DNA of 64,000 nt from Nannocystis pusilla. GTDB taxonomy: Bacteria; Myxococcota_A; Polyangia; Nannocystales; Nannocystaceae. The DNA lies in NCBI RefSeq assembly GCF_051105105.1, contig NZ_CP185339.1. One strand, given 5' to 3'. Below, piece by piece: positions 1-64,000 of the stretch. The translations under genes and the position numbers were made by a program. The notes beneath the pieces were generated by a model that searched no databases, was not told the DNA's origin, and worked only from the letters and a program-made list of their open reading frames with translations. Positions within the stretch are counted from its first letter, which is position 1, and every line of letters starts with the position of its first letter.

Positions 1-51
1 CACGATGCCGGCGCCGATGCCCCGCGAGCCTCCGGTGACGAAGAAGTTCAT
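1..51 (-). CDS. short-chain dehydrogenase/reductase, 3-oxoacyl-ACP reductase-like (only the first 17 codons; the gene runs off the left edge)
   Basis: The reverse strand from 51 reads MNFFVTGGSRGIGAGIV, the TGxxxGIG Rossmann fingerprint of SDR/FabG enzymes. Its ATG lies 9 nt after the ketosynthase stop, so it looks operonic. Confidence 0.45.
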   Translation of the reverse strand, partial: MNFFVTGGSRGIGAGIV

Positions 52-59
52 GGCGCGGC

Positions 60-1372
60 TCACAGGCTGTTCGGGTCCCACCGGCGGTACAGAGCGCAGC
101 AATTGAGGCCGCCGAAGCCGAACGAGTTCTTGACCATCAGGTCGATGCGGTGCTCCACCGCCTTGTTGGCGCACACGTCGAGGTCGACCTCGGGGTCGAG
201 CTCGTCGATGTTGATCGACGGGTGCAGCACGCCGCCGCGCATCTGCAGCAGCGCCGCCACGGTCTCGACCGCCGGCGCCGACCAGCAGGTGTGGCCGAGC
301 ATCGACTTCGGCGCGTTGATCTTGAGCTTCTTGGCGTGGTCGCCGAAGACCTTGCGGATCGCGTTGAGCTCGGACAGGTCGCCGAGCGGCGTGCTGGTCG
401 CGTGGGCGCACACGAAGTCGACCTCGTCGGGCCGCACCTGCGCGCGCCGCAGCAGCCGCTCGAGCGTGCGCGCCTGGCCCTCGGTCGACGGCGACGGCAG
501 GTGGCAGCCGTCCGACGTTCGAGGTGCAGCCGAGCACCTCGGCGTAGATCGTCGCGCCGCGCTTCAGCGCGTGGCCGAGCTCCTCGAGCACCAGCGCGCC
601 GGCGCCGTGCGACGGCACGAAGCCCTCGCGCCGCGAGTCGTAGGGCCGGCTGGCCAGCTCGGGCGTGTCGTTGAAGCTCTCGAAGGTGATGGCGCCGAGC
701 AGCGCCATCGCGTGCACGCCCATCTGCGAGAAGTCGAGCACCGCGCCGACCACCATCGCCATGTCGTGGTCGTGGTGGCGGATCTCGTCGATCGCGTTGC
801 GCAGGGCCACGTTCGCGCTGGCGCACGCGCCCCCGAGCGTGTAGCAGGCGCCCTTCCAGCCGAGCATCTCGCTCACCGAGCCGGCGTGGTCGGTGTCGAG
901 CATGTGCAGCGCCGCCATCGAGTCGATGTAGTCGGGGTCTTCCGTCTGGAAGGTGACGTAGTTGTCGGCGAAGTAGCGCTCGTTGAGGTTGTGGCCGCCG
1001 ACCAGCACCGCGCAGCGGGTCGGGTCCGCGACCTCGACCATGCCGGCGTCGCGCCAGGCATCGGCCGCGCACAGCACCGACAGCGACGTTCGAGAACGGC
1101 GCCTTGTTGCACAGCTGGCGGGCCCGCTTGTGCACCTCGGCCGGCAGCACGTCGCGCAGGCGCGCCAGCTTGGCCTTGACGTCGTACTCCGACAGATCGC
1201 CGCCGATCTTCGAGTACACGCCGTCGTTGTTGTGCCACTTCCAGCGCGTGATCGCCGACTTGCCGGCGACGAGGTTGGCGTAGAAGGTGTCGAGATCGTC
1301 GCCCAGGGGCGTGTTGATGCCGAGGCCGGTGATGACCACGCGGCGGGGCGATTGTGCCTGCGATGAGACCAT
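60..1372 (-). CDS. beta-ketoacyl-ACP synthase (KAS I/II or PKS ketosynthase-like); reading frame broken twice by a 7-nt GACGTTC insertion (possible pseudogene or sequence artefact)
   Basis: N-terminal RRVVITGLGINTPLG and C-terminal DFVCAHATSTPLGDLSELNAIRKVFG...GHTCWSAPAVE...NSFGFGGLNCCAL are KAS hallmarks, but they lie in different frames. Removing the heptamers at 514-520 and 1085-1091 gives a continuous KAS with ...IYAEVLGCTSDGCHLPSPS... and ...PFSLSVLCAADAWRDAG... Confidence 0.8.
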
Positions 1373-1392
1373 GCGTGCTCTTCTGGGGGGAG

Positions 1393-1946
1393 TCAGTCCA
1401 TCAAGTAGACCTCGAACACCGCGAGGGCCTGGACCTCCTCGCCGCGGAGGGCCTGGCCGACGCAGGTCGAGACGTAGTCGCTGTGCTCGAGCGAGCGGGC
1501 GAGCAGCGTCAGCCGGTCGCCCGGGCGAACGCCGCCCTGGAACAGGGCGTGGTGGACCTTGAGCAGCCGCAGGCGCGCCGGCGCGTCCGCGGCGTCGATG
1601 CTGGCTGTCCCTTTGGCCATGAGGTGCAAGAGACAGATCCCGAGCTGCCCGATCGCCTCGACCAGCAGCACGCCCGGGTACACCGGGTCGCCGGGGAAGT
1701 GGCCGGCGAACACCGCGTCGCCGGCGTCGATCGTCCGCACGCCGCGGATCATGCCCGGGTCCTCGGGCGTGCGCGGCAGCTCGACCGCGTCGATCGCGTC
1801 GACGAACAGGAACGGGTCGCGGTGCGGCAGCATGCGCTCGATCGCGGCGCGGCCGAACTCGACCCGCGTGCTGCCCTCTCCGGGCACGAACACGGGCCGC
1901 CGGCGGAGCTGCTTGATCAGCGCGTCGAGGCCGCTCAGCTCGTCCA
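1393..1946 (-). CDS. 3-hydroxyacyl-ACP dehydratase, FabZ/FabA hotdog family (start codon uncertain)
   Basis: LPHRDPFLFVD and HFPGDPVYPGVLLVEAIGQLG match the FabZ catalytic His/Glu region. The start is placed at the GTG that overlaps the upstream acyltransferase stop. Confidence 0.65.
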
Positions 1947-2945
1947 CGACGCCTCCTGAGCCACGTCCTTGCGGGGGGTCGGCGGCAGGTGCTGGCGCAG
2001 CGCCGCGAGCACGCCGGCCAGGTGCCCGGCCGCGTCGTCGCGGTTGTCGGTGGCGTACTTCGGACGCGACGACCACTTGCGGTCGAGCAGGTTGTGCAGC
2101 ACCTGGCGCGGGCCGACCTCGACGAACACCGCGCCCGGGTGACGCTCGGTGACGCGGTCGATCGACTTGCGCCACAGCACCGGCGTGTGCACGTGCTCCT
2201 CGAGCAGGTCGACGAACACGCCCGGCCCCGGCGCCGGCACGAACTCGCCGCGGCGGTTCGGCAGGTACGGCAGCCGCGGGGCCTTGAAGCGCGCGCGCTG
2301 CAGGTGCGGGCGCAGGGCCGCGCCGACCGACTCGAACAGCGACGAGTGCATCGGCACCTGGCGCTCGATGATCGTCGGCACCACGTAGTGCTCGTCCTCC
2401 AGCAGCGCGACCGCGGCCTCGACCGCGGCGGCGTCGCCCGACAGCACGTGCTGCTTCGGCGAGTTGAGGTTGACGATCTCGAGCACCCCGAGGCCCTGGC
2501 CGCGGATCTGCTCGACCACCTCCTCGAGCGTCTCGAGGTCGAGCGGCTGGACCGAGGCCATCATCCCGCGCGGGCCGGCGTCGTAGGCCTCGCCGCGGGC
2601 CTGGACCAGGCGCAGCGCCTCCGGCAGCTCGAGCGCGCCGATGTGGACGAGATGGTTGTACTCGCCGAGCGACAGCCCCAGCGACAGCTCGGCGTCGACG
2701 CCCTCGGCCTGCAGGAGGCTGAGCATCATGTGGTTGGCGACGAACACGCCGACTTGGACGTCGACGTTGCGATCGAACGCCGTCGGGTTGTCCTCGCTGG
2801 TGTGCGCGTCGAGGTCGCGGCCGAGCACGTCGTTGCAGCGCGCCAGCACCTCGGCGGCCCGGCGGTGCAGCCGGGCCAGCTTGCCGAGCATCCCGGGGTA
2901 GCGTGAGCTCTGCCCTGGGAACATGAACACCAGCGTCGTCTTCAT
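1935..2945 (-). CDS. malonyl-CoA:ACP transacylase / acyltransferase domain protein (FabD-like)
   Basis: FMFPGQSS at the N-terminus and GLSLGEY (the GxSxG nucleophile elbow) are the MCAT/AT-domain fingerprints. The 336-aa ORF is intact. Confidence 0.75.
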   Translation of the reverse strand: MKTTLVFMFPGQSSRYPGMLGKLARLHRRAAEVLARCNDVLGRDLDAHTSEDNPTAFDRNVDVQVGVFVANHMMLSLLQAEGVDAELSLGLSLGEYNHLVHIGALELPEALRLVQARGEAYDAGPRGMMASVQPLDLETLEEVVEQIRGQGLGVLEIVNLNSPKQHVLSGDAAAVEAAVALLEDEHYVVPTIIERQVPMHSSLFESVGAALRPHLQRARFKAPRLPYLPNRRGEFVPAPGPGVFVDLLEEHVHTPVLWRKSIDRVTERHPGAVFVEVGPRQVLHNLLDRKWSSRPKYATDNRDDAAGHLAGVLAALRQHLPPTPRKDVAQEASWTS

Positions 2946-2967
2946 CGTGCCCCCTACCCTGTCCCGC

Positions 2968-4243
2968 TCACTCGGCCGCCCCGTCGACGCGGCCGCGGAT
3001 GATCGTGTCCTCGAGGATCTCGAGCGCGCGGTCGAGGTCGGCGCGCGTGTGCGCGGCCGTGATCGCGACGCGGAAGCGCAGCCCGTCCTCGGGCACCGAG
3101 GGGTAGTCGACCGGCGCGAGGAACAGCCCGCGACGGTGGAGCGTGCGCGTCAACTCATACAGCCGGCGGCGATCCGATCCGACCAGTAATTGGCACCACC
3201 TGACTCGAGCCGTGCCCGAGGTCGAGGCCGATCTGCTGCGCCTTCTCGCGGAAGTAGCGGGTGTTGGCCCACAGCGTCTCGCGCAGCGAGTTGTCGCGGG
3301 TCGCCACCTCGAGCGCCTTGCGGAGCCCGGCCACCACCGCCGGCGGCAGCGCGCAGCTGAAGCCGTAGGCGTTGATGTAGTAGCGCATGTACTGCAGCAG
3401 CGCGCGCGGCCCGACGGTGAAGCCGCCGCAGCCGGCGAACGCCTTGCTGAAGGTCGCGAACTGCAGGCCGATCGACTTCTCGGCCCCGTAGTGCTCGACC
3501 ACGCCGCGGCCGCTCGCGCCGTACACGAGGATCGAGTGGGCCTCGTCGATCAGCACGCCGACGCCGTGCTTCTCGGCCACCGGCAGCAGCTTCGGCAGAT
3601 CGGCCGTGTCGCCGTCCATCGAGTACACGCCCTCGACCACCACCAGCCGGCGCGCGCCCTCGCTGTCGGTCAGCGCCTGGTCGAGCGAGTCGGGGTCGTT
3701 GTGGTCGAAGAACACCAGCTTGGCGCGCGACAGCTTGGCGCCGTCGATCGAGCACAGGTGGGTCTTGGCGTCGAGGATGGCCACGTCGCCCTTGCGCAAC
3801 ACGCCGGCGAGCGTGCCCATTCCCCCGGCGAAGCCGCTGTTGAAGAGGATGCAGTCCTCCTGGCCGAGGAACGCCGCCAGCTCCTGCTCGAGCCCGCGGT
3901 GCAGATCCGACAACCCCGACAGCAGCGGCGATCCGCAGGCCCCGGTGCCGTAGGTGCGCAGGGCCTCCTGCGCCGCCTCGACGACCTCCGGGTGCGTCGC
4001 CAGCCCGAGGTAGTTGTACGAGCTGAGGTTGATGACGTCGCTGCGTTCGCCGGCGCGTTCGATCGCCATGCGCGGTGCGACGGCCCCCAACATGTGGGGC
4101 TCGTACATCGACATCGCCCAGGAGCCGGCCTCGGCCCACTGCACGAAGCCCTCGGGCGGACGGAGCGGATCGTCGCTGTCCGAGAAGTAGAAGTCGGCCA
4201 AACTGTGCTCGGCTTCGCGGCCCATCACGGAACTCCCCGGCAT
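2968..4243 (-). CDS. alpha-oxoamine synthase family PLP enzyme (serine palmitoyltransferase / KBL / BioF-like); apparent +1 frameshift near 3170-3180
   Basis: NLSSYNYLGL, the Spt/AONS signature, and FSKAFAGCGG, the PLP-lysine region, are present. The C-terminal 61 aa (RFRVAITAAHTRADLDRALEIL) sit in another frame. A single extra base, in the reverse-strand string ccaattActggtc, accounts for the shift. Confidence 0.75.
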
Positions 4244-4672
4244 GTCGGGGCCCGGGCGTAGTTACAGCGAAAGTATCGCGGCTGTCACGGAAATTTTGTT
4301 CCTCAGCGCATGCGGATCCACGTGCAGCGCGCGCTGTCGCGTCGTTGCACGTGTTGCAGATTGCGACGCGCTGGCCTTATCGGCGAACTATTTAAACCGG
4401 TGCATAAAATGATGCGCCTCGATACGGCCGCATGCGGCTGCATCGGCCGCTGGTAGTTAATCTCGAGTGCAACAATCTCCACGCCCTGCAGCGAACTCGA
4501 CGGCCGAGTCGCGCTCGCGCTCGCGTGTGGACTGCGAAATGCGTCGCACACTGGCTGTATGTCACGCATGCTGCGGACAGGAGACCGCGATCGAAGCGGC
4601 GCGTGGTGAAGCTCTCGAGCTCGTGTCATCGCCTTGACGTTCGACGCATGGCGGTGGGTAATCCCCCGCTTC

Positions 4673-5768
4673 GTGCGCACGAAGGTCCTCGTCACCGGCG
4701 CGAACGGCTTCATCGGCAGTCACCTCGTCGATCGTCTGCTCGCGGGCGGCGACGAGGTGCGGGCGATGGTCCGCGCCAGCGCCAACCTCGACAACCTCGC
4801 CGACGCGCTCGCGCGGACCGACGCGCGGCCCGAGCTCGTGCGCGCGTCGCTGGCCGACGTTCGACGCGATGGCGGCCGCGTTCGACGGCGTCGACATCGT
4901 CTATCACGTGGCCGGCCTGACCGCCGCGTTCACCCGCGACGAGTTCGCGCGGGCCAACGCGGCCGGCGTCGCCAACGTGCTCGCGGCGATCCGCCAGGCC
5001 CCGCGACGGCCGCGGCGGCTGGTCTACGTGTCGTCGCTGATGGCCGCCGGCCCGTCGCACCCCGAGGTCGCGCGCCGCGAGCACCACGCTCCGCGCGTCG
5101 GCTACACGCTCTACGGCGACAGCAAGCTCGACGGCGAGCGGCTGGTCTTCGCCGCCGCGCGCACCGGCGACGTCGAGGCCGTGATCGTGCGTCCGCCCGC
5201 GGTCTACGGCCCGCGCGACCTCGACATGTTGCAGATGATCCGCTCGGCCAAGTTCGGGTTGATCGCCCAGCCCGGCCTGCGCCCCGCGTGGATGTCCTTC
5301 ATCCACGCCTTCGACCTCGTCGAGGGCATCGCCCGCGCCGGCGCTCGCGGCCGCCCGATCCCTCGCGACGGCGAGCACGTGCTCGCCGATCAGGGCAGCC
5401 CCTTCGACCATGTCCCCGAGGACATCTCGCACCCCGCCGGCGCCGGCATCTACTACTTGACCGACGGCCAGCGCAGCACCGTCGTCGAGTTCGGCCGGGC
5501 CGCCGCCGCCGCGCTCGGCCGGCGGGCGCTCGCGCTGCCGATGCCGCAGGCCGCGGTGTGGACCGTCGCCGGCATCAACCACGCGATCGGCCGCCTGCGC
5601 GGCAAGGCCCCCGCGCTGACGCTCGACAAGGCCCGCGGCAGCATGGCGCCGGGCTGGTGGTGCGACGACAGCCGAGCCGTGCGCGAGCTCGAGTACGCCC
5701 CGCAGTGGCCGCTCGCGCGAGGGCTCGAGCACACCGTCGCGTGGGCCCGCTCCGTCGGTCGCCTGTGA
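4673..5768 (+). CDS. NAD-dependent epimerase/dehydratase (extended SDR); frame broken by a GACGTTC heptamer at 4856-4862
   Basis: VLVTGANGFIGSHLVDRL (Rossmann fold) and YGDSK (YxxxK catalytic motif) are present. After ...ASLAD the frame jumps to MAAAFDGVDIVYHVAG...; deleting the heptamer gives a continuous ...ASLADAMAAAFDGVD... The GTG start at 4673 is inferred. Confidence 0.75.
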
Positions 5769-6047
5769 CGCTTCGCGTCGACCTCGACGCGTGAAGGAGC
5801 GCCGGCGTCCGCGAACCGAGCCGCGACCGCGAGGACGAGGGTTGTTCCGAGGGCTCCGACGTGGATCGCGGCGTCGACCCGGACATCGGCTCCTGTCGCT
5901 CCGGAGGTTGCGATCTCGCGGTGATTCCGCAGTCGACTCCGGGGCGTCGCGAGCTGGACGACCGCACGTCACGCGCGGGCGCGTCCGGCGGGTCTTCGCG
6001 CCCTCGGGTTCGACCGCGCGGCCGACGTGGAGTAAGACCAGCGCGTC

Positions 6048-7172
6048 ATGCTCCGCCCTTCGGTCGCCGACATCGCCTTCGACGCCGCCCTCTTCGACTC
6101 TCTGCGCAGCGCCCTCGCCCGCGGCGAGCTCAGCCCCACGCGCGCCCGTCTGACCGCCCCGCCGCGGCCGCTCGGCGACGACGTCCTGCTCGACCTCGGC
6201 CGCGCCGACGCCCGGCCCGGCTGGCGCGCGCGCGGCCAGGATGCCCTCGGCGCGCGCAAGGTCGCCGCCCTGATCTTGAACGGCGGCATGGCCACGCGCT
6301 TCGGCGGCGTCGTCAAGGGCGTCGTCCCGGTCTTGCCCGATCGACCTGACCTCTCGTTCCTCGCCGTCAAGCTCGCCGGCGTCCGCGCGGCCGGTGTGCC
6401 GGCCGTCGTGATGCACAGCTTCGCCACCCGGGCTGCCTCCGGCGATCACCTCGCCACCATCGGCTGGTCCGGCGTCCCTGCCGACGACCGCCACGAATTC
6501 TTGCAGTCCTTGATGCCGCGCGTCGTGCCCGACGGCACCCCGCTCGTCAGCCTGCCCGGCGCCGACCTCTTGCCCGACACCACCGTCTACGCCGCACCCG
6601 GCCACGGCGACACCCTCCGGCGCGTGCGCGACAGCGGCGTCGTCGCCGAGCTGCGGCGCCGCGGCGTCGAGCACCTCCTCGTCTCCAACGTCGACAACCT
6701 CGGCGCCTCCCTCGATCCCACCGTCCTCGGCGCCCACCTCGACGCCGTCGACGGCGGCGCCGAGCTCAGCGTCGAGGTCGTCGCACGCGCCCCCGACGAC
6801 GCCGGCGGCTGCGTCGCCGAGGTCGACGGCCGCGCCACCATCATCGAGTCCTTCCGCCTGCCCCCCGGCGTCTCCCTGGCCCAGTATCCGCACTTCAACA
6901 CCAACACCCTGTGGATCTCCCTGGCCGCCCTCGAGCGCCCCTACCCGCTCACCTGGTTCCCCGTCGAGCGCTCCGTCGAGTGGCCCGGCCGCGACGACCA
7001 GCCCGTCATCCAGTTCGAACAGCTCATCGGCCAGATCACCGAGTTCGCCCGGACCGCCTGCCTGCGGGTCGACCGCGCCCGCTTCCTCCCGATCAAGACC
7101 CGCGACGACCTCGCCGCCGCCCGCCCCGCGATGACCGAGATCGTCCGCAGCGTCGGCCTCGATCCCGGCTGA
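6048..7172 (+). CDS. UTP--glucose-1-phosphate uridylyltransferase family protein (UDPGP, PF01704-like)
   Basis: LNGGMATRFGG...KG, the nucleotide-binding loop of UDP-sugar pyrophosphorylases. The 374-aa ORF is intact. Confidence 0.7.
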   Translation: MLRPSVADIAFDAALFDSLRSALARGELSPTRARLTAPPRPLGDDVLLDLGRADARPGWRARGQDALGARKVAALILNGGMATRFGGVVKGVVPVLPDRPDLSFLAVKLAGVRAAGVPAVVMHSFATRAASGDHLATIGWSGVPADDRHEFLQSLMPRVVPDGTPLVSLPGADLLPDTTVYAAPGHGDTLRRVRDSGVVAELRRRGVEHLLVSNVDNLGASLDPTVLGAHLDAVDGGAELSVEVVARAPDDAGGCVAEVDGRATIIESFRLPPGVSLAQYPHFNTNTLWISLAALERPYPLTWFPVERSVEWPGRDDQPVIQFEQLIGQITEFARTACLRVDRARFLPIKTRDDLAAARPAMTEIVRSVGLDPG

Positions 7173-7224
7173 CGCAGGCCCTCGCGCGCACCCGGCCTCA
7201 TCCTCGGCCCCCGCCCGCGCAGCG

Positions 7225-7307
7225 GCATGCCCGAAGGGACATGCCCGATTCGACATGTCCTTCTCGCCATGTCCATCACGACATGCCGCGAAGGACATGT
7301 CCAGTAG
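7225..7307. repeat. tandem array of six units of about 14 bp, each GACATGYCC plus a 4-7 nt spacer
   Basis: gcatgcccgaagg / gacatgcccgattc / gacatgtccttctcgc / catgtccatcac / gacatgccgcgaag / gacatgtccagtag. It lies in the intergenic region after the UDPGP gene, about 460 bp upstream of pgi. Confidence 0.8.
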
Positions 7308-7767
7308 TTTCCCCAGCCCTCTCGCGTCCCCACCGCCATTCGCCGCCCCGGAGCCGTCCGCCGCGCCGCCCGTCGCCGCGCACTGACGAGCGCCGGATGG
7401 GTCTCCAGGAGGTCCGAGCGATGGGCGGCCGGCCCCGGCCGTCCATCGCTCGGAGAGCCCTCCCCGCGCCGCGCCCTCCCGACAGCGGAGCCCACGACCG
7501 GCGCTCGGGCCACCCACGAGGCTAGCCGTGCAGCGGTCGGGGACGTGGGTCGGCGCCCATCCGCAGCGAGATGCGCCCGACGAAGGAGGGTGCATCCGCG
7601 AGGACTGGGCGCCGGCCCGCGTCCCCGACCGCCCGCGAGGCGGCCTCGGCAGTTCGCGAACCCCCGCGAAGCAAGCGCAACGAACCCCCGAAGCAAAGGC
7701 CGCCCGCCCGAGGCCTGGCGTCCCCAGGCTCCCCGCGAGCGCCGACGCTGCTATAAAGCGCGCCGAC

Positions 7768-9357
7768 ATGGCCGACGCACTCGACCACTATCTCACCTGG
7801 CGCCTTTACCGTGCCGAACTCGACATCGAGCTCGACTTCGCCGACGCCCAGCTCGACGAGCCCGCGCTGACCGCCAGCGCCCCGCGGCTCGAGGCCGCGC
7901 TGGACGCCCTTCACCGGATCGAGGGCGGCGCCGTCGCCAACGCCGACGAGGGCCGCATGGTCGGGCACTACTGGCTGCGCGACCCGGAGCGCGCCCCCGA
8001 TCCCGCGATCACTCAGGCCATCCACGACAGCTGGCGGCAGATCGAGGCCTTCGCCGCCGGCGTGCGCGGCGGCCAGATCCTCGCCGACGACGATCGGCCG
8101 TTCACCGGCGCCATCCTCGTCGGGATCGGCGGCAGCGCTCTCGGCCCGCAGCTGCTCGAGGCCGCCCTCACCGCGCGGGACAGCGGCCCCGGCTTCAGCC
8201 TGCGCGTCCTCGACAACACCGACCCGGCCGGCATCGCCGACCTGCTCGCAGAGACAGGTACGCTCGCGCAGACCTTGATCCTCGTCGTCTCCAAGTCGGG
8301 CTCCACCGTCGAGACGCGCAACGGCATGCTCGAGCTGCGGGCCGCCTGCGCCCGGCAGGCGATCGAGTTCCCCAAGCGGGCGATCGCCATCACCCTCGAG
8401 GGCAGCGCGCTCGATCAGCTCGCGCAGCGCGAGGGCTGGCTGGCGCGCTTCCCCATGTGGGACTGGGTCGGCGGGCGCACCAGCGTGCTCTCGCCGGTCG
8501 GCCTGCTGCCGGCGGCGCTGCTCGGCCACGACTGGCGCGGCCTCCTGCGCGGCGCCGCGGCGATGGACCAGTGGGGCCGCGTGCGGCCGGCGCGGCGCAA
8601 CCCGGCCGCCCTGCTCGCCTGGCTGTGGCACCAGCAGGGCTCCGGACATGGCCTTCGGGACATGGTCATTTTGCCATACAAGGATCGCCTGTCGCTGCTG
8701 TCGCGCTACCTGCAGCAGCTGGTGATGGAGTCGCTCGGCAAGCGGCTCGACCGCCAGGGGCGCGAGGTGTGGCAGGGGCTCGCGGTCTACGGCAACAAGG
8801 GCTCGACCGACCAGCACGCCTACGTGCAGCAGCTGCGCGACGGCCTGCACAACTTCTTCGCGGTGTTCGTGCGGGTGCTCCGCGACCTCGACGGCCAGGT
8901 CACGGGCCCGGGCATGGTCGAGGTCGAGCCGCAGGTGAGCTCGGGCGACTGCCTCGACGGCTTCTACCAGGGCACCCGCGCCGCGCTCGCCGAGCGCGGT
9001 CGGGCCAGCGCGACGATCGTCCTGCGCCAGGTCGACGCCGCCGCCGTCGGCGCCTTGATCGCGCTGTTCGAGCGCGCGGTCGGGATCTACGCCGAGCTCA
9101 TCGACGTCAACGCCTACCACCAGCCCGGCGTCGAGGCCGGCAAGCAGGCGGCGAAGGGCGTGCTCACGCTGCAGGCCGCGGTGCTCGCCGCGCTGCCGGG
9201 CGGCTCTGGAGGCAAGACCGCGCGCGAGCTCGCCGAGGCGCTCGGCGCCGACCCCGTGGCGGTGTGGCAGGTGCTGCGTCACCTCGCCAGCAACGGCCGC
9301 GTGAGCGTCGACAGCCTCGTCGATCCGGCGGCTGCACAGTTCGCGCGCGCGCCTTGA
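7768..9357 (+). CDS. pgi: glucose-6-phosphate isomerase
   Basis: Carries the SIS-domain PGI motifs (ILVGIGGSALGP, LVVSKSGSTVET, ESLGKR, HAYVQQL). The ORF track starts earlier at 7528, but the first convincing start is the ATG at 7768 (MADALDHYL). Confidence 0.85.
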   Translation: MADALDHYLTWRLYRAELDIELDFADAQLDEPALTASAPRLEAALDALHRIEGGAVANADEGRMVGHYWLRDPERAPDPAITQAIHDSWRQIEAFAAGVRGGQILADDDRPFTGAILVGIGGSALGPQLLEAALTARDSGPGFSLRVLDNTDPAGIADLLAETGTLAQTLILVVSKSGSTVETRNGMLELRAACARQAIEFPKRAIAITLEGSALDQLAQREGWLARFPMWDWVGGRTSVLSPVGLLPAALLGHDWRGLLRGAAAMDQWGRVRPARRNPAALLAWLWHQQGSGHGLRDMVILPYKDRLSLLSRYLQQLVMESLGKRLDRQGREVWQGLAVYGNKGSTDQHAYVQQLRDGLHNFFAVFVRVLRDLDGQVTGPGMVEVEPQVSSGDCLDGFYQGTRAALAERGRASATIVLRQVDAAAVGALIALFERAVGIYAELIDVNAYHQPGVEAGKQAAKGVLTLQAAVLAALPGGSGGKTARELAEALGADPVAVWQVLRHLASNGRVSVDSLVDPAAAQFARAP

Positions 9358-9400
9358 CGCGCGAGACGTCGCGGCGAAGGGCGAGTATCCTGCCGCGCCC

Positions 9401-10816
9401 ATGGCCCCGGTCCCCGGACTCCGCGCGCTCGTCACCCTGGCCTGGCCGATCGTGCTCGCACGCTCGGCGCAGTCGGTGATCAGCTTCAGTGACGCGGCGA
9501 TGGTCGCCCCGCTCGGCGACGACGCGCTCGCGGCCGCGACCACGGGCGCCATGAACGCGCTGGGGATCCTCGTCCTGCCGATGGGCATCACGTTCATCGT
9601 CCAGAGCTACGCGGCCCAGCTCGCCGGTCGGGGCGACCTCGCCAGCGCGCGCCGCTACGCCTGGTACGGCCTGTGCCTGGCCGCCCTGGCGATGATCGCC
9701 ACCATCGCCGCCATCCCGGCGATAGGTCCGCTCCTGTCGCTCACCGGCCACGCGCCGGCGGTGCGCGAGACGATGGCCGAGTACATGGCGATCCGCATGC
9801 TCAGCACCGGCGTGGTCGTCGGCACCGAGGCGCTCGGCAACTGGTTCGCCGGCCTCGGCGACACCCAGGTGTCGATGCGCGCCAGCCTGGTCGCCATGGT
9901 CGTCAACATCGGCCTCAACTGGGTCCTGATCTACGGCAACCTCGGCGCCCCCGCGCTCGGCGTCCAGGGGGCCGCGTGGGCCAGCGTGCTGGCCAGCGTG
10001 GCCGGCTTCGCGGTGTGCTGCCACGCCTTCTGGCGCGCGCGCGACCGGCGGGCGATCGACCCGGCGGCGCTCGGGCACGTCGAGCACCCGGTACCTGACC
10101 TTCCGGACAGCTCGGACGGCCGCCTCAACCTGCGCGAGTTCTCGCGGATGATGCGGTTCGGCCTGCCGAACGGCCTCAACTGGTTCCTCGAGTTCGCGGC
10201 CTTCCTGATCTTCATCAACCTCGTGGTCGCCGAGCTCGGGACCGTCGCGGTCGCGGCGCTGATGGCCGTGGTGGCCGTCAACTCGGTCTCGTTCATGCCC
10301 GCCTTCGGCCTCGGCTCGGCCGGCGCGGTCCTGGTCGGCCAGGCGATCGGCGCCGGCCGCCACGACCACGTGCCGCGGATCGTGGTGCGCACCTTCTCGG
10401 TCGCCGCCGCCTGGCAGGGCCTGGTCGGGCTGCTCTACTTCACGATCCCGGTGCCGCTGATGACGATCTTCGCCCGCGACGAGGTCGAGACGTCCAGCGA
10501 GGTCGTGCACCTCGGCGCCCAGCTGCTGGCGATCAGCGCCGTGTGGCAGCTGCTCGACGCCTCCGTGATCACCTTCAGCGAGGCGCTGCGCGCCGCCGGC
10601 GACACCGCCTGGCCGCTGATCCTCCGGATCGCGCTCGCCTGGGTGATCTGGCTGCCCCTGGCCTGGCTGACCGTGTTCGTCTGGGACGGCGGCGCGACCG
10701 CGGCGATGTGGAGCATGTGCGTGTACATGGTGTTCCTCGCCCTGGCGATGGTGCTCCGCTTCCGCACCGGCGCCTGGCGCCGCATCGACATCACCGGCCG
10801 CGGCGCGACCGGCTGA
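9401..10816 (+). CDS. MATE family efflux transporter
   Basis: 471 aa with 12 predicted TM segments. It has a typical MATE N-terminus (LAWPIVLARSAQSVISFSDAAMVAPLG) and the internal two-fold repeat. Confidence 0.8.
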   Translation: MAPVPGLRALVTLAWPIVLARSAQSVISFSDAAMVAPLGDDALAAATTGAMNALGILVLPMGITFIVQSYAAQLAGRGDLASARRYAWYGLCLAALAMIATIAAIPAIGPLLSLTGHAPAVRETMAEYMAIRMLSTGVVVGTEALGNWFAGLGDTQVSMRASLVAMVVNIGLNWVLIYGNLGAPALGVQGAAWASVLASVAGFAVCCHAFWRARDRRAIDPAALGHVEHPVPDLPDSSDGRLNLREFSRMMRFGLPNGLNWFLEFAAFLIFINLVVAELGTVAVAALMAVVAVNSVSFMPAFGLGSAGAVLVGQAIGAGRHDHVPRIVVRTFSVAAAWQGLVGLLYFTIPVPLMTIFARDEVETSSEVVHLGAQLLAISAVWQLLDASVITFSEALRAAGDTAWPLILRIALAWVIWLPLAWLTVFVWDGGATAAMWSMCVYMVFLALAMVLRFRTGAWRRIDITGRGATG

Positions 10817-10823
10817 TCGAGCC

Positions 10824-10880
10824 AGCTCTCGAGGGCATGTTCTCGAGAGCATGTCCTCGAGGGCATGCTCTCCAGGACAT
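10824..10880. repeat. tandem array of four units of about 14 bp (GCATGYYC-TCGAGR-like), filling the convergent intergenic region
   Basis: gggcatgttctcgaga / gcatgtcctcgagg / gcatgctctccag / gacatgctcttcag. It lies between the MATE stop (10816) and the DUF1963 stop (10886). Confidence 0.8.
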
Positions 10881-10885
10881 GCTCT

Positions 10886-12304
10886 TCAGTGGCACTGCAG
10901 CGCCCCGCGCGCCTGCGACCAGTCGTGGACGGCCAGGGCGTCGGCGGGGATCCAGAAGTAGAAGAAGCCACCGTCCTGGTTGAGCAGCAGCTCGCCGTCC
11001 TCCTGGGCGTCGATCTGCAGCAGCAGCCGCCAGCGCAGCGCTCGCCGGCGGACCGCCAGCGCCTCGGGGCTGCCGTCGTCCCAGCCGTCCCAGCCCCCGG
11101 GGCGGGTGTCGATCTCAACGTCGAGGTACGGATCGCCCTGGATCGAGGCCGGGTGACCGAGCAGGCGGTGGTACGGCCGCTCGTAGTCGTCGAGCTCGCC
11201 GGACTCGGCGATGAAGCGCTCGAGCGGGTTGAACGGGACCAACTCGCCCCCCTCGCCCTGCTGACGCTGACGATGGACCTCGAGGATGCGCGCCTCGGGC
11301 AGCAGTGACTCGTAGAAGAAGTAGCTGTCGACGCACGGGTACAGCAGCTCGTCGGCGACGTCGATGTCGTGGGCGCTCAGCCGCTCGACCCCCGGAGGCA
11401 CGGGACGACGCGCGAGCACGTCGAGGTCGGTGAGGTGGAGCACCCGTACCGGATGGCCGCGCACGCCGTCGGGCGGGATCGGGGCGTAAAAGAAGCTCAG
11501 GAGGCCGTGCGCGGGCAGCTCGCGCGCGGCGGCGCGGCCCGCCAGCTCGGCGAGATCGAACTGGGCGACGAAGGTCAGCAAGACGCCGTCGACCTCGGGC
11601 CACGCGAGGTCGGGCGGCAAGTCGGGAGCACCGCCCAGGCGCGTCTGACCGGCGAGATGGACCTCCGCGTCGCCGCCGTCATCCTCGTCGACCTCGGCCT
11701 CGTCGCCTTCATCGCCGCCGTCATCCTCGTCAACCTCGGCGTCGTCCTCGTCGAGCTCTTCGCTGCGAGAGAGATGCAGGCGGATCGACGGGCGGGCCAT
11801 GGCTCGCACCTCGGCGACGTGCTCGGCGAGGCCGAGCGGCTCCAGGCGCTCGCGCCACTCGGCCTCGCGCGCGGCCTCGTCCATGGCCGCGAGGCGAACC
11901 GGATCGCGGAGCGCCGCGGCGAACTCGTCGGGCCGCTGCAGCGCTTCGTCGGCGAGCACTGCTCCGTAGACGAACAGGTCGCAGGGCATCATCGCGTCGG
12001 GTTCGCCGAAATGCGCGAGGATCGCGGGCATCGCCTGCAGGTGGCCCTCGACGTACGCCAACCAGCGCTCGGGGGCGTGCTTGCGATCGTCGCCGATGAA
12101 GACCTCCTGCTCACGGACATCGAGCGGGAGGACGCCGTCGACCGGATCGAAGGTCGTCAGCCGCAGGGCCATGAGGAAATAGCCCGCCTCGCTGCGCCAC
12201 ACCGGCGCGTCGTAGCCGGACGCGAACGCGAGCTCGACGGATCCTTCGCGCAGCGGGAGGTGACGGCGGAACAACTCGAGCAACCGGTCGGGATCGACGC
12301 TCAC
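10886..12304 (-). CDS. DUF1963 (YwqG-like) domain protein with an internal acidic D/E repeat
   Basis: The C-terminal ...LLLQIDAQEDGELLLNQDGGFFYFWI... is the DUF1963 signature. A low-complexity DEDDAEVDEDDGGDEGDEAEVDEDDGGDAEV linker sits mid-protein. Confidence 0.6.
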   Translation of the reverse strand: MSVDPDRLLELFRRHLPLREGSVELAFASGYDAPVWRSEAGYFLMALRLTTFDPVDGVLPLDVREQEVFIGDDRKHAPERWLAYVEGHLQAMPAILAHFGEPDAMMPCDLFVYGAVLADEALQRPDEFAAALRDPVRLAAMDEAAREAEWRERLEPLGLAEHVAEVRAMARPSIRLHLSRSEELDEDDAEVDEDDGGDEGDEAEVDEDDGGDAEVHLAGQTRLGGAPDLPPDLAWPEVDGVLLTFVAQFDLAELAGRAAARELPAHGLLSFFYAPIPPDGVRGHPVRVLHLTDLDVLARRPVPPGVERLSAHDIDVADELLYPCVDSYFFYESLLPEARILEVHRQRQQGEGGELVPFNPLERFIAESGELDDYERPYHRLLGHPASIQGDPYLDVEIDTRPGGWDGWDDGSPEALAVRRRALRWRLLLQIDAQEDGELLLNQDGGFFYFWIPADALAVHDWSQARGALQCH

Positions 12305-12389
12305 GGGCGCATCATACCGACCGGCAAGATTCCCGCGCTCGCCCGCCCGGCGCGCTGCGCCCGAACCGACGACGCGCGCGAGGATCTGC

Positions 12390-13415
12390 CTACAGCCCCA
12401 CGGGCCCGGCGAACGCGGCCAGCAGCTCGGCGGCCGCGTGATCGGGGCTGAGCCGCCCGGCGCGGACGGCCGCCTCGAGCGCGGGCCGGCGCGCGAGCAC
12501 CTCGGGATCGGCGGCGAAGCGGCGCATCAGCTCGGCCTCGATCGCCCGCCACAACCAGTACACGTGCTGGGCCTCGCGCTGGGCCTGCCAGGCGGGGCCG
12601 GCCTGGAGGGCCTCGCGGTGACGCTCGACGGTCTGCCACAGCGCCGCAAGGCCGGCGCCGGTGACGGAAGAAGTGGTGACGACCGGGACCGACCAGCCGG
12701 CGTGCTTGGGCCGGATGAGGCGCATCGCCAGGGCGTACTCGGCGCGGGCGCGCTCGGCGGCGGCGAGGTTGTCACCGTCGGCCTTGGTGATGGCGAGGAT
12801 GTCGGCGAGCTCGAGGATCCCGCGTTTGATGCCCTGCAGCTCGTCGCCGGCGCCGGCGAGCATGAGGACGAGGAAGCAGTCGACGAGCTGCGCGACCATC
12901 ACCTCCGACTGGCCGACGCCGACGGTCTCGACCAGGACGACGTCGAAGCCCGCGGCCTCGCACAGCAGCACGGTCTCGCGGGTATGACGAGCGACGCCGC
13001 CGAGCTCGCCGAGCGACGGCGACGGGCGGATGAAGGCGCGCGGCTCACGGGCCAGCTCCTGCATGCGGGTCTTGTCGCCGAGGATGCTGCCGCCGCTGCG
13101 CACCGAGCTCGGATCGACCGCGAGCACGGCGACGCGGCGACCGAGGTCTCGCACCAGATGGAGGCCGAGCGCCTCGATCAGGGTGCTCTTGCCGGCCCCC
13201 GGGCTGCCGGTGATGCCGACGCGCAGCGCCCCGCCCGCCCGCGAATCGCCCGTCTGCAGCGCCGCCACCAGCTCGCGCGCCAGCGCCTGATCGTCGGCAC
13301 GCTGGCTCTCGACCAGGGTGATCGCTCGCGCCAGCACCGCGCGATCGCCGGCCTGCACCCCCGCTGCGTACGCCTCGACGCTGAGCCGCCCTCGTGCCAT
13401 CGCCGGGCGCACCAT
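12390..13415 (-). CDS. meaB: methylmalonyl-CoA mutase-associated GTPase MeaB/ArgK
   Basis: P-loop GITGSPGAGKST plus ...VLVETVGVGQSE... and ...ILAITKADGDN..., the G-protein metallochaperone motifs. Confidence 0.8.
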   Translation of the reverse strand: MVRPAMARGRLSVEAYAAGVQAGDRAVLARAITLVESQRADDQALARELVAALQTGDSRAGGALRVGITGSPGAGKSTLIEALGLHLVRDLGRRVAVLAVDPSSVRSGGSILGDKTRMQELAREPRAFIRPSPSLGELGGVARHTRETVLLCEAAGFDVVLVETVGVGQSEVMVAQLVDCFLVLMLAGAGDELQGIKRGILELADILAITKADGDNLAAAERARAEYALAMRLIRPKHAGWSVPVVTTSSVTGAGLAALWQTVERHREALQAGPAWQAQREAQHVYWLWRAIEAELMRRFAADPEVLARRPALEAAVRAGRLSPDHAAAELLAAFAGPVGL

Positions 13416-13590
13416 ACCCGCTGGCCGGGCCGCGCTACAAGCAGCTCACCGGATGTCCCGGGGGACCTGTCCCGAAGTTCAGACGTGCGTCACACCGCGT
13501 CTGCCGCGCCCGCAGCGGGCTCGACAGGAGCCGCCGAGACAGCGCGACTGCCGACGCGACGCGAAAGACTCGTGCGGGCCGTGGCCGGCG

Positions 13591-13818
13591 TCAGGGCGCC
13601 GCGGACGCCTGGGCGTGGGCACCACGGCTGGTCGGGCGGCTGTAGAACAGGGTGATGGTCAGGCAGTGGAACTCGCTGTCGGAGCTCTGGGTGACCACCT
13701 TGTCGACGATCTCGACGCCGGGATTGGCCTCGAGCCACTCGTTGATGCGGTCGCTGATCTGCTCGCGCTCCCAAGCCTTGGTCGCCGAGAACACCTTGAC
13801 TCCCGTAAATGCCACCAT
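13591..13818 (-). CDS. small hypothetical protein (about 75 aa)
   Basis: The ORF starts MVAFTGVKVFSATKAWEREQISDRINEWLEANPGVEIVDKVVTQSSDSEFHCLTITLFY; the sequence looks protein-like. The ATG was chosen over the longer ORF call in the track. Confidence 0.4.
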   Translation of the reverse strand: MVAFTGVKVFSATKAWEREQISDRINEWLEANPGVEIVDKVVTQSSDSEFHCLTITLFYSRPTSRGAHAQASAAP

Positions 13819-13894
13819 GTGCCTCTCCCTCTTGCAGCGCCCGGGGGGTTGTTTCGCGGCCAACCCCTCATGGGTCGCCGTCGCCGGAGGCGCC

Positions 13895-14060
13895 GCCCAG
13901 ATCTGGCCCTGAGGTATGGCAGAGGCAACGGGGCGAATAAAGTTAAAAAGTGCGCACGGGCCCGCGGGCCGCAGGTCACGGCCTGTTAGAGCCTTTTTTG
14001 TAATTGAGCATGCAATTTGATCCGTCGATATTGTGACGAACTCGCCTATATTGCCGCGCC
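13895..14060 (+). promoter_or_regulatory. AT-rich promoter region upstream of prmA, with a TATATT -10-like hexamer 12 nt before the ATG
   Basis: Locally AT-rich in a GC-rich background (...ttttttgtaattgagcatgcaatttgatccgtcgatattgtgacgaactcgcctatattgccgcgccATG). There is also a GGCCCGCGGGCC palindrome at 13926-13937. Confidence 0.3.
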
Positions 14061-15030
14061 ATGCGTGAGACAGCAGAGACGACCGCCGAACCGTGGGCGA
14101 CGCTTTTGGTCCAGCTCCGCGGCCGGTCCGACGACGACGGCGAGGGCCTCGACCTCGGCGAGCTGACCGAGGCGTCGGAGCGGCTCGAGGCGCTGGCGAC
14201 GCTGATCGCCGAGGACCCGCGCGCCGCGGGCGTGGAGACGCGGGACACGTCGACCCTCGGCAGTCGGTGCGAGATCCCCGAGCTTACGATTTACACCACC
14301 CCCGACGGCCTCGAAGGCCTCATCGCCGAGGTCGAGCGGCTCGGCGCCGACCTGCACCTGCCGCTGCGGCTGACCCCGGCGGTGCGCACCGACGACGACT
14401 GGCGCGACACGTGGAAGCAGTTCTACGCGCCGCTGGTGTTCTCGGCCGCGACGACGACGCTGCTGGTGCGACCGAGCTGGATCGATCGCCGGCCCGGCGA
14501 CCCGGAGCTCGAGCTGGTCCTCGACCCCGGCCGCGCCTTCGGCACCGGCCAGCACGAGACCACGCGGCTGTGCCTGGAGCTGCTGGTCGCCCTCGCCGAG
14601 GCCGGCGCGCGCCCCGACCGCGTGCTCGACCTCGGCTGCGGCTCCGGCATCCTGGCCCTGGGGGCGGCGCGGCTGTTCCCGCAGGCCGCGGTGGTCGCCG
14701 CCGACAACGACCCCGACGCCGCCGACACCACCGCCGAGAACGCCGCCGCCAACGAGCTCGAGGACCGGCTCGAAGATCCGGGCCGCGACCGTCTTGGAAC
14801 TTTCGGACAGCTTCGATCTGATCCTCGCCAACATCCGCCCCGGCGTGTTGATCCCGATCGCCGGCGACCTCGCGCGCCGGCTCGCCCCCGGCGGCGCCGT
14901 CGTCCTCAGCGGCGTGCTCGGCGAGGAGGCCGAGGCCGTGCTCGCCGCCTACACCGCGGCCGGGCTGGCGCTGGCCGACCGCCGCGACCTCGCCGAGTGG
15001 TGCGCGCTGGTCCTGCGAGCGGCCGGATGA
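14061..15030 (+). CDS. prmA: ribosomal protein L11 methyltransferase; apparent single-base frameshift near 14770-14776
   Basis: FGTGQHETTRLCLELL and LDLGCGSGILALGAA are PrmA SAM-binding motifs. The C-terminus (ELSDSFDLILANI...) is in the +1 frame. The string ctcgaAgatccgg looks like ctcgagatccgg with one extra A. Confidence 0.8.
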
Positions 15031-15716
15031 GCACGCGGGTGTTCGTGGGCGCGCCGGCCGACCCGGCGCGCGTCGGCCTGGACGCCGCCGAGTCGCACTA
15101 CCTCCGCCGGGTCCGCCGGGTCGGCGACGGCGCGCGCATCGAGGCGATCGACGACCACGGCGCGCTGTGGCTGGCCGAGGTCGTCGGCGGCGACGCGCGC
15201 GGCACCACCGTGAAGTTGCTCGAGCAACGAACGGTGCCGGCCCCCGCGCGCGAGGTCGTCGTCCTGCTCGGCATGCCGGAGCCGGCCACCGTGCTCGACG
15301 TGCTGCCGGCGCTGTGCGAGATCGGCGTCGCCGAGGTCGTGCTGGTCCGCTGCGCGCGCAGCCAGGGCGCGGCGCCCGGCGGCGAACGGATCGCGCGGGT
15401 GCTGCGAGCGGCGCAGCGGCAGTGCGGCAGGCCCCGCGCGCCCGCGATCTCGGGACCCGTCGATCTCCGCGAGGCCACGCACCGGCGCACCGACCTCCCC
15501 GGCTTGTTCGCGTGGGAGGAGCTGCGCGCGACATCGAGCGACACGCCGGCGGTCGTCGCGGGTGCTCGTGTGTGCGTGGGGCCCGAAGGTGGGTTTACCC
15601 CCGAGGAGGCGGCGCTGCTGCGCGCCGCGGGCTTCCGCGCGCTCGGCCTCGGGCCCTACACGCTGCGCACCGAGACGGCGGCGCTGGTCGCTGTCGCTCG
15701 CGTGATGTTCGCCTGA
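15027..15716 (+). CDS. rsmE: 16S rRNA (uracil1498-N3)-methyltransferase RsmE
   Basis: Ends in ...VCVGPEGGFTPEEAALLRAAGFRALGLGPYTLRTETAALVAVA, the RsmE C-terminal SPOUT-knot motif. Its ATG overlaps the prmA stop (ATGA). Confidence 0.8.
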   Translation: MSTRVFVGAPADPARVGLDAAESHYLRRVRRVGDGARIEAIDDHGALWLAEVVGGDARGTTVKLLEQRTVPAPAREVVVLLGMPEPATVLDVLPALCEIGVAEVVLVRCARSQGAAPGGERIARVLRAAQRQCGRPRAPAISGPVDLREATHRRTDLPGLFAWEELRATSSDTPAVVAGARVCVGPEGGFTPEEAALLRAAGFRALGLGPYTLRTETAALVAVARVMFA

Positions 15717-15770
15717 GCGCCGGCGGGGACCCGCCGCGCCGCGCGGGGACGGACCGGGAGGCCCGGGGCC

Positions 15771-16370
15771 GTGTTATGGTGCGCGCCGATGGCGTTTTGG
15801 TCCCGCAAGGAGCGACCCGCACCGTGTCCGAGCTGCGACGCGGCGCTGGACATCGGCCTCGTCAAAGACGGGCGACCGACGTGCCCGGCGTGCGGGCAAG
15901 CGCTGGTGCCGGTGCGCGTCGCCGGCTTCTGGCGGCGCCTCGCCGCCGCGGTGGTCGACGCCGCGATCCTGCTCGTCACCGCCGGCCCGCTGCACCTCGG
16001 CTTGCAGCGCGTGATCGGCGAGGCGAGCCCGGTGCGCGGCGCCTTCTCGTGGGCCGGTCTGCTCCAGCTCCTGACCGTCGACCCGCTCGAGATCCTGGTG
16101 TGGCTGGCGCCGCTCCTGGTGATGGTAGCGATCTACTTCGTGCTCTTCATCGCCCTGTCCGGAAGGACACCCGGGCAGAAGCTCACCGGGATCCGCGTGG
16201 TCCACCGCGCCGGCGGCAAGGTCGGTCCGGTGCGCGCGACGGTGCGTTTCGCGGGCACCGCCGTCGGCCTGGTGCCCGGCGGCCTCGGCTCGCTGTGGAT
16301 GGCTTTCGACCGCGAGAAGCGGGCCTTCCACGACTACCTGACAGGCACCTACGTCGTGAGGGAACAGTGA
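15771..16370 (+). CDS. RDD family membrane protein with an N-terminal CxxC..CxxC zinc ribbon
   Basis: CPSCDAAL...CPACGQ, then the RDD-type membrane core (WRRLAAAVVDAAILL...RTPGQKLTGIRVV). Confidence 0.6.
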   Translation: MLWCAPMAFWSRKERPAPCPSCDAALDIGLVKDGRPTCPACGQALVPVRVAGFWRRLAAAVVDAAILLVTAGPLHLGLQRVIGEASPVRGAFSWAGLLQLLTVDPLEILVWLAPLLVMVAIYFVLFIALSGRTPGQKLTGIRVVHRAGGKVGPVRATVRFAGTAVGLVPGGLGSLWMAFDREKRAFHDYLTGTYVVREQ

Positions 16371-19300
16371 GCCTCCTCCTGCGCCACCTCGAAGCCAACG
16401 GCCCGCTGTCGCGCGCCGATCTCGAGGCCGCGACCCGGCGGCAGCAGCTGGCCGGCGGCAGCCTCGACACCGCGATCCTCGAGCTCGGGCTGATGACCCC
16501 GCTGCAGCTCGACGCCCTGCTGCAGAGCGCCTGCGGCCTCCCCGGCGCGCCGGTGCGGCTGCTCGAGCGCGGGCCGACCCGTCCCTGGGAACATGTCCCG
16601 AGAGACCTGGTCGACATCGGCTGGGCCATGCCGCTCGCGCAGGAGGACGGCCGGCTGATCGTCGCCGTCCACCCCGACCTGCCCGACGCCAAGCTCGGCC
16701 AGCTCTACCGCATGGTCCGCGGCTTCTACCCGGTCGTCGCGCCCGAGTGCTGCCTGGCCAAGATCGCCGTCGAGCGCACCGGCTCGATCCTCGCCCCGCG
16801 CTACGCGCTGATCCTGCTCGACTACCTCGAGGCGCTGCGCACCGCCTCGATCACCATCAGCCTGGTGCCGGGCTCCGCCGAGGCGCGGGCGGGCGAGCCG
16901 CCTGTCCCTGCGGACAGGCAGCCGGCCGAGGCACCTGTCGCAACGGACAGGCAGCCGACGGCGGCCCGCGCCGAGGCAGCTGTCCCTGCGGACAGGCAGA
17001 CGGCCGACGCGCCCGACGCGGCGCCTGTCCCTGCGGACAGGCAGACGGCCGACGCGCCCGACGCGGCGCCTGTCCCCGCGGACAGGCAGCCTGCCGACGC
17101 CCGAGGCGCCGACACGACTGTCCCTGCGGACAGGTCGCACGCCGAGGCGCGACCGGAGCCGTCCGGCGCCGACACCCCGGTCGACGCTCGCCTCGCCGAC
17201 GCGCCCGCCGGCGATCGCCAGGCAGGCGACCCCGACGCGAGCCTGGAGCCCGGCGCCCCGGCCCGCCGCACCGACGCGCCCCCCGCCGCCCACGGGCTGG
17301 AGGTCGAGGCCGGAGGCCCTGCCCTCGGTTCGTCGCGACCCGGCGGGTCGGTGATCGGCCAGGTCGCCGCTGGTCGCGCGGATGCTCCTGTCCCTGCGGA
17401 CAGGTCCGCCGCCGACGCGAAGGTCGACGGGGCCGAGGCCTCGACTGCGGCCGGCGCCGTGCAGGCGGACGCCGCGGACGACGGGCGGACCGCCGCTGCC
17501 CCTGCCACCGGGGACGGGACGACCGCGGGCGCGCGGCCGGCGTCGCTGGCCGACGCGCTGCAGGCCGACGTACCTGTCCCATCGGACAGGCAGATGGCCG
17601 GGCCGCGCCCGGCGGCGATGTCCGGGCCCAACACCGCGGCGCGCGCGACGGGTTCGCCGTCCGGCGCCTCGCCGTTGTCGGAGGCCGGCTCGCCGAGGAC
17701 CGGGCCCGAGGACGCGGCCGCGACACCGCCTGCCCCCGGGGACAGGCCGAACGAGTCGCCCGCACCTGCCCTCAAGGACAGCCGCGACGAGGCCATCGAC
17801 GCGGACCGGGCCCGCCCGGCGAACGGGCCCGCGCTCGCCGCGGGTTCGTCCCCCGCGGCGCCGACTCCCGCCGGTTCGACGGCGTCCGACTCGGACGCCC
17901 ACGCGCCTCTCGCCGCCGACGAGCTCGCCGCGGACCGAGCGGCCGCCAGCAGCCCCGCGCCGTCGGCGTCGGCCCCGGCCGATGCAACTGTCCCTGAGGA
18001 CAGCAAAGGCGAAGCATCGCCGTCGCCGAGCGTCGCCGGCGCGTCCGCACCGGTCCCCGCGGGCAGCTCCGCTTCCAACGCCTCGACCAGGTCATTCCAG
18101 CTCGACACCCCGAGCCTCGCCGCTGCGGGGCGCCGGACCGAGCCCGCCCCCGCGCCTGCCGCCGCGGCGAGCCGCCAGACGGCTGCCTACGACTCCCGCG
18201 CGCCCGAGCCCGACTCCGCTGCCGCCGCCAACCGGCCCTCGACGCGGCCCTCGCCCGTCCCCGTCGCCCCGGACGCCCCGCTCATCGACCCGGGCGGCTT
18301 CGAGGACGAGAACGCCTCGCTGGCGGCGATGGCCATCGCCCCCGACACGCCGCTCATCATCCTGCCGCCGGCGACCACGCCGCGACCGGTGACCCCGCCC
18401 CTCGGGGTGCCGATCTACTCGGACACCTCGTCCGGCAATTGGGACAGGCGCACCCTCGTCGGCATCCCCGTCGGCGTGGCGCCCTCCCCCGCCCCCGCGG
18501 CCGACAAGCCCGCGGCCGCGCACGGCCCGAGCAACGGCGTCGCTCGCCCCACGACCGCGCCGGGCACACCTGTCCCTTCGGCCAGCCCCGTCGAGCCCGC
18601 CCCGAGCCCGCCTGTCCCTTCGACCAGCTCCCTGGAGGCCGCGCCGAGCGCCGCCGAAGCCGGGTCCGACGAGGATCTGGTCGAGTCGTCGACGCGCAAG
18701 CCGCCGGCCCTGCCGCAGCCGATGGTCATGACGCTGGCGCAGCGCCTCGACGCCGCCCGCGCCACGCTGGCCACCGCGCGCGAGCGCGACCGGATCACCG
18801 AGGCCCTGGTGCGAGCCGCCAGCCTGATCGCCCCGCGCGTGGCCCTGTTCGGGGTCAAGCGCGAGGGTCTGCGCGTCCTGGCCGCGCCCGGCAGCGCGCT
18901 GCGGATGTCCGAGGGCCTCGTCATCCCGCTGCCCGAGGGCGGCCTCCTCGATCGCGCGGTGTCGGGCCAGGGTCCGCTGCACCTCCTGATCGAGCCGAGC
19001 CTGTCGTTCGCCGTCGGCCAGCCGCTGGGGATCCCCTGCATCTTCGAGCCCGTGCTCGCTGGCGGACGCACCGTGCTGATGCTCTACCTCGACCGCTCCG
19101 GCGTCGCCTTCGATCCGCGCGAGCGGACCGTCCTGCGCGAGCTGTGCGACACGGCCCGGCAGAGCCTCGAGGCGCTGCTGCGGCTGCTCGGGTGGGTGGT
19201 GCCCGGCGGCACGCCCGGGGCCGGCCCGGCCGACCGTACACGCCCGTCGATCCGGCCCGCGACCCCGATCGTCACCGTCGACGAGGCCGACCCGCCGGGG

Positions 19301-21637
19301 ACGACACCACCTGTCTCTGCGGACAGCTCCGAGCTCGAGCCCGAGCCGCCGGCCGCCGAGGCCGAGGCCGAATCCGACCCGCCCCAGCCGCCGCCGACCG
19401 CGAGCGGCGCGGCGAGTGAACCCGGCTTCGGAGACAACAACAGCGTCGCCAGCCGGCTGCGCAGCCGCGGCAACCGCGGGCGCGCCGTCATCACCCTGAA
19501 GAACCCGATCCGGCGCGACGATCCGGCGACCGTGACGCCGCTGCCGGTCCGCGCCGAGAGCTCCGCGCTCGTGCGGGCTCAGACGCTCGCCGACGAGCCG
19601 CCGCCCCCGCCCGACGAGCCGGAGTACGAGGACCTCACCGACGACCCCGAGGAGCTCGACAGTCCGCCGCCCCGCCGCGACGGCCCCGGCCTCGGCCTCG
19701 CGCCGGTCCCCGTGCCCCTCGGCCCCGAGAACGGCCAGGACAGCCCGCTCGTGGCCCGCTTCGCCGCGATGTTCACCAAGCCGCCGGTGCCGGCGGTGAC
19801 GATCGACCTGTCCGATCGGCCCAATACCTTCGGACATGCGCGATCGGACAGCCCCGAGGCGCCGCCGGCGAGCCCGCAGCCCGAGATGCCGGGCTGGATC
19901 GCCACCGCCGAGCCGTCGGGCATCGAGGACCCGCTGCCGGTGGCGGCGGCGCTGCGGTCGGCCGCAACCGCCGCCGAAGCCCGCGTCGACCACGATCCGG
20001 CGGCGACGCTGCCGGGCGCGCCGCGGGTCGTGCTCGAGGAGACCACGCGGTCATCCACATCCACGCGCGACGAGTTCGACGAGTGGCCGCGCGCCGCCTC
20101 CGACACCCCGACCATCCTCGACCTCTCGCCTCCGCCGACCCACGAGCCGCTGCTGGTCGAGACCCGCGCCGCGCCCGACGCCAAGACTGTCCTCGACCTC
20201 CCGCGGGTCGACTCCCCGGTCCCGCCCGAGACCCTGATCCCCAACCTCGTCGCCCCGCCCGGCATGCCCGGCGCGGGTCGCCGTCGCCGCGCCAACGAAC
20301 CGGCCGAGGACGAGCCGGTGCTGGTGATCCCGAAGACGCTGCGGCGCTCGGGCGGCCTCACCGCCACGCCGCACCCGATGGCCCGTCGCAGCGACCCCGA
20401 CGAGCTCGAAGGCGGCCCGACGCTGTCGATGCCGACCACTCTGATCGGCCCGCGCAGCGGCCGGCGCCGCGGCAAGCACGACCCGCGCCCCGACTCCTCG
20501 TCCAGCGCCCTGACCATGCCCCGGCTGGTGCGCGAGGCCGAGGCCGAGGCCGAGGAGGTTGCGGCCCAGTCGACCGCGGGAGGGGCCGTTCCTTCGGAAC
20601 ATGCCCCCGAGGACATGCCCCGGAAGACCGGTCCCCAAGCGCAGGTCGACGCGAGCGCGCCGGCCGGCGCCGCCGAGGCGAGCGGGTCCGTCGCGGCCTC
20701 GCCGGCCGACGCTCGCCCGGCCGCGGTCGAGCAGTCGACCGAGGAGCCGGCCGCGACCGCCGAGGTCGCCTCCGGCGCGGCGCTCGACGACCGCGAGATC
20801 GACGCGGTGATCGAGGACTTCTTGCAGAACCCGGCCGAGTGGACCAGCGTGTCGCGGCTGCGCGCGCTCGACGAGCGCGGCCTGGCCCGCCTGGCGGCGC
20901 GCTTTCCCGGCCCCATCGACCTCGCCAACGCGACCAACTTCCCGCCGCCGAGCGCTCACGGGCCGCTGCTGCGCGCCTGCGTCGAACTCGGCCACGCGGT
21001 CAGCCCGCACGTGCTCGCCCTGTTCGCCAGCGCACGGCCGCAGATCCGCTTCTACGCCGCGTTCCTGTTCCAGGAGCTGCGCGACCCGAAGTGCCTGCGG
21101 CCGCTCGGTGAGCTGGCGTTCGACTCCGACCCCGACGTGCGGCTGATCGCCACCCGCGTGCTCGAGTCCTACAGCCGCGTGCCCGACTTCGCGACGGTGG
21201 CCGCGGAGATCCGCGGCGAGCTCGAGAGCCCGGACCGCGACCGCCAGCTCCTCGCCGTCGAGGCCGCCGGCACCCTGCGCGACACCCTCGCGGTGCCGCG
21301 TCTCATCGACCTGCTGGCGGTCCGCGACAAGCACGTCCGCGAGGCGGCGCTCGAGGCCCTGTGCTCGATCACCGCCAAGCACCACGGCTACCGCGCCCAG
21401 CGCTGGCGGGCGTGGTACGCCGAGCACGGCCAGGAGCCGCGCATCGAGTGGGTCATCGACGGCCTGCGCCACCGCGACGAGGCCGTGCGCCGCTGGGCCG
21501 CCGACGAGCTGGCGCGGATCACCGGTCAGCGGATCCCGTTCCCGGCCGAGGGCGACCGCCGCAGCCGCGATCTGGCCCTGCGCGCCTGGCAGGCCTGGTG
21601 GGACAGCAACCGCGAGGACTTCACCGCCGGTAGCTGA
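16367..21637 (+). CDS. large multidomain protein of about 1750 aa: N-terminal MshEN (T2SS-E N-terminal-like) domain, long Pro/Ala/Asp-rich disordered repeats, a central GAF-like region and C-terminal HEAT/PBS-lyase repeats
   Basis: GTG at 16367 overlaps the RDD stop. The N-terminus LLRHLEANGPLSRADLEAATRRQQLAGGSLDTAILELGLMTPLQLDALL resembles the GspE-N/MshEN fold. The C-terminus (...DSDPDVRLIATRVLE...DRDRQLLAVEAAGTLRD...DKHVREAALEAL...DEAVRRWAADELARI) is HEAT-repeat-like. The 2156-aa ORF in the track is a GC-driven 5' over-extension through prmA, rsmE and the RDD gene. Confidence 0.7.
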   Translation: MSLLLRHLEANGPLSRADLEAATRRQQLAGGSLDTAILELGLMTPLQLDALLQSACGLPGAPVRLLERGPTRPWEHVPRDLVDIGWAMPLAQEDGRLIVAVHPDLPDAKLGQLYRMVRGFYPVVAPECCLAKIAVERTGSILAPRYALILLDYLEALRTASITISLVPGSAEARAGEPPVPADRQPAEAPVATDRQPTAARAEAAVPADRQTADAPDAAPVPADRQTADAPDAAPVPADRQPADARGADTTVPADRSHAEARPEPSGADTPVDARLADAPAGDRQAGDPDASLEPGAPARRTDAPPAAHGLEVEAGGPALGSSRPGGSVIGQVAAGRADAPVPADRSAADAKVDGAEASTAAGAVQADAADDGRTAAAPATGDGTTAGARPASLADALQADVPVPSDRQMAGPRPAAMSGPNTAARATGSPSGASPLSEAGSPRTGPEDAAATPPAPGDRPNESPAPALKDSRDEAIDADRARPANGPALAAGSSPAAPTPAGSTASDSDAHAPLAADELAADRAAASSPAPSASAPADATVPEDSKGEASPSPSVAGASAPVPAGSSASNASTRSFQLDTPSLAAAGRRTEPAPAPAAAASRQTAAYDSRAPEPDSAAAANRPSTRPSPVPVAPDAPLIDPGGFEDENASLAAMAIAPDTPLIILPPATTPRPVTPPLGVPIYSDTSSGNWDRRTLVGIPVGVAPSPAPAADKPAAAHGPSNGVARPTTAPGTPVPSASPVEPAPSPPVPSTSSLEAAPSAAEAGSDEDLVESSTRKPPALPQPMVMTLAQRLDAARATLATARERDRITEALVRAASLIAPRVALFGVKREGLRVLAAPGSALRMSEGLVIPLPEGGLLDRAVSGQGPLHLLIEPSLSFAVGQPLGIPCIFEPVLAGGRTVLMLYLDRSGVAFDPRERTVLRELCDTARQSLEALLRLLGWVVPGGTPGAGPADRTRPSIRPATPIVTVDEADPPGTTPPVSADSSELEPEPPAAEAEAESDPPQPPPTASGAASEPGFGDNNSVASRLRSRGNRGRAVITLKNPIRRDDPATVTPLPVRAESSALVRAQTLADEPPPPPDEPEYEDLTDDPEELDSPPPRRDGPGLGLAPVPVPLGPENGQDSPLVARFAAMFTKPPVPAVTIDLSDRPNTFGHARSDSPEAPPASPQPEMPGWIATAEPSGIEDPLPVAAALRSAATAAEARVDHDPAATLPGAPRVVLEETTRSSTSTRDEFDEWPRAASDTPTILDLSPPPTHEPLLVETRAAPDAKTVLDLPRVDSPVPPETLIPNLVAPPGMPGAGRRRRANEPAEDEPVLVIPKTLRRSGGLTATPHPMARRSDPDELEGGPTLSMPTTLIGPRSGRRRGKHDPRPDSSSSALTMPRLVREAEAEAEEVAAQSTAGGAVPSEHAPEDMPRKTGPQAQVDASAPAGAAEASGSVAASPADARPAAVEQSTEEPAATAEVASGAALDDREIDAVIEDFLQNPAEWTSVSRLRALDERGLARLAARFPGPIDLANATNFPPPSAHGPLLRACVELGHAVSPHVLALFASARPQIRFYAAFLFQELRDPKCLRPLGELAFDSDPDVRLIATRVLESYSRVPDFATVAAEIRGELESPDRDRQLLAVEAAGTLRDTLAVPRLIDLLAVRDKHVREAALEALCSITAKHHGYRAQRWRAWYAEHGQEPRIEWVIDGLRHRDEAVRRWAADELARITGQRIPFPAEGDRRSRDLALRAWQAWWDSNREDFTAGS
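16980..17069 (+). repeat. exact 45-bp tandem duplication (x2, plus a degenerate third copy) inside the giant gene; each unit carries the inverted repeat CTGTCC-CTGC-GGACAG
   Basis: ctgtccctgcggacaggcagacggccgacgcgcccgacgcggcgc occurs twice back to back, encoding PVPADRQTADAPDAA. Further CTGTCC-N4-GGACAG copies lie near 16902, 16935, 17396, 17583, 17995, 19308 and elsewhere. Confidence 0.85.
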
Positions 21638-21649
21638 GCGGCTGTCACT

Positions 21650-21707
21650 TCGGGCATGTCCTGAAAGACATGCCTGAATCGGCATGCTCATTCGGGCATG
21701 TCCTCTG
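21650..21707. repeat. tandem array of four units of about 14 bp of the same family
   Basis: cgggcatgtcctgaaa / gacatgcctgaatcg / gcatgctcattcgg / gcatgtcctctgg. It begins immediately after the giant gene's stop (21637). Confidence 0.8.
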
Positions 21708-22033
21708 GACCAGGCACCGCGGCGACCCGAGCGCGCGCGAGCGCGTGCTACCCGACACGGCCGCAGGCCCGGCCGTCCGGGCGCGGCCTTCGCCCGTGCC
21801 CATGACGGTTCCGGCCGCGACACCGCACCTGCGCCGCCCGAGCTCGCAAGGCCACGGCGCAGGCATGACCGTTCGGACATGCCCCATCGACCTCCCGCTC
21901 GCCCGCCGCAGCCATGACTGTTCGGACACGGCCTTTCGACCATCTCCCTTGTTCAACGCCGGCGACGGGCCCTCGCTGACCAGCGCGGAGGACATGGCCG
22001 ATGCGCCACGCCCTCGGAGCGCCTTCTCGCGGC

Positions 22034-22870
22034 TCAGAGGTCGTCGACGACCTTCACCTTGCCGGTCTTGGCCGGAGCGATCCGGCCCATCCGCACCGGC
22101 TCGGGCGGCGGCGGGGGCTCGACGACGGCGATGTCGCCCATCAGCGGCTGCGATTTGGGCGGCTCGACCACCTTCACCGGCGCCTGGCCCATCTGCGGCG
22201 GCGGCGGCGGGGCGAAGCCGGGCTGCGGATCGCACGGCTCCTTCACCTCCGGCATCGCCTCGCCCATCTTCGCGTGCTCGACCGGCGCCACCTTGCCCAT
22301 CAGCTCCTCGGTCGGCGGCGGCGGCGGCGGCTCGACGGCGATCGGCGCGGCGCCCATCACCTCGGGGACGGGCGGGACCGGCGGCGGCTGGGGCGGACGG
22401 ATTCGGGCCCCGAGGTCGACGACGTTCTTGCAGACCTCGTGACCCACCGGGAAGTGCATGGTGGTGAAGGGCCCGGTCTGGACCTCGCAACCGCCCTCGG
22501 GCGAGGGCTTGGCGTCGCGGGCCATCGCCTCGATGGCGATGTCGCCGATGTCCTGGATCGGCGGGCCGTCGCCGTGCGGGGCGCAGGCGGCCAGGAGCAT
22601 CGCCGCGAAGGCGGTGCGCACCGGGCGGAGGCGAGACAGCGGGACGGTGTCGCGAAACGCGATCTGGCCGTCTTCCTGGTTCGAGTAGCGGACGCACAGG
22701 TGCTCGCCCTTGTGCGCCTGCAGGAGATCGGTGGCCGCCTGCCGCGTCATCGCCGAGAGGTTGTGCACGTGTTTGGCGCAGACATCGCAGAAGCGGCGCT
22801 CCGCATCGCCGTGCATGGCGTCCCACGACTCGTGGCAGGGGCTCTTGATCTCGACGTTGCGACTGTGCAT
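22034..22870 (-). CDS. hypothetical protein with an N-terminal Cys/His zinc-binding motif and a Pro-rich MG-repeat C-terminus
   Basis: CHESWDAMHGDAERRFCDVCAKHVH, followed by repeated ...PPPP..MG.. units resembling a TonB-like spacer. Confidence 0.5.
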   Translation of the reverse strand: MHSRNVEIKSPCHESWDAMHGDAERRFCDVCAKHVHNLSAMTRQAATDLLQAHKGEHLCVRYSNQEDGQIAFRDTVPLSRLRPVRTAFAAMLLAACAPHGDGPPIQDIGDIAIEAMARDAKPSPEGGCEVQTGPFTTMHFPVGHEVCKNVVDLGARIRPPQPPPVPPVPEVMGAAPIAVEPPPPPPTEELMGKVAPVEHAKMGEAMPEVKEPCDPQPGFAPPPPPQMGQAPVKVVEPPKSQPLMGDIAVVEPPPPPEPVRMGRIAPAKTGKVKVVDDL

Positions 22871-22980
22871 GGCGGCGGGACAACGCGCGGGGTCGGGGCC
22901 GGGTCTCGTGCGAGAGCTCGGCGCAGCGCGTCGTGAGGACCAGCGTATCCCCCGTGCGAGAAGCTTGGTATAGGGCCGGC

Positions 22981-23976
22981 GTGCCCCATGTCCCTGCCCT
23001 CCTCGCGCGACTGCGCGACGAGCCGCGCTACCTCGCCGCGCTGGCAGCGCTGCTGGTCGACGAGGTCCTCGCCGCGCCGGCGCGCCGCTTCATCGATCCC
23101 GTAAGGCTGACCCCGCTGATCGTCACCGGCCTGCAAGCCGTCGCCGCCGCGCCCGGCCACGCGGCGTGGCTCGAGCAGCGCCTCCGCGACGCGCTGACAC
23201 GGATCCGTCCGCGACAGGGCACGCTGCGCGCGCGCTTGCCCGGCGATCTGCTGCCGCTGCTGCGCACCGTGGTCCGCCGGCCCTACACGCCGAGCCGCGC
23301 GCTCGTGCGAGCGGTCGTCGATCAGGCGACCGTGCGCGACCTGTCGCGCACGATCCTCCACACCACCCTGCTCGACTTCGCCAAGAAGGTCGGCTCGATC
23401 TTGCCGGACACCAGCAAGATCCCGGGCGCCGGCGTCACCTCGAAGCTGTTCGGCGTCGCCAAGGGCGTGGCCTCCGTGGTCGGGCTCGACGCTTCGGTCG
23501 AGGACCGCGTGCGCGGCTTCGTCGACGGGGCTGTCGGTCGCGTGATCGACATGATCGTCGACCGCGTCAGCGACCCCAAGCACGCCGGCGAGGGCGCGGC
23601 CTTCCGCACCGACGTGCTCGCCTCGCTGCTCGACCTGCCGGAGTCCGCCGTCCACGCCGAGCTCGTCAAGCTCGACCCGGCCGTGGTCGCGGCCGACGTC
23701 CAGGCCGCGCTGGTCGCCGTCGCCGCCTGGGACCGCCTACCGGCCGAGGTCGAGGCGGTGCTCACGGAGGCGGTCGCCGGCCTCGGCGACGTCACGGTCG
23801 GCGAGCTGCTGGCCGGATCGGGCGAGATCGAGGCGTGGCGCGGCGCGGTCGAGGCCGAGCTGCGCTACCACCTCGGCCACGGCCTCGCCGGCCCGCGCTT
23901 CGCCGCCTGGCTCGAGCACCTGGTCGCCGGGACATTGCCTGAAGAGCAGGTCCCTGGGGCCAGCAGCGCCGAGTGA
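22981..23976 (+). CDS. hypothetical protein
   Basis: Intact 330-aa ORF with protein-like composition and no recognisable motif. The GTG start is inferred. Confidence 0.45.
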   Translation: MPHVPALLARLRDEPRYLAALAALLVDEVLAAPARRFIDPVRLTPLIVTGLQAVAAAPGHAAWLEQRLRDALTRIRPRQGTLRARLPGDLLPLLRTVVRRPYTPSRALVRAVVDQATVRDLSRTILHTTLLDFAKKVGSILPDTSKIPGAGVTSKLFGVAKGVASVVGLDASVEDRVRGFVDGAVGRVIDMIVDRVSDPKHAGEGAAFRTDVLASLLDLPESAVHAELVKLDPAVVAADVQAALVAVAAWDRLPAEVEAVLTEAVAGLGDVTVGELLAGSGEIEAWRGAVEAELRYHLGHGLAGPRFAAWLEHLVAGTLPEEQVPGASSAE

Positions 23977-23983
23977 CCCGACA

Positions 23984-24015
23984 CCTGCGCTTCAGGACAT
24001 GCCCTGAAGCGCAGG
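23984..24015. terminator. perfect 13-bp-stem hairpin (cctgcgcttcagg-acatgc-cctgaagcgcagg) between convergent genes; candidate bidirectional intrinsic terminator lacking a U-tract
   Basis: It starts 8 nt after the stop of the 22981-23976 gene and ends 110 nt before the 3' end of the 24126 gene on the other strand. The loop and flanks contain the GGACATGCC motif. Confidence 0.45.
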
Positions 24016-24125
24016 TTCGCCTCCCAGCGCTCGGACCGCGACGCGCGGACGCGGACGGCCGCTCCCGCGAGCGCACGCACCCGGCAGCGCCCCGTCAGGC
24101 GCGGCGAACCTCGCGTCCGACCGGT

Positions 24126-26525
24126 TCACACCCCTGCCGCCTGCGCGACCTCGCCGAGCGGGCGGGCGCGGCCGATCGCCGGGTCGGCGGCGGCCAGATC
24201 CTCGTAGGCCTCCGGGTTGGCCTGCTTGAGCGCCCCGCCGGGGGCTTCGGCCGTGCCGATGAGCTCGCGGATGCCTCGCACCGACCCGTAGTAGTTGCCG
24301 TTGTTGTGGTCCTCGTCGCTGTTGCAGCGGCGGATCAGCGAGCGGGACAGCCGCGGCAGCTGCAGCATGTCGAGCGCCATCTCCCACAGGCCGTCGACGA
24401 AGTTCTGGTCGGCCGGGAACTCGAGCAGCCCGGCGAGCAACAGCAGCAGCCCGGCGCGCTGGCCGAGCGGCGTGTCGAGCGGCGGCGCGGCGGCGAGGTA
24501 ACCGAGGTCGATCGCCCGCCACCACGCCTCGGCGGCGACCAGCAGGCGCTTGAACTCCTGCGCGCTGTGGCTGAGGTGGCTGTGGAACAGCACGTCGGCA
24601 GTCAGCGCGTCGCCGGCCGGGTCGCGGACATAGCGGACCACCGCGGGCAAGCGGCCGAGATCCCCGCGCGGCCCCTTGCCGGCCGGCACGTCGCGCGGCG
24701 GCTCGGCGCCGCTGAAGAAGCCGCCAGCCCGGAACGCGTAGAGGATCTCGGCCTGGCCGGGCAAGCTGTCCCAAAGTTCAGAGTACTGCGTGACCCGGTT
24801 GAGGCTGCCGGCGGCCCAGCCGAGCCCGCGCGCCGCCTCGCCGCTGATCTGCGACGGCGACGCCCCCGGATCGCGCGGCACCGCCGAGTCCTTGAGGCTT
24901 TCGGCGATCTCGACCAGGCGGAAGTCGAGGAATCCGTCGTAGTAGTCGGCCTTGCCGTCGCGATTGATGTCCTGGTAGCGCGCCACCACCAGCGGATGGG
25001 CCGGGCCGATGAACTGCACGAAGTCGGGCGTGCGGCTCTGGCGGTGGTGCCACTGGGCCTTGCGGATCCGCCGGTCGATCGCCGCGAAGTCCTCCTCCTC
25101 GGCGAGGCCACGCAGGATCGCCACGAAGCAGTCGATGCCCTCCGAGGCCACCACCTTGTCGCCCTCGCCGGTGCGGAAGTAGGTCGAGTCCCAGCTCGAG
25201 AAGATGTCGGCGTCGGGGAACATGCGGGCGATGGCGAAGCGCGTGGTCAGCCCGGCGCACTGGCAGTTCATCATCAGCTTGTAGCCGACCTGCTGAGTCT
25301 GGATCGCCGAGGCGCGCATGTCGTAGGCGCCGAGGTTGGCGTGGCGGCTGACGAGCAGGCCGGTGAAGAACTCCTGCGACATCTCGAAGTTCTCGTCGCG
25401 CGGCGAGGCCGAGCGGGCGAACAGCAAGAACTCGCGCCCGCCCTTGCCGACGAACGGCGCCTGCAGCACCACGTAGCCCTCGCCCCACGGGTTCGGCGGC
25501 TTCGGCGTGCCCTCGGGCGCGACGATCTTGGTGAAGCCGTACTTCGTCTGCAGGAGCTCGACCTCGCCGGGGAAGAACTCGGACGCCGAGGCCAGGGCGA
25601 ACCGCCACGGCCCGGTCAGCGCCGCGTACGGCGGGGCCTGCCGCGACAGCGAGCGCAGCAGCGCCCGCGCGCGCGCCTGCTGCTCGGGTCGCAGGGCCGG
25701 GCCGCGCAGCGACAGCAACGAGATGGCGTGCGCGCGCAGCTCGCTGCGTCCGCCGGGCCCGGCCTCCTCGTCGATCAGCCGGAAGATGCGCCCGGCGGCC
25801 GCATCGGCGGCGGCGCGAAACTGAGGGTCCTTGAGCACCGTGGCGACCACGTGCGACAGCACCGTCAGCGCCGCCGAGCGCAGCTGCACCGCGTCGTCGA
25901 CCGCCCCGTGCGGGCCCGCGGGCGCCGCCGCAGTCAGCACCGCCTCGACCTGCTGCAGCAGCGCCCCCGCCTGCGCGGGCGTCAGCCGCTCGGTCCGCAG
26001 CGGCTCGTCGGGGAAGAACGCGCTCGGCGGGAACAGGCACTCGAAGCTCGACGTCCGCCGCGCGGAGATCCAGCGCGCCGCGGCGACGAACACCGGCAGC
26101 GACGACATGTCCCTCGGGGCAGGTCCAGCCGCGTCGCCCGCCAGCTCGCCGGACGACAGCAGGAACAGCGGAGCCGCGCCGTGGATGCCGGCGGTCAGGT
26201 CGAGCGCCGCCGCCTGCGGCTCCGGCGTGTCCCGAAGACCCTGTCCCGAGAGACCGGCGAGGCGCTGGCGGACCGCGCGGCGGCCGGGGAAGTCGAGCAG
26301 GATCTTGTGCCCGACCGACGACCGCAGCAGCGCCTTGTCGGCCGCCGAGGGCTCGGCGACGAGGGCGACGTGGTAGTCGCGCTCGCCGGCGAGGTGGATC
26401 TGCACGCCCGGGCCGCTGCGCGCGCGCTCGAAGCTGCGGGTGGCCGTGCTACCCGACTTGACCAGGACGGCGGCGAAACGCGTGGACGCGGCGCCACGCC
26501 CGATCCGAATCTCGATCTCCTTCAT
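24126..26525 (-). CDS. large hypothetical protein (about 800 aa)
   Basis: Intact ORF starting MKEIEIRIGRG. It has a complex, non-repetitive composition and no motif I can name. Confidence 0.55.
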   Translation of the reverse strand: MKEIEIRIGRGAASTRFAAVLVKSGSTATRSFERARSGPGVQIHLAGERDYHVALVAEPSAADKALLRSSVGHKILLDFPGRRAVRQRLAGLSGQGLRDTPEPQAAALDLTAGIHGAAPLFLLSSGELAGDAAGPAPRDMSSLPVFVAAARWISARRTSSFECLFPPSAFFPDEPLRTERLTPAQAGALLQQVEAVLTAAAPAGPHGAVDDAVQLRSAALTVLSHVVATVLKDPQFRAAADAAAGRIFRLIDEEAGPGGRSELRAHAISLLSLRGPALRPEQQARARALLRSLSRQAPPYAALTGPWRFALASASEFFPGEVELLQTKYGFTKIVAPEGTPKPPNPWGEGYVVLQAPFVGKGGREFLLFARSASPRDENFEMSQEFFTGLLVSRHANLGAYDMRASAIQTQQVGYKLMMNCQCAGLTTRFAIARMFPDADIFSSWDSTYFRTGEGDKVVASEGIDCFVAILRGLAEEEDFAAIDRRIRKAQWHHRQSRTPDFVQFIGPAHPLVVARYQDINRDGKADYYDGFLDFRLVEIAESLKDSAVPRDPGASPSQISGEAARGLGWAAGSLNRVTQYSELWDSLPGQAEILYAFRAGGFFSGAEPPRDVPAGKGPRGDLGRLPAVVRYVRDPAGDALTADVLFHSHLSHSAQEFKRLLVAAEAWWRAIDLGYLAAAPPLDTPLGQRAGLLLLLAGLLEFPADQNFVDGLWEMALDMLQLPRLSRSLIRRCNSDEDHNNGNYYGSVRGIRELIGTAEAPGGALKQANPEAYEDLAAADPAIGRARPLGEVAQAAGV

Positions 26526-26689
26526 CGCACCCTCCGAAGGCGCGAGCGTAACACGCTGCCGCAACGTCACCGGACGCGCGCTCCCACGCGCGCGGGCGCG
26601 GCGGCGCCGGCGAGACACGACATGTCCCTCGGGACAGCCATGGAGCTCGGTGAACCGTGGTCACGCGCCGCGGTTCGATGTTCTGCGCC

Positions 26690-28109
26690 CTACTTCAGCG
26701 CGCCGCGGTGCACGTGCGGCTCGGGTGGCACGGGAGGCATCCCCGTCTGCGGAGCGACGCGGTATTCGTTGAGGCGGTACTGAATCTTGCGCGGCGAGAT
26801 CCCGAGGATCTTCGCGGCCTTGCTCGTGCTGCCGCCGACGTGCTCGAGCGTCCGCAGGATCGCGTAGCGCTCGATCTCTCGCAGCGACGCGCCCGGGATC
26901 ACGGGCGCCGAGTCGTCGCCGCGCATCTTCGACATCAGCTCGCGCGGCAGGTCGCGCGGCTCGATCTCCGCCCCGCGGGCGAGCACCACCGCCCGCTCGA
27001 CGCTGTTCTCGAGCTGACGGATGTTGCCCGGCCAGTCGCACCCGAGCAGCACCCCGAGCGCTCGCTCGCTGAAGCCGACCATCGGTCGGTGCGCCTGGGC
27101 GGCGAACTGCCGCAGGAAGTGCATCGCCAGCAGCGGGATGTCGTCCCGGCGCTCGCGCAGCGAAGGCATGCGCAGGCTGACCACGTTGAGGCGGTAGTAC
27201 AGGTCCTCGCGCAGCTTGCTGCCCCTGGCCGCGCCGAGGTCCTGGCTGGTCGCCGCGAGCACGCGGACGTCGGCCTGCAGCGGCTCGCTGTCGCCGACGC
27301 GGCAGAACGTCCGGTCTTGCAGGAACCGCAGCAGCGCCGCCTGCACGCCCGCGGGCAGCTCGTCGACGTCGGCGAGGAAGAGCGTGCCGCCGTCGGCCTC
27401 GACGAGCCGGCCCTCGCGCAGCACCGCCTCGCCGTCGCGCACCCCGAACAGCTCGCGGGCGCACGCCTCGTCGGTGAAGCCGCTGCACTGCAGGCTGACG
27501 AACGGGCCGCGGCGGCCGCTCCACTGGTGGATCAGGCGCGCCAGATGTTGCTTGCCGGTGCCGCGCTCGCCGGTGACGAGCACCGACACCGGCGAGTCGG
27601 CGACCTGGCGCGCGAGGCCGAGGAGGTCGCGGAACACCTTCGACTGGCCGATGATGCCGGCGCGCTGGTCGGCGCGTTGACTCTCGAGCGCCGAGCGGAG
27701 GTGCCGGGCCTCGCGTTGCAGCGCCCGGTGTCGCAGGACCCGCTGCAGCACGATGAGCAGCTGCGGCAGGTCGACGGGCTTGCTGAGGTAATCGTCGGCG
27801 CCGAGGTGGAGCGCCTCGACGGCGCCCTCGACCGAGCCGAAGGCAGTCATCACAACGACCGCGACGTTCAGGGTAGAGTTCACGAAGTTTGGATATGAGC
27901 TCGAGGCCGTTGAGGCCGGGCATCTTGACGTCGGTGATGACGACATCCGGCTCCCACTGGTCGATGCGTCCGAGCGCCTTGTATCCGTCGGCGGCGGACT
28001 GGACCTCATAACCTTCCTCGCGCAGCAACTCGCTGAGTGCAGAGCGTGCGCTTGACTCGTCATCGACCACCAAAATTCGGGTCGGCCTGGTCTCTTCAAA
28101 TTTCGTCAT
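26690..28109 (-). CDS. sigma-54-dependent response regulator (NtrC family: REC, AAA+, HTH); frame broken by a GACGTTC heptamer at 27863-27869
   Basis: N-terminal REC domain (ILVVDDESS...VITDVKMPGLNGLELISKLRELYP), then in another frame AVVVMTAFGS...GERGTGKQ...GAFTGA-like ESELFGxxxGAFTGA region...and a C-terminal HTH. Deleting the heptamer gives a continuous ...ELYPAVVVMTAFGS... Confidence 0.8.
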
Positions 28110-28272
28110 AGGCGGTACCTCCGCGGGGGCTTCGCCTACTCTGCGGGCGGAAGATGCGCGGGTGTAATGCATACTTTGCGCGCTCGCGCAAACCCGCGAC
28201 CCCCGCCCACGACGTTTCTCCTATCGTTGCGAGATTTTCATGCCTGGCACGGAAGGCGCACTGGCACAGCGT

Positions 28273-29742
28273 TCAGCCAGTCGGCGCGTCATTCGGCGGC
28301 GGCGCCTCGCCCTCGCGGGGTGCCTCGGCCGGCGCCTGGCCGTCCGGCTGGCCTTCGGGCGGGACCTGACCGTCACCCTGGCCTTGCCCCTGACCGCCCT
28401 CCGGCTGCTGCACTTCCTCCATCGCCGGCGGCAGCGGCGGCGGCGGCACTTGCTCGGCCGGGCGCTCGTCTTGCCGCGCTTCGGGCTCCGGCTCGGGCGG
28501 CGGCGGCTGGGTCGACGGCGTCGGCGGCGGCTCGGCCGGACGCATCTCGGAGTCAGGCGTCTTCGCCGGCTCGCGCTCGGCCCCGCCGGTCTCGCCGGCG
28601 CCGACGCTCGGCAGCTCCGGCCCGTTGTTGCGCTCGAGCGCGTCCTTCTCCTCGGTCTTCTTCGTCGAACGCGACTTGGTGCGCGCCTTCTTGGCCGCCT
28701 CGCGCTCGGCGTTCTTCTGCCGCCGCTCGAGCATCCGCTCCTCGGCGGTCTTGGTCTTGATGCCCATGAAGCGCGGCTTGCCGACGGTGCCGCGCAGCTT
28801 GAAGCCAAGCCAGCCCTCGTCGGGCGGGTCCATCCGCGACGAGGGGCCAGCAGTCTGCACCGCGAAGCGCAGCGTCTCGCTCTTGTCTTGCAGCGCCTGC
28901 GTGACCAGCAGCTTCATCTGGAACGCGAACTCGGACTTCGAGAACGGATCCTTGAGCGGCATGTCGCCGGTGACCTCGAGCTCGATGTCTGCGCTCTTGG
29001 TCTTGAAGTCCTCGACGGTGGCCCGGCCCTCCGCCACCTTCAGCTTGCCGACCAGGGTGCCGAGGTCGATCTCGGGGATGGTGATGCCCTTGGCGGTGAT
29101 GCCCGACGAGCCGGGGATGAACAGCAGCTCCTCGCCGTCGCCGATCGAGCACGAGGCGCACTCGAGCGAGATCGACCCCTCGGCCTTCTCGAACAGGTTC
29201 TCCGGCATCGTCATGTCGACGTGCAGGGCGAACAGGCCGCGCAGCGGGGCGCCAAGCGCCTGCTGCAGCTTCGGCACCGAGCCGAGCGGCAGCTCGGTGA
29301 CCTCGATCTTGATGCTCGACTCGCTGCTGCTGCGCGCGTACTCGGCGTGGATCGGCGCCTCGTCGAGCACGGTGTCGACCTCGACGTTGATGTTGCCGAG
29401 CAGCAGGTACCCGAGGATCGAGAAGTCGACGTTGACCGCGTCGAGCACCATCTGGTGCGGGATCTGGCCCGGGTGCGACGGCGCGTACGTCCACGTGACG
29501 TTGTAGAGCGTCGCGCTGCCCCACGGCCGCACCGACATGTCCTCGATGTCGATGAGGTAGCCGGCCTGGCGCGCCTGGTGGCCGATCCGCCACGCGAGCG
29601 CGCGGGTCGGCAGGCTGATCCAGATGAAGGCGAAGAACACGAACACGGCCAGGAACACCCAGCCGGCGGAGCTGCGGAGGCGCCGCGAGAACAGGCGCAT
29701 GCGGTCGCCGAAGCCGCCGATCGGGGCGGCCGGCGCGACCAT
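28273..29742 (-). CDS. gspN: type II secretion system protein N-like (GspN), with a low-complexity P/E/Q-rich C-terminal tail
   Basis: It sits at the distal end of the gsp cluster. A single N-terminal TM segment (WVFLAVFVFFAFIWISL) is followed by a periplasmic domain. The assignment rests on position and architecture. Confidence 0.55.
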   Translation of the reverse strand: MVAPAAPIGGFGDRMRLFSRRLRSSAGWVFLAVFVFFAFIWISLPTRALAWRIGHQARQAGYLIDIEDMSVRPWGSATLYNVTWTYAPSHPGQIPHQMVLDAVNVDFSILGYLLLGNINVEVDTVLDEAPIHAEYARSSSESSIKIEVTELPLGSVPKLQQALGAPLRGLFALHVDMTMPENLFEKAEGSISLECASCSIGDGEELLFIPGSSGITAKGITIPEIDLGTLVGKLKVAEGRATVEDFKTKSADIELEVTGDMPLKDPFSKSEFAFQMKLLVTQALQDKSETLRFAVQTAGPSSRMDPPDEGWLGFKLRGTVGKPRFMGIKTKTAEERMLERRQKNAEREAAKKARTKSRSTKKTEEKDALERNNGPELPSVGAGETGGAEREPAKTPDSEMRPAEPPPTPSTQPPPPEPEPEARQDERPAEQVPPPPLPPAMEEVQQPEGGQGQGQGDGQVPPEGQPDGQAPAEAPREGEAPPPNDAPTG

Positions 29743-29816
29743 GGTGCCGCTCGCGGGCGGGGCCGCGGGCAGGTCGCCGCCGCGGCGGAGGCTGGCGAGG
29801 TTGGGCAGGCGGATCT

Positions 29817-30392
29817 TCACGACTCCCCCTCCTCGCCGCCCGGCACCGGCGCCGGCTCTTCGGGCTTCTGCAGCTGCCACGTCGCCAGCTCGACCTCCGC
29901 GTTGAGGCGATCCTCGAGCGCCGAGGGCGAGCGCAGCATCAGGCGCTCGACGAACAGGATGTTGCCCGGCTGACCCTCGAGCTTGGCGAGGAAGTTCAGC
30001 AGCTCCTCGAGCGCGACGTTGCGGACCTCGAACGCGACCACGCGCTTGGTCAGGCCCTTCTCCTCGTCGACCACCATCGACGGCCGCTCCTCCTCGCCGC
30101 GCAGCGTGCCGGTGACCAGGTCTTTCTGCGCCTCTTCGAGGAGGATCGAGAACACGATCGGCTGGGCGCTGGCGATCCTGCCCTCGCGCGCCTCCTTCTC
30201 CTTCTTCTCGGTGTCGTACGCGGTGCCCTTGGTGCGCACGAGGACGAGGGCCTCGCGCAGCTCGGCGATCTCGGCGCGGGCCGTGTCGAACGAGCTCTTG
30301 CGCATCATGTAGAGCACGCCGACGGCGGTGACGAAGAACACCAGCATCAGCACGCCGAGCAGCGCCCGCTCGCGCTGGTTGAAGCGGGACAT
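29817..30392 (-). CDS. gspM: type II secretion system protein M (GspM)
   Basis: MSRFNQRERALLGVLMLVFFVTAVGVLYM, a single TM segment plus a roughly 150-aa periplasmic domain, lying between gspL and gspN. Confidence 0.6.
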   Translation of the reverse strand: MSRFNQRERALLGVLMLVFFVTAVGVLYMMRKSSFDTARAEIAELREALVLVRTKGTAYDTEKKEKEAREGRIASAQPIVFSILLEEAQKDLVTGTLRGEEERPSMVVDEEKGLTKRVVAFEVRNVALEELLNFLAKLEGQPGNILFVERLMLRSPSALEDRLNAEVELATWQLQKPEEPAPVPGGEEGES

Positions 30393-30421
30393 GAACCCGA
30401 ACAGGGTAGTTTCGATGGCGC

Positions 30422-32176
30422 TCACGACTCGGTCTCCGTGCTGCTGTAGCAGTCGTGCTCGATGTTGGGGTCGAACACCTTCTTGGTGCCCTCGTCGCGC
30501 ACCTTGGCGACCTGGAACGGGATGACGCAGGGCAGCGTCTGCAGCAGCTTGTTCTTGAACCGCTCCTGCGCCGACGAGCGCGTGGCGGAGGCGCGGAACT
30601 GGATCGCCCGCGGCCGGATCTCGATCAGCGACAGCACGAACTCGTCGTCCCACACGACGCCCGCCGAGCCCTCGACCGAGGGCAGCTGCACCGGCGCTGT
30701 CGGCGTCGTCGCCGACGAGCTCTCGGCGTCGGGGCTGGCGCCCTCCTCCGCCACCATCGGCGTCGGCGCAGGCGCCGGCTTCGGGCCGGTCGGCGTGGCC
30801 GCCTTGACGAAGCCGGCGAGCACGTCGAGCGCGCCCCGCTGCGGGATGAGCTTGGTGATGTCGCGGCCGTCGACGGCGTTGAGGCGATCCTCGATCTCGG
30901 CCTTCGAGGTGAGCGCCTCGCCGAACACCTTGTGGCTGGCCTCGCCGAGCTCCTCCTCGTAGGCCGCGCGCTCCGACTCGAGCGCGCTCGAGCCGACCAC
31001 GGTGTCGACCACGCCGAACGCGAGGATCGCGAACCCGAGCGCGGCGACCGTGGCGATCCGCTCGGCGATCCAGCTGCCGTCGCCGCCGCGCTGGACGGTG
31101 GCGTCCTTGTGCAGCTGGATCAGCGGCCGACGGGCGCAGCCGACGGCGCCGCCGAGCGCGGCCGACATGGCCGTCCAGTCATGTCCCGCGAGACCTTTGA
31201 GCCCGAGGCTCTCGCGCGGGCGGGCGCGCTCGGTCGGCAGCCCGAGCTGCTCGGCCAGGTAGGCGTCGAGGCCGCGGAGGTTGGCGCCGCCGCCGGACAG
31301 GCGCAGCTGCACGACCTCGGCGGAGAACTCGGCCCGCAGCCACATGCGCGTGTGCTCGATCTCCCGCACCACCGGCTCGAGCGCGCGGGCCACGATCGTC
31401 GCCGACTCGAGCTGCTCCGCCGACAGGTCGCCCTGGCCGCGGTGCGGCAGGAACGCGTTGTCGCGCTTGGCCGCCTCGGCCTCGGCGTCGCTGAGCTGGT
31501 AGCGCTGCTGCAGCGCACGAGTGACGTGCACGCCGCCGCGGCGGAGCATGCGGGCCGCGAGCGGACCCTTGGCGCCGAAGGCCACCAGGTCGGTGGTCGC
31601 GTGGCCGATGTCGAGGCCGAGCACCACCGGCGTGCGCGACTCGGCCGGCGCGCCCTTGGTCGGCTCGGGCAGGTCGGCGGTGAGCACCTGCGCGGTCGCC
31701 AGGACGTTGACGGTGATGAGCTTGACGTCGATCGTCGCCGCCTTGAACGCGGCCTGGACCTGGTCGACGGCGGAGCGGCGGACCGCGACCGCGAGGGCCT
31801 GGCCGCCGCCGCCGGGGACGGTCGCGGGCACGTGGTCGAGCTCGAGGTTCTCGAGCGGGACCGGGAACTGGCCCTCGGCCTCGAACGCGATCGCCTGGGC
31901 GATCCGGCGCGGGTCGCTGAACGGGAACTTGAACACGCGATAGGCCGCGAAGCTGCCGGGCAGCACCACGCCGATCGGGTAGTGGTTCCAGCCGCGGCGG
32001 CGCAGCACGGCGATGCCGATGTCGAGCGCGGCGGCCAGCGAGGTGTCGCCCTGCGGCGTGAGCGTCACCGGCTCGACGACCGTCTCGAGCACCTGGATGG
32101 TGCGCAGGCCGGCGTTGATGAGCACGGCCTTGACTTCGGAGGTTCCGAGGTCGAGTCCTACGTACTTCTGAGCCAC
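30422..32176 (-). CDS. gspL: type II secretion system protein L (GspL)
   Basis: The N-terminal actin-like fold VGLDLGTSEVKAV (PilM/GspL cytoplasmic domain), a mid-protein TM segment and a periplasmic C-terminus. The start is a GTG. Confidence 0.7.
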   Translation of the reverse strand: MAQKYVGLDLGTSEVKAVLINAGLRTIQVLETVVEPVTLTPQGDTSLAAALDIGIAVLRRRGWNHYPIGVVLPGSFAAYRVFKFPFSDPRRIAQAIAFEAEGQFPVPLENLELDHVPATVPGGGGQALAVAVRRSAVDQVQAAFKAATIDVKLITVNVLATAQVLTADLPEPTKGAPAESRTPVVLGLDIGHATTDLVAFGAKGPLAARMLRRGGVHVTRALQQRYQLSDAEAEAAKRDNAFLPHRGQGDLSAEQLESATIVARALEPVVREIEHTRMWLRAEFSAEVVQLRLSGGGANLRGLDAYLAEQLGLPTERARPRESLGLKGLAGHDWTAMSAALGGAVGCARRPLIQLHKDATVQRGGDGSWIAERIATVAALGFAILAFGVVDTVVGSSALESERAAYEEELGEASHKVFGEALTSKAEIEDRLNAVDGRDITKLIPQRGALDVLAGFVKAATPTGPKPAPAPTPMVAEEGASPDAESSSATTPTAPVQLPSVEGSAGVVWDDEFVLSLIEIRPRAIQFRASATRSSAQERFKNKLLQTLPCVIPFQVAKVRDEGTKKVFDPNIEHDCYSSTETES

Positions 32177-32216
32177 GTGCGGCAGTCCTTGCGGTTGAAG
32201 ATGGGAGCCATGGAGA

Positions 32217-33587
32217 TCAGTCCTCGCGCAGGTAGAGCCACGCGCCGGTGCCCTTCGCGCCCTCGCTGCGGACGAACTGCATGTCGTAGATGGCCGTGAG
32301 GCGCTTCTTGACCGCGCCGACCTCGGCGATGATCTCGATGCGGTAGACCCGCTCGGGGGCGATGGTGGCGATGTCGCTGAGGCCGCCGAGCTGCTCGCCC
32401 GAGCTCTTGTCCTCCTCGCTGTTCTCGCGGATGGTCATGCCCTCGGGGATGCGCGGCAGGTTGGCCCGATTGAGCGCCTGCCCGGCCGCACCGCCGCCGC
32501 CGAGCGCGGCCAGCGGGTTCATGAACTTGTCGGGCTTCTCGACGAACTCCTTGAACGCCTTCATGTCGGCGAACAGGCTCATCGTCCGCGTGTCGACCAC
32601 GTAGCGGGCCAGCGGCAGCGTCTTGATCAGGAAGTTCTCGCCCTCGGTCTTCCACTTGTCCTCTTCGGTGACCGAGTGACGCAGCACCAGCGCGATCTGG
32701 TCGGCGCTGGCGAAGTTGAGGTTGACCTTGCAGCCGCCGTAGACGGTGAGGTCGGCGGCGATCGCCGTCATCAGGTCGTCGTCGACGCCCTGGACCAGGT
32801 GCAGCTCCTCGACGCTGTCGATCCGGGCGTTGCGCGGCTGGTACGGGTCGAAGATCTCGGTGTAGCGGTAGCGCTCCTGCGTCGACGACGACGCCAGCTT
32901 GACCATGTCCCAGGCCTTGTTGTCCTCGTCGATGTAATCGACGATCGCCTTGATGACGTTGGCCCGGGTGTAGCGCTGACCGTCGCCCTTCTCCTCGTCG
33001 AACAGCGGGTCGTAGAGCGTCGGCATCAGCATCGCCTCGAGCGTCTCGACGGTGCGCGCCTGCGGGTTGTCCTTGCCCTGCCCGGTCCCCGCCAGGCAGT
33101 TGACGTTGAGCTTGCCGCTCTCGGCCTCGACGCGGATCTCGAAGCCGCCGTGGTCGATGGCGAGATCCTTGAAGGTCGAGTTGTCGAGGCCGACCAGGCC
33201 CGAGATCGCCTCGTGGCCGTCCTTCGAGCCGAACGCCGACATCAGGTACGGCGCGACCTGGGTGATGTCCCAGGTGCCGAGCATCTGCCGGAACTGCTTC
33301 TGGTTGAACACCATGCGCTGCAGCTCGAACAGCAGCAGCGACAGGCGCATCCCGCCGCGGGTCAGGTTGCGCGCCGAGATCTCGTCGCGCAGGTTGACCG
33401 CGGCCTGCCAGTCGACGCGCGTGGTGTAGCTGAACGCGGCGGTGAACGGCAGCAGCACCGCGATGCAGGCCAGCACCATCAGCAGGGCGATGCCGTGCTC
33501 CTTGCCGCCGCCGCGCCGACGCGCCGCGCCGGACCTGGCCGGACGGACATGTGGCTTGGGCTTGGCGGTGTCGGCGTGAGCGGTCAC
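32217..33587 (-). CDS. gspK: type II secretion system minor pseudopilin K (GspK)
   Basis: 456 aa. An N-terminal hydrophobic segment (GIALLMVLACIAVLLPF) is followed by the large GspK alpha-domain. Confidence 0.75.
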   Translation of the reverse strand: MTAHADTAKPKPHVRPARSGAARRRGGGKEHGIALLMVLACIAVLLPFTAAFSYTTRVDWQAAVNLRDEISARNLTRGGMRLSLLLFELQRMVFNQKQFRQMLGTWDITQVAPYLMSAFGSKDGHEAISGLVGLDNSTFKDLAIDHGGFEIRVEAESGKLNVNCLAGTGQGKDNPQARTVETLEAMLMPTLYDPLFDEEKGDGQRYTRANVIKAIVDYIDEDNKAWDMVKLASSSTQERYRYTEIFDPYQPRNARIDSVEELHLVQGVDDDLMTAIAADLTVYGGCKVNLNFASADQIALVLRHSVTEEDKWKTEGENFLIKTLPLARYVVDTRTMSLFADMKAFKEFVEKPDKFMNPLAALGGGGAAGQALNRANLPRIPEGMTIRENSEEDKSSGEQLGGLSDIATIAPERVYRIEIIAEVGAVKKRLTAIYDMQFVRSEGAKGTGAWLYLRED

Positions 33588-33599
33588 GGGCGGGGCCTT

Positions 33600-34326
33600 T
33601 CAGCGGGAGAAGTCGATGCGCTCCTGCATCGGGATGAGGGTCTGGGTGACGTACTTGACCTCCTTGCCGAGGTCCGCGTCCCACACACCGAGGGTGATCT
33701 TGACGCGCTCGGGCAGGCGGTTGGGCTGCATGTCCTGCTTCATCGTGCGCCACTCGTCGCGCCACTCGATGCGCTTGACGTCCCAGTACTTGACGTCGAA
33801 CGACTTGATGTCCTCGCAGAACACGTAGGCCGGCCACCACTCCTCCATCTTCTCCGGGCGGTCGGCCATCAGCCGCCGCGTCTCGCGCTTGTAGAGGTGC
33901 GTGCGGTTGGCGTCGTTCGGGTCCTTGTAGAGGAAGTACTGGATGACCGACTGGTCGCTCTCGTTGGCGTCCTTGCGCATGCGGATGTGGGCGAACGCGG
34001 AGAACGTGAGGCTGTCGGCGTTGAACTCGTCGCGGCCCTCGAACAGCGTGTAGTGCAGTTCATCGCCGGCGGGACGGTTGTGCGACAGGTACGCCAGCGA
34101 GATCTCGGTGCCCATGCGCGCCAGGCAGTTGCGCAGCACCGCGTACTTCTGCTGGGTCTTCTCCGCCGAACGCATGCTCTGCGCCGTCGTGCTGAAGCTG
34201 GCGTAGACCGAGGCGGTCATCATCGTCATCATCGCCACCGCGACGAGGATCTCGATCAGCGACAGGCCGCGCTGGCGGGCTGTCCGCGAGGACATGGTCG
34301 GAACGACATGGCCGATGGTACTCATC
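33600..34326 (-). CDS. gspJ: type II secretion system minor pseudopilin J (GspJ)
   Basis: Prepilin-type N-terminus RGLSLIEILVAVAMM. Its ATG overlaps the gspI stop (ATGA). Confidence 0.7.
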
Positions 34327-35086
34327 GCTTCCCTCCCATGCCCATGCTCGCGCCCGGCCCCGTGGCGCCCGTCTGGCGCCCGCCGGCCGGCTGCGCCCCG
34401 GCGCCGGTGCCGGTCCCTGTGCCGGTCCCGGTCCCGCCGCCCTGCGGCTTCTCGTCGCCGAGGTCGCCCTCCTTCGCCTCGCCGCCGAGGCCAGGCAGCT
34501 GCTTGAGCTTCTCCGGGTCGGCCCAGAAGGTGTTGACGATGAACTCCTCGTCGAGGTTGCCGTTCTTCCACTTGACCGTGCACTTGACCTTGCGGATCGA
34601 GCGCTCGATCGCCTGCTTGACCGGGGTCCAGACCATGCCGAGCGCCGTGAACGCCTGATCGGCGGCGCTGCGGTAGTACATGCTGCTCTCGCCGCGGTTG
34701 GCCCGATCGGTGTCGTCCTTGGCCGCGCGCAGCTCGGTGAACTCCGGCAGCTTGAGGAAGTCGACGATGCACTTGTACTTGACGTCGGGCCAGCCCTGGT
34801 CGGCGAAGGTGCCCTCGTAGAACTTGTCCTCGAGCACCCAGCCGCCCTCCTTGCGGACGATGTACTCGGTCTCGATCAGCTGGTAGTCGGCGAGGAACGC
34901 CACCGAGGTGATGGTCTGGGCGTAGCGAGTGGCCCGCAGGCTGGCCATCTGCGACGTCAGCATCGAGGTCAGCGACAGCGCCAGCACGGCCATGGCGATC
35001 ATGACCTCGAGCAGGGTGAAGCCCGCCGCGGCGTAGCGCTGCTCGGGCGGCCGCAGCCGCGGGCGCTTGGTGTCGGGCGAGGTCAT
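34322..35086 (-). CDS. gspI: type II secretion system minor pseudopilin I (GspI)
   Basis: Prepilin N-terminus AGFTLLEVMIAMAVLA. It has a Gly/Thr-rich C-terminal tail. Confidence 0.65.
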   Translation of the reverse strand: MTSPDTKRPRLRPPEQRYAAAGFTLLEVMIAMAVLALSLTSMLTSQMASLRATRYAQTITSVAFLADYQLIETEYIVRKEGGWVLEDKFYEGTFADQGWPDVKYKCIVDFLKLPEFTELRAAKDDTDRANRGESSMYYRSAADQAFTALGMVWTPVKQAIERSIRKVKCTVKWKNGNLDEEFIVNTFWADPEKLKQLPGLGGEAKEGDLGDEKPQGGGTGTGTGTGTGAGAQPAGGRQTGATGPGASMGMGGKR

Positions 35087-35087
35087 G

Positions 35088-36080
35088 TCAGAACGCCCTC
35101 CGGTTCATCTTCTTGCCGAGGTCGTCGCGGATGGAGGTCGGGTCCTCGGGCAGCGCCAGGTCGATGTGGCCCTCCTTGACCTCGACCCGGCCGGTCAGCG
35201 GCTTGACGATGATGGTGAACTCGTTCTCCGGGTTGGCGACCTCTTGCACGTGGATGTGCGCCAGCTGGGTGTGACCCTGCGGGAAGAAGTAGAGGCTCGC
35301 CTCGCCCTTGGTGATCGGCTTGAGGTCCTCGGCGGTGCGCACGGCGATGACCTTGACCTCGGGCGGGAACTTGAACGGCTTGCGCAGCTCCGACAGGCTG
35401 TTGTCGTCCTCGAAGGCGCCGAAGATCGGCGGCTTGCGCCGCGGGACCTTCTTCGGCGGCGTGATGTACTTGTCGAGCGACTGGGTCGGAGACGGCGTGG
35501 TGCCCGGCTTGGCCGCGCCGGCCGCGGCAGGCTGCCCGGGCGCGCCCGGCGTGCCGGCCTTCGTCGGCTGTCCCGGAGTGCCTGTCCCCTGGGCCACGCT
35601 CGCCATCGGCTGCCCGAGCGGGCCCATGGTCTGGCCCGGCTTGCCGACCGGCGCGCCCTTGACGGCGTCGAGGACGCGCGCCTGCAGCGACCGGTTGTAG
35701 TTCTCCTCGGCCCGCTTGTCCCGCTCCTCGCGCTCCTTCACCTTGCCCGGGTCGATGACGACGATCCGGCCGTAGCGGTCGGTCGCGGGCAAGTACATGC
35801 GGTCGTCGCCGCGCTGCATGGTGAAGGAGTTCTTGTCGATGTCGATGAGGAGGCGGTAGTAGGTGCCGGTGACGCGGGCCTTGTTGTAGGCGAAGCGGAT
35901 CGTGTTGGCGAGCTGGTTGGTGACGCGGGCCACCTGCGCCTGCTTGCTGGCGCCGAGGCCGGTGATCACCGAGCCGATCAGCAGCGCGAGGATCCCCATG
36001 ACGACGAGGACCTCGATCAGCGTGAAGCCGAGGCTCCCTCGCCGCCCGCGCGCTGCTGTATGTCGACTCCGCATCGTCAT
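35088..36080 (-). CDS. gspH: type II secretion system pseudopilin H-like (GspH), with a Pro/Gly-rich insert
   Basis: Prepilin N-terminus LGFTLIEVLVVMGILALL. Position is between gspG and gspI. Confidence 0.6.
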   Translation of the reverse strand: MTMRSRHTAARGRRGSLGFTLIEVLVVMGILALLIGSVITGLGASKQAQVARVTNQLANTIRFAYNKARVTGTYYRLLIDIDKNSFTMQRGDDRMYLPATDRYGRIVVIDPGKVKEREERDKRAEENYNRSLQARVLDAVKGAPVGKPGQTMGPLGQPMASVAQGTGTPGQPTKAGTPGAPGQPAAAGAAKPGTTPSPTQSLDKYITPPKKVPRRKPPIFGAFEDDNSLSELRKPFKFPPEVKVIAVRTAEDLKPITKGEASLYFFPQGHTQLAHIHVQEVANPENEFTIIVKPLTGRVEVKEGHIDLALPEDPTSIRDDLGKKMNRRAF

Positions 36081-36121
36081 GACGATCCTCGCGGCAGAGA
36101 ACGATCGGGGCTAGCGCCCGA

Positions 36122-36568
36122 TCACTTCTTCTCCTCCTTGGCGGCCTCGATCTCCTTCGGGTCCTCCCAGCTGTTGACGTTGTCGCCGCCGGACGGCTTC
36201 TTGTCGGGGCCGTTGGAGGTGACGTTGACCGGGCCGTGCTGACCGGGGCAGACGATGACGTACTCCTCGCCCCACGGGTCCTTCTTGACGCGCGCCGTCA
36301 CGCCGGCGGCCTTGAGGTCCGCCATGCTCTTCGGGCACTTGTCGTTCTTCTGCAGCATGTACTGCTCGCTGAGCTTCTGGATCTCGACCACCTCGTTGTA
36401 GGCGACCTTGACCTTCGAGTCCGAGAGCGCGTTGAAGGCGACGACGCTGACGCCGCCGACGATGAGGCCGATGATCGCCAGCACGACGAGGATCTCGATC
36501 AGCGTCATGCCGCGGCTCTGACGGCGGCGGCGGACGGCCTGGCGGACGGTGTGAAGTTGCGGATTCAT
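36122..36568 (-). CDS. gspG: type II secretion system major pseudopilin G (GspG)
   Basis: RGMTLIEILVVLAIIGLIVG, the prepilin peptidase site and N-methylation motif. The protein is 148 aa. Confidence 0.85.
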   Translation of the reverse strand: MNPQLHTVRQAVRRRRQSRGMTLIEILVVLAIIGLIVGGVSVVAFNALSDSKVKVAYNEVVEIQKLSEQYMLQKNDKCPKSMADLKAAGVTARVKKDPWGEEYVIVCPGQHGPVNVTSNGPDKKPSGGDNVNSWEDPKEIEAAKEEKK

Positions 36569-36594
36569 GGGTGGTCTCTCCTGAGGTACTCGGG

Positions 36595-37833
36595 CTACTG
36601 CGCGGCCATTTCGTTGAGCATCATGATCGGCTGCATGATCGAGAACACGATAAAGCCGACGCTGCCGCCCATGAGCACGATCATGAGAGGCTCCAGCAGC
36701 GCGGTCATGCGCGTGAGCGCGGTGTTGACCTCGCGGTCGTAGGCGTTGGCGACGTTGGTGAGCATCTGCTCGAGCTGGCCGGAGCGCTCACCGACCGAGA
36801 TCATGTGCGTCACCAGGGCCGGGAACTGGCCGCTGCGCTTGAGCGCCGGGGCGATGCCCTCGCCCTCGCGGATGTTGTCGCGGGCGGTGGCGACGACCTT
36901 CTCGAGCACCCAGTTGCCGAGCAGCGCCCGCACGATGTCGAGCGCCGCGAGCAGCTGCACGCCGCTGGCGAGCATGGTCGCAAGTGTACGGGCGAACCGC
37001 GCGATCGCCAGCTTGCGCGCGAGGTCGCCGATGATCGGCAGCTTGAGCAGGATGGTGTCGCCGGTCGCGCGGCCGATGTCGGTCTTGCGCCAGCGGCGGA
37101 ACAGCCAGCCGGCGGCGAAGAAGCCGACGATGATCATGAACCACCAGGCGGCGATGAAGTCGCTGAGCCAGATCAGGAACGCGGTGTTCCACGGCAGCTG
37201 GGCGTTCATGCCCTCGAACATCTCCGTGATCTGCGGGACCACGTTGAGCATCAGCATCGTGATGATGCCGCCCGACAGCACGGTCATGATCGCCGGGTAG
37301 ATCATCGCCGAGGTGACCTTGCCCTTCAGCTCCTCCTGCTGATCCATGAAGTCGGCGATGCGCAGGAGCACGGTCTCGAGCGAGCCGGACGCCTCGCCCG
37401 CGCGGACCATGTTGATGAACAGCGGCTGGAACACGTCGGGGTAACGGGCGCAGGCGTCGGCCAGCGAGCTGCCCTCGTTCACCTTGTTGGCGATGTCGCT
37501 GAGGATGCCCTTGAGCCGCCGGCTCTCGCTCTGCTCGGTGATCGCCGACAGCGACTCGGGCAGCGTGACGCCGGCGCACAGCAGGGTGGCCAGCAGCCGC
37601 GTGGTGCGCGAGACCGTCTTCTGCGAGATACGGTCGAACAGCGCCCCGAGGTCGACCTCGCGGCCGCCCGCCCCGCCCGCGGCCGCCACCTGCGCCGTGG
37701 TCTCGCTGACCGCGGTGAGGAAGATGCCGGCGCGCTTGAGGTTGGCCTTGAGCGCGGCGACCGTGTCGGCCGACTCGACGCCCTTGACCGTCTTGCCGTC
37801 CTTGCGCAGGCCCGTGTACGCGAACGCCGGCAT
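36595..37833 (-). CDS. gspF: type II secretion system inner-membrane platform protein F (GspF)
   Basis: 412 aa with the duplicated GspF/PilC cytoplasmic domains and three TM segments. Confidence 0.85.
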   Translation of the reverse strand: MPAFAYTGLRKDGKTVKGVESADTVAALKANLKRAGIFLTAVSETTAQVAAAGGAGGREVDLGALFDRISQKTVSRTTRLLATLLCAGVTLPESLSAITEQSESRRLKGILSDIANKVNEGSSLADACARYPDVFQPLFINMVRAGEASGSLETVLLRIADFMDQQEELKGKVTSAMIYPAIMTVLSGGIITMLMLNVVPQITEMFEGMNAQLPWNTAFLIWLSDFIAAWWFMIIVGFFAAGWLFRRWRKTDIGRATGDTILLKLPIIGDLARKLAIARFARTLATMLASGVQLLAALDIVRALLGNWVLEKVVATARDNIREGEGIAPALKRSGQFPALVTHMISVGERSGQLEQMLTNVANAYDREVNTALTRMTALLEPLMIVLMGGSVGFIVFSIMQPIMMLNEMAAQ

Positions 37834-37839
37834 GCTTCG

Positions 37840-39696
37840 TTACGACTCCACCGAGGTCGCGCGCAGGACCTCGTCGAGGGTGCTGATGCCGCAGACGACT
37901 TTGTGCGCGCCGTCGTCGCGGAGCGTGCGCAGGCCCTGAGCCAGCGCCGCCTGCTTGATCTGCATGGCGTCGGCGTTGCGGATCGCCAGGCGGCGGACCT
38001 CTTCGCTGACCATCAAGACCTCGTACACGCCGGTTCGCCCGGAGTAGCCGCTGCCCTGGCACTTGTCGCAGCCGACGGCCCGGTAGACGTGACCGCGCGG
38101 CGGCAGCCGCCGCGGCTCGGGCACCGACAGCGGCATGACCTCGCCGTTCTCGTCGCGCACCGGCACCTTCAGCGCCTGCTCGCCGGCGTAGAAGGCCGCG
38201 GGGATGATGCCGATCTCCTCGAGCTCGGTCGCCGACGGCCGGTACGGCTCGCAGCAGTGGACGCAGACGCGGCGGATCAGGCGCTGGGCCTGCAGCGCGA
38301 CCAGCGACGAGGCGACCAGGAACGGCTGCACGCCCATGTCGACGAGGCGCGTGATGCCGGTCGCGGCGTCGTTGGTGTGGATGGTGCTGAGCACCAAGTG
38401 ACCGGTGAGCGACGCCTGGATCGCGATCTCGGCGGTCTCGACGTTGCGGATCTCGCCGACCATGATCACGTCGGGGTCGTGGCGCAGGAAGGAGCGCAAG
38501 CCGGCCGCGAAGGTCAGGTTGATCTTGCTCTGCACCTGCACCTGCGAGATGCCGGCGAGCTGGTACTCGACCGGGTCCTCGACGGTGAGGATGTTGAGGT
38601 CCGGCGTGTTGATCTCGGTCAGCGCCGAGTACAGCGTGGTCGTCTTACCCGAACCGGTCGGGCCGGTGACGAGGAAGATGCCGTGCGGCCGGTTGATGAC
38701 GTTGCGGATCATCCGCAGGTGGTCGGCCGCGATGCCGATGTTGTCGAGCTTGAGCGCGACGGCGGACTTGTCGAGGAGACGGACGGTGACGCGCTCGCCG
38801 TGGGCCGTGGGCACGGTGGCGACGCGCATGTCGACCTCCTTGCCGGCGATCTTGCGGCGAATGCGGCCGTCCTGCGGCAGCCGCTTCTCGGCGATGTTGA
38901 GGCCCGCCATGATCTTGACGCGGGCGATGACGCTGGGGAGGTGGGCCTTGGGCGCCCGCTTGACCTCGTGCAGCACGCCGTCGACGCGGTTGCGGACGAT
39001 GATCTCCTTGTCACCCGGCTCGATGTGGATGTCGCTCGCCTTCTCCTTCGAGGCGTTGAAGATCAGGCTGTTGACGAAGCGGATGATCGGAGCGTCCTCG
39101 GCCGAGGCGTGCAGGATGTCCTCGTCCTCCTCCTCGTACTCCTCTTCCTTCTTCTCGAGGTCGACGTCCTTGGTGCGCCGCGCGTAGGTGCGGTTGATGA
39201 TCTCGAGGACGTTCGACTCCGGCATCAGCGTGACGTTGACGTTGGCGTCGTAGAGGGTGCCGAGGTCGTCGAGGTCGAGCAGCCGCAGCGGGTCGGCGGC
39301 GTAGACGCTGAGCACGCCGCGCTCGCGGTCGAGGCGGTACGGCAGGACCTTGTTGGCGCGCGCGTACTGGATCGGCAGCTGCTCGACCAGCTCGTCCTGG
39401 ATGTCGCTGATCTCGGTGTTCTCGCGGGCGGGCAGGCCGAACTGCCGCGCCAGCCCGCGCGCGAGGTCCCACTCGGAGCAGTGCTTGAGCCGCACCAGCG
39501 TCTCGCCGATCTTCTCGCCCTCGAGGTGCTGCGCCTGCAGGCCCTCGGCGAGCGCCTCGGCGGTGACGCAGCCCATCTCGATCAAGATCTCGCCGAGCGG
39601 GCGCGCGAGCGGACGGACCCCGAGCGGCGCGAAGGTCGGGCCGGCGTTGCGTTCTGCGGTGGTCTTGAGGGCGGTGTCCATGGGCATCTCAGGCAA
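37840..39696 (-). CDS. gspE: type II secretion system ATPase E (GspE)
   Basis: N-terminal GspE-N domain, Walker A VTGPTGSGKTTT, Asp box, Walker B and the C-terminal CxxC...CxxC zinc motif (CVHCC...CDKCQGSG). The 618-aa ORF is intact. Confidence 0.9.
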   Translation of the reverse strand: MPEMPMDTALKTTAERNAGPTFAPLGVRPLARPLGEILIEMGCVTAEALAEGLQAQHLEGEKIGETLVRLKHCSEWDLARGLARQFGLPARENTEISDIQDELVEQLPIQYARANKVLPYRLDRERGVLSVYAADPLRLLDLDDLGTLYDANVNVTLMPESNVLEIINRTYARRTKDVDLEKKEEEYEEEDEDILHASAEDAPIIRFVNSLIFNASKEKASDIHIEPGDKEIIVRNRVDGVLHEVKRAPKAHLPSVIARVKIMAGLNIAEKRLPQDGRIRRKIAGKEVDMRVATVPTAHGERVTVRLLDKSAVALKLDNIGIAADHLRMIRNVINRPHGIFLVTGPTGSGKTTTLYSALTEINTPDLNILTVEDPVEYQLAGISQVQVQSKINLTFAAGLRSFLRHDPDVIMVGEIRNVETAEIAIQASLTGHLVLSTIHTNDAATGITRLVDMGVQPFLVASSLVALQAQRLIRRVCVHCCEPYRPSATELEEIGIIPAAFYAGEQALKVPVRDENGEVMPLSVPEPRRLPPRGHVYRAVGCDKCQGSGYSGRTGVYEVLMVSEEVRRLAIRNADAMQIKQAALAQGLRTLRDDGAHKVVCGISTLDEVLRATSVES

Positions 39697-39706
39697 CAGG
39701 ATAGCT

Positions 39707-42122
39707 TCAGGGCTCGCGCCGGATCACCGGCGCCGGGTTCACCGTCGCGGGCGGCGCGCCGCCGCCCCCGCCCTCGCCGCCGACGTTGTCGTCGACCGCG
39801 GCCGAGCGCGGGCTGAGGCCGAGCTCGCCGGTGATGATCTCGCGCCGCATCTCCTCCTCGGCGCGGCGCAGCAGCAGCTCCTCCTGCTCCATGCGCCGGG
39901 CCTCCTTGTCGATCGCGGCCAAGATGCCGGACTTCTTGCGGTAGTTGATGTTGCTCTTGAGCTCGCGCTTGCGGAAGTTGGTCTCGCGCTCGATGAACTC
40001 GAGCCGCTCCTTGTCGCGCCGCTCGTGGATCCGGCGCACGTCGTCGGGGCTGTCGATGATGTGCGGGACCATGACGAGGAGGAGGTTGATCTTCTCCTTC
40101 TCCTTGACGCGGTTCTTGAAGAGCCAGCCGAGGAGCGGGATCGAGCCGAGGCCGGGGACCTGCTTGACGTTCTCGCTCTCGCGGTCACGGATGAGGCCGC
40201 CGAGCACGACCGGCTGACCGTCGCGGCCGACGATCTTGTCGAGCTTGATGCGCCGCTTGGTGGTGGTGACGCCGAGCACCGGGTCCTTCTCGGTGATGTC
40301 GCGGTCCTCGACCTCGACGTCCATCGTCACGTTGCGCTCGTCGTTGATGTAGGGCTTGACCTTGATGCGCAGGGTGACGTCCTGGCGCTCCACCGACTGC
40401 AGCGGGACCAGGCCGGTGCCACCGCCGCCACCTGCTCCGAAGGACAGGGCGCCCGGGGTCGGGACGTTGCGGCCGACCTCGATGGTGGCCTCCTGGTTGT
40501 CGGCCGCGTACATGTGCGGCTCGCTGACGACGTTGACGTCGCTGTTGCTCTGCAGCGCCTGGATGATGGCGCCGAAGGCCGGCACGTCGCGGCCGGTGCC
40601 GAGGATCGTGCCGGAGTTGAGCAGCGGGGGACCGATGAGGCCGAGGGTGAAGTTCTTCAGCGAGTCGGGCGAGAGCAGCAGCGAGTTGAGCGCGGGCGTC
40701 GGCGCGCTGCCCACCATGCCGATCGCGGTGCCGGCGGTGCCGCCGAGGCTCGGTGCTGATCGGGTAGCCGAAGTGGCCGCCCGCGCCGGCGTCGGTGCTG
40801 TGCTTGATGCTCACCTCGAGCATGTAGATCTCGATGTAGAGCTGGCGCCGCTCGCGGTCGAGCTTCTCGATCACCGGCTCCAAGTTCTTGTAGTCGGCCG
40901 CCGAGGCGATGATGACGAGCGAGCGCGTCGCCGGGTCGGGCGTGACCTTGACGTTGCCGGAGAACAGGTCGGCGCTGACCGGGTTGCCCGCGGGCGGCTT
41001 CTGCCCGCCCTGCTGCGAGGCCTGGGCCGCCTGCTTGGCGCCGGTGGCCAGCTGCGACAGCACCTGCGCGACCTCGGTGGCGTCGGCGTTCTTGAGCTTG
41101 TAGACGTGGATCCGGCCGCCGCCGCCGGGCAGCTTGACGTTGAGGCGCTCGATCAGCTTGCGGATGACGATGTAGTCGGACTCGGTGGTGACGATGATGA
41201 GGGTGCTGCTGCGCTCGTCGACGATGACGCGGCTGATCGCCGAGTCGGTCTGACCGCCGCCGCCGCCGCCGCCGGCCCGCCGACCCGCGCGACCGCCCGT
41301 GGCCCCGCCGCCGCCGCCACCGCCGCCGCCGCTGGCCTTGGCCTCGCCGAAGATGTCGCGGATGATCTGCGCGACCTCCTCGGCGTTGGCGTACTGCAGC
41401 TGGTAGAAGAAGATCTTCTCGCTGCCCATCGGCTGATCGAGCTCGGCGGCGAAGGTCTCGAGCCGCCGCACCATCGAGCCCTTGTCGGTGATGATGAGCA
41501 GGTTGCCGACCAGATCGACGCTGCCCGACTTGCTCTTGAGCTGGCCGAGGACGTTGCTGATCTCCTTGCTGTTGCCGTGCTTGACGCGCATCAGCTTGGT
41601 GACGAAGCGGTCGCTGTTGGGCGCGTTGGCGTCGTCGCCGTAGGTCGGCAGCGTGCGGTTCTTGGCGTCGGTGGTCTCGACGATCTTGAAGTAGCGACCC
41701 GAGGGCTCCACCGTCAGGCCCATCGTCTCGAGCGCGGCGTAGAAGGCCGCGTAGGCCTCCTCGGCCGTGACCGGCTCGGGCGACAAGATCGTCACCTTGC
41801 CCGACCGCACCTTGCGGTCCCAGATGAACTTCTGACACGTGATCGACATGATCCAGTTGACGAGGTCCTCGAGCTCGGTCTCCTTCGGCAACGTGATCGT
41901 GAACTTGGCCCCGCGCGGGGTCTTCTTGCACGTGTTGAACGGGATCGGGCCGCCGCCGGGCGTACCGCCGCCCTCGTCGCCGATCAGCTCGCCGCCACGG
42001 CTGCCGGTGGTCGGATCCTGCGCGGACGCGGAGACGGTGGTCGGGCCGAGCGTCAGAGCGGCCAGACCGAGAGAGACGAGGCCCAGTGCAGTCGGGCGGA
42101 CGGGGTTGCTACGCGCAATCAT
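39707..42122 (-). CDS. gspD: type II secretion system secretin D (GspD); apparent +1 frameshift near 40745-40760
   Basis: N0-N3 domains, a Gly-rich linker and the secretin domain. The secretin C-terminus (MVGSAPTPALNSLLLSPDS...) is in the +1 frame relative to ...HFGYPISTEP. No GACGTTC heptamer is present here. Confidence 0.85.
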
Positions 42123-43174
42123 TGGATCGTGATGTCCTTGGTGATCGACTCGCCCTTGCGCTCAATCGTGACCTGGAGGTTGCTGGCGCTGCGCATCTTG
42201 GTCAAAAGGCCCATGACTTGGTCGACCGACTTCAGCTCGATGCCGTTGACCGAGGTGAGGAGGTCGCCGTTCTTCATGCCGAGCAGCTTGGGCAGGCTGC
42301 CCGGGCGGATCCCGTAGAACTTGAAGCCCTTGGTCTCGCCGTCCTTGATCGACGGCATCACCCGCGCCTGCTTGGTCAGCGCGGCCGGGTTGGCGAACAG
42401 GCTGTCGATGAACATGCGATCGACGGTGCACGAGTTCTCGCTCTCGCACTTGATCGCGTCCTCGGCCCCGGGGATGGCGCCCGCCGCCGGCGGCGCGTCT
42501 TCCTTCTTCTCGGCCACCTGCACCGGCTTGGCCGAGGGCTTCGGCGGCTCGACGCCGAGCTCGATGTACTCGAGCGCGCCGCCGTTCTTGACGTGGACGA
42601 GGCTGCGCTCGACGCTGACGAGGTAGACGCCGGACCGGATGCGGTCGCCGGGCCAGTACGGGCCGACGCTGCCGTCCTCCTCGTCGCGGATCGTCGCCCA
42701 CGAGTACTCGGGCATGTTGGTCTCCATCGTGGCGATGAGCCGCAGCGGCTGCGTGCACGGGCCCTCGCCCGGCTGCTTGCCGCCTGCCACCTGCGGCAGC
42801 TCGCCGGGCCCGAGGTCGGGCGCGACCGCGGGGCCGCCGGGGCCGGTCTCGGGCGTGACGACCTTGGTGCAGGTCGGGCAGAACAGGTTGAGCGAGAGGA
42901 TGGTCTGCGTGACCTTGTTGCGGTCAGCCGCGGAGGGTCCGCGCGAGGGGCTCGACATCAGCCGCGGGTTGATGATGGGCTTGTCCTCCTCGTCCTCTTC
43001 CTCTTCCTTGGCGCCGTCGGTGTCGGTGCCGGTCGCCTCGGCCTCGTCGGTCGGGGTCTCGTAGATGTACGAGGTGCCGAGCCAGGTGGTGAACGCCGAG
43101 GCGGCGAACGCAGCGGCGACGCTGAGGCCCAGCGCCTTGACGACCCAGAAGTGCTGCTTGAAGACGGCTTCCAT
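42119..43174 (-). CDS. gspC: type II secretion system protein C (GspC), with a C-terminal PDZ domain
   Basis: An N-terminal TM segment and a C-terminal PDZ-like region (...GFKFYGIRPGSLPKLLGMKNGDLLTSVNGIELKSVDQ...). It lies immediately upstream of gspD. Confidence 0.7.
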   Translation of the reverse strand: MEAVFKQHFWVVKALGLSVAAAFAASAFTTWLGTSYIYETPTDEAEATGTDTDGAKEEEEDEEDKPIINPRLMSSPSRGPSAADRNKVTQTILSLNLFCPTCTKVVTPETGPGGPAVAPDLGPGELPQVAGGKQPGEGPCTQPLRLIATMETNMPEYSWATIRDEEDGSVGPYWPGDRIRSGVYLVSVERSLVHVKNGGALEYIELGVEPPKPSAKPVQVAEKKEDAPPAAGAIPGAEDAIKCESENSCTVDRMFIDSLFANPAALTKQARVMPSIKDGETKGFKFYGIRPGSLPKLLGMKNGDLLTSVNGIELKSVDQVMGLLTKMRSASNLQVTIERKGESITKDITIQ

Positions 43175-43183
43175 CGCTCTCCG

Positions 43184-44593
<1,410 letters not shown>

Positions 44594-45289
44594 GGGCGCT
44601 CGAGTCGAACCCGCGGTGTGCAATTCGGGGTCCTCGGTGAAAAGCGAATGATTCTAAGGCAAGTCCTGGAGCCAGAACGAGGGTGTCACGCGCAATTGTC
44701 AGGCCGTCCGAGGCGGGTTGCCAAAATGGCAATCGCGGCCCTCGCGCCCGCCTCCCGGCGCCTCAACCGCCACCCCCCTGCCCCGCCTTGGCGGGGCGGC
44801 GGCGAGGTCGGCCAGGGGGCGAGGCGGCGGCTGGCGCTTGGGACAGGTCGAGGAGCGGCAGCTGGAACGACGAGAGTGAGACGGATGCGCTGCGGGGGGC
44901 TGTCTCGAGGGACAGGTCGCGGTCGACGGCTCGGGTCGTCGGTGGGGCCGGTGATCGCTCGGCCGGAGGCGTACCTGTCTCGACGGACATGTGGGCGCTG
45001 GCGGGCGCTTCGCTCGGATTGCTGCGTGACGGCGCCGTTGCATCTGGTTCTTGGGACATGTCCGTCTCGGCGGGCCGGACTGGCCTCGCGGTCGCTGGCG
45101 CGCGCGCGGTCCTGGCTCGCGCGACCGTGCTCGCCCCGGGCTCGACCGGCGCCTCTGACTTCGACGGACCCGTCCCGGCGGACAGGCCATCGCCCGCGGC
45201 GCGCTTGGCGGCGGCCTTGCGCCCTTTCTTGCTCGGGCCTTCGCCTGTCTCTTCGGTCAGACTCTTCTGGGGCGGCCGGATCTTTCCTC

Positions 45290-46384
45290 GCAGACATGTC
45301 GGCGCCGGCCGCGAAGTCGCGGATGCTGCGGATCGCCACGCGCCGCTTTTCGAACACGAGGAAATAGGAGTGGTTCTTGCGCGCGTGGACCTGGGCCTTG
45401 AGCCGGCTGACCCCGGGGCTGTTGGGGCGCACGAGCACGAACAGGTCCTTGCAGTAGAGGCCGAGCGACTCGCCGCCCGTGATCAGCTCGACGTGGGTGA
45501 GGCGCTGCTTGTTGGCGCTGACCTCGTCCTGGCACTTGACGATCAGGACGCCGCCCGGCACGAGCACGCGCGCGGCCTCGCGGCAGGCCTTTTCGTAGAG
45601 GTCGACGACGGCGTCGTGCCACTTGGGCCCCGACTCGGTGACGGCGGCGGCCGAATAGGCGCGACGGAACGCGGCGTGGGTGCCGGAGCCGGCCATGTGA
45701 TCGACGCTGCGGCGGTACATGCCCTCCATGTACGGCGGGTCGAGGACGACGCAGTCGAGGCTCGCGTCGGCGTACGGCAAGGCGCGGCAGTCGACGCCGC
45801 TCGTCAGCTTCGCGCCGGCGCGCGCGGGGACGTTCCGGCTTGAGGGCGATGTCGCTGGCGAGCAGGGTGTAGAGCCCGTCAGGGACGCGGCGCCAAAACA
45901 CGCCGAGGCCGTAGGTGACGTTGGCGACGGTGCTGCCCTTCGGGACGTGTAGCTCGAGGATCTGGGCGAACAGCTCGGCGTTGTCGCCGACCCGCGCGGA
46001 CACGACGACGTTGGCGGTGGCCACCCCTCCCTGCACGCGTCGGGCAGGTCGCGACTCGGTGGGCGCGACCTCGGGGGTATCTGCTTTCTTCGGCGCGGCA
46101 GGACGCGACTTGGCGGGCGCGGCTCCCCGCGCGCTTGACCGCGCGGCTCGGCGTGGCTCGGCGTCCGCGGTCTCACGGGCCCGCATGCGCCGGGTGGTCG
46201 CAGGCTGCGGCTCGTCCGCAGGGGTCTCCCGGGTCCGCTCGCTGGCGGGGGTCGGACGGGGCCGCGAGGCGGCTCGACGCGTCTCGACGGGCGCGCCCGG
46301 CTCGTCCGTGGCGGCCTTGCGCGCCCGTCCGCGGCGGGCGGTCGCGGGTCGCGGCTCGGCGGCGGATCGGGAGCGGGCGGCCAT
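45290..46384 (-). CDS. SAM-dependent DNA methyltransferase (N6/N4 class, DPPY motif) with a basic Arg/Ala/Pro-rich N-terminal tail; frame broken by a GACGTTC heptamer at 45829-45835; C-terminal end uncertain
   Basis: VVLDPPY and [10 protein letters not shown] motifs. Upstream, ...[12 protein letters not shown] is in another frame; deleting the heptamer gives a continuous ...[17 protein letters not shown]... No in-frame stop occurs before 44686, so the 3' end was set after ...FLVFEK. Confidence 0.5.
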
Positions 46385-46487
46385 GGGGGCCGGACGGTAC
46401 CCGATCTCGCGGCCGCTGGCCCGAAAGGCGCGCGCCGGCGCGGCCCGCTCGCGGCAGGCCGGCCGGCGCCGGCAGGGACCGCGGAGC

Positions 46488-48398
46488 TCAGCGGCCCGAG
46501 GCGGCCTCGTCCTCCTGCTGCTGGTCGCGCAGCTGGGCCAGCAGGCGGTCGCCGCGGGTCGTGATCTCCTCATAGAGGGCGTTGCAGCGCGGTTCGGCGC
46601 GCTCGAGCCAGCGCTCGAGGATGCTGCGGCGCTCCGGGTGCTTGCGCGACTGCTCGAGGAGGATCTCGACGATCGCGGTGTCGGCCATCAGGCGCGTCAG
46701 CCGCTCGGCGTGCAGCATCGCGTAGGAGAAGTCGCGCTTGGGGTCCCAGTTCTGGAAGAACTCCTTGGACCACTCGGTGATCTTGTGCTTGCCGAGGCCG
46801 CGCAGCTTGTCGGCGGCGGTGCGCTGGATCAGGTGCTGCTGGGCGGCGAGCGTCAGCGAGGTGAGGCGCGCGACGCGGCGCTCGAGCGCGTCGAGGGCGG
46901 AGAGGCTGCGCCAGCGGGCCTGCGCCACGCGGGTGAGGAAGCGCTGCGGGTTGCGCATGATGCCGCTCATCGCGTCCTTCATCGCCATGAGCGACTGGAT
47001 CTGGCTGGTGCCCTCGTAGATCGGCAGGACCATGGCGTCGCGCAGCAGCTTCTCGGCCCCGTACTCGCGGACGTAGCCGGCGCCGCCGAGGATCTGGATG
47101 CACTTGCGGGCCATCTCGACGGCCTTCTCGCTGGCGATGTACTTCAGCAGCGGGGTGAGCCGGCGGGCCCGGTTGGCGTGGCGCTTGGCCTGCTTGAGCA
47201 CCCGCGCTCGCTCGATGCTGTCGGGGTCGGTGTCGAGCACGCCCTGCATCTTGGTGCGCTGGTGCAGCTCCTCGTGGTAGGCGCACTGCATGGCAAGCGC
47301 GCGCAGGCCGAGGATCTCGGTCTGCATCTCGTCGAGGAAGTCGGCGATCATCTCGTGGCGATCGATCGACTTGCCCATGCTGCGGCGCTCGGCCGCGTAG
47401 GCCTTGGCCTTGCGGTAGGCGGCCTCGCAGGCGCCGATCGACTCGAAGCCGACGCCGACGCGGGCGTTGTTCATCAGCAGCAGCATGAGCTGGAAGCCCT
47501 CGCCGCGCTTGCCGATCAGGCGGCCCGGGGCGCGGTCGAAGCTGACGGCGGCGGTGGCCGAGCCGTGGTGGCCGAGCTTCTCCTCAAGGCGGTCGATCAC
47601 GGCGATCCGGCGCCGCGTGCCGTCGGGCATGTCCTCGTAGGCCGGGACGTGGAACAGCGACAGGCCGCCGAGGCCGGGCTTGTCGGGCTCGGTGCGGGCG
47701 ATGACGATGTGGTGCTTGCCGTGGCCGGAGGTCAAAAAGATCTTCTGGCCGGTGATGAACCAGTTGCCCGCTTCGTCCTGCTCGGCGCGGGCCTTGAGCG
47801 CGGCCATGTCGCTGCCGGCGTCGGGCTCGGTGATGTCCATGCTGCCCCACGCGTCGCCGCGCAGGATCTCGGCGATCTCGGGCTGAAAGCGCGTGCCGGT
47901 GATGACCCGCTGCTCGCGGTCGAAGGTGGTGGTGCCCTCGTGCACCGAGTACAGCAGGAGCATCAGGGCGATGCCGCTGTAGAAGTTGTAGTGCGTCATG
48001 ACGACGTTGTCGGCCCGCGCCAGCAGCTCGCACACCATGAAGTGGACGACCGCGGGGCAGCCGATGCCGCCGAGCTCGCGCGGCAGGGACAGACCGTGGA
48101 GGTCGAGGCCCTTGATCTGCTCGAAGAGGGCGTCGGTCTCGGGCGCGAGGTGGCCCTCGCCGTCCTTCAGGTGGACGCCCTTCGCGTCGATGGCCATCGA
48201 CTTCGGCGCGACCTGCTCGGCGGCGAACTCACCGACCATGCCGAGGATGTCGCGGTAGGCGGCCCGCGCCTCGTCCAGCGAGGCGTAACCGCCGGGGATG
48301 CGGAAGTCCTGCTCGACGAGCCCGACGATCGGCGCCCAGTCGAGGCCGCGATCCATGTAGAACTGGAGGTCTTCGTTGTCGTCGAAGTAGTTGGCCAC
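46488..48398 (-). CDS. acyl-CoA dehydrogenase (long FadE-like form)
   Basis: 636 aa with the ACAD middle and C-terminal domains (...GQKIFLTSG..., ...YEGTSQIQ...). Confidence 0.8.
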
Positions 48399-48564
48399 GA
48401 GACGACACTAGCCGAGGCCGATATGCTGAGCAAGCTCAGGAAAAGTCCGTGCAGGCGGCGGGCTGGAGGCAGTTTGAGCCGATGAAGGGACTGCGCGAGC
48501 GGCGCTGGCCGGTCGAATGTCCGCACCGCGGAGCGCCGCATGGTGGCGTGATAAAAGGAGAATC

Positions 48565-49293
48565 GTGAGCCGAGGCAAAGGGATGCGGAACCGCGAGCAC
48601 GAGTCGTTCCGCCGCGAGGCGACGTTTCATGCGGCGCCCCACGCGCTGACGGAGGCGGTGCTGGAGGCGGACCGCGAGGCGACCGCCCGCCGCGAAGAGG
48701 TGGCGCCCGGGGTGCATGTGCTCCACGGGGTGATGTCGCCGAAAGAGTGCAAGCGACTCATCGCGGCGGCGGAGGCGATCGGCTTCACCCACGCGGGCCT
48801 GGCGATCGGCGACGACACGTACCGGGTCAACCTGGCGGCCCGCAACAACCTGCGGGTGGTGTTCGACGCGCCGGAGCTGGCGGACGGGCTGTGGCAGCGG
48901 GTCCGCGGGGTCGCAAATCCGCAGCACGAGGGGGCGCCGCTGCGCGGGCTCAACTTTCGCTTCCGCGTGTACCGCTACGAGGTCGGGATGCGCTTCTCGC
49001 CGCACGTCGACGTCCGCACCGCGGTGCCGCTCGGCGAGACGCGCGAGTCGCTGGTCATCTTCCTCAACGCCGAGTTCGAGGGCGGCGCGACCCGCTTTTT
49101 TGAGGAGAAGGACAAGTCGCAGCGCCGCGGCCAGGGCCGCGGGCGCAAGTTCGACAACAAGGTGAGGTTCGCGCTGAAGCCCCCGGTCGGCGGCGCGGTG
49201 GTGTTCGACCACCTGCTGCTCCACGAGGGCGCGGAGGTGACGGCGGGCGTGAAGTATGCGGTGCGCTCCGACGTGATCTACGGGCCGCGCTGA
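48565..49293 (+). CDS. 2-oxoglutarate/Fe(II)-dependent oxygenase (prolyl 4-hydroxylase-like)
   Basis: HVD...H motif: FSPHVD...LLLHEG. The GTG at 48565 lies 7 nt after a perfect AAGGAG Shine-Dalgarno sequence. Confidence 0.65.
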   Translation: MSRGKGMRNREHESFRREATFHAAPHALTEAVLEADREATARREEVAPGVHVLHGVMSPKECKRLIAAAEAIGFTHAGLAIGDDTYRVNLAARNNLRVVFDAPELADGLWQRVRGVANPQHEGAPLRGLNFRFRVYRYEVGMRFSPHVDVRTAVPLGETRESLVIFLNAEFEGGATRFFEEKDKSQRRGQGRGRKFDNKVRFALKPPVGGAVVFDHLLLHEGAEVTAGVKYAVRSDVIYGPR

Positions 49294-49424
49294 GCGGAGG
49301 CGGCGAGAAGGATCGCCTGTCTTCGAGGCCATGCTTTCGTGACGCCGGGCGAACAGAGCGATCTGTCCCTGGGGACATCCGCGCCGCTTCGGGCTCTCGG
49401 CTGCCCTCAAGGACAGGTGACCGC

Positions 49425-50870
49425 TCAGGGCTCGTAGCTCGGCAGCTCGACCACGTAGGCGTCGACGGTCTCGCCGCCGCCCCAGTCGCTGCCGAACAGG
49501 ATGCGCGTGCCGCTCGGGCTCGGGACCGCGGTCGGCGCGGCCCAGTAGGGCTCGCCGAGGTTGGTGTTGTTCTGCCCCCAGCTGCGATGCCGGCCCACGC
49601 GGCACACCTGGCCGGTGTTCGTGTCGGCCAGCAGCAGCTCCTGGTCGAGGAGCTTCTGGCCGGAGGGATTGCCGATCGTCGACACGACGACCCAGCCGGG
49701 CCGGTGGATCGCCAGCGCCGAGATGTGGCCCGCCGGAGGATACGGCCAGCCGGTCTTCGGGCCGATGATCACCCGCGACGTTGCGTCGGTGAGGTCCCAG
49801 GTCACGAGCGCGCCGATGTCGTCGTTGCCGCCGGGGCCCGGGTCGTAGACAAAGCCGTTCCAGGTGTCGTGGCCGTTCGCCAGCATGCCGAGCGAGGCGT
49901 GGCCCCACGGCTCGAGCAGATCGAGGGTGTGCAGCACGTCGAGCGCCGGATCGACGACCCGACCGGTGTCGCTCAGGTACGCCAGCGAGCCGCTGGGCCC
50001 GATCTGGGCCGGGTTCTCGTCGAGCGTCACCTGCCCCAGCACCGCGTCGGTGGCGACGTTGTAGACGAACACTTGGTCGTCGCAGATGAAGCCGAAGCGG
50101 TTGGAGTCCCACGACGAGAACATCGGGTCGCTGCCGCCGCTGACCGGACCGCCGCAGAAGTCGAAGGTGTGCACGGGCTCCTCGACCTCGGTGTCGACGT
50201 TGTAGCGCACCAGCGTCTTGCCGTGCATGAACATCACGATGCTCGGGTCGGATCCGTGCCAGTAGAACTGCTCGAGGTCGGGCGGATCGATCGGCAGCTC
50301 TTTTAAAAACTCGTAGGTCTTGCCGTCGTAGAGCAGGTGGCCCGCCGTCACGTCGTAGAGGATGAGGCGCGTCTCGTCCGTGTTCCACGCGGCGATCGTG
50401 CTGTAGGCCGGCTTTATTACCGGGTTTGCGCCCATCGCAGGGACGCCGCTGATCCGCCGGATCGTGGTGCCGAACTCCGCGTCGACCACGGTCGCGCCCA
50501 CCTCGGGCTTGGCGAGCGGGGTCATCGGTCGGTCCATCAGATCCTGCACCAGCCCGGCGCACAGGTCGGGCGGGTCGACCGGTTCGCCGGTGGTGTCGCC
50601 CTCGGTCGTCGTGGCGGTCGGGTCGCTGGTGGCCTCGGTCGTCGTCCCCGGTCCGGCGGTCGTCGGCGCAGGATCGTCGGTGCCGACGGACGAGCTCGCC
50701 GTCGTCGAGGTGGTCGTGAGGCCGCTATCGTCGGTGGTCGAGGTCGTCGTCGAGGTGGTGGTGGTCTGCGGCCCGTCGGTCGTCGAGCCGGCGTCGTCGT
50801 TGCTGCTGCCGCCGCCGCAACCGCAGGCGACGAGGAGGGCGAAAGTCCATCGATGTGAAGCGAATGCCAT
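49425..50870 (-). CDS. lipoprotein with a Thr/Ser-rich linker and a beta-propeller-like domain
   Basis: Signal peptide plus lipobox (LLVACGCGG), then a poly-T/S linker and a roughly 350-aa globular domain. Confidence 0.55.
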   Translation of the reverse strand: MAFASHRWTFALLVACGCGGGSSNDDAGSTTDGPQTTTTSTTTSTTDDSGLTTTSTTASSSVGTDDPAPTTAGPGTTTEATSDPTATTTEGDTTGEPVDPPDLCAGLVQDLMDRPMTPLAKPEVGATVVDAEFGTTIRRISGVPAMGANPVIKPAYSTIAAWNTDETRLILYDVTAGHLLYDGKTYEFLKELPIDPPDLEQFYWHGSDPSIVMFMHGKTLVRYNVDTEVEEPVHTFDFCGGPVSGGSDPMFSSWDSNRFGFICDDQVFVYNVATDAVLGQVTLDENPAQIGPSGSLAYLSDTGRVVDPALDVLHTLDLLEPWGHASLGMLANGHDTWNGFVYDPGPGGNDDIGALVTWDLTDATSRVIIGPKTGWPYPPAGHISALAIHRPGWVVVSTIGNPSGQKLLDQELLLADTNTGQVCRVGRHRSWGQNNTNLGEPYWAAPTAVPSPSGTRILFGSDWGGGETVDAYVVELPSYEP

Positions 50871-51191
50871 GGATCGACGCTAACACGGCGATCGCCCGCG
50901 AAAGGACAGGCGAATGCGCGCCCTGCGGCCCTTAGTCGCCGTTCTGCGGCCGTTTACGGGGTCCGCGGGCCCCACGTGGCGGACCTCAGGCGAAGTCGAA
51001 CATGGCTGAAAGGACAGGCGATGCGAATGGCAGGGCGCAGCTCGCCATGGCCGCTCAATGTCTCGAGAGACATGTCGCTATAGGCAGCTCAGATGGGCGC
51101 GCTCGCTCGCTGGCGGCAAGATCCAGTCCGGGGGGCGCGTCCGCGTCCGCGCCAGTTGCCGAGGCCGCCCCGCCGCGTGTACGATCGCGCG

Positions 51192-51756
51192 ATGATCTTG
51201 TCCCGCTCCTTAACAGCCTCCGCCGCGCGCTGGTCCGCGGCCCTGTTGTTCCTGCTCGCCCCCGCCGCGAGCCGCACCGCGCGCGCCGACGCCGTGTCCG
51301 AGCCGCCGAGCTGCCCCGACGGCTCGAGCCCCGACGGCTGCCACGGGGGCGAGTACTGCGAGCCGAACGAGTGCACCGACACCTGTCCTTCGGGCAAGGT
51401 GTGCAAGGAGGTCGAGCGCTGCGCGGGCACGGTCACGTGCGGCGGCGGGTGGACCAGCACCGGCGGTGACTTCTCGGTCGACAACATCCTCGGAGACTGC
51501 GGCGAGGGCGGTGCGTGCGCTGCGGGGATGTGCAAGTCGTTCAAGCTGTGCGTGTCGGACACGAGCGGCACGACGTTCGACGGGCGACGGCTCCGGCACC
51601 TCGCAGGGGTCCGAGTCCGACGGCGACAGCGACGGCACGCCGCCGAAGAAGGAGGGCTGCGAAGGTTGCCGGACGAGCGACGACGCCGCGCCGGCGCTGC
51701 TGGCCCTGGGCGTCCTCGGCCTGGCGATCGGCCGGCGCTCGCGGCGACGCGGCTGA
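51192..51756 (+). CDS. Cys-rich secreted protein with a MYXO-CTERM sorting tail; frame broken by a GACGTTC heptamer at 51572-51578
   Basis: A signal peptide and a Cys-rich region (CPDGSSPDGCHGGEYCEPNECTDTCPSGKVCKEVERCAG...). The C-terminus GCEGCRTSDDAAPALLALGVLGLAIGRRSRRRG is in the +1 frame. Deleting the heptamer gives a continuous ...SGTTGDGSGTSQGSESDGD... Confidence 0.65.
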
Positions 51757-52123
51757 CGGCGGCGCGACGCGAGCGGGCGAACGCTCCTCGGGCCCGACCC
51801 GAAACGCAGGGGCAGACCGGGCCGCGTGGTGACGCTGCGGCCGATCCCCGCCGCACAAGCCCCCTGCCCTGCCGCCTGCTCCGCGCGGCGGGTGCGGTTG
51901 CAGAGCGTCGATCGTTGCATACGCCCCGCCCTGCGCACGACCCGAAGCCGCGCCTGGCGCAGGCGGCCCGCCGAGAGCCGCGCGACGCGTGGGCCCTGCT
52001 GGCGCCGTCGTCGACGACCAGGCGACCTGTCCCTTACGCCAGGTGCCAGTCTCGGCGCGAAATCGATCATCACCGCTCGCATCGACAAGTGCGGGGCCAT
52101 TTGCGACTCTGCATGCTGCCGAC

Positions 52124-53176
52124 ATGCCGATCGACCAGCAGCTCGTCCCCACCTCGCGTCTCCGCGTCCACACCCGCATCGCCGGTCCCGTCGGGGCCCC
52201 GCTCGTCGTCCTCGTCCACGGCAACGCCTCGAGCGGCGGGTTCTTCGAGCCGTTGATGCTGGCGCTCTCCGATCGCTTCCGCGTGATCGCGCCCGACATG
52301 CGCGGCTTCGGCGACACCGAGCCGGCCCCGATCGACGCGACCCGCGGCGTGCGCGACTTCGCCGACGATCTGCACGCGCTGCTCGTCGCGCTCGACCTGT
52401 CCTCGCGGCCAGCCGTGTTCGTCGGCTGGTCGGCAGGCGGCGGTGTGATCATGCAGTACGCGATCGATCACGCCAGCCATGTCGCCGGGCTGGTGCTCGA
52501 GAACCCGATGTCGCCGTACGGCTTCGGCGGCACCCGCGACGCCCGCGGCACCGCGACGACCGCCGACTTCGCCGGCTCGGGCGGCGGCACGGCCAACCCC
52601 GAGTTCGCGCGCCTGATCAAGGCCGGCGACCGCGGCAGCGACAACCAGGTCTCGCCGCGCAACGTCATGAACACCTTCTACTTCAAGCCGCCGTTCCGGG
52701 TCGAGCCGGCCCTCGAGGATGCGTTCGTCGAGGCGGTGGTGAAGACCAAGATCGGCGACGACCACTACCCCGGCGACATGACTGCGTCGTCGAACTGGCC
52801 GGGAGTCGCGCCCGGCACGCGCGGGATGAACAACGCGATCTCGCCGAAGTACGTCGACCTGTCGCCGTTCGCCGGCATCGATCCGCGGCCGCCGGTGCTG
52901 TGGATCCGCGGGGCCGACGACCAGATCGTCAGCGACACGTCGGTGTTCGACTTCGGGTTCCTCGGCAAGCTGGGCGCGGTGCCGGGCTGGCCGGGCGACG
53001 AGGTCGCGCCGCCGCAGCCGATGGTCGGGCAGATGCGCGCGGTCCTCGACGCCTACGCCGGCAACGGCGGACGCTACGAGGAGGTGGTGTTCTCCGACTG
53101 CGGACACTCGCCGCACATCGAGCAGCACGAGCGCTTTCTTGCGGCGCTGCGAAATTTTGCCGAGTCGGTGTTCTAG
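52124..53176 (+). CDS. alpha/beta hydrolase fold protein
   Basis: HGNASSGGFFEP..., GWSAGG (nucleophile elbow) and ...DCGHSPH... The ATG at 52124 was chosen over the longer ORF in the track. Confidence 0.7.
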   Translation: MPIDQQLVPTSRLRVHTRIAGPVGAPLVVLVHGNASSGGFFEPLMLALSDRFRVIAPDMRGFGDTEPAPIDATRGVRDFADDLHALLVALDLSSRPAVFVGWSAGGGVIMQYAIDHASHVAGLVLENPMSPYGFGGTRDARGTATTADFAGSGGGTANPEFARLIKAGDRGSDNQVSPRNVMNTFYFKPPFRVEPALEDAFVEAVVKTKIGDDHYPGDMTASSNWPGVAPGTRGMNNAISPKYVDLSPFAGIDPRPPVLWIRGADDQIVSDTSVFDFGFLGKLGAVPGWPGDEVAPPQPMVGQMRAVLDAYAGNGGRYEEVVFSDCGHSPHIEQHERFLAALRNFAESVF

Positions 53177-53236
53177 CCGCCGTAGAGGGCTTCTGTGCGC
53201 TTTTGCGCCGGCGATGAATGGGCTAAATTGCTGCAC

Positions 53237-54751
53237 ATGCGAACACGCCGTCCCTGGGCCGCCCTCACCCTCCTCCTCGCCTGCACGCCGCAAGGTGGCG
53301 GCGACACCGACGCGACGACCGCGGCGGTGACCGACTCCACGCCGGGCACCGATTCGACCGACTCGAGCGAAGCGACGGACACGGCGACGACGGGGCCGAC
53401 GTTCGACCAGCGACGCGCCGCCGACGGGGACGACGACCGAGGCGCCGGCGACCACCTCGACGACGACCGAGGACCCGACCGCGCCGACGAGCACGACCAC
53501 CGAGACCGGCGGCGACGGGCTGCACGGGCTCGTCCTCGAGGACACGTTCGAGGACGGGATTCTCGAACGGCTGGGTCCGCGTCGAGCGGTGGTTCGACCC
53601 CGATCCGTTCTTCATTCAGGAGGATCGGTTCGACCTCGATCAGCGGGCCCACCAGACCGGGCAGCGGCTTCGAGTTCTTCGGCAACGACCCGGTGCCGCA
53701 CAGCGGGCGGTTCTTGCTGTACTACGCGCCCGGCTGGAACAACGGCGCCAAGTCGACGGTGCTGCTGGCGCACGGCGCCAACGACCAGGCCGACCGCGCG
53801 TGGGCCAACCCCGGCGAGAGCGGCGACTTCGGCTGCGGTCAGTCGACCTGTCCCGACATCGGCCTGATGCAGGAGCTGGCGGCCGCGGGCCACCGCGTGT
53901 TCGCGGTCTCGCACGCGCACAGCCAGGGCGACAACGTGTTCTGGGCCCTGCAGATCGCGTGGGCCATCGACATCATCCGCGAGCGCACCGGGGTCGACAA
54001 GGTCGACGTGATCGGGTGGAGCAAGGGCGTGATGTCGTCGCGCATGTACGCGTCGGGCCTCACCGGCGGTCACCTCGAGTACCGGGGCGACATCGACAAG
54101 CTGATCCTGATCGGCGGGCCGAACCTCGGCTTCGACTACATCTTCCGCTACGGGACGGCCCACAACGCCGGCGTCTACGCCGACTTCGGCGGCAAGATCC
54201 ACGCGCCCGGGCCGCACGACGAGCTGCTGATCTTCGGCCTGTGGGAGGACCGCTCGGAGTACGCGATCTACAAGTCCGCCGCCGGCGACAACTACCGCGG
54301 GCAGCTGCAGATGCTCGCGGCGTGGGACGACGTTTATCCGCTGACCGGCACGGCCAACAACGGGCTGATGCAGTGGATCGTCGGCGACAGCGAGTCGACC
54401 TACTACGGCGAGGGCCAGTACAAGGGCGTGTACGCCCGCGGCAAGGGCATCGACTACGCGATCCAGCAGGGCTCGGTGATCGCCGACATGATCGACGCCG
54501 GCATCCCCGCCTCGATCTCGACCCACCTGCTGTGCGGCGACCTGAACCTCAATGACAACAGCGTGCTGATCCCGGGCATCCCCAACGAGATCGCCGGGCC
54601 GAGCGACGGCGTGGTGTTCGTCGACAGCTGCGCGGCGACCGACGGGATCGGGACGCTCACCGACTCGGCTGTCCTGAAGGACATCAACCACCTCAAGCTG
54701 GGCTGGCACCCGACGGCGGCCGCCCAGATCCTGACGTGGCTCGGTCAGTGA
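53237..54751 (+). CDS. secreted lipase/esterase-like alpha/beta hydrolase lipoprotein; three compensating frameshifts (a heptamer at 53398-53404 and single bases near 53568 and 53660)
   Basis: Lipoprotein signal LLLACTPQGG and a T/S/D-rich linker, then GWSKG (nucleophile elbow). With the heptamer removed, the frame between 53404 and about 53660 reads SDAPPTGTTTEAPATTSTTTEDPTAPTSTTTETGGDGLHGLVLEDTFEDGILE, then GWVRVERWFDPDPFFIQEDRFDLDQ, instead of the R/D/H-rich nonsense of the called frame. The shifts total 9 nt, so the ORF track shows one open frame. Confidence 0.6.
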   Translation: MRTRRPWAALTLLLACTPQGGGDTDATTAAVTDSTPGTDSTDSSEATDTATTGPTFDQRRAADGDDDRGAGDHLDDDRGPDRADEHDHRDRRRRAARARPRGHVRGRDSRTAGSASSGGSTPIRSSFRRIGSTSISGPTRPGSGFEFFGNDPVPHSGRFLLYYAPGWNNGAKSTVLLAHGANDQADRAWANPGESGDFGCGQSTCPDIGLMQELAAAGHRVFAVSHAHSQGDNVFWALQIAWAIDIIRERTGVDKVDVIGWSKGVMSSRMYASGLTGGHLEYRGDIDKLILIGGPNLGFDYIFRYGTAHNAGVYADFGGKIHAPGPHDELLIFGLWEDRSEYAIYKSAAGDNYRGQLQMLAAWDDVYPLTGTANNGLMQWIVGDSESTYYGEGQYKGVYARGKGIDYAIQQGSVIADMIDAGIPASISTHLLCGDLNLNDNSVLIPGIPNEIAGPSDGVVFVDSCAATDGIGTLTDSAVLKDINHLKLGWHPTAAAQILTWLGQ

Positions 54752-54772
54752 CGCGAACGGCCCGCCCGGGGC

Positions 54773-55918
54773 TCACCCGGGCGACATCGGCTCGCTGTGC
54801 TCGGCCAGCCAGCCGGCGATCTTCGGCCAGATGACCTTGGGGCCCTTGCTCGAGGTCGACAGGCCGATGTGCCCGACCGGGAACCGCAGCAAGGTCTTGT
54901 CGGTCGAGCCGACGGCGCCGAGCAGCGCCTCCGACGAGGGCGGCGGGGCGATGGTGTCGTTTTCGGCGACGAGGACGAGCAGCGGGCCGTGGATCTGGCG
55001 CAGGTCGACGCGCCGGCCGCCGACGATCATGCGGCCCTCGAAGAAGTTGTTCTCCTGGTAGCAGTCGCGGATGTACTGCCGGTACACCTCGCCGGGGAAG
55101 GGCACGTTGTCGGCGGCCCAGTGCTCCATGGCGAGGAAGCTGGTGACGAAGTCGCGGTCGTCGAGGCGGCGGAACACCTCGAACCACTTCGAGATCCGCT
55201 GCACCGGGGCCATCATCGAGAAGCCCGACTCCATCAGGTCGATCGGGACGTTGCCGTAGGCGTCGACCATGCTGTCGACGTTGAAGAACTCGGGGTCGGT
55301 CCAGGTGGTGAAGATGCCGCCGTGCTTGAAGTCGACCGGGGTGGCCTGGGCCACGAAGTTGCGCACGCCGCTGGGGTGGAGCGCCGCGGCGGCCAGCGCC
55401 ATCGTGCCGCCCATGCAGTAGCCGTACATCGTCAGGTCGTCGGCGCCGGACAGCTTGAAGACCCACCGCTTGGCGGCCTCGACGAAGCCGCCGAGCAGGT
55501 CGTCCCAGGTCATGTCCTGCTCGACCGCGCCGGGCGTGCCCCAGTCGATGGCGTAGACGTTGAAGCCCTGCTGGGTCATGAACTCGATCAGGCTGCGACC
55601 CGGCAGGAAGTCGAGGATGTAGTAGCGGTTGATCAGCGAGTAGACGAACAGGATCGGGGTGCGGAAGCGACGCACGGCCGGCTCGAAGCGGATCAGCTTC
55701 ATGCCGCCGCGCGCGTACACGACCCGCTTCGGGGTCGAGTTGACCGGGGGATCGCCGAGCCCGGTCGCGCGCTTGACCAGCGGCGCCAGGTAACGGGTCG
55801 GGCTGATCGCGCGGTCGCGTAGCGCCCGCTGCCAGGCGGCGCCGATCGTGGCTGTCCCTTCGGCCATGTCCGCGAGCTTGCGCGCGGCGCCCTTGACCCG
55901 CGAAAACGGCGTCGTCAC
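54773..55918 (-). CDS. phaC: poly(3-hydroxyalkanoate) synthase, class III/IV PhaC type
   Basis: About 380 aa, alpha/beta hydrolase, GYCMGG lipase box, with C-terminal ...NDTIAPP...FPVGHIGL. Its GTG overlaps the stop of the upstream small gene. Confidence 0.75.
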   Translation of the reverse strand: MTTPFSRVKGAARKLADMAEGTATIGAAWQRALRDRAISPTRYLAPLVKRATGLGDPPVNSTPKRVVYARGGMKLIRFEPAVRRFRTPILFVYSLINRYYILDFLPGRSLIEFMTQQGFNVYAIDWGTPGAVEQDMTWDDLLGGFVEAAKRWVFKLSGADDLTMYGYCMGGTMALAAAALHPSGVRNFVAQATPVDFKHGGIFTTWTDPEFFNVDSMVDAYGNVPIDLMESGFSMMAPVQRISKWFEVFRRLDDRDFVTSFLAMEHWAADNVPFPGEVYRQYIRDCYQENNFFEGRMIVGGRRVDLRQIHGPLLVLVAENDTIAPPPSSEALLGAVGSTDKTLLRFPVGHIGLSTSSKGPKVIWPKIAGWLAEHSEPMSPG

Positions 55919-56313
55919 GCGGCCCCCCGGACCGAGCGGGCCAGCTCGGCCTGCAGCTTCTCCAGCAGCTGGAGCGCGAGCTCCAGCTGGGTGGTGGTGA
56001 TCTCGAGCCGGTCCTCGGCCCGCCGCAGCTGCGCCCGCACCTCGTTGAAGTCGCCGAGCGTCGGCACGCGCCAGAAGTGCAGGACCTCCTCGGTGAGGTC
56101 GACGACGTTGCGGTGGAGGTGGAACATCTTCTGCAGCCCGCGGCCCGCGAACTTGAGGTAGCGCGGGCTGGTGGCCAGGCGCGTCATGACGCCGGTCGAG
56201 GCGCCCTCGAAGCGCATCCACCACTTGCCGGGGCCGCTCTTGGGGTCGGTGAGGTAGCCGACGAGCCGGAGGATCCGGGCGGTGAGGTTCCTGGGGGCTG
56301 TCTCTTGGGACAT
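55915..56313 (-). CDS. small coiled-coil protein, putative PHA synthase partner subunit (PhaE/PhaR-like) or phasin
   Basis: 132 aa with a coiled-coil C-terminus (...EDRLEITTTQLELALQLLEKLQAELARS). It is translationally coupled to phaC. The assignment is by position only. Confidence 0.35.
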   Translation of the reverse strand: MSQETAPRNLTARILRLVGYLTDPKSGPGKWWMRFEGASTGVMTRLATSPRYLKFAGRGLQKMFHLHRNVVDLTEEVLHFWRVPTLGDFNEVRAQLRRAEDRLEITTTQLELALQLLEKLQAELARSVRGAA

Positions 56314-56326
56314 GGCGAATAAAGTC

Positions 56327-57851
<1,525 letters not shown>

Positions 57852-57989
57852 GCGAAGATCCTCCGCTCCCGAGGCTACCCGAAGGCCCGGCCGTGCTGCA
57901 CCTGCGAAACGGCCTGCCGGGGTCTGCCGGCCGAGGATAGGCCGAGACAGCGGGAGATCAAGGCGTGAATTGTGCAGCGCACAAACGGC

Positions 57990-58547
57990 TCAGGAGGCGG
58001 GCCGCCTGCCCTTGCGGGGGGGCTTGCCGTCCTCGACGGTGCGCCGCAGCTCGGCGAGCTCGCGCCGCAGCGCGGCCAGCTCGTCGGACATGCCGCCTGG
58101 CTCGGGCGGGGGCGGCTCGTCGGGGAACGGCGGCGGCGCCGGCTCGCCGGCCGCGGGCGGGGTCCCGCCGAACCATCTCTTGAGGATCCCCGGCATCGCC
58201 AGGTCGGCCAGCGGGTTCCACGGGACGACGGCGCGCGCGCCCCCCTTGAGCTGCAGGTAGACCTCGAGCGCCCAGGCGATGTAGCGGCCGAAGAACTCGG
58301 CGAGCGCGTCGTCCCGCATGCGCACGAGCTGCTTGAGCAGGGACACCGGGAGCAGGCGCGCCGCCCCGCGGCTCTCGAGGATGATCTGCGCGAGCGTGAC
58401 CTGGGTGAGGTCCTGCCCGCTCTTGGCGTCGACGACCTTGAGGTCCTCGCCCATGCGCACGCGCTCCGCGATCTCCTCGAGGGTGACGTACCGGCTGCCC
58501 TCGGTGTCGTAGAGCCGACGGTTGCCGTACTTCTTGACCTGCAACAC
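57990..58547 (-). CDS. phaR: polyhydroxyalkanoate synthesis repressor PhaR
   Basis: VKKYGNRRLYDTEGSRYVTLEEIAERV...KVVDAKSGQDLTQVTLAQIILE is the PhaR DNA-binding N-terminal signature. The GTG start is inferred. Confidence 0.7.
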   Translation of the reverse strand: MLQVKKYGNRRLYDTEGSRYVTLEEIAERVRMGEDLKVVDAKSGQDLTQVTLAQIILESRGAARLLPVSLLKQLVRMRDDALAEFFGRYIAWALEVYLQLKGGARAVVPWNPLADLAMPGILKRWFGGTPPAAGEPAPPPFPDEPPPPEPGGMSDELAALRRELAELRRTVEDGKPPRKGRRPAS

Positions 58548-58862
58548 GGCGAGAACGGTAGCCGAGGTCGTGCTGCAGGTGCGAGGGGCGATTTCGCGCG
58601 AACAGGCGAACGCCACGGAGGGCGGCGGGAACGAGGCACGGGCGCGCGTCGCCTGTCGCCAGGTTTTCGGCCCTGGTAGCGGCTGGGAGCGCCGGGCGGC
58701 GAAATCATCGACCGGTCGAGCTCGGCGCGGAGCCACGCTCGGCCGCGCAGCGGGCCGTTCGCGCCTGGGGGCGCCGCCGCCGGGTCGCGGACGGGTGAGA
58801 CGCGATCTGGCCGATGGGACAGACCCTCCGCGACGCCCTCGACCCTCGGCCGGCGCATGTCC

Positions 58863-59837
58863 TCACGGACATGTCGCCGGGGCCAGCTTGCAGTCGGAGA
58901 ACCAGGCGGCAACGTCGCGGCACTGCGGGTCGGCCGGGTCGGCGGCGGCGCAGGCGAGGAAGCCGGCGCGATCGCGCAGGGAGCACAGGCGCGGCAGCTC
59001 CCACTTGCGGTCGCGGCAGCTGGTGTCGCGCGGGTCGCAGGTGCTGCGCATCCAGGTCGCGGTGCCGTCGCCGCGGAGGAACACGCGGTCATCGACGTTG
59101 CGGGCGCCGACCAGGCTCTCGACGCGGAGGCTGGCGGCGGCCTCGGCGGCGAGGGCCTGGTAGAGGCAGGCGTCGCCGGCGACCTCGTCGTCGCACGGGC
59201 GCGGCGAGGCGCAGGCTTCGAGCAGCGCGAGGGCGATGTCACCCGGGCAGCGGCCGGCCGCGCACACGCAGGCGCACGCCTCGGGGTCCTGCGAGCCGAG
59301 GCCGCACTCGGTCCAGCCTGCAGGATGCTCGGGGCCGGGGAAGTCGCCGGCCTTGCGACCGACGCGGCGGACGTGGACGACGTTGCCGACCCGCTTGTAG
59401 AAGGTGGAGTCGTAGTCCTCGTCGCCGGTCGAGGCGCTGGCGGTGGCGCAGAAGCCCGCGGCCTCGAAGGCGCAGGTCGAGCGATTGGCGAGGCGCTCGG
59501 TGGCGAACCAGATGCAACCGGCGGCGTCGCAGTCGGCCTCGACGGCGTGCGACTCGCACGGCTCGACGGCCGCGGGCGGGAGCTCGGGCGCGAGGTCGGG
59601 CGGCGGCGTGACGAGGGCGCCGCTGCCGGTGACCGGCACGCTGGTGGCGGCGTCGCCGGTGCTCGTGCTGCCGGCGGTGCCGGTGGTGCTCCCCTCGCCG
59701 ACCGTCGCCACGGTGCCGCCCTCGCTGTCGGTGCCGCGCGAAGCCGCGTCGGACCGCCCGGGGCTACACCCAGTCGCTACCAGCCACGAGAAGAGATAGG
59801 CGACGCCTGCCGGGCGCGCGCCAAAACCAAACCGCAC
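58863..59837 (-). CDS. Cys-rich lipoprotein, hypothetical
   Basis: Signal peptide plus lipobox (MRFGFGARPAGVAYLFSWLVATGC), a T/G/S linker, then a domain with more than 20 Cys (...CDAAGCIW...CAFEAAGFCA...CACVCAAGRCPGD...). Confidence 0.5.
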   Translation of the reverse strand: MRFGFGARPAGVAYLFSWLVATGCSPGRSDAASRGTDSEGGTVATVGEGSTTGTAGSTSTGDAATSVPVTGSGALVTPPPDLAPELPPAAVEPCESHAVEADCDAAGCIWFATERLANRSTCAFEAAGFCATASASTGDEDYDSTFYKRVGNVVHVRRVGRKAGDFPGPEHPAGWTECGLGSQDPEACACVCAAGRCPGDIALALLEACASPRPCDDEVAGDACLYQALAAEAAASLRVESLVGARNVDDRVFLRGDGTATWMRSTCDPRDTSCRDRKWELPRLCSLRDRAGFLACAAADPADPQCRDVAAWFSDCKLAPATCP

Positions 59838-60802
59838 GGTCTCACCCTGCCAGAGCACGCGCAGGAGATCAAGGAACCGCAGCGCTGGCGGCCCCGGCGC
59901 GGCGCGACGATTGCGACCGAGGCTGCCCGACGATGTGGGCGAGCATCGCCGGTGTAAGAAGCTCGCTGCGACGAATGGGTGATGCGCGACACAGGCCCGG
60001 CGCGATGAAGGATGAAGAAGGAATGCCGGCGACGGGCTGGAGTCGACGGTTGCCCGCGGTTGCGAGGGAGAGGCCCACTCCGAGGCGTTTTCCGCGGGCC
60101 AGCGGGGCCCGGGCGCGGGCTGTGCGAACCGGTGTGCTCGGCTCGGCGGAGCGTCGGTCGCAAGGGTGACCCGCGCTCGCGGCTGCACGGTCGATGACGT
60201 TGGTCCACGCGCCGCCTGCCCTTCCGGCTCGGTCGTCGCGCCCGTTCCTGGCGCTCGCGCGGGCCGATCCTTGCGGTGTCATTCCGTGACCCGCGTCGGA
60301 GGCGAGGCGCGTCGGTGTCGAGGCGAACTGCAACGCGTTGTTCGATCGCGCGGCGGCGCAGGCGACGTCGTCCGGTCGGCGCTGGAGCCGGTGGGCGAAG
60401 CGCAGTGCGTCTGTCGACGTGACAGTGGCGGTGCCGCGGCGGGAGTACGACTGTCCGGTCCAGCGAGGCTGGAGGCGGAGCGCGACCGTCGATTTCGACG
60501 CGCGAGTCAGCGCCCGGCGCGACGGCCACCACGGCGCAGCGAACCTGCCGGGTCGGGATCGGCCGGCGTGCCCCGAGTGCAGGGGCGCGGTCCCTGCCCC
60601 GTCCACGGACCGCCGCGCGGCCGAACCAGGGCGCGGGGTCCCTGCCCCGTTCGCGTCGGATCGGCGCGGCCGAGCCTACCTCGCGCCGCGCGAACGCATC
60701 CCCCGGGCCGGCGGCCTCTTGCTCGCCCGGCTGCAGCGAGCTCGCTGCAGCGGCTGCAAGAACGTCGACGCATTGGGATAGCTGAACGCACACATCCCTC
60801 AC

Positions 60803-60873
60803 GACATGCTCTTTCGAGCATGCTCTTCGGAGCATGTCTTTTCGCCAATGGGCGAAAGAGCATGTCGCTTCGG
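60803..60873. repeat. tandem array of four units of about 14 bp of the same family, with an embedded 7-bp-stem hairpin
   Basis: gacatgctctttcga / gcatgctcttcgga / gcatgtcttttcgccaatgggcgaaaga / gcatgtcgcttcgg. The third unit carries the hairpin tttcgcc-aatg-ggcgaaa. Confidence 0.8.
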
Positions 60874-60930
60874 GCAGGGCGAGCGACCTCCCGAGCGGAC
60901 CCTACCCGCCGTGGCGGGGCCTGCGGCGCC

Positions 60931-62013
60931 TCAGCGCGGGCCGGGGATGATGCGGAGGTCGGTGAGGAAGCGGGCGAGCTCGCGGATGTAGTCGCGGCGG
61001 CCGAGCTGCAGGAAGTGGCCGCCGGTGAAGCGGAAGCGGCGCGGGCGCTGCCAGTGGTTCCACAGCGCGTCGGCGTGGGCCTCGGTGACGAGGGCGTCGC
61101 CGCGGGCGGTGACGACGAGCCGGCGCTCCCACGGCACCTTGGGCTCGTACGAGAGGGGGCTGTGCAGCGCCCACGAGCTGTGGAAGCGCTCGCGGGTCAT
61201 GCCGAGCGCCTCGGCCTGGCGGCGGAACGAGTCGCCCTCGCCGTGATCCCAGAAGAGGTGCGCGAACGAGGCGGGGGCCATGATCGGGACGACGAAGGAC
61301 AGCCGCGGATCGATCGAGGCGACCAGGGCCGAGGTGTAGCCGCCGAGGCTCGAGCCCATCATACCGAGCGGCGCCGGGCTGTGGCGCAGGATGGCGGTGA
61401 TGGCGGCGCGGACGTCCTGGACGGTCTGGATGAAGGCCTCGTTGGTGCGCACCAGATCGGTCGAGGGGAACAGCTCGCCCGAGAAGCGCGCGGTGGTCGG
61501 CTTGCGCAGGCTGTGGAACGGCTGGACGTAGAGGTAGACGTTGAGGCCGAGGTCCCGGTAGAGGGTGGAGATGCTGAACTCGATCTCGTGCAGGCGACGG
61601 TTGCCAACGCACCAGCCGTGCGCGAGCAAGATCGAGGCGGGCGCGGGCCGGTCGTGCTGCCAGGCGTGCAGGTGGACGGTGTCGACGCGATCGTAGGTGG
61701 CGTACTCGCGGGCGTAGCCGGGGTCGCGCGGGCGGTAGGGCGAGGCGAAGCTGAAGTGGGTGGCGCGACCGTCGACGAGCGGCCGCACGGCGAGCGGGAC
61801 GAGCGGCGGCGGGGCCGGCGGCGGCGCGAGCAGGCGATCGGGCTCGGCGAGCACGGCGGGGTCGGTGTACTGCGCGACGACCTCGAGGCGGCGCTCGAGC
61901 TCGGCCCGCGCGAGCCGGTCGAGCTCGTTGCGCTGCATGAGGACGCGGCGGAGCCCGTGCCGCATGACGCGGTCGAAGCGGGCGCAGGCGTGATCGGCGA
62001 GGGCGCTGAGCAT
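60931..62013 (-). CDS. alpha/beta hydrolase fold protein
   Basis: GSSLGG nucleophile elbow with ...HGWCVGN... upstream. The 360-aa ORF is intact. Confidence 0.65.
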   Translation of the reverse strand: MLSALADHACARFDRVMRHGLRRVLMQRNELDRLARAELERRLEVVAQYTDPAVLAEPDRLLAPPPAPPPLVPLAVRPLVDGRATHFSFASPYRPRDPGYAREYATYDRVDTVHLHAWQHDRPAPASILLAHGWCVGNRRLHEIEFSISTLYRDLGLNVYLYVQPFHSLRKPTTARFSGELFPSTDLVRTNEAFIQTVQDVRAAITAILRHSPAPLGMMGSSLGGYTSALVASIDPRLSFVVPIMAPASFAHLFWDHGEGDSFRRQAEALGMTRERFHSSWALHSPLSYEPKVPWERRLVVTARGDALVTEAHADALWNHWQRPRRFRFTGGHFLQLGRRDYIRELARFLTDLRIIPGPR

Positions 62014-62108
62014 GCGGGTCTGATTTTTGTTTTAGGCGCGCGGACGGCGTTTGAGAAGCAAAATCCCGCCTTGCGCCGCGGGGCCGGCGGGTGCGAGGCT
62101 GGCTGCGC

Positions 62109-63677
62109 ATGCAGGTCGCCGTGGCCGGAGCGAGCGGGTTCATCGGACAGGCGACCGTCCACGCGCTGCTGCAGGCCGGTCACGCGGTGGTCGGGCTGTC
62201 GCGGGGCCGTCGCGGCCGCATCGATCGGCCGGGGCTGGTGTGGCGAGAGGTGGACGTGAGCCGCGGGGGGCCCGAGCTGGTGGCCGCATTGGCGGGCTGC
62301 GAGGCGGTGGTCAACCTGGTGGGGATCAAGCGGCCCGAGCCGGGGCAGTCGTTCGACTCGGCCCACGTGGCGACGGTGGCGGCGCTGACGACCGCGATGC
62401 AGGCGGCGGCGATCCGGCGGCTCGTCCACGTCAGCGTGGCCGGGCCGCGAGCGGAGCCGCCGCGGCCGACGCAGTACATGACGACCAAGCGAGAGGCTGA
62501 ACGTTCGGTCATGTCCTCCGAGACAGACTGGACGATCCTCCGCCCCGGTCCGGTGGCCGGGCCGGGCGACGACTTCGTGCGCAACCTGGCGGCGACGCTG
62601 CGCCACGCGGGGGTGTTCCCGGCCCCGGACGGCGGCCACGCGCCGCTGCAGCCGGTGCTGGTCGAGGACGTGGCGCTGGCGATCGCGGCGGCGCTGGCGC
62701 GACCGGCGGCGATCGGGCGCTGCTACGACGTGGTCGGACCGGAGGTGCTGACGCTGCGCGAGGTGGTGACGCGGGTGGCCGACGCGCTGGGGCTGCCGGT
62801 GACGCTGGTGCCCTGCCCCGCCCCGCTGCTGGCGGTCGCGGTCGCGGGGCTCGAGAAGCTGCCCGACCCGCTGCTGACGCGGGCGCAGCTCGGGCTGCTC
62901 AGCCACGGGCTGATCGGCGATCCGGGGCCAGCGGCGGCGGAGCTCGGGCTGGTGACGCAGCCGCTGACCGCGGCCAAGATCGTGGCGCTGTCGGCCGGGG
63001 TCGAGCCGTGGCTGGGGCTGTCGCTGCGGCTGCGACGTGGCGACGAGGACATGTTCTTCAAGACATGTTCAAAGGGCGCGATCCACGTGGCCTGGCTGGT
63101 GCCGCTGGCGGTGGCGCTGATCTGGGCGCTCGGCTCGGTGACGCCGCACGTGTGGTGGCGGATGCTGGCGGCCAACCTGGTGCTGGTGCCGCTGTGCCTG
63201 CTGACGGTGCGTCTGCCGTGGCTGGAGCTGTGGCGCCCGAGCCTGCGCGGGCTGGTCCAGGGGGTGATGGCGACGGCGGTGCTGGTCGCGGCCGGCTGGC
63301 TCGGCAGCCAGGTGCTGTTCGCGGTGACGCCGGAGGCGCGGGCCGAGGTTGCGGCGGTGTACGGCTGGGTCCACCTGCTGCCGGCCGGGCTCGCGGTGGT
63401 GCTGCTGCCGCCGATCGCGGCGGCGGAAGAGGTGGTGTGGCGCGGGGCGGTGGCGTTCGCGGTGGCGTCGCGCGCGGGGCCGTGGTGGGGCGCAGCGACG
63501 GCGGCCGCCGCCTTCGCGGTGGCGCACGTGAGCCTCGGGGTGCCCGCATTGGTGGTGGCGGCCGCCGGCGCGGGGTTCTTCTGGGCCTGGCTCGGCCTCA
63601 AGACCCGCAGCCTGTTCGTGGTGCTGGTGTGCCACGTGCTGTGGGACGCGTGCGTGGCGGTGCTGCGGCTGTACTGA
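62109..63677 (+). CDS. fusion protein: NAD(P)-binding NmrA/epimerase-like domain plus a C-terminal CPBP (CAAX protease / Abi) intramembrane metalloprotease domain; could be two genes read through
   Basis: VAGASGFIGQATVHALL (Rossmann fold) and, downstream, EEVVWRG...FAVAHV.. (CPBP motifs). The linker ...RGDEDMFFKTCSKG... (63040-63075) is encoded by two copies of the GGACATG motif and contains an in-frame ATG at 63051. Confidence 0.55.
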   Translation: MQVAVAGASGFIGQATVHALLQAGHAVVGLSRGRRGRIDRPGLVWREVDVSRGGPELVAALAGCEAVVNLVGIKRPEPGQSFDSAHVATVAALTTAMQAAAIRRLVHVSVAGPRAEPPRPTQYMTTKREAERSVMSSETDWTILRPGPVAGPGDDFVRNLAATLRHAGVFPAPDGGHAPLQPVLVEDVALAIAAALARPAAIGRCYDVVGPEVLTLREVVTRVADALGLPVTLVPCPAPLLAVAVAGLEKLPDPLLTRAQLGLLSHGLIGDPGPAAAELGLVTQPLTAAKIVALSAGVEPWLGLSLRLRRGDEDMFFKTCSKGAIHVAWLVPLAVALIWALGSVTPHVWWRMLAANLVLVPLCLLTVRLPWLELWRPSLRGLVQGVMATAVLVAAGWLGSQVLFAVTPEARAEVAAVYGWVHLLPAGLAVVLLPPIAAAEEVVWRGAVAFAVASRAGPWWGAATAAAAFAVAHVSLGVPALVVAAAGAGFFWAWLGLKTRSLFVVLVCHVLWDACVAVLRLY

Positions 63678-63812
63678 TCAGGCGTTCTCCGGGACATGTC
63701 CGCAGGGACACTCTCGGGCATGGGTTCGCCACCTGTCTTTTCAGTCATGCGGGGGAGCGCCCGGCCGCGCTTGCGGACGCGACCCGCGCGCTGCTATCGA
63801 GGTCGCACCCCC

Positions 63813-64000
63813 ATGCGCTGGACTGCGTTTCCCTCGGCCCCGATCACCCACCTCCCCCCGGCCCCGCGCGCGCCGTCGCTGCGGATCTTCGCCGGCAAGC
63901 CGCACGCGCTGGCGTTCCTCGCCGACGGCTCGCTGGTGGTCGGCGGCAGCCACGGGATCACGCTGCACGATCCGGCCGCACCGTCGCCGCCGGGCGCCCG
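63813..64000 (+). CDS. hypothetical protein, 5' fragment (beta-propeller-like GSLVVGGSHGITL motif)
   Basis: An open frame from the ATG at 63813 to the window edge. It is not in the ORF track because no stop codon is reached. Confidence 0.3.
   Translation, partial: MRWTAFPSAPITHLPPAPRAPSLRIFAGKPHALAFLADGSLVVGGSHGITLHDPAAPSPPGA

Follow-up and report, generated by a model that had tools for sequence, protein, structure and literature searches.

FrgA of Myxococcus xanthus (MXAN_1130; Cho et al. 2000, J Bacteriol 182:6614) is known through a mutant phenotype described in M. xanthus only: loss of FrgA impairs developmental aggregation and gives Frz-like behavior, and frgA transposon insertions resemble those in frzF, frzE, and frzB in behavior (bioRxiv 10.64898/2026.08.28.747804). 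In the Supplementary Table 4 entry of Wang et al. 2016, the protein typifies its own architecture ("MshEN - UNK - HEAT: M. xanthus FrgA (MXAN_1130)"), and in the Supplementary Table 3 entry it shares a column with Vibrio cholerae PilB and GspE, a column that, by our reading of that entry, may contain non-binders. The MshEN domain takes its name from the N-terminal domain of MshE (PDB 5HTL), a c-di-GMP receptor of V. cholerae in which the substitutions G11L, G11I, and G40I abolish binding, while XpsE has lost binding through the motif changes G11V, R38G, G40L, and Q61V (PMC5013675). [quoted passage not shown] A functional analogy, with no claim of homology, can be drawn to GltJ of M. xanthus, described in PMC11135422 as a membrane-linked motility regulator with a zinc ribbon, long proline-rich linkers, and MglA-dependent control; FrgA is likewise found near MglA.

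We analyzed a gene in a 64,000-nucleotide stretch of Nannocystis pusilla DNA (the window), at which an earlier note had placed a protein of about 1750 residues with MshEN, disordered, GAF-like, disordered, and HEAT segments, operonic with an RDD gene, rsmE, and prmA. The features of the locus are as follows.

14025..14052, plus strand: sigma-70-like promoter match (consensus match only), directly upstream of prmA
14061..15021, plus strand: prmA, ribosomal protein L11 methyltransferase, frameshifted (Pfam PrmA 6.5e-35)
15020..15716 (start approximate), plus strand: rsmE, 16S rRNA methyltransferase (PUA_4 and Methyltrans_RNA, Pfam 6.9e-30 and 4e-8)
15789..16370, plus strand: RDD-family membrane protein, zinc ribbon (CxxC...CxxC) at its N terminus (Pfam RDD 4.6e-24)
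16367..21637, plus strand: large FrgA-family gene, 1756 residues (MshEN-like N domain, linker, GAF, linker, HEAT)
16367..16861, plus strand: N domain, residues 1–165, MshEN/GSPII (T2SSE_N) fold, degenerate in both c-di-GMP motifs, with the family signature GGSLDTxxLEL
16862..18748, plus strand: linker 1, residues 166–794, Ala/Pro/Ser/Asp-rich
16901..17746, plus strand: palindrome cluster, nine copies of CCTGTCC-N4-GGACAGG
18749..19252, plus strand: GAF-fold domain, residues 795–962
19253..20773, plus strand: linker 2, residues 963–1469, Pro/Ala/Glu-rich
20774..21634, plus strand: C-terminal HEAT (PBS-lyase/alphaRep-type) repeats, residues 1470–1756 (Pfam HEAT_2 and PDB profile matches)

The large open reading frame runs without interruption, its in-frame third-codon-position GC stays between 0.83 and 0.98 throughout, and its translation matches an annotated N. 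pusilla protein, also of 1756 residues, at 100% identity and 100% coverage. Orthologues in four other Nannocystis genomes align with it end to end in a single frame (62–87% identity), indicating that this is one gene and not several genes fused by frameshifts. Its GTG start overlaps the TGA stop of the RDD gene as GTGA, in agreement with the earlier description. We conclude that the gene is real, single, and intact.

The proposed parsing into domains also holds, by fold and by HEAT_2 matches. The N terminus adopts the MshEN/GSPII fold (a four-helix N subdomain followed by an alpha/beta C subdomain), although the Pfam MshEN model gave no match to it. Residues 795–962 adopt a GAF fold, in which N- and C-terminal helices flank a central antiparallel sheet; this region fell below the gathering thresholds of the Pfam GAF clan (GAF_2 20.9 against 28.6 bits, GAF 19.1 against 22.4 bits), and a PDB sequence-profile search with it returned no match. 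The HEAT domain is the best conserved module: Pfam HEAT_2 matches three stretches of the whole protein (4.4e-13, 49.8 bits against a threshold of 27.7) and the isolated C-terminal domain more strongly (7.5e-16, 58.6 bits), and PDB profile matches of this domain are to alphaRep/HEAT proteins, with E-values down to 1.9e-29. The three modules are conserved and everything else varies. Linker 1 was previously described as about 700 residues of repeats; its disorder stands, but it is a low-complexity segment of about 630 residues (Ala 25%, Pro 16%, Ser 10%, Asp 9%; hydrophobic residues 12%; net charge −35) with only about eight VPADR-type motifs and a 45-nt tandem unit present in only 3.9 copies (16927–17100). 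Most VPADR motifs are encoded by the CCTGTCC-N4-GGACAGG palindromes, whose nine copies compare with 0.01 expected by chance and which were found in Nannocystis orthologues only. The linker 1 of the Nannocystis protein is not conserved beyond the genus, and family-wide its length ranges from 15 to 817 residues (median 159). Within linker 2, the peptide RGRAVITLKNPIRRDD (approximately 19475–19531) is conserved in the genus.

The family is large and Myxococcota-wide. A profile search of the whole library found 787 representative clusters with E-values of 1e-30 or below; every retrieved protein carrying the three modules (151/151; median length 983 residues) arranges them as N, then GAF, then HEAT. 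Named members include Sorangium species and metagenome-assembled genomes (MAGs) of Polyangia and Myxococcota, and Nannocystales genomes contribute 52 loci. With a family this large in Myxococcota, and with the combination already catalogued as MshEN - UNK - HEAT with FrgA as its type, the earlier view that this domain combination is unusual has to be given up.

The upstream context is likewise shared. At 40 Nannocystales loci the RDD gene lies immediately 5′ of the large gene without exception (40/40), the 4-nt overlap is present at 33 of them and the zinc ribbon of the RDD protein at 38. In almost every Nannocystales locus rsmE precedes the RDD gene. The operon proposed for this locus is correct, and the order prmA-rsmE-RDD-large gene is also conserved in other genomes; within it, the RDD gene and the large gene form a conserved, translationally coupled pair. 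The RDD neighbor is missing at the Sorangium locus and at two MAG loci. GltJ carries its zinc ribbon and transmembrane segment on one polypeptide, whereas here the zinc ribbon sits on the separate RDD protein.

To relate the gene to FrgA, we compared FrgA itself over residues 1–70 (taken from a machine-read supplement) and used as a proxy for its GAF and HEAT modules a metagenomic protein, L061, which is 91% identical (64/70) over those residues. FrgA residues 1–70 carry the signature GGxxD[ST]xLLE, also present in the Nannocystis protein, and match a Nannocystales N-domain HMM (E 2e-8, 20.9 bits). All nine metagenomic FrgA-like proteins that we recovered score on this HMM (1e-11 to 1e-15), and the seven complete ones (957–1030 residues) match the GAF (about 1e-10 to 1e-7) and HEAT (1e-38 to 1e-44) HMMs collinearly; L061, matched to FrgA over residues 1–70, gives N 1e-11, GAF 1e-10, and HEAT 2e-38. 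Pairwise, the N. pusilla protein and L061 share 32% identity over HEAT (E 3e-23), about 27% over GAF, and about 25% over N. In architecture, FrgA as catalogued and the N. pusilla protein have in common an MshEN-type domain, an uncharacterized middle domain, and HEAT repeats, in that order on one polypeptide. In addition, an RDD gene lies directly upstream at 9/9 FrgA-like loci with rsmE further up, as in Nannocystales. Because FrgA-like loci share the RDD and rsmE context, we assign the gene to the FrgA family as an orthologue with a genus-specific linker expansion.

Several differences accompany this assignment. At 1756 residues against about 960–1030, the protein in Nannocystis exceeds the FrgA-like ones about 1.8-fold in length, all of it in the linkers; the FrgA-like N domain is recognized by the Pfam MshEN model, which misses this one; the RDD protein carries a zinc ribbon in Nannocystis but a Pro/Ala-rich repeat N terminus at FrgA-like loci; and frgA-like genes are followed by a histidine kinase and an NtrC-type regulator, a pair that does not adjoin the gene in Nannocystales. 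Of note, the N terminus of M. xanthus MXAN_2924 scores above that of FrgA on the Nannocystales HMM (34.8 against 20.9 bits, N termini only being compared), so the Nannocystis protein may instead belong with a paralogue. Weighing these comparisons, we hold with moderate confidence that the 1756-residue protein is the N. pusilla FrgA orthologue, probably an RDD-tethered adaptor in motility-reversal control and neither a c-di-GMP receptor nor a T2SS regulator.

In the N domain, we tested motif I as RLGxx(L/V/I)(L/V/I)xxG(L/V/I)(L/V/I)xxxxLxxxLxxQ, with motif II placed five residues downstream, and in the relaxed form of Wang et al. 2016, [RKPN]hGxxhhxx[GAS]hhxxxxhxxxhxx[QNKRYWST]. The domain keeps the 24+5+24 hairpin register of MshE, but motif I (residues 3–26) has L3, L4, and L5 at positions 1–3 and Glu at position 7, with only G12, L14, L19, and Q26 fitting, and motif II (residues 32–55) has S32, L33, and D34 at positions 1–3 and A55 at position 24. 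Compared with MshE, both motifs therefore lack the position 1 Arg and the position 3 Gly (the Gly11 and Gly40 sites hold Leu and Asp), motif II lacks Gln at position 24, and the protein has no ATPase domain. The relaxed motif occurs in 0/36 Nannocystales N domains and in 2/173 N domains of the wider family, each time in a single motif; none of the 173 retains [RK]xG in both. The canonical c-di-GMP motifs are thus lost. What replaced them is itself conserved: across the 36 Nannocystales domains D34 never varies and S32 and A55 hardly do, Gln26 (motif I, position 24) is near-invariant, the residues listed as invariant at the degenerate motif are G30, G31, S32, L33, D34, T35, L38, E39, and L40, and a signature related to GGSLDT holds across the wider family.

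This conservation would fit a protein that senses something else. GAF domains commonly bind small ligands, and the one here has invariant polar residues (R807, D808, R824, Y907, D909, and E935); either it or the degenerate MshEN pocket with its invariant GGSLDT might bind another small molecule, in which case the protein would act as a sensor rather than as a passive scaffold, and the sequence of the N domain may be compatible with non-canonical nucleotide binding. We regard such a role as rather unlikely, however, because the sequence points to no ligand, the conservation would suit a protein–protein or intramolecular interface equally well, and the GSPII domains of XpsE and PilB (PDB 2d28 and 7lkm), among the matches to the N domain, are known protein-binding modules.

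The operon would fit a different role, in ribosome or translation biology instead of motility, with the HEAT and GSPII modules scaffolding ribosome maturation or membrane-associated translation. The argument would be that the oldest linkage of the family is to prmA and rsmE: both are linked to the large gene in Nannocystales and, without an RDD gene, in a Polyangia MAG, and rsmE is present at FrgA-like loci. At the N. pusilla locus the only plus-strand sigma-70-like match between 13400 and 22100 is the one before prmA, and no plus-strand terminator-like site was found from prmA to the end of the large gene. However, prmA and rsmE are housekeeping genes that are often adjacent, an extra gene separates rsmE from the RDD gene at FrgA-like loci, Sorangium lacks the prmA/rsmE linkage entirely, and the family's only experimental data point to motility and development. 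We therefore judge a translation role quite improbable.

The earlier note had proposed a candidate c-di-GMP-responsive scaffold or regulator of secretion or motility; taken as a role in controlling the nearby T2SS (or pili), this is very improbable. The retained motif spacing, most of the hydrophobic core positions, and the near-invariant Gln26 would fit it, and a T2SS cluster and two sigma-54 regulators do lie in the window. But Leu and Asp occupy the sites at which G11L, G11I, and G40I abolish binding in MshE, XpsE became a non-binder through similar changes, and the best PDB sequence-profile match of the N domain is the non-binding PilF GSPII-A, whose "...GGSLAEVLVDMGLL" aligns with "GGSLDTAILELGLM" here and which likewise places Ser at position 1 of motif II and a residue other than Gln at position 24. 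[quoted passage not shown] PilF GSPII-A and XpsE-N (2D28), which are among the closest solved relatives of the N domain, belong to the N-terminal portions of secretion or pilus ATPases, whereas here the domain heads a non-enzymatic GAF–HEAT protein, and its motif I is degenerate as well. On sequence grounds, then, a c-di-GMP-sensing role for the protein is very improbable. The secretion cluster fares no better as a partner: of the "12-gene" cluster placed 5 kb downstream, the first sigma-54 regulator is indeed at 5 kb, but the first T2SS gene is at 8.8 kb and eight T2SS-type genes were confirmed, all on the minus strand, opposite to the large gene. The cluster's own GspE carries a Pfam-detectable MshEN domain, and this GspE shows no pairwise similarity to the N domain here. 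Conservation of the genes in between, the first sigma-54 regulator among them, is confined to Nannocystis, and other family members are followed by EamA/ffh/yacG, by a histidine kinase and NtrC-type regulator, or by giant TPR genes. Thus, the upstream RDD/rsmE neighborhood is conserved and the link to the secretion genes is not.

A negligible chance remains for an artefact of long-read assembly in which frameshift or indel errors fused several genes: prmA, in the same window, is indeed frameshifted (an intact PrmA changes frame in tblastn at approximately 14773–14774, while prmA is in one frame in three other Nannocystis genomes) and third-position GC falls to 0.83 near 17101–17400, but the collinear orthologues in four independent genomes already refute it, other-frame matches in Nannocystis genomes are low-complexity noise (22–33% identity only), and the 151 homologues join the three modules in one polypeptide, some of them with linkers as short as 15 residues.

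Together, we favor a model in which the 1756-residue protein would be a cytoplasmic FrgA orthologue with degenerate MshEN/GSPII, GAF, and HEAT modules in fixed order, its two disordered linkers expanded in the genus Nannocystis to about 630 and 510 residues. The RDD partner, judging from synteny, would hold it at the inner membrane face, where it would act as a multivalent adaptor whose GSPII and HEAT modules bind protein partners and whose GAF domain serves as a sensor or dimerization unit. Synteny, and what is known from another Myxococcota class, lead us to infer that in Nannocystis the protein interacts with RDD, is tethered to the membrane, and has a role in motility. By extension from M. 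xanthus FrgA, the protein would feed into the control of gliding-motility reversal and cell polarity during aggregation.

The open reading frame at 16367-21637 (+) that the earlier note had observed is correct: it is uninterrupted, its GC3 in its own frame is 0.83-0.98 over the entire length (window GC ~72%), and when translated, it matches an annotated 1756-aa hypothetical protein of Nannocystis pusilla at 100% identity and 100% coverage. We conclude that it is one gene, and not several genes with masked stops, because orthologues from four other Nannocystis genomes align end to end on the window DNA in a single frame (62-87% identity); matches of these orthologues in other frames are low-complexity noise (just 22-33% identity). 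The one-frame alignment matters because the window carries an indel lesion in prmA: tblastn with intact PrmA locates a frame change at ~14773-14774 in the 14061-15716 region, and prmA is in a single intact frame in three other Nannocystis genomes. The 551-aa "prmA-rsmE" ORF is either an artefact of read-through or a pseudogene specific to this strain.

Among homologues, the only conserved segments of the large protein are residues 1-~160, 810-941, and 1477-1754, and the intervening sequence is variable. Whole-protein Pfam and NCBIfam searches yield only HEAT, with GAF, DUF2949, and the c-di-GMP motif below threshold; domain calls therefore needed profiles and structure models. Two parts of the protein can be described directly:

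Residues 166-794: linker 1, 25% Ala, 16% Pro, 10% Ser, and 9% Asp; 12% hydrophobic; net charge -35
C-terminal 280 residues: HEAT repeats of PBS-lyase/alphaRep type, Pfam HEAT_2 4.4e-13 for the whole protein and 7.5e-16 for the domain alone

The HEAT repeats are where the earlier note had put them, and they match PDB profiles down to 1.9e-29. The middle domain, listed as "UNK" in the FrgA family, is a GAF fold; a sequence-profile search of the GAF alignment against the PDB gave no significant match. The N domain (residues 1-165) is matched neither by the Pfam MshEN model nor, by BLASTP, by the window's own GspE. A profile built from 18 family N domains nevertheless bears out an MshEN-type N terminus, with PDB matches to PilF of Thermus (the best, 3e-6), the isolated PilF GSPII-A domain (1e-4), Myxococcus xanthus PilB (2.8e-4), and MshE (0.0095). 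Separately, DUF2949, a small cyanobacterial Pfam family, matches the four-helix part of the domain (window 16376-16522, residues 4-52); the match recurs in 16 of the 18 family members, with a best E of 1.8e-7, and suggests that DUF2949 is itself an MshEN_N-type helical bundle.

The proposal that the large protein responds to c-di-GMP is not supported by the motifs of this domain. The canonical site consists of two 24-residue motifs with a 5-residue spacer, for which a relaxed search pattern has also been given (Wang et al. 2016, PMC5013675). The large protein keeps this register (motif I at residues 3-26, spacer at 27-31, motif II at 32-55) and loses the key residues: motif I has L3 at position 1 and L5 at position 3, and in motif II positions 1, 3, and 24 are occupied by S32, D34, and A55, respectively. 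In 36 distinct N domains from Nannocystales, none of which matches the relaxed pattern, D34 is invariant and S32 and A55 are almost so. The NCBIfam model for the c-di-GMP motif gives the domain 15.5 bits, below its cut-off of 38. In the wider family (173 N domains), [RK]xG occurs in motif II in three and in motif I in one, and in both motifs in none. In MshE, G11L/G11I and G40I abolish c-di-GMP binding, and XpsE has lost binding through the same kind of motif changes (PMC5013675). The PilF GSPII-A domain, which is the best sequence match to our N domain and like it begins motif II with "GGSL", shows no c-di-GMP binding by ITC or NMR (PMC12002112). Because the motif residues are lost family-wide, and given the data on MshE, XpsE, and PilF GSPII-A, canonical c-di-GMP binding by this domain is very unlikely.

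This architecture has a named representative. Supplementary Table 4 of Wang et al. 2016 (PMC5013675) contains the entry [quoted passage not shown] and in Supplementary Table 3 FrgA shares a column with V. cholerae PilB and GspE, from which column-mates we infer that FrgA is among the c-di-GMP non-binders. The first 70 residues of FrgA, printed in the same supplement, carry the family signature RQHQTLGGQVDSVLLEQG and match the Nannocystales N-domain HMM (E 2e-8). A sequence search with this fragment found only two short fragments, and beyond residues 1-70 our comparison with FrgA uses metagenomic proxies: nine FrgA-like loci came from a scan of metagenomes, and the product of one of them, L061, is identical to the printed N terminus at 64 of 70 positions. 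Each of the nine products matches the N-domain HMM, and the seven complete ones (957-1030 aa) also match the Nannocystales GAF (~1e-10 to 1e-7) and HEAT (1e-38 to 1e-44) HMMs, in order. By BLASTP, the large protein and the L061 protein are collinear, with 32% identity in HEAT (E 3e-23) and 25% in the N domain (E 9e-5). The N terminus of M. xanthus MXAN_2924 (...LIYGGRLGSNLVELDIL..., sequence from the PMC5013675 supplement) resembles the family and outscores FrgA on the Nannocystales N-domain HMM, and the closest matches of MXAN_2924 include several of the retrieved N-GAF-HEAT proteins; it may therefore be a second M. xanthus member of the family.

The family is far from rare. A Nannocystales-only distribution had been suggested by a word-indexed search (29 homologues) and a pattern-based genome scan (52 loci, from Nannocystis, Enhygromyxa, Paraliomyxa, and related MAGs), but this was an artefact of word- and pattern-limited searching; it was overturned when 1.84 billion representatives were searched exhaustively with a profile, giving 4997 matches at E<=1e-3. 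With 787 representatives at E<=1e-30, and with N, GAF, and HEAT all found by local HMMs, always in that order, in 151 of 204 retrieved proteins, the domain combination that the earlier note had called unusual is not so. Named members include proteins of Sorangium spp. and of Polyangia and Myxococcota MAGs, in which the Pfam MshEN domain is detectable. The N-GAF-HEAT proteins have a median length of 983 aa, with linker 1 ranging over 15-817 aa; linker 2 is at most 905 aa long and can be absent, with module envelopes that abut or overlap, and the Nannocystis proteins rank among the longest. The FrgA family is phylum-wide, with members in two classes of Myxococcota and hundreds of sequence clusters.

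The most constant genomic partner of the family is an RDD membrane protein. In the window, the GTG start of the large gene overlaps the TGA stop of the RDD gene as GTGA. An operon with the RDD gene, rsmE, and prmA had been proposed, and the prmA-rsmE-RDD-large gene order proved essentially universal in Nannocystales: the RDD gene lies directly upstream in 40 of 40 judgeable loci, with a 4-nt stop/start overlap in 33 and an N-terminal cytoplasmic CxxC...CxxC zinc ribbon in the RDD protein of 38 (in the window, 15789-16370). One promoter-like site, a consensus match, lies ahead of prmA, and a consensus scan detected no + strand terminator-like sites inside the operon. The RDD gene is also directly upstream, with its RDD domain conserved, in all nine FrgA-like loci. 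At L061, the one Myxococcus-type locus in which this N terminus was read, the RDD protein has ~200 residues of Pro/Ala-rich repeat (GLPRMEQAAPSGLPQ...) before the RDD domain, without the zinc ribbon. The FrgA-like loci have rsmE further upstream and a histidine kinase and NtrC-type response regulator downstream, an order that matches the published frgABC arrangement; in Nannocystales, by contrast, this regulator pair is not adjacent. A Polyangia MAG locus (L059) has prmA-rsmE and the family member without an RDD gene, a second MAG locus (L058) has neither, and Sorangium family members have neither prmA-rsmE/RDD nor giant TPR neighbours. Such giant TPR proteins (1500-2000 aa) flank the family member at L058 (10483-18478) and at L059 (311-6355 and 10828-18823).

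Downstream of the large gene, the window contains the following:

22034-23089 (-): gene without Pfam match, conserved only within Nannocystis
22933-23976 (+): gene without Pfam match, conserved only within Nannocystis
24126-26618 (-): gene without Pfam match, conserved only within Nannocystis
26690-28099 (-): sigma-54 activator nearer the large gene, its receiver domain reduced to a remnant (Pfam residues 77-116)
30.4-43.2 kb (strand opposite the large gene): T2SS cluster with GspC, D, E, F, pseudopilins, K, and PilM-like
43184-44653 (-): sigma-54 activator beside the T2SS cluster, with a full receiver domain

The suggested tie to the T2SS is not supported. The cluster lies on the opposite strand and encodes a GspE of its own, in which Pfam detects an MshEN domain, and the genes that immediately follow the large gene, the nearest sigma-54 regulator among them, show conservation only inside Nannocystis; we regard the T2SS neighbourhood as incidental. 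FrgC has been cited as a sigma-54 activator (PMC3162934), and the 26690-28099 regulator, 5 kb downstream, was considered as a displaced FrgC; the T2SS-adjacent regulator (43250-44569 in this comparison) is the better match to the FrgC-like regulator of Myxococcus-type loci (43% versus 37% identity). Because both values are within the range of paralogous enhancer-binding proteins, we make no FrgC assignment.

The linkers are less repetitive than the ~700 aa of repeats that had been described. True repeats in linker 1 are few, namely a 45-nt unit (x3.9) and ~8 VPADR-like motifs; linker 2 is of similar composition. Most of the VPADR motifs are encoded by a perfect or near-perfect palindrome, CCTGTCC-N4-GGACAGG, with nine copies at 16901-17746 (0.01 expected) and one further copy in the window, at 45169. 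The palindrome is seen only in Nannocystis orthologues, and it could reflect either peptide selection or a hairpin driving repeat expansion. A family-wide functional role for the VPADR repeat was rejected, as the repeat is confined to the genus. A short basic/hydrophobic peptide of linker 2, RGRAVITLKNPIRRDD (~19475-19531, residues 1037-1055), is kept in all Nannocystis orthologues and is a possible linear motif; a similar RGRIxL(E/D)xED motif lies just N-terminal of the HEAT domain in short-linker marine relatives.

We are thus confident that the large protein belongs to the FrgA family and is neither a canonical c-di-GMP receptor nor linked to the T2SS; the earlier interpretation had the anatomy partly right and the function and rarity wrong. 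It is probably an orthologue of FrgA to which disordered expansions have been added in its own lineage. The protein is cytoplasmic, lacks an enzymatic domain, and has its three folded modules joined by long, flexible tethers; it is co-encoded, usually with translational coupling, with a small membrane protein. In a genome-wide developmental screen, frgA insertions behave as do insertions in frzF/E/B (bioRxiv 10.64898/2026.08.28.747804). The most economical reading, which we offer tentatively, is that the protein is an RDD-tethered adaptor in the network controlling motility reversals and polarity. A further proposal, which we consider improbable as a whole, is that RDD and FrgA together make up a two-gene module for membrane signalling that is ancient in Myxococcota. 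Here, the MshEN pocket would have been rebuilt into the invariant GGxLD(T/S)xLLE site, which would recognise either a ligand other than c-di-GMP or else the RDD protein at its cytoplasmic face; the recognised signal would be coupled to MglA/Frz polarity control, and the palindrome-driven Nannocystis linker expansions would add a new property, e.g. reach or phase separation.

The MshEN - UNK - HEAT architecture typified by FrgA was already known, and the expansions that the Nannocystis protein adds to it are of modest interest. To the record of this poorly understood family we add the GAF fold of "UNK," its span of classes and clusters, the conserved RDD pairing, and the Nannocystis linker expansion, and we remove a tempting but wrong annotation, in that "MshEN" in this protein should not be read as "c-di-GMP receptor." The pairing with the RDD gene provides a concrete experimental handle on both FrgA and the RDD family.

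Follow-up and report, generated by a model that had tools for sequence, protein, structure and literature searches.

The host gene and its in-frame palindromes

The gene studied here lies at positions 16367..21637 on the plus strand of the window (the whole 64-kb stretch of DNA analysed) and encodes a protein of 1756 aa, with a GTG start codon preceded by a GAGGG ribosome-binding site at a switch of the GC3 frame. Gene calls throughout are our own and based on GC3, and are not those of the deposited annotation. An earlier note on this DNA had let the "giant gene" begin at the open reading frame start, 15167; the start was moved to 16367 because the GC3 coding frame begins only there. The protein showed 100% identity with a Nannocystis pusilla protein, and its order was a GspE-N-like N-terminal domain (a label taken from the names in orthologue records), a long linker rich in P/A/D/S, a conserved domain in the middle, another linker and HEAT repeats at the C terminus, with a Pfam HEAT_2 match at residues 2019-2068 of the long ORF.

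The presence of ten or more in-frame palindromes, as had been claimed for this gene, was borne out. The form CTGTCC-N4-GGACAG occurred in eight exact copies, all within 16902-18003, compared with 0.01 expected from dinucleotide shuffles, and the core TGTCC-N4-GGACA with at most one mismatch in its 10 core bases was found at 14 sites in the gene (starts at 16903, 16936, 16981, 17026, 17071, 17119, 17389, 17575, 17731, 17767, 17989, 18571, 19312 and 20602). When the 18-mer CCTGTCCCTGCGGACAGG was used with up to three mismatches, 12 distinct sites were found in the gene, compared with 0.07 expected for the whole window. The first T of the core occupied codon position 3 at 14/14 of the in-gene core sites (xxT GTC CNN NNG GAC Axx).

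All in-gene copies described next are on the plus strand. The first is the palindrome CTGTCCCTGCGGACAG at 16902..16917, which encodes PVPADRQ, followed at 16935..16950 by the variant CTGTCGCAACGGACAG (PVATDRQ), with one arm mismatch where the arm is intact in the strains L004 and L005. The tandem duplication of 2 x 45 bp reported for 16980..17069 was exact (16980-17024 is identical to 17025-17069), and CTGTCCCTGCGGACAG opens each of its units, at 16980-16995 and 17025-17040. A third, diverged 45-bp unit carries the palindrome CTGTCCCCGCGGACAG at 17070..17085, and the array was scored by a tandem-repeat finder as 3.9 copies with a period of 45. Further copies of CTGTCCCTGCGGACAG are located at 17118..17133 (TVPADRS) and 17388..17403 (PVPADRS); at the latter site the motif or a near-motif was present in 6/6 aligned species, with different spacers and flanks. 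The palindrome CTGTCCCATCGGACAG at 17574..17589 (PVPSDRQ) holds a position common to most orthologues. Two copies with one mismatch, CTGCCCCCGGGGACAG at 17730-17745 and CTGCCCTCAAGGACAG at 17766-17781, lie within 17730..17781, and the palindrome CTGTCCCTGAGGACAG (TVPEDSK) lies at 17988..18003. A 42-bp tandem repeat of 2.4 copies at 18555..18655 contains the degenerate copies CTGTCCCTTCGGCCAG (18570-18585) and CTGTCCCTTCGACCAG (18612-18627). The second linker contains the one-mismatch copy CTGTCTCTGCGGACAG (PVSADSS) at 19311..19326. The CATG-type copy ATGCCCCCGAGGACATGCCC (HAPEDMP) is at 20601..20620, a position at which orthologues contain ATGTCC-N4-GGACATGTCC.

The linker copies multiplied through in-frame tandem duplication: the duplicated units that carry them are 45 and 42 bp long here and 27, 42, 45, 54, 57 and 120 bp long in relatives. 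In the array of 45-bp units, six palindromes were counted in the window, five in L004 and nine in L005, so that the copy number differs between strains, as the earlier note had proposed to check. Predicted hairpins of the in-gene copies ranged from -8.6 to -17.2 kcal/mol.

The conserved unit is the nucleic acid

Permutation of synonymous codons with the protein and the codon usage held fixed gave a mean of 0.02 exact copies (maximum 1) compared with the eight observed, and 0.76 one-mismatch copies (maximum 3) compared with the 14 observed. Together with the dinucleotide shuffles, this ruled out an origin by chance or codon usage. The codon preceding V-x-x-D ended in T in 11/19 cases (58%), compared with 4.0% in the background, and AGG/AGA made up 2.9% of the Arg codons elsewhere in the gene. 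The synonymous sites around the palindromes are thus constrained.

Six other orthologues from the Nannocystis lineage contained TGTCC-N4-GGACA in the identical codon phase, and the peptides at these motifs differed (VPADRQ, VLKDRQ, VLEDST, VLADSP, VPEDIS, VPEDMS and VPTDSS). Across species the arms were constant, while the spacer, the flanks and the encoded residues drifted. In the distant orthologues L001-L003 the arms were 69-78% identical and the flanks 38-52%, a comparison in which the MAFFT alignment may anchor on the repeated motif and so inflate the apparent conservation of orthologous arms.

It might be argued that the peptide P-V-P-x-D-R/S is the object of selection and that the identity of the nucleotides only reflects recent duplication of the repeat unit, since the array is partly the product of recent tandem duplication, including the exact 45-bp pair, and V and D never vary in the peptide it encodes. 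This explanation is highly improbable and is already contradicted by the orthologue comparison, on which a peptide-repeat origin was rejected: the peptides of the species differ with the DNA arms unchanged. In addition, the residues that follow D (R, S, M, I, N and T) share only a codon starting with A, the preceding codon is constrained towards a final T (58% compared with 4%) regardless of its amino acid, synonymous permutation destroys the motif, and the identical motif with identical spacing is mostly non-coding. The conserved unit is therefore the nucleic acid and not the peptide, with the core TGTCC-N4-GGACA and a strict, sequence-free spacer of 4 nt. The suggestion of the earlier note that the DNA-level motif is what is conserved was upheld by all three of the checks it had put forward, namely the orthologues, the copy number in different strains and the synonymous sites (permutation and codon bias); the case it had set against that suggestion, orthologues that keep the peptide and not the palindrome, is the opposite of what was found.

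A genus-specific palindrome family

The motif is not confined to the one gene, which corrects the earlier note. In the window, exact TGTCC-Nk-GGACA occurred 17 times at k=4 and not once at any other k from 0 to 12; nine of these exact copies lie outside the host gene, and 45 cores were found in the 64 kb when one mismatch was allowed. Another 793 kb of Nannocystis DNA contained 227 exact cores at k=4 and 0-3 at other k, in a large sample of which 102/510 sites had been picked by the 24-mer query. The full form of the family is GGACATGTCC-N4-GGACATGTCC, often chained in arrays with a period of 14 bp, and the spacings peaked at N0, N4, N9 (direct), N14 and N18. The half-site that the in-gene palindromes were said to share with the intergenic GGACATGTCC family is real, and both belong to one family in a 14-bp register. 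One such array, at 7223..7302, consists of six units (a 10-mer resembling GGACATGTCC plus 4 nt each) downstream of a UDPGP-like gene.

The perfect 24-mer was found at 103 loci among 185,579 species genomes, 98 of them in Nannocystis/Nannocystaceae; the others were two in one Myxococcales MAG and three singletons at chance level. Each Nannocystis genome had 6-18 perfect 24-mers. Extrapolation from the window gave an estimated density of about one exact core per 6 kb, or about one per 2 kb if one mismatch is allowed. It is a genus-specific family of great abundance, with thousands of copies. The motif was absent from 23 kb of Paraliomyxa, orthologue included, and no palindrome family of its own was evident in those 23 kb.

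Flank profiles showed no conserved sequence beyond the 10-mer, the only asymmetry being that outer position 3 often shows a G/A difference; a longer MITE-like element around the core was rejected on these profiles. No Rfam family matched any part of the window at gathering thresholds. In the literature we found no published description of the motif, of palindromic repeats in Nannocystis or of GGACATGTCC as a terminator, and nothing relevant on REP elements in relatives of Myxococcus.

Copies in coding DNA generally were found only in two codon phases, both of which avoid Cys-Pro-x-Gly-His. The phase used in the host gene reads x-V-(P/L)-x-D-(R/S/M/I), which the P/A/D/S-rich linker tolerates. 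In-frame clusters were also found in the linkers of other large proteins, with eight sites in L029, six and nine in L041 and five in L053.

Association with the 3' ends of genes

The DNA called intergenic, 19% of the total, held 65% of the sites. In the large sample the intergenic density per kb was 7.9 in convergent, 1.6 in tandem and 0.9 in divergent regions, the convergent count being inflated by units that neighbour each other in the same arrays. In the unselected window, a site was present in 3/5 convergent, 7/29 tandem and 0/6 divergent regions. The median distance was 47 nt to a stop codon and 334 nt to a start codon, and in tandem regions 65/90 sites were closer to the upstream stop (p=3e-5). 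Members of the family lie mainly 10-50 nt past stop codons, with a modal distance of 10-20 nt.

The host gene is itself an example. An array of five units with a 14-bp period is located at 21652..21717, 15 nt past its stop codon, and the first two units form a predicted hairpin with a 12-bp stem (-19.3 kcal/mol). The hairpin directly 3' of the gene is kept in L004 and L005 with different loops, that is, in three strains. A further member, TGACC-GTTC-GGACATGCCC, lies in the same convergent intergenic region at 21866..21884. Predicted hairpins of the full form ranged from -19 to -26 kcal/mol.

With the sites oriented to the upstream gene, no U-tract followed the hairpins (the T fraction was 0.16 downstream, equal to that on the other side, and the upstream A fraction 0.18). 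A consensus scan of the window found three canonical terminators consisting of a hairpin plus a U-tract, compared with 3.0 expected. Because canonical terminators are no more frequent than expected by chance, the family is not just a set of ordinary terminators. A plain terminator needs no fixed stem sequence, strict 4-nt loop or self-palindromic arms.

Of the three mechanisms proposed by the earlier note, intragenic regulator-binding sites of the classical kind were disfavoured because sites are scarcest in the divergent regions, which bear promoters. The other two, in-frame insertion of mobile elements and recombination hotspots, stay as candidates. The fixed spacer (N4 only) fits the operator of a classical regulator, but the 5'/promoter location expected of one fails. 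Sites of the MrpC/CRP type and the NifA type have N8 or N10 registers, and were rejected for a mismatch in spacing, the form here being TGTC-N6-GACA.

Possible readings: RNA hairpins, double-stranded DNA sites and copying drive

Several features of the variant sites pointed to a hairpin. Compensated double changes numbered 44 at N4 compared with 14 at control spacers, and the compensated form TGTCT..AGACA was found 10 times compared with none at control spacers. On the strand transcribed from the upstream gene, single changes compatible with G.U outnumbered C.A changes by 21 to 9 (p=0.04), the strand bias at the outer position was 26 to 14 (p=0.08), and GNRA/UNCG loops were found 17 times in the sense and 5 times in the antisense orientation (p=0.017), all of these strand-bias tests being small (p = 0.02-0.08). 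One-mismatch sites in other coding regions had the opposite strand bias (24 C.A and 7 G.U), which is probably a codon effect. Covariation of the flanks at offsets 6-7 appeared only when the query-selected perfect sites were included, and the sites not selected by the 24-mer query showed no covariation beyond base composition at offsets 1-7; flank covariation was therefore not relied on as evidence for a hairpin. Only the apical stem of 5 bp is demonstrably constrained, so that a dimer site in double-stranded DNA fits that part equally well.

Such a site would be read as TGTCC-N4-GGACA by an abundant homodimeric protein, with abutting sites in the 14-bp register forming cooperative arrays and the in-gene copies serving as intragenic binding sites; it might be a nucleoid-associated protein, a partner of the gyrase or IHF type like those at the BIMEs of E. 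coli, or a transcription roadblock. The strict 4-bp spacer of free sequence between invariant 5-bp arms resembles a dimer operator, the spacing peaks at N0/N4/N9/N14/N18 agree with abutting units, the missing covariation in the flanks of unselected sites is as expected, and the self-palindromic arms could be explained by a symmetric reader. The enrichment between convergent genes also matches gyrase-binding BIMEs, which are likewise enriched there. We nevertheless regard such binding sites as unlikely. The excess of compensated double variants is unexpected if each half-site must match one consensus, RNA is indicated by the strand orientation of the G.U and tetraloop biases, and the two outer half-sites of the perfect 24-mer are left without a partner and make sense only as an extension of the stem. 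If the protein were a classical regulator, the poverty of divergent promoter-bearing regions would stand against it as well.

Alternatively, the family could be kept by a copying or repair drive instead of a function at each site, and the in-gene copies would then be neutral passengers where protein constraint is weakest. Possible drives are RAYT-like mobilisation of REP/REPIN type, a transformation bias resembling that of uptake sequences, and motif-directed mismatch repair as was once proposed for HIP1. In agreement with a drive, copies occur in coding as well as non-coding DNA, in coding DNA only in phases that give harmless peptides and concentrated in the low-complexity linkers of several unrelated large proteins; the family is genus-specific with thousands of copies, and its copy number varies among strains. 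We consider a drive as the sole explanation quite unlikely, since close orthologues lacked clean presence/absence polymorphism of hairpin size and differed by whole tandem units, inspection by eye of 25 genes with a hairpin on either side showed none resembling a transposase such as RAYT (Y1/HUH), which REP-type repeats usually flank, and orthologous positions across the genus retain their sites. For HIP1, such persistence was taken as evidence of selection and not of replenishment (PMC5861425). Moreover, the exact paired core (125 unselected copies in 793 kb) was commoner than the exact 10-mer (55), which argues against the 10-mer as a monomer of the uptake-sequence kind. A drive is compatible with a 3'-end function of the intergenic copies.

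Proposed explanation

We favour the reading, at a probability of roughly 60%, that the palindromes are intragenic, in-frame members of a REP-like or terminator-like family of 3'-end RNA hairpins in the Nannocystis lineage. Judged from position, the family would act at the RNA level as 3'-end hairpins, that is, as terminators lacking a U-tract and/or as barriers to 3' exonucleases. One force may maintain both the intergenic and the intragenic copies, either a copying/repair drive or selection on the hairpin, possibly through a factor recognising its symmetric stem. The intragenic copies would fold into mRNA hairpins of 6-10 bp whenever they are not covered by ribosomes, and could thus, speculatively, serve within the 5.3-kb message either to block exonucleases or as sites of translation-coupled pausing or attenuation.

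A more far-reaching and rather doubtful reading takes several propositions jointly: a genus-wide hairpin motif is constrained inside the disordered-linker coding sequence of many large genes; the linker peptide (x-V-P/L-x-D-R/S/M/I) is set by the motif and not by the function of the protein; most operon ends are marked by this one invariant stem of two-fold symmetry, which would imply a dedicated trans-acting reader; and the intragenic copies are translation-coupled internal attenuators. If all of this were true, Nannocystis would possess either a drive of a new kind or a system that forms 3' ends or terminates transcription at a specific sequence.

The locus is a natural example of a DNA/RNA motif that, through selection or drive, prevails over codon preference and shapes the amino-acid sequence of proteins, an effect that recurs in several genes and is kept across the genus. 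Caution is needed when "peptide repeats" in Nannocystis proteins are interpreted. The full form GGACATGTCC-N4-GGACATGTCC also offers a handle on the ends of transcription units in a myxobacterial genome of 12-13 Mb and 72% GC, with possible uses in the annotation of operon ends in Nannocystis and in terminator design for this natural-product-rich genus, and it raises the question of what might recognise a stem of two-fold symmetry whose loop is always 4 nt long.

Comparison with known systems

The family resembles REP/BIME/REPIN elements, which are short, hairpin-forming, genus-specific palindromes in hundreds to thousands of copies; they are located mainly 3' of genes and between convergent genes, often form clusters in which the orientation alternates, and have a conserved stem and a variable loop. 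It is likewise a dispersed hairpin-forming palindrome in at least hundreds of copies per genome, and as a whole it is extragenic, although the 14 copies in the ORF are not. The Nannocystis unit differs in being only 10 bp long and itself a perfect palindrome, with a loop of strictly 4 nt and arrays of 14-bp period; its flank profiles show no asymmetric GTAG-like foot, and many of its copies lie in frame within coding sequences and are conserved there.

There is a likeness also to the U-tract-less "I-shaped" terminators of high-GC bacteria and to dispersed terminator-like repeats, which share a GC-rich stem-loop whose sequence recurs shortly past stop codons. The conserved terminator motif of mycobacteria is one comparable example, and SPRITE of S. 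pneumoniae is a dispersed terminator-like repeat (PMC10969869). The likeness here is one of position and sequence, and the Nannocystis stem differs in being invariant across the genus, with copies inside ORFs. Compared with intrinsic terminators, the family has the stable GC-rich stem-loop just past the stop codon but lacks the U-tract 3' of the stem.

Rickettsia palindromic elements are palindromic repeats that lie in frame in unrelated genes and add a tolerated peptide (PMC10969869). The Nannocystis palindromes also lie in frame inside protein-coding genes, but Rickettsia elements are about 100-150 bp long, encode a conserved peptide and are clear insertions, whereas the Nannocystis unit has 14-16 nt and a variable peptide, and no insertion-type gaps were seen in the orthologue alignments.

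The uptake sequences of Pasteurellaceae and Neisseriaceae (USS/DUS) occur in thousands of copies, their inverted pairs double as terminator hairpins, and their coding copies use only tolerated reading frames in weakly constrained protein segments. They are, however, asymmetric 9-12-mers that are abundant as singles, whereas in Nannocystis the paired core is commoner than the 10-mer.

HIP1 (GCGATCGC) of cyanobacteria is a lineage-specific, hyper-abundant palindrome within and between ORFs that is conserved between genomes beyond what codons require (PMC5861425, PMC4390886). The Nannocystis motif shares this over-representation and conservation. HIP1, a contiguous 8-mer, is linked to orphan methyltransferases and has no positional association at the level of genes, whereas in Nannocystis the inverted repeat is interrupted by a strict N4 spacer and is strongly biased towards 3' ends.

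Palindromes in the host gene

The host gene was listed as an ORF at 15167-21637 on the plus strand, which was judged over-extended because the high-GC3 frame starts only near 16400. The probable start is the GTG at 16367, preceded by GAGGG, giving a product of 1756 aa; the protein from 16367-21634 was 100% identical to an N. pusilla protein. Over its first 1.2 kb (15167-16366), the long ORF was non-coding in that frame and carried a GC3 signal in another. The RDD-family gene upstream (15789-16370) ends in a stop codon that overlaps this GTG by 4 nt, an arrangement which suggests translational coupling of the two genes. Pfam detected only C-terminal HEAT repeats in the host protein, its N-terminus is GspE-N-like according to the orthologue records, and long P/A/D/S-rich linkers separate the domains.

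Eight exact copies of CTGTCC-N4-GGACAG were found in this gene against 0.01 expected, all inside 16902-18003. With up to three mismatches, the 18-mer gave 12 distinct in-gene sites, and 14 sites had at most one mismatch in the ten core bases (TGTCC-N4-GGACA), which bore out the repeated in-frame palindromes reported in the earlier note. The tandem duplication that it described was also confirmed, the 45-bp unit at 16980-17024 being repeated exactly at 17025-17069, and motif-bearing repeats of 33 bp and 42 bp were detected by the tandem-repeat finder. The first T of TGTCC occupied codon position 3 at all in-gene sites, and the outer bases of the in-gene form, CCTGTCC...GGACAGG, gave Pro and Arg/Ser codons, not His and Met. 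The gene is a hotspot, with 14 sites in 5.3 kb, 12 of them in the 1.8-kb first linker, while the remaining coding DNA of the window held 14 sites in total (an estimated 0.3 per kb).

Constraint on the nucleotide sequence

The earlier note had proposed that the DNA motif, and not the peptide, is what is conserved. When synonymous codons were swapped among positions, keeping the protein and codon usage exactly, the mean number of exact motifs was 0.02 (maximum 1) vs 8 observed, and that of one-mismatch motifs was 0.76 (maximum 3) vs 14 observed, demonstrating constraint at synonymous sites. The codon before the V-x-x-D tetrapeptide of the host protein ended in T in 11/19 cases (background 4.0%), and the codon after it started with A in 10/19 (background 14.5%). 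Arg following this Asp was encoded by AGG; in the rest of the gene, AGG and AGA together account for 2.9% of Arg codons.

Orthologous loci, which are not independent samples, came from N. punicea (L001), N. bainbridge (L002), N. radixulma (L003), Nannocystis sp. ILAH1 (L004), a second N. pusilla strain (L005) and a metagenomic relative (L007). Each orthologue contained 11-17 one-mismatch sites, and among those whose sites were printed with phase, the codon phase was the same everywhere except at a single one-mismatch site in L007. The motif was thus kept in phase while the peptides differed (VPADRQ, VLKDRQ, VLEDST, VLADSP, VPEDIS, VPEDMS, VPTDSS and VPGDRP), an A-initial codon being the sole common feature of the R, S, M, I, N and T residues after Asp. 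In a nucleotide alignment, in which the aligner can anchor on the repeated motif, the arms were 69-78%, the spacers 53-68% and the flanks 38-52% identical in the three distant species. Copy number varied between strains, a check that the earlier note had suggested, the 45-bp-unit array holding six palindromes in the window, five in L004 and nine in L005.

The orthologue of Paraliomyxa miuraensis (L006) has 1127 aa and much shorter linkers. No motif copy was present in it or in its 23-kb neighbourhood, and no alternative dominant palindrome was found there. This neighbourhood is partly syntenic, with an ATP synthase operon upstream replacing PGI/MatE.

Family geometry and lineage

Exact TGTCC-Nk-GGACA occurred 17 times in the window at k=4 (nine copies outside the host gene) and at no other k from 0 to 12; in 793 kb of scan loci, N4 gave 227 copies and other spacers 0-3. 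Allowing one mismatch, with a background of about 2, the window contained 45 copies of TGTCC-N4-GGACA, 26 of GGACA-N0-TGTCC, 30 of the direct repeat GGACA-N9-GGACA, 12 of GGACA-N14-TGTCC and 11 of TGTCC-N18-GGACA. These peaks are the signature of chained units of GGACATGTCC plus 4 nt with a 14-bp period, and therefore place the in-gene palindromes and the intergenic GGACATGTCC repeats in one family, in line with the shared half-site that the earlier note had pointed out. The longest array of the window consists of six consecutive 14-bp units (a 10-mer resembling GGACATGTCC plus 4 nt) at 7223-7302, downstream of a UDP-glucose pyrophosphorylase-like gene; a five-unit array at 21652-21717 begins 15 nt past the host-gene stop codon. 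The motif-bearing repeat periods in coding DNA (27, 42, 45, 54, 57 and 120 bp) were all multiples of 3 and unrelated to 14 bp, a pattern showing that the in-gene copies spread by ordinary in-frame tandem duplication, not by import of intergenic arrays.

One genome from each of 185,579 species was scanned for the perfect 24-mer GGACATGTCC-N4-GGACATGTCC, for which about one hit overall was estimated by chance. The 24-mer was found at 103 loci, 98 of them in Nannocystis species (pusilla, bainbridge, punicea, radixulma, exedens, sp. RBIL2 and MAGs) or a Nannocystaceae MAG; the other five were two loci in one Myxococcales MAG and three singletons in unrelated taxa. Among intergenic sites not picked by this query in the further Nannocystis-lineage loci (L008-L110), the outer arm was mostly asymmetric, one side reading GGGCATGTCC and the opposite side GGACATGTCC, which placed a G.T/A.C pair at outer position 3 in 49/87; the perfect palindrome that was scanned for is therefore not the form that occurs most often. 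Extrapolated from 58.7 kb, a 12-Mb genome would carry about 1,900 exact cores and about 6,000 with one mismatch.

Location at gene 3' ends

Positions were analyzed in 849 kb (the window plus Nannocystis-lineage loci, giant gene excluded) using our own GC3-based gene calls, which covered 81% of the sequence; some counts are inflated by neighbouring units in the arrays of the 102/510 sites that were query-chosen. DNA called intergenic held 65% of the 408 unselected sites, and convergent intergenic regions had 7.9 sites/kb, tandem ones 1.6/kb and divergent ones 0.9/kb, with at least one site in 92/138 convergent regions. Sites lay a median of 47 nt from the nearest stop codon (mode 10-20 nt) and a median of 334 nt from the nearest start, and in tandem regions the upstream stop was closer for 65/90 unselected sites (p=3e-5). 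Perfect 24-mers usually start 2-30 nt past the stop codon. The motif played no part in the choice of the window, which gave the same picture in small numbers (3/5 convergent, 7/29 tandem and 0/6 divergent regions with a site), and 15/46 of its gene ends had a site within 150 nt. The hairpin 3' of the giant gene was kept in three strains with all loops different and the remaining spacer diverged. Together, these results show that the palindromes are real, are constrained at the nucleotide level and belong to a hairpin family that is genus-specific and associated with 3' ends.

The motif also overlaps putative start codons at 34281, 44486 and 58858 (14-mers), where ATG TCC nnn nGG ACA encodes M-S-x-R-T. 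The 44486 copy is on the minus strand with an AAGGAG ribosome-binding site; the 34281 and 58858 sites are at tandem gene junctions, where a hairpin at the 3' end of one gene would therefore sequester the start codon of the next.

RNA hairpin or double-stranded DNA site

Two readings of the stem were compared: RNA hairpins at 3' ends, and a double-stranded site bound by a dimer. Compensated double changes numbered 44 at N4 vs 14 at control spacers (TGTCT..AGACA 10 vs 0; GGTCC..GGACC 9 vs 0.7), an excess that favours pairing over the dimer site. When sites were read in the direction of the upstream gene's transcript, single changes were G.U-compatible in 21 cases vs 9 for C.A (p=0.04). The outer position was G..T in 26 vs A..C in 14 (p=0.08), and GNRA/UNCG loops numbered 17 in sense and 5 in antisense (p=0.017); these biases are likewise in favour of pairing. 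In-gene copies had predicted RNA stabilities of -8.6 to -17.2 kcal/mol, and full intergenic forms reached -19 to -26 kcal/mol. The dimer site is nevertheless a serious rival, since the flanks showed no covariation in unselected sites (apparent covariation at offsets 6-7 appeared only with query-selected sites included), and a plain terminator needs no strict 4-nt loop, invariant stem sequence or self-palindromic arms; these points are against pairing or neutral to it, as is the reversed strand bias at one-mismatch sites in other coding regions, probably owing to codon constraints. On the compensated changes and the G.U and loop biases, RNA 3'-end hairpins are the favoured reading.

No U-tract was found 3' of the hairpins, and canonical hairpin-plus-U-tract terminators were at chance level in window 7001-27000 (72% GC; 3 vs 3.0 expected). 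Sigma-70-like promoters in the same interval were also at chance level (1 vs 0.3 expected).

Copies in other coding sequences

In coding DNA, the T of the exact motif fell at codon position 3 in 26 sites, position 2 in 19 and position 1 in one; position 1 would encode Cys-Pro-x-Gly-His/Gln. In-frame clusters of 5-9 copies were also present in low-complexity linkers of other large Nannocystis proteins, found only because their loci carry the perfect 24-mer: a spermidine-synthase-like membrane protein (L029 5397-8000; eight sites in SPVPGDTF/SPGPADMS repeats), two large hypothetical proteins (L041 3-3692 and 3689-7999; six and nine sites in H-A-x-K-D-S/M/T repeats) and a Ser/Thr kinase-WD40 protein (L053 3-2972; five sites). 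Disorder-promoting residues were slightly commoner in coding-site flanks than at random coding positions (0.59 vs 0.55, p=0.006).

The conserved glucose-6-phosphate isomerase (PGI) gene carries a one-mismatch copy, TGGCC-TTCG-GGACA, encoding H-G-L-R-D-M and kept in three strains (window 8649, L004 2299, L005 2226). The RDD-family gene has an exact copy at window 16156 in the other permissive phase (L-S-G-R-T-P), at the same position (9790 in L001-L005) in all five species with a GGAA or GGGA spacer.

Possible function and known relatives

The family may act as U-tract-less terminators or 3'-end protectors, in a REP-like manner. The linkers would tolerate the motif in one reading phase, and the force preserving the stem elsewhere, whether selection through a factor that recognizes the symmetric stem or a copy/repair drive, could preserve the in-gene stems too. 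More speculatively, the intragenic copies might be translation-coupled attenuators or exonuclease barriers.

No description of this Nannocystis family was found in the searchable literature. For comparison, RPE and SPRITE followed PMC10969869, where they are described or listed, and HIP1 followed PMC5861425 and PMC4390886; the comparison also covered REP/RAYT, BIME-gyrase and USS/DUS. Elements that behave similarly are REP/BIME elements, dispersed terminator-like repeats, RPEs, HIP1 and uptake sequences, none of which matches the family in every defining feature.

What the first reader, a model, noticed from the sequence alone, without database searches (positions are those of the whole stretch)
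21638..22033. A 400-bp motif-rich spacer after the giant gene: a four-unit array plus a 30-bp direct repeat
Directly after the stop at 21637 comes the four-unit array (21650-21707). After that come two copies of an approximately 30-bp element, gcatgaccgttcggacatgccccatcgacc (about 21853-21882) and ccatgactgttcggacacggcctttcgacc (about 21913-21942), spaced 60 bp apart. Each contains GTTCGGACA, which relates to the TGTCCGAACGGACA palindrome at 44483. No ORF with coding character occupies this region on either strand. It is a candidate regulatory or ncRNA-bearing region.
Basis: seen in the sequence. Interest (0 to 1): 0.55.

Follow-up and report, generated by a model that had tools for sequence, protein, structure and literature searches.

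The report
Genome-wide 14-bp palindrome arrays after genes
The spacer is not a private regulatory region: it is packed with copies of one 14-base palindrome (TGTCC-N4-GGACA) that litters Nannocystis genomes, lines up in exact 14-base arrays just after stop codons, and is kept even at silent codon positions, and I found no published description of it.

Summary
A four-unit array lies at 21652-21703, and a real about 38-bp direct repeat follows (31/38 identical). The repeat spacing is 49 bp, not 60, and copy 1 starts at 21863. The window comes from Nannocystis (Myxococcota). The region is the convergent 3' spacer between a 2156-aa HEAT-repeat gene and a Pro/Gly-rich gene. It shows no coding signal and no Rfam match.

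All its motifs are copies of one lineage-specific word, TGYCC-N4-GGRCA. The word occurs 79 times at N=4 in 195 kb, against 0.5 expected, and almost never at N=3 or N=5. Where copies abut, the junction reads CATG and the period is exactly 14 bp.

Arrays of three or more units lie 3-70 nt after stop codons, and none was found in the divergent spacers of the gene-called loci. They turn over between species. They fold into long hairpins that are somewhat better on the sense strand, and they lack U-tracts. The word also sits in frame inside genes and fixes otherwise rare synonymous bases (27/27 T at third codon positions).

Best reading: a REP/BIME-like 3'-end hairpin element built from a HIP1-like, highly iterated palindrome whose recognising factor is unknown. 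Novelty: new variant of a known kind.

The parts
15167..21637 (+). Giant gene (2156 aa, C-terminal HEAT repeats). Its stop, TGA 21635-21637, is the left boundary of the spacer.
   Evidence: ORF list. Pfam HEAT_2/HEAT/Arm hits. Orthologues in six Nannocystis species at 74-94% identity.
21652..21703 (.). Four abutted units with CATG junctions at 21655, 21669, 21683 and 21697 (period 14 bp). Read in the other register these are 14-mers TGYCC-N4-GRCA, for example 21657-21670 TGTCCTGAAAGACA.
   Evidence: The sense-strand RNA of 21638-21715 folds as one nested hairpin at -35.6 kcal/mol (z -3.7), against -27.7 (z -2.0) for the antisense strand. The array is conserved in position in RBIL2 and N. pusilla.
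21708..21717 (.). Decayed fifth unit (GGACCAGGCA). The orthologous unit in N. pusilla still reads GACCATGGCC.
   Evidence: Alignment and the array list.
21718..21854 (.). G+C-rich filler with one relic unit (21798-21807 GCCCATGACG). It is not conserved beyond N. pusilla.
   Evidence: (family D4).
21855..21892 (.). Direct-repeat copy 1. It contains an intact two-unit doublet (21861-21870 AGGCATGACC, 21875-21884 GGACATGCCC), and the 14-mer 21866-21879 TGACCGTTCGGACA.
   Evidence: The doublet is conserved in RBIL2 and N. pusilla.
21904..21941 (.). Direct-repeat copy 2, 31/38 identical to copy 1, with a decayed doublet (CATG...CACG). It is a lineage-specific duplication.
   Evidence: It is absent from L001 and L006.
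21990..21999 (.). Single unit GGACATGGCC, 34 nt from the stop of the convergent gene. In N. exedens, N. punicea and N. bainbridge a 4-6-unit array lies at the equivalent place, next to that gene's stop.
22034..22870 (-). Convergent 278-aa Pro/Gly-rich gene. Its stop is TCA on the plus strand at 22034-22036. No Pfam family matches.
7223..7302 (.). Six-unit array of the same family. It starts about 50 nt after the stop of the UDP-glucose pyrophosphorylase gene (7172), in a co-directional spacer of roughly 600 bp.
10833..10884 (.). Four-unit array filling the 69-bp convergent spacer between the MATE transporter gene (stop 10816) and a DUF1963 gene (stop 10886).
   Evidence: Fold energy -44.4 kcal/mol, z -6.4.
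23983..24016 (.). A 34-nt palindrome centred on CATG, starting 7 nt after the stop of gene 22933-23976. The same spacer in N. bainbridge holds three arrays.
58853..58876 (.). Doublet containing a perfect 14-mer, TGTCCTCACGGACA (58858-58871), at the stop of a minus-strand gene.
60802..60867 (.). Array of 3+1 units, about 65 nt 3' of the minus-strand hydrolase gene (stop at 60931).
16903..18002 (+). Eight perfect and three one-mismatch in-frame copies of the 14-mer (typically CCTGTCCCTGCGGACAGG) inside the giant gene. They encode the repeated peptide P-V-P-A-D-R-Q in a disordered Ala/Asp/Pro-rich stretch.
44486..44499 (.). Perfect 14-mer TGTCCGAACGGACA, in frame in an NtrC-type response-regulator gene.

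Best explanation
SHOWN. The 396-bp spacer is a convergent 3' intergenic region of a Nannocystis genome. Its motifs are eight copies, some decayed, of one lineage-specific and hugely over-represented 14-bp interrupted palindrome, TGYCC-N4-GGRCA. When copies abut head to tail, the junction ...GGACA|TGTCC... reads CATG and the period is exactly 14 bp. That is the 'four-unit array'. The '30-bp direct repeat' is a duplicated doublet of the same units. Such arrays sit next to stop codons all over the genus, gain and lose units between species, and form long composite palindromes.

INFERRED, how it works. In the transcript of the upstream gene the array folds into a long, stable hairpin. This acts like a REP/BIME element or a hairpin-only ('I-shaped') terminator. 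It would be a 3'-end barrier that stops or protects the two convergent mRNAs, rather than a regulator specific to this locus.

INFERRED, how it is kept. The 14-mer itself is maintained genome-wide by sequence-specific recognition at the nucleotide level, by a factor not yet identified. The two 5-bp half-sites lie one helical turn apart, which is the geometry of a dimeric DNA-binding protein or enzyme. The 3' spacers are where copies can accumulate and be put to use.
For: IDENTITY OF THE UNIT
- CATG spacing is 14 bp 20 times, against about 1 expected, and never 13 or 15.
- TGTCC-N-GGACA occurs 79 times at N=4 in 195 kb of core Nannocystis (0.5 expected), once at N=3 and never at N=5. It occurs 32 times in 96 kb of near relatives and 0 times in 51 kb of distant Nannocystales.
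- Of 88 GTCC-N4-GGAC occurrences, 79 carry the outer T...A pair.
- In the window there are 45 hits with at most 1 mismatch, against 1.7 expected.

3'-END PLACEMENT
- Every intergenic array of three or more units lies 3-70 nt from a stop codon.
- In co-directional spacers the array lies 11-54 nt from the upstream stop, against 115-645 nt from the next start.
- None was found in the divergent spacers of the gene-called loci. In Nannocystis sp. SCPEA4, six of the eight spacers of at least 40 bp that contain a gene 3' end carry units, and a further doublet sits in a shorter 26-bp spacer.
- The flanking genes are functionally unrelated.

HAIRPINS
- Arrays fold at -32 to -53 kcal/mol, with z from -3.7 to -6.4.
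- For 16 arrays with an unambiguous sense strand, the sense RNA folds better by 4.2 kcal/mol on average (10 better against 1 worse, Wilcoxon p=0.03).

NUCLEOTIDE-LEVEL MAINTENANCE
- In-frame GTC-CNN-NNG-GAC is preceded by a third-position T in 27 of 27 cases, where the background is 3%. In the other frame the rare ACA codon is used 9 of 9 times.
- Two coding sites stay perfect in 4 of 5 orthologues at 50% amino-acid identity. The T is kept in GCT, CCT, GAT or TAT codons.
Against: - There is no U-tract after the arrays: 1.7 T in 10 nt on the sense strand, against 1.4 expected. They are therefore not canonical intrinsic terminators (the scan also found none).
- Adjacent units show no covariation beyond their shared consensus (z about 1).
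- Permuting the order of units weakens folding only marginally (z about -1.9).
- The sense-strand advantage is modest. It rests partly on orthologous arrays that are not independent, and it has clear exceptions (window 7226 and L043).
- Coding copies show no mRNA-hairpin signature: G.U on the sense strand 9 times, against A.C 20 times.
- The strict N4 loop and the invariant CATG are not needed for a plain RNA hairpin. They fit DNA-level recognition better.
- There are no expression data, and no candidate recognising protein was identified.
Confidence: 0.5

Rival explanations
1. A purely DNA-level element. Each 14-mer is a binding site for an abundant dimeric DNA-binding protein, such as a nucleoid-associated protein, an orphan methyltransferase as proposed for cyanobacterial HIP1, or a CRP/FNR-type 5-N4-5 binder. 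Abutted arrays after stop codons are then protein arrays on DNA, acting as transcription roadblocks or topological and domain barriers between convergent genes. RNA folding would be a by-product.
For: - N4 spacing is strict, the half-sites are dyad-symmetric with centres 9 bp apart, and the centre is variable.
- Otherwise rare synonymous bases are fixed, and this is conserved across genera.
- Coding copies show no G.U preference on the sense strand.
- The phase is an exact 14 bp, with no 13- or 15-bp variants among 69 adjacent pairs.
- CATG is retained where the flanks of a unit have diverged, for example unit 3 in L001 and L006.
- There is no covariation between units.
Against: - The sense strand folds better in the 3' arrays (p=0.03). 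Some arrays are strongly asymmetric (GGGCATGTTC-type units), which makes poor DNA dyads but good G.U hairpins.
- Units within one array resemble each other, which points to local tandem duplication as the source of the exact period.
- No binding protein or methyltransferase has been identified.
Confidence: 0.25
2. Selfish or neutral repeats with no cellular role. They could be a REPIN-like miniature mobile element mobilised by a Y1/HUH transposase that recognises the 5-bp-stem tetraloop hairpin. Or they could be self-expanding palindromic minisatellites that grow by replication slippage and survive only where they do no harm, that is, downstream of genes.
For: - Presence, absence and copy number turn over at orthologous spacers. 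N. bainbridge has 4-, 7- and 7-unit arrays where N. radixulma has none, and the registers differ between species.
- Distribution is patchy among close relatives. L085 has arrays, whereas L156, L157 and L158 lack them but keep the hairpin at a period of about 26-27 bp.
- Units within an array share a local flavour, which implies tandem duplication.
- Copy 2 in the finding is a recent duplication.
Against: - Placement is tight, 11-54 nt from stop codons in long co-directional spacers. That is not expected for insertions that are merely tolerated.
- A 14-nt insertion would break a reading frame, yet conserved enzymes carry perfect in-frame copies fixed at synonymous sites and conserved at 50% amino-acid identity.
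- The arrays have no GTAG or CGTC head (sequences; family definition in PMC3733652).
- No transposase was seen in any fetched locus.
Confidence: 0.15
3. One reading: a locus-specific cis-regulatory region, or a small non-coding RNA gene, lying between the two genes.
For: - The spacer is non-coding, long for a convergent spacer (396 bp) and structured. Minus-strand RNA of 21850-21950 folds at -50.5 kcal/mol, z -3.65.
Against: - No Rfam match even at E<=10.
- No promoter-like or terminator-like site.
- The spacer sequence is not conserved apart from the family units. Its length varies from about 135 to 420 bp and parts of it are lineage-specific duplications.
- Identical motif arrays follow many unrelated genes.
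Confidence: 0.04

Closest known systems
REP / BIME elements (repetitive extragenic palindromes and their clusters; Enterobacteria, Pseudomonas, Stenotrophomonas)
   Same: - Short palindromic repeats in very high copy number.
- Concentrated in intergenic DNA at gene 3' ends and in convergent spacers.
- Clustered in regularly spaced arrays that fold into hairpins.
- Lineage-specific consensus, and copy-number turnover between species.
- Proposed roles in termination and mRNA 3' stabilisation (PMC2817692, PMC3733652, bioRxiv 10.64898/2026.03.23.713779).
   Different: - The unit here is only 14 bp, a perfect dyad with a strict 4-nt centre, and it has no GTAG or CGTC head.
- Units abut with zero spacer, giving an exact 14-bp phase.
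- Many copies lie in frame inside genes, with synonymous sites fixed.
- No RAYT transposase is known for it.
HIP1, the highly iterated palindrome GCGATCGC of cyanobacteria
   Same: - A short palindromic word over-represented by orders of magnitude.
- Found in both coding and non-coding DNA.
- Lineage-restricted, with an unresolved function.
- Thought to be kept by a sequence-specific factor; orphan methyltransferases are proposed for HIP1 (PMC4390886).
   Different: - HIP1 is an uninterrupted 8-mer centred on a methylation site. To my knowledge (recalled, not tested here) it does not form phase-locked arrays after stop codons.
- The Nannocystis word is an interrupted 5-N4-5 palindrome, and no methyltransferase link has been tested.
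DNA uptake sequences (Neisseria DUS, Pasteurellaceae USS). This comparison rests on my own knowledge and was not tested here.
   Same: - An abundant genome-wide word present in genes in tolerated frames.
- Inverted pairs of the word form hairpins downstream of genes.
   Different: - DUS and USS are asymmetric words, and their inverted pairs have variable spacing.
- Here the inverted pair with fixed N4 is itself the word.
- Competence and uptake specificity are unknown in Nannocystis.
Intrinsic (Rho-independent) terminators, including hairpin-only 'I-shaped' terminators proposed for high-G+C bacteria
   Same: A stable hairpin within about 20 nt of the stop codon, and bidirectional in convergent spacers.
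   Different: There is no U-tract, and there is a shared sequence motif that a terminator does not need.
Tandem operator arrays of cooperative dimeric repressors (MetJ met-boxes, omega heptads). Recalled analogy.
   Same: Phase-locked tandem copies of a short dyad-symmetric site.
   Different: Those arrays lie at promoters of specific regulons. Here there would be thousands of copies, at gene 3' ends and inside genes.

Membership tests
REP/BIME | High-copy short palindromic repeat, mainly extragenic, clustered at regular spacing | tested here: inconclusive
   - High copy number and clustering are met: 45 hits against 1.7 expected in the window, and arrays at exactly 14 bp.
- Density is 1.8/kb in intergenic DNA against 0.74/kb in coding DNA.
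- However, about three quarters of copies in the gene-called loci are inside genes, and the unit is 14 bp rather than 20-40 bp.
REP/BIME | Conserved GTAG or CGTC tetranucleotide at one end of the palindrome (PMC3733652) | tested here: not met
   The flanks of the 14-mer are CC...GG or CA...TG. No GTAG or CGTC head recurs in the arrays.
REP/BIME | Cognate RAYT (Y1 transposase) gene flanked by the repeats | not testable with these tools
   Only about 350 kb of Nannocystaceae DNA could be fetched. No transposase appeared in the gene lists. Whole genomes could not be scanned.
Canonical intrinsic terminator | G+C-rich hairpin shortly after the stop codon | tested here: met
   Fold energies are -32 to -53 kcal/mol with z from -3.7 to -6.4. 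Arrays lie 3-70 nt from stop codons.
Canonical intrinsic terminator | U-tract immediately 3' of the hairpin | tested here: not met
   Mean of 1.7 T in the 10 nt downstream on sense strands (n=32), against 1.4 expected from composition. The terminator scan found none.
HIP-type highly iterated palindrome | Short palindromic word over-represented by orders of magnitude, in coding and non-coding DNA, within one lineage | tested here: met
   - 79 observed against 0.5 expected, with strict N4.
- 28 of 90 genes carry at least one copy.
- Absent from 51 kb of distant Nannocystales.
HIP-type highly iterated palindrome | Maintained against codon usage, that is, by selection or drive at the nucleotide level | tested here: met
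   - 27 of 27 third-position T (background 3%), and 9 of 9 ACA codons (background 2.9% of Thr codons).
- Perfect copies are kept in 4 of 5 orthologues at 50% amino-acid identity.
HIP-type highly iterated palindrome | Cognate (orphan) DNA methyltransferase recognising the word (PMC4390886) | not testable with these tools
   No methylome data or whole-genome gene inventory was available.
Known RNA family (Rfam 15) | Covariance-model match at or near the gathering score | tested here: not met
   No hit in the whole window at gathering thresholds. For 21000-23000 at E<=10 there were only four chance-level hits, none of them inside the spacer.
Protein-coding gene | Codon-position G+C pattern of this genome, and an ORF conserved in relatives | tested here: not met
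   The phase profile is flat in 21640-22000. There are frame-breaking indels against N. pusilla and no alignment to RBIL2.

The most novel reading that the evidence does not exclude
TGTCC-N4-GGACA may be the recognition word of a genome-wide system not yet described in Nannocystis and its nearest relatives. This would be a dimeric DNA-binding protein or an orphan modification enzyme whose sites are selected even at silent codon positions. In this reading, the abutted 14-bp arrays placed right after stop codons are protein-loaded barriers that end transcription between neighbouring genes. That would be a sequence-specific, factor-dependent way of marking gene 3' ends in a high-G+C bacterium that lacks U-tract terminators.
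Probability: 0.22. Interest if true: 0.8.

Novelty: new variant of a known kind. Interest (0 to 1): 0.62.

Why it matters
- Scale. Nannocystis genomes are 11-13 Mb (contig lengths). At 0.4 perfect copies per kb, or about 0.7-0.8 near-perfect copies per kb, the word would be present in several thousand copies. I found no published description.
- A new system for an old question. It adds a second, architecturally different example to the small set of highly iterated palindromes whose function is still debated, HIP1 being the other. It comes with tractable clues: a strict 5-N4-5 geometry, synonymous-site fixation, and a clean phylogenetic boundary between motif-positive and motif-negative relatives. 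That boundary would allow the responsible gene to be nominated by phylogenetic profiling.
- 3'-end formation. It offers a testable candidate for how 3' ends are formed in myxobacteria, where canonical terminators appear scarce (my recollection, not checked here).
- Practical uses. The arrays mark gene ends for annotation. They explain odd low-GC3 repeat stretches inside giant genes. They are ready-made parts for engineering these producers of natural products.

Tried and rejected
- Rfam scans of the spacer at E<=10 and of the whole window at gathering scores, and a tRNA/tmRNA scan, found nothing.
- The sigma-70 promoter and U-tract terminator scan of 21400-22300 found nothing.
- The exact-protein look-up for the 278-aa neighbour was not on record, and P0191 was not on record either.
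- The strict pattern GRCATGYC x3 gave no hits in viral contigs and none in the 14 loci held at that point.
- RCATGY x4 at 14 bp in viral contigs returned 16 hits, all ordinary perfect minisatellites.
Only L043, L052, L053, L066 and L085 are the Nannocystis type.
- Covariation between adjacent units was not above what the shared consensus gives (z about 1).
- Permuting unit order gave only z about -1.9.
- The 4-nt spacers are not themselves palindromic and carry no GNRA or UUCG signature.
- No U-tract enrichment was found after the arrays.
- I first dismissed the 44483 palindrome as a coding coincidence. I reversed this once the 14-mer reading emerged.
- I first took CATG plus a 10-bp palindrome as the unit. 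I replaced this with TGYCC-N4-GGRCA, with CATG as the junction, because relatives keep the hairpin without CATG.
- Doublets inside PGI, the giant gene (EHAPEDMP) and two other genes are in-frame coding copies, not intergenic arrays.
- Literature searches for Nannocystis or myxobacterial intergenic repeats, REPs or RAYT returned nothing relevant.
Full report
WHAT IS THERE

The region 21638-22033 lies between the stop of a 2156-aa gene with C-terminal HEAT repeats (15167-21637, plus strand) and the stop of a 278-aa Pro/Gly-rich gene (22034-22870, minus strand). It is therefore a convergent 3' spacer.

The flanking genes show the codon-phase G+C pattern of this 72% G+C genome, about 0.98, 0.47 and 0.78. 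Inside the spacer the three phases are flat at 0.58-0.87, so nothing there looks coding. Rfam gives no match in the spacer even at E<=10, and none in the whole window at gathering scores. The promoter and terminator scan finds nothing.

CHECKING THE OBSERVATION

The four-unit array is real. The units are GGGCATGTCC, AGACATGCCT, CGGCATGCTC and GGGCATGTCC, at 21652, 21666, 21680 and 21694. Their CATG cores are exactly 14 bp apart, and the array starts 15 nt after the stop.

The direct repeat is also real. Positions 21855-21892 and 21904-21941 are 31/38 identical, and none of 200 shuffles reaches that. Copy 1 starts at 21863, not 21853, and the spacing is 49 bp, not 60. GTTCGGACA occurs three times in the window against 0.43 expected.

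THE ARRAY IS ONE MEMBER OF A DISPERSED FAMILY

Across the window, CATG-CATG distances of exactly 14, 28 and 42 bp occur 20, 11 and 8 times, where about 1 is expected. Distances of 13 and 15 bp never occur.

Arrays of the same kind lie at 7223-7302 (6 units), 10833-10884 (4 units) and 60802-60867 (3+1 units). There are doublets at 21861-21884 and 58853-58876, and a CATG-centred 34-nt palindrome at 23983-24016.

A position-weight matrix finds eight units in the 396-bp spacer.

SOURCE AND COMPARISON WITH RELATIVES

The C-terminal part of the giant gene finds orthologues at 74-94% identity in six Nannocystis species. More distant Nannocystales MAGs match at about 50%.

All six orthologous spacers carry 14-bp CATG arrays directly after the giant gene's stop. 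Several carry a second array next to the convergent gene's stop. Spacer length (about 135-420 bp), unit number and register all differ.

The window's spacer aligns with N. pusilla up to about 21895. It aligns with strain RBIL2 only over the array. Copy 2 and about 140 bp around it are absent from both. So there is no conserved ncRNA or regulatory sequence here. What recurs is the element type.

POSITION RELATIVE TO GENES

Loci with gene calls come from N. bainbridge, N. radixulma, N. exedens and Nannocystis sp. SCPEA4. In these, arrays and doublets lie only in spacers that contain a gene 3' end, and always on the stop-codon side.

- Examples are 23 nt after the UDP-glucose pyrophosphorylase stop against 645 nt before the next start, and 23 nt after the MeaB stop against 424 nt.
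- In SCPEA4 the distances are 11, 25 and 34 nt against 115, 199 and 267 nt.
- Short convergent spacers are filled completely by 3-7 units.
- Divergent spacers have none.

Orthologous spacers can differ in presence or absence. N. bainbridge has arrays of 4, 7 and 7 units where N. radixulma has none. The neighbouring genes are functionally unrelated.

RE-READING THE UNIT

Close relatives that lack 14-bp arrays (MAG JADJNN01, metagenome contig L157, MAG JAEUJW01) have repeated hairpins of the form cCTGTCC-NNNN-GGACAGc in their 3' spacers, at a period of about 26-27 bp. This shows that the basic unit is the 14-bp interrupted palindrome TGTCC-N4-GGACA. In core Nannocystis, copies are abutted so that ...GGACA|TGTCC... 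creates the CATG and the 14-bp period.

The spacing spectrum is very sharp.

- TGTCC-N-GGACA occurs 79 times at N=4 in 195 kb of core Nannocystis (0.5 expected), once at N=3 and never at N=5.
- It occurs 32 times in 96 kb of the near relatives, and never in 51 kb of distant Nannocystales.
- Of 88 GTCC-N4-GGAC occurrences, 79 have the outer T...A pair.
- In the window the 14-mer with at most one mismatch occurs 45 times against 1.7 expected.

THE WORD IS ALSO INSIDE GENES, AT THE NUCLEOTIDE LEVEL

In the gene-called loci, 28 of 90 genes carry at least one copy. Copies use only the two reading frames that cost a single A/T third position. These translate as V-(P/L)-x-D or as (L/M)-S-x-x-T.

- Whenever GTC-CNN-NNG-GAC is in frame (27 cases), the preceding codon ends in T. 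The background for third-position T is 3%.
- In the other frame the Thr codon is ACA in 9 of 9 cases, although ACA makes up 2.9% of Thr codons.
- In a 1050-1080-aa protein shared by five genomes at only 50% identity, two sites remain perfect in four of five. The T is carried by GCT, CCT, GAT or TAT codons that encode different amino acids.

The giant gene itself holds eight perfect and three one-mismatch in-frame copies between 16903 and 18002. They encode a repeated P-V-P-A-D-R-Q in a disordered stretch, using rare CCT and AGG codons. The word is therefore maintained by something that reads nucleotides, not by a peptide motif.

HOW IT MOST LIKELY WORKS

Two lines of evidence pull in somewhat different directions.

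For the 3' arrays, the position tight against stop codons and the strong folding point to an RNA-level 3'-end hairpin.

- Folding is -35.6 kcal/mol (z -3.7) for the sense strand of the finding's array, and down to -53 kcal/mol elsewhere.
- The sense-strand advantage averages 4.2 kcal/mol, with 10 arrays better, 1 worse and 5 within 1 kcal/mol, Wilcoxon p=0.03, n=16.
- This is what REP/BIME elements or hairpin-only terminators do.
- Against a canonical terminator, there is no U-tract.

For the 14-mer as such, several features point to sequence-specific recognition of DNA by a symmetric factor.

- The N4 centre is strict, the half-sites are dyad-symmetric one helical turn apart, and the centre is variable.
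- Synonymous positions are fixed.
- Coding copies show no G.U preference on the sense strand (9 against 20).
- Adjacent units do not covary.

My best synthesis is that the word is kept genome-wide by an unidentified recogniser. Spacers at gene 3' ends are where copies multiply, by local 14-bp tandem duplication, as the array-specific 'flavours' of units suggest. There they serve as hairpin barriers for the converging transcripts. I put about 0.5 on that. I put 0.25 on a purely DNA-level protein-array role, 0.15 on selfish or neutral repeats, and very little on a locus-specific ncRNA or regulatory role.

COMPARISON WITH KNOWN SYSTEMS

The element works most like REP/BIME. It shares the high copy number, the 3' intergenic clusters, the hairpins and the turnover between species. 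It fails the sequence hallmark of the two REP superfamilies, which is a GTAG or CGTC head (PMC3733652). It is also much shorter and is abundant inside genes. A RAYT transposase could not be sought.

As a genome-wide word it resembles HIP1 of cyanobacteria (PMC4390886). The differences are that it is an interrupted 5-N4-5 palindrome and that it forms phase-locked arrays after stop codons.

I found no publication describing it. Outside the Nannocystis lineage, the pattern scans returned only ordinary minisatellites. Among the Nannocystis-type metagenome contigs, a gene of L085 has its best named match in Nannocystis sp. at 81% identity; L043, L052, L053 and L066 were not assigned to an organism.

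VERDICT

- The finding is one instance of an undescribed, lineage-wide, highly iterated palindrome system. I rate it a new variant of a known kind, of moderate to high interest.

Noticed in passing
window 16903-19325 (inside the giant gene 15167-21637): There are 8 perfect and 5 one-mismatch in-frame copies of the 14-mer, typically CCTGTCCCTGCGGACAGG, partly at a 45-bp period. They encode a repeated P-V-P-A-D-R-Q in an Ala/Asp/Pro-rich disordered region, using rare CCT and AGG codons. This stretch loses the normal GC3 coding signature. The N. bainbridge orthologue has similar copies at a 42-bp period, encoding P-V-L-A-D-S-P.
   Followed up: partly
window 23940-24016; L003 about 9800-9990; L004 9700-9920; L005 9760-9900: The C-terminal tail of gene 22933-23976 (..GTLPEEQVPGASSAE*) is built from degenerate units (gggaCATTgcccgaagagCAGGtccc). 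In N. punicea this 3' coding end is tandemly duplicated beyond the stop. In N. bainbridge the same spacer holds three arrays, including a duplicated segment of about 70 bp. Coding 3' ends seem to grow into, or out of, the arrays.
   Followed up: partly
L157 7456-7638 and L157 19437-20801: A metagenomic relative without 14-bp arrays has seven CTGTCC-N4-GGACA(G/T) hairpins at a period of about 26-27 bp, filling a convergent spacer. It also has a gene whose N-terminal region is a 21-bp (7-aa) repeat, H-L-S-P-(R/E)-T-(P/A), built on the same 14-mer.
   Followed up: partly
window 8647-8664; L031 9249; L032 9245; L033 9230: A two-unit doublet (ggaCATGgccttcgggaCATGg) lies inside the glucose-6-phosphate isomerase gene. 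It is conserved in all relatives, including one that lacks intergenic arrays.
   Followed up: partly
window 44600-45330: An unusually long stretch of about 730 bp has no coding signal. It lies upstream of the NtrC-type response-regulator gene and contains several copies of the 14-mer family (44901, 44976, 45054 GGACATGTCC, 45171). It was not analysed further.
   Followed up: no
window 7173 to about 7800; L031 7658-8369; L032 7497-8365; L033 8259-8350: The spacer between the UDP-glucose pyrophosphorylase and PGI genes is about 600-870 bp in Nannocystis but only 92 bp in the 72%-identity metagenomic relative. Apart from the array at its 5' edge, the content of the expanded spacer is unexplained.
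   Followed up: no
L085 10180-10400; L043 2781-2990: Metagenome contigs of G+C 0.71-0.76 carry longer composite arrays. One has a 42-bp super-period of two CATG junctions plus one CAGG junction. Another is an 11-unit array followed by decayed units, directly after a stop codon. A gene of L085 has its best named match in Nannocystis sp. at 81% identity; L043 was not assigned to an organism.
   Followed up: partly

Follow-up and report, generated by a model that had tools for sequence, protein, structure and literature searches.

What is a short run of palindromic repeats doing between a hydrolase gene and the gene of a Cys-rich putative lipoprotein in Nannocystis pusilla? The run is at positions 60803-60873 of a 64,000-nucleotide stretch of DNA (GCF_051105105.1, NZ_CP185339.1), which was analysed as a whole, is referred to here as the window and has a G+C content of 71.6%. 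A sequence-only reading of the window had described the run as the fourth of four arrays with the same architecture, with units of 13-15 bp and an embedded hairpin in the third unit. It had also argued that four such loci represent a class of functional elements and not chance. The array is real, arrays of the same architecture are present at all four window loci, and the flanking genes are the Cys-rich lipoprotein open reading frame (ORF) and the hydrolase gene, as had been described (Table 1).

The array under study has five slots in a strict 14-bp register with a half-unit on either side, and the full element spans approximately 60788-60881. The sequence from 60800 to 60880 reads cac GACATGCTC tttc GAGCATGCTC ttcg GAGCATGTC ttttcGCCAATGGGCgaaa GAGCATGTC gcttcGGGCAggg. 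The repetition seen in the earlier reading is genuine, but its period is exactly 14 bp and not 13-15 bp. Likewise, the embedded stem-loop, tttcgcc-aatg-ggcgaaa, does exist at 60841-60858, but it is not an expansion of the third unit; it is the degenerate, in-phase fourth unit together with the complementary spacers TTTC and GAAA. The 28-bp gap in the array is exactly 2 x 14, and the AATG slot at 60847 is in register.

Table 1. Positions of the array units, the neighbouring genes and the sister arrays in the window.
Feature	Position	Strand	Remarks
GCACACATCC, degenerate flanking unit	60788..60797		7/10 matches to GGRCATGYCC; right half ..TCC kept; read from the sequence
Unit 1, CGACATGCTC	60802..60811		CATG at 60805
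Unit 2, GAGCATGCTC	60816..60825		perfect 10-bp palindrome; CATG at 60819
Unit 3, GAGCATGTCT	60830..60839		CATG at 60833
Unit 4 (degenerate), GCCAATGGGC	60844..60853		AATG at 60847; C->A in core
Unit 5, GAGCATGTCG	60858..60867		CATG at 60861
GGGCA, flanking half-unit	60872..60876		left half kept; with TGTCG at 60863 forms TGTCG-CTTC-GGGCA
ABHD18-type alpha/beta hydrolase gene	60931..62013	-	96% identical to N. pusilla protein
Cys-rich putative lipoprotein ORF	58863..59837 (approximate)	-	downstream of array, same strand; lipobox-like LVATGC
Single hairpin unit GCATGTCC-TCAC-GGACATGTC	58853..58877		exactly at the stop of the Cys-rich lipoprotein ORF; upstream of PhaR-like (PHB_acc_N) gene
Sister array A1	7223..7302		6 units; about 50 nt after UDP-glucose pyrophosphorylase stop, upstream of pgi
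Sister array A2	10833..10887		4 units; fills 69-bp gap between convergent MatE and DUF1963 genes
Sister array A3	21643..21706		half-unit plus 4 units; convergent gap; 6 nt after stop of 1756-aa HEAT-repeat gene

The 14-bp spacing stands out in the window as a whole. Two CATG tetranucleotides are 14 nt apart 20 times, and any other spacing up to 40 occurs at most five times. The three-unit pattern RCATGY-N8-RCATGY-N8-RCATGY has six matches versus none in 100 dinucleotide shuffles, and the two-unit pattern has 14 matches versus 0.05 expected from the shuffles. With no shuffle matches against the six observed, the probability that the array is a chance cluster or an ordinary minisatellite is close to nil. 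The minisatellite reading is also ruled out by the units themselves, which differ at every non-core position of the array.

How widespread are these arrays? Representative genomes of 185,579 species were scanned for four phased RCATGY units, and at least 120 loci were found. Among the matches listed, 89 are from seven Nannocystis genomes (N. sp. RBIL2, N. bainbridge, N. radixulma, N. pusilla, N. punicea, N. exedens and one metagenome-assembled genome). The other 31 listed matches are single, occur in unrelated taxa and are all 7- or 14-bp minisatellites with identical units; the 16 matches in viral contigs are also all plain minisatellites with identical units. Among the matches listed, the phased-array family is apparently restricted to Nannocystis. 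Within the genus, the arrays are not confined to the four loci on which the element class was first proposed, as 145 arrays are present in 776 kb of Nannocystis DNA. Leaving out the arrays that define the loci, there is on average an array every 13.7 kb in the loci and every 16 kb in the window; by extrapolation, a genome of 11-13 Mb would contain about 700-950 arrays.

The syntenic DNA of more distant organisms has few units. None is present in 21 kb of Paraliomyxa, two single units are present in a Nannocystaceae metagenome-assembled genome, and eight single units but no arrays are present in 21 kb of a relative known from a metagenome contig (L146), in which the hydrolase orthologue is 64% identical. 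Because these outgroups carry single units without arrays, the single units would be older and more widespread than the arrays. The L146 modules, CCTGTCC-N4-GGACAG, span 2695-13245; several of them are 30-190 nt inside the annotated 5' ends of genes, and three are in a row at 9725-9803. Single modules may be placed differently in the L146 lineage. The literature on Nannocystis or myxobacterial intergenic, REP or palindromic repeats yielded no description of this family.

A logo was pooled from the 145 arrays (633 slots) of the window and the 89 Nannocystis loci. It reads G(.72) G(.68) R C A T G Y C(.67) C(.73); the 4-nt spacer behind it has an excess of A+T and is otherwise free. In the end slots of the whole family, only TG.CC is kept before the first unit and only GG.CA is kept after the last unit. 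The sequence TGYCC-N4-GGRCA occurs 258 times in the 776 kb, compared with 0-9 times for each of the other spacings from 0 to 12, and GGRCATGYCC occurs 188 times. The halves kept in the end slots, the exclusive N4 spacing and the excess of 258 over 188 therefore show that the basic module is a spacer-centred 14-bp palindrome, TGYCC-N4-GGRCA. When single-stranded, the module would fold into a small stem-loop. If it is copied head to tail without a linker, the invariant CA|TG junction and the 14-bp period arise automatically. The arrays hold three to seven copies of the module in this arrangement.

Another 158 modules are single, typically C[C/A]TGTCC-N4-GGACA[G/T]G. When the arrays are masked, GGACA/TGTCC is still the most over-represented non-coding 5-mer, and ACATGT ranks first among the 6-mers. 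Coding DNA shows no enrichment of the half-site by itself (GGACA 1015 observed versus 1115 expected); only the N4 palindrome is enriched there, and 75 of the 158 isolated modules are inside called genes, about 20 times the chance expectation. The spacers of neighbouring units are hardly more alike than random ones (1.21 of 4 positions identical versus 1.08).

Two patterns within the units can be added. The HEAT-repeat gene that precedes A3 (16367-21637, plus strand, 1756 aa, with C-terminal HEAT repeats) contains approximately 18 in-frame modules at 16890-20620, for example CCTGTCC-CTGC-GGACAGG. They translate as V-P-x-D in PVPADRQ-type peptide repeats of an Ala/Pro/Asp-rich linker, and some of them are in 45-bp tandem repeats. 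In addition, the two variable bases of the CATG-centred unit are anti-correlated when the arrays are pooled (AT 140, AC 167, GT 169, GC 79; odds ratio 0.39, p = 1.4e-7). Thus, the perfect palindromes ACATGT and GCATGC are under-used, as can be seen at 60802-60839. Avoidance of restriction sites or of cruciforms could account for this under-use, as could a mixed half-site preference.

The stop codon of the hydrolase gene is 49 nt upstream of the array under study in the sense direction, and the array is in the hydrolase 3' trailer. The start codon of the Cys-rich ORF is uncertain; its open frame reaches 60188, and the ORF is without a Pfam match. A scan of 60000-61200 for sigma-70 promoters and terminators produced no match. 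No Rfam family matched any part of the window at the gathering score, and with relaxed thresholds the surroundings of the array yielded only a chance miRNA match (E = 0.36). The MatE protein next to A2 is 87% identical to that of N. bainbridge. All of the convergent gaps of at least 40 bp in the window carry at least one unit. The remaining two convergent gaps are at 23986-24013 and 49364-49415; one has a degenerate pair, TGCGCTTCAGGACA followed by TGCCCTGAAGCGCA, 10 nt after a stop codon and the other has two single modules. The array-adjacent genes are functionally unrelated, and so, the element would mark gene ends generally and not a pathway.

Two short elements near the array are separate observations. 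Between the array and the lipoprotein gene, at 60570-60660, there are two direct copies of ggggcagggacc(c/g)cgcccc (minus-strand reading). The motif is kept at the corresponding place in another N. pusilla genome (L121), and it may have a role in the regulation of the lipoprotein gene. A two-unit element, GGACATGTTC-TTCA-AGACATGTTC, is present at 63047-63072, inside a fused epimerase/Rce1-like ORF at the domain junction. It codes for E-D-M-F-F-K-T-C and is conserved in N. pusilla (L121, at about 2728) and in one further locus (L122, at about 2850); it could be an internal start mark or plain coding sequence.

The placement of the arrays relative to genes displays a clear pattern. Genes were called with a caller based on the G+C content of third codon positions (GC3), by which 81% of the DNA is coding. 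Of the 145 arrays in the 776 kb, which are almost exclusively at the 3' ends of genes, 73 are in convergent gaps, 43 in tandem gaps, two in divergent gaps and eight inside called genes. The background gaps of at least 40 bp are 94 convergent, 177 tandem and 71 divergent, which differs from the arrays with p = 3e-12 (chi-square). Both the depletion in divergent gaps (2/118; Fisher p = 4e-8) and the enrichment in convergent gaps (Fisher p = 5e-11) contribute. The median distance in tandem gaps is 18 nt from the upstream stop codon to the array and 223 nt from the array to the next gene. Many of the arrays in convergent gaps are wedged between both stop codons, e.g., at distances of (4,-1), (6,6) or (8,3). 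A role as a sigma-54 enhancer or as a promoter-operator was rejected because the arrays avoid divergent gaps and are commonest where no downstream promoter exists.

Long hairpins are predicted for RNA from the arrays, with neighbouring 10-nt units paired to each other and the 4 nt between them as the loop. For the four window arrays, the predicted energies lie between -32.6 and -49.1 kcal/mol and the z-scores between -4.0 and -6.3. In the array under study, the sense (minus) strand gives -44.9 kcal/mol (z = -5.7) and the opposite strand gives -42.4 kcal/mol; A2 is predicted to form a single hairpin of about 25 bp (-49.1 kcal/mol, z = -6.3). Even where there are no arrays, 3' regions in Nannocystis form more stable folds than 5' regions do (-40.9 versus -35.0 kcal/mol, p = 1e-7), and the array regions match that 3' stability (-42.4 kcal/mol) though they are less G+C-rich. 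Spacers that flank a two-unit hairpin are complementary (at least three of four pairs) in 14.5% of the cases versus 7.7% by chance.

The two strands are not equivalent in these predictions. In the 43 arrays in tandem context, folding favors the sense over the antisense strand by 3.8 kcal/mol (28 versus 15 arrays, Wilcoxon p = 0.004), and GNRA and UNCG loops or spacers number 20 on the sense strand versus eight antisense equivalents. On the sense strand, T at +4 is also commoner than A at -1 (p = 0.007), an imbalance that leads to G:U rather than A:C mismatches. These three signals agree in direction, but they are modest in size. Transcription-coupled C->T mutation could produce the sense-strand bias instead of selection on RNA.

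Two expectations for an ordinary RNA hairpin were not borne out. The T fraction downstream of the 43 sense-oriented arrays is 0.05-0.23, and no U-tract was found 3' of the arrays; therefore, they are not canonical intrinsic terminators. Covariation, as a proof of RNA structure, was sought in single units and in arrays and is absent from both. The internal pairs of single units at the R/Y position (T:A 121, C:A 22, T:G 12, C:G 2) have no compensatory changes, and the counts are exactly what independent decay from the TGTCC/GGACA consensus predicts. In the arrays, pairs across the spacer are no better than independent (odds ratio 1.23, p = 0.32; odds ratio 1.31, not significant).

How did the arrays arise? 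The non-core positions of arrays compared in phase are 0.512 identical within genomes and 0.510 identical between genomes. Only two array pairs reach an identity of at least 0.8, and both are adjacent local duplicates: L092 6506/6576 and L111 1896/1955, which are 80-83% identical at non-core positions and 60-70 bp apart. They are the only sign of recent whole-array duplication, and it is local rather than dispersed. A copy-and-paste origin from a master sequence (MITE/REPIN) was rejected, since the identities within and between genomes are equal. In six interspecies pairs of orthologous arrays, the number of CATG cores and the register are kept and the spacers are 29-39% identical, which is near random for their composition; this comparison is biased, since the two arrays of every pair had both been picked out by the search pattern.

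As an unbiased check, orthologous sites were reached via the neighbouring proteins. The A1 site has six slots in the window, six slots with different spacers in N. bainbridge and none in N. radixulma. At the A2 site, the four units of the window correspond to seven in N. bainbridge and to none in N. radixulma, where the gap contains a plain hairpin, ttcctcgc...gcgaggaa. Similarly, where N. radixulma has a five-unit array behind a stop codon, N. punicea (L030) has a plain G+C-rich hairpin, gatccgcc-ccgca-ggcggatc.

The hydrolase 3' site provides the longest series. The other N. pusilla genome (L121) has the same five slots in register and the same degenerate slot (ATTG on the sense strand). Distant relatives (L124 and L145) have one hairpin unit each: it is CATGCCC-TTTA-GGGCAGG in a relative with 81% protein identity and CCTGTCC-CGAA-GGACATA, 7 nt after the stop codon, in a Nannocystaceae metagenome-assembled genome; two other relatives have no unit. 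In the L121 assembly (GCA_049060185.1, 2100-4930), the epimerase/Rce1 gene is broken into three pieces (241, 99 and 49 aa), and the called hydrolase has 308 aa and a C-terminus that differs. These split and altered genes suggest frameshift errors in the assembly, and so, the position of its array-adjacent stop codon is unreliable. The picture that these sites suggest is one in which a single gene-end hairpin can expand into a phased array, with the half-sites held by selection, and arrays may be interchangeable with ordinary hairpins over longer times.

The proposal that the arrays are an element class and not chance is thus upheld by the shuffles, by the abundance of the arrays, by their placement at 3' ends and by cores that stay in register across species. 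Position and conservation would also support calling the class functional.

We favor the explanation, with about as much doubt as confidence, that the arrays are bidirectional transcript-end hairpin elements that act in termination, in 3' protection or in both. The array would be transcribed as the 3' trailer of the preceding gene, and the trailer RNA would fold into long, very stable hairpins that define the 3' ends of transcripts. Presumably these hairpins halt or delay RNA polymerase with no need of a U-tract, keep 3'->5' exonucleases out, or do both. The strict register would fit growth by tandem duplication of a 14-bp hairpin unit. Since the units are self-complementary, they fold on either strand, which accounts for the excess of arrays in convergent gaps. 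In its favor are the placement at 3' ends, the stability of the predicted folds, the sense-strand signals, the complementary spacers, the plain hairpins that take the place of arrays at orthologous sites, the hydrolase series and the cores that keep their register between species. The sequences themselves show the anatomy of the arrays, their abundance, their genus restriction (among the matches listed), their placement, their predicted stability and strand bias and their turnover between species, whereas transcription of the array, its role in termination or stabilisation and the recognising factor are inferred. Against a terminator role is the fact that about half of the isolated units are in coding DNA, which termination leaves unexplained. 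Furthermore, the fixed half-site, the exclusive N4 spacing and the lack of covariation indicate that folding alone is insufficient and point to a sequence-specific partner. Probably a sequence-specific factor, either a protein or a spreading mechanism, also recognises the module.

Other explanations account for some of these properties. One of them, which we consider possible but rather unlikely, is that the arrays act as double-stranded DNA: each palindrome, with its 5-4-5 geometry (typical of FNR-type operators), would bind a dimeric protein, and a phased filament would form at gene ends. The filament could serve as a transcription roadblock or insulator, as a nucleoid or topology site (a role that has been proposed for BIME with gyrase and IHF) or as a boundary where two genes converge. 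In favor of such binding, the half-sites are conserved in sequence and not in pairing, with arms that deviate independently (C:G in 2/157 single units). The exclusive N4 spacing (258 versus 0-9 at others), the strict 14-bp register with free spacers that is kept across species and the rank of GGACA/TGTCC as the top non-coding 5-mer outside the arrays also favor a DNA site, and the over-representation of the motif in genes as well resembles that of nucleoid-protein sites. However, the coupling to the stop codon (median 18 nt) and the sense-strand asymmetries are unexpected for a strand-blind DNA site, and unrelated plain hairpins replace the arrays at orthologous sites. In addition, no candidate protein was identified, and abutting 14-bp sites would crowd typical helix-turn-helix dimers.

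It is quite unlikely, in our judgement, that the units are selfish or neutral REP-like sequences, spread by a dedicated enzyme, such as a RAYT-type tyrosine transposase that acts on single-stranded hairpins, or by hairpin-driven slippage, tolerated only at the 3' ends of genes because they are harmless there, and of no use to the host. There is no master copy (0.512 versus 0.510 non-core identity) and no conserved GTAG-type head, and the unit of 14-18 nt is shorter than any REP. The spacers are essentially unshared (1.21 versus 1.08 of 4) and the cores are intact across species, which implies purifying selection and not decay. These points have to be set against properties that the arrays do share with REPs, namely an extragenic location, a bias to convergent gaps, genus specificity (among the matches listed) and great abundance. 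Arrays have also been gained, lost and resized between close species, the adjacent near-identical arrays in L092 and L111 represent local duplication, and a coding linker of low complexity contains in-frame copies. It is very improbable that the palindrome is a genus-specific tag for DNA recognition, of the uptake type, which would accumulate throughout the genome and form terminator hairpins incidentally when paired. Phased arrays of three to seven units are foreign to uptake sequences, and the half-site alone is not enriched in coding DNA (1015 versus 1115 expected). Sequence-specific DNA uptake is not known to occur in myxobacteria. A tag would nevertheless fit the genus specificity (among the matches listed), the thousands of copies expected by extrapolation, their presence in both coding and intergenic DNA and their pairing just after genes, and there is a precedent in the DUS and USS (PMC1852404). 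A CsrA-type GGA decoy, a CRISPR and the repeats of a type III antitoxin were dropped on geometry, as the GGA is in the stem and the period is only 14 nt.

The transcript-end explanation also has parallels in known systems, although none of them matches the Nannocystis element in every respect. The REP325 element of E. coli is a partial terminator and an mRNA stabiliser (bioRxiv 10.64898/2026.03.23.713779). Like REP and BIME sequences, the Nannocystis units are short extragenic palindromes, hundreds per genome, that are located after stop codons and in convergent gaps, are often clustered, are lineage-specific and, as predicted here, would be transcribed into 3' UTR hairpins. They differ from REP and BIME in their length (14 bp, or 18 with flanks, versus 20-40 nt for a REP), in that they abut in a 14-bp register whereas REPs alternate in orientation with defined linkers, and in having stems that are conserved in sequence without covariation. 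Unlike REPs and REPINs, the arrays have no GTAG-type head, since nothing is conserved outside TGYCC/GGRCA, and no population of near-identical copies. Unlike in a minisatellite or VNTR, the units are not near-identical over their whole length.

Pairs of uptake sequences form terminator hairpins in Neisseria and the Pasteurellaceae (PMC1852404). As with these DUS and USS, a genus-specific short sequence builds hairpin stems after many Nannocystis genes and has copies in coding DNA as well (PMC1852404). The DUS and USS, however, are asymmetric 9-12-mers that are enriched alone and whose hairpins usually have T-rich tails, whereas in the Nannocystis element the enrichment is confined to the palindromic pair, which is multiplied into phased arrays without a T-tail.

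The arrays possess one feature of canonical intrinsic terminators, a stable hairpin near the stop codon, and lack the other, a U-rich tract. Intrinsic terminators without a U-tract, called I-shaped, have reportedly been proposed for high-G+C bacteria (Unniraman et al. 2001; Mitra et al. 2009). The arrays resemble them in having a stable hairpin just after the stop codon and no U-tract, in a genome of 72% G+C, and in being bidirectional between convergent genes. The hairpins of ordinary terminators, however, have idiosyncratic sequences, whereas the Nannocystis arrays share one half-site and a modular 14-bp repeat and are relatively A+T-rich.

Tandem operator arrays are known from the met-boxes of MetJ and from the heptad arrays of omega/ParR-type ribbon-helix-helix proteins. 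Like the Nannocystis arrays, they consist of abutting short palindromic boxes (two to ten copies) in a fixed register, and each box there binds one dimer. They are located at promoters or plasmid centromeres, at one or a few loci, whereas the Nannocystis arrays are at hundreds of gene 3' ends and not in promoter or operator locations (2/118 in divergent gaps).

One further reading, which is unlikely, is a putative factor-dependent, sequence-specific marking of gene ends in Nannocystis. TGYCC-N4-GGRCA, either in the DNA or in the folded stem, would be the target of a dimeric protein that binds cooperatively to phased arrays and brings about bidirectional termination or insulation. Protein-directed terminators are known in the form of mTERF and Reb1. 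If the dimeric-protein system were true, it would be a bacterial counterpart of the mTERF or Reb1 terminators, unlike hairpin/U-tract or Rho termination, and the copies in coding DNA would be a second layer of binding sites.

In conclusion, the Nannocystis family is abundant and cleanly defined and apparently undescribed in the literature searched, and its likely role is a familiar one. As judged from the sequences compared here, its distinctive features would be the 14-bp module, the strict phasing, conserved half-sites that do not covary and growth in situ rather than by transposition. We know of no terminator code or REP-like family described for the myxobacteria, which have genomes of 11-13 Mb and 72% G+C. 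The orthologous series illustrate how a single hairpin becomes a phased array by duplication of its unit, and a half-site that is conserved without covariation of the pairing hints at an undiscovered recognition factor. The arrays may also supply compact bidirectional terminator or insulator parts for engineering producers of natural products. If the element does mark the extrapolated 700-950 gene ends per genome, it would be an annotation landmark for the ends of Nannocystis transcripts.
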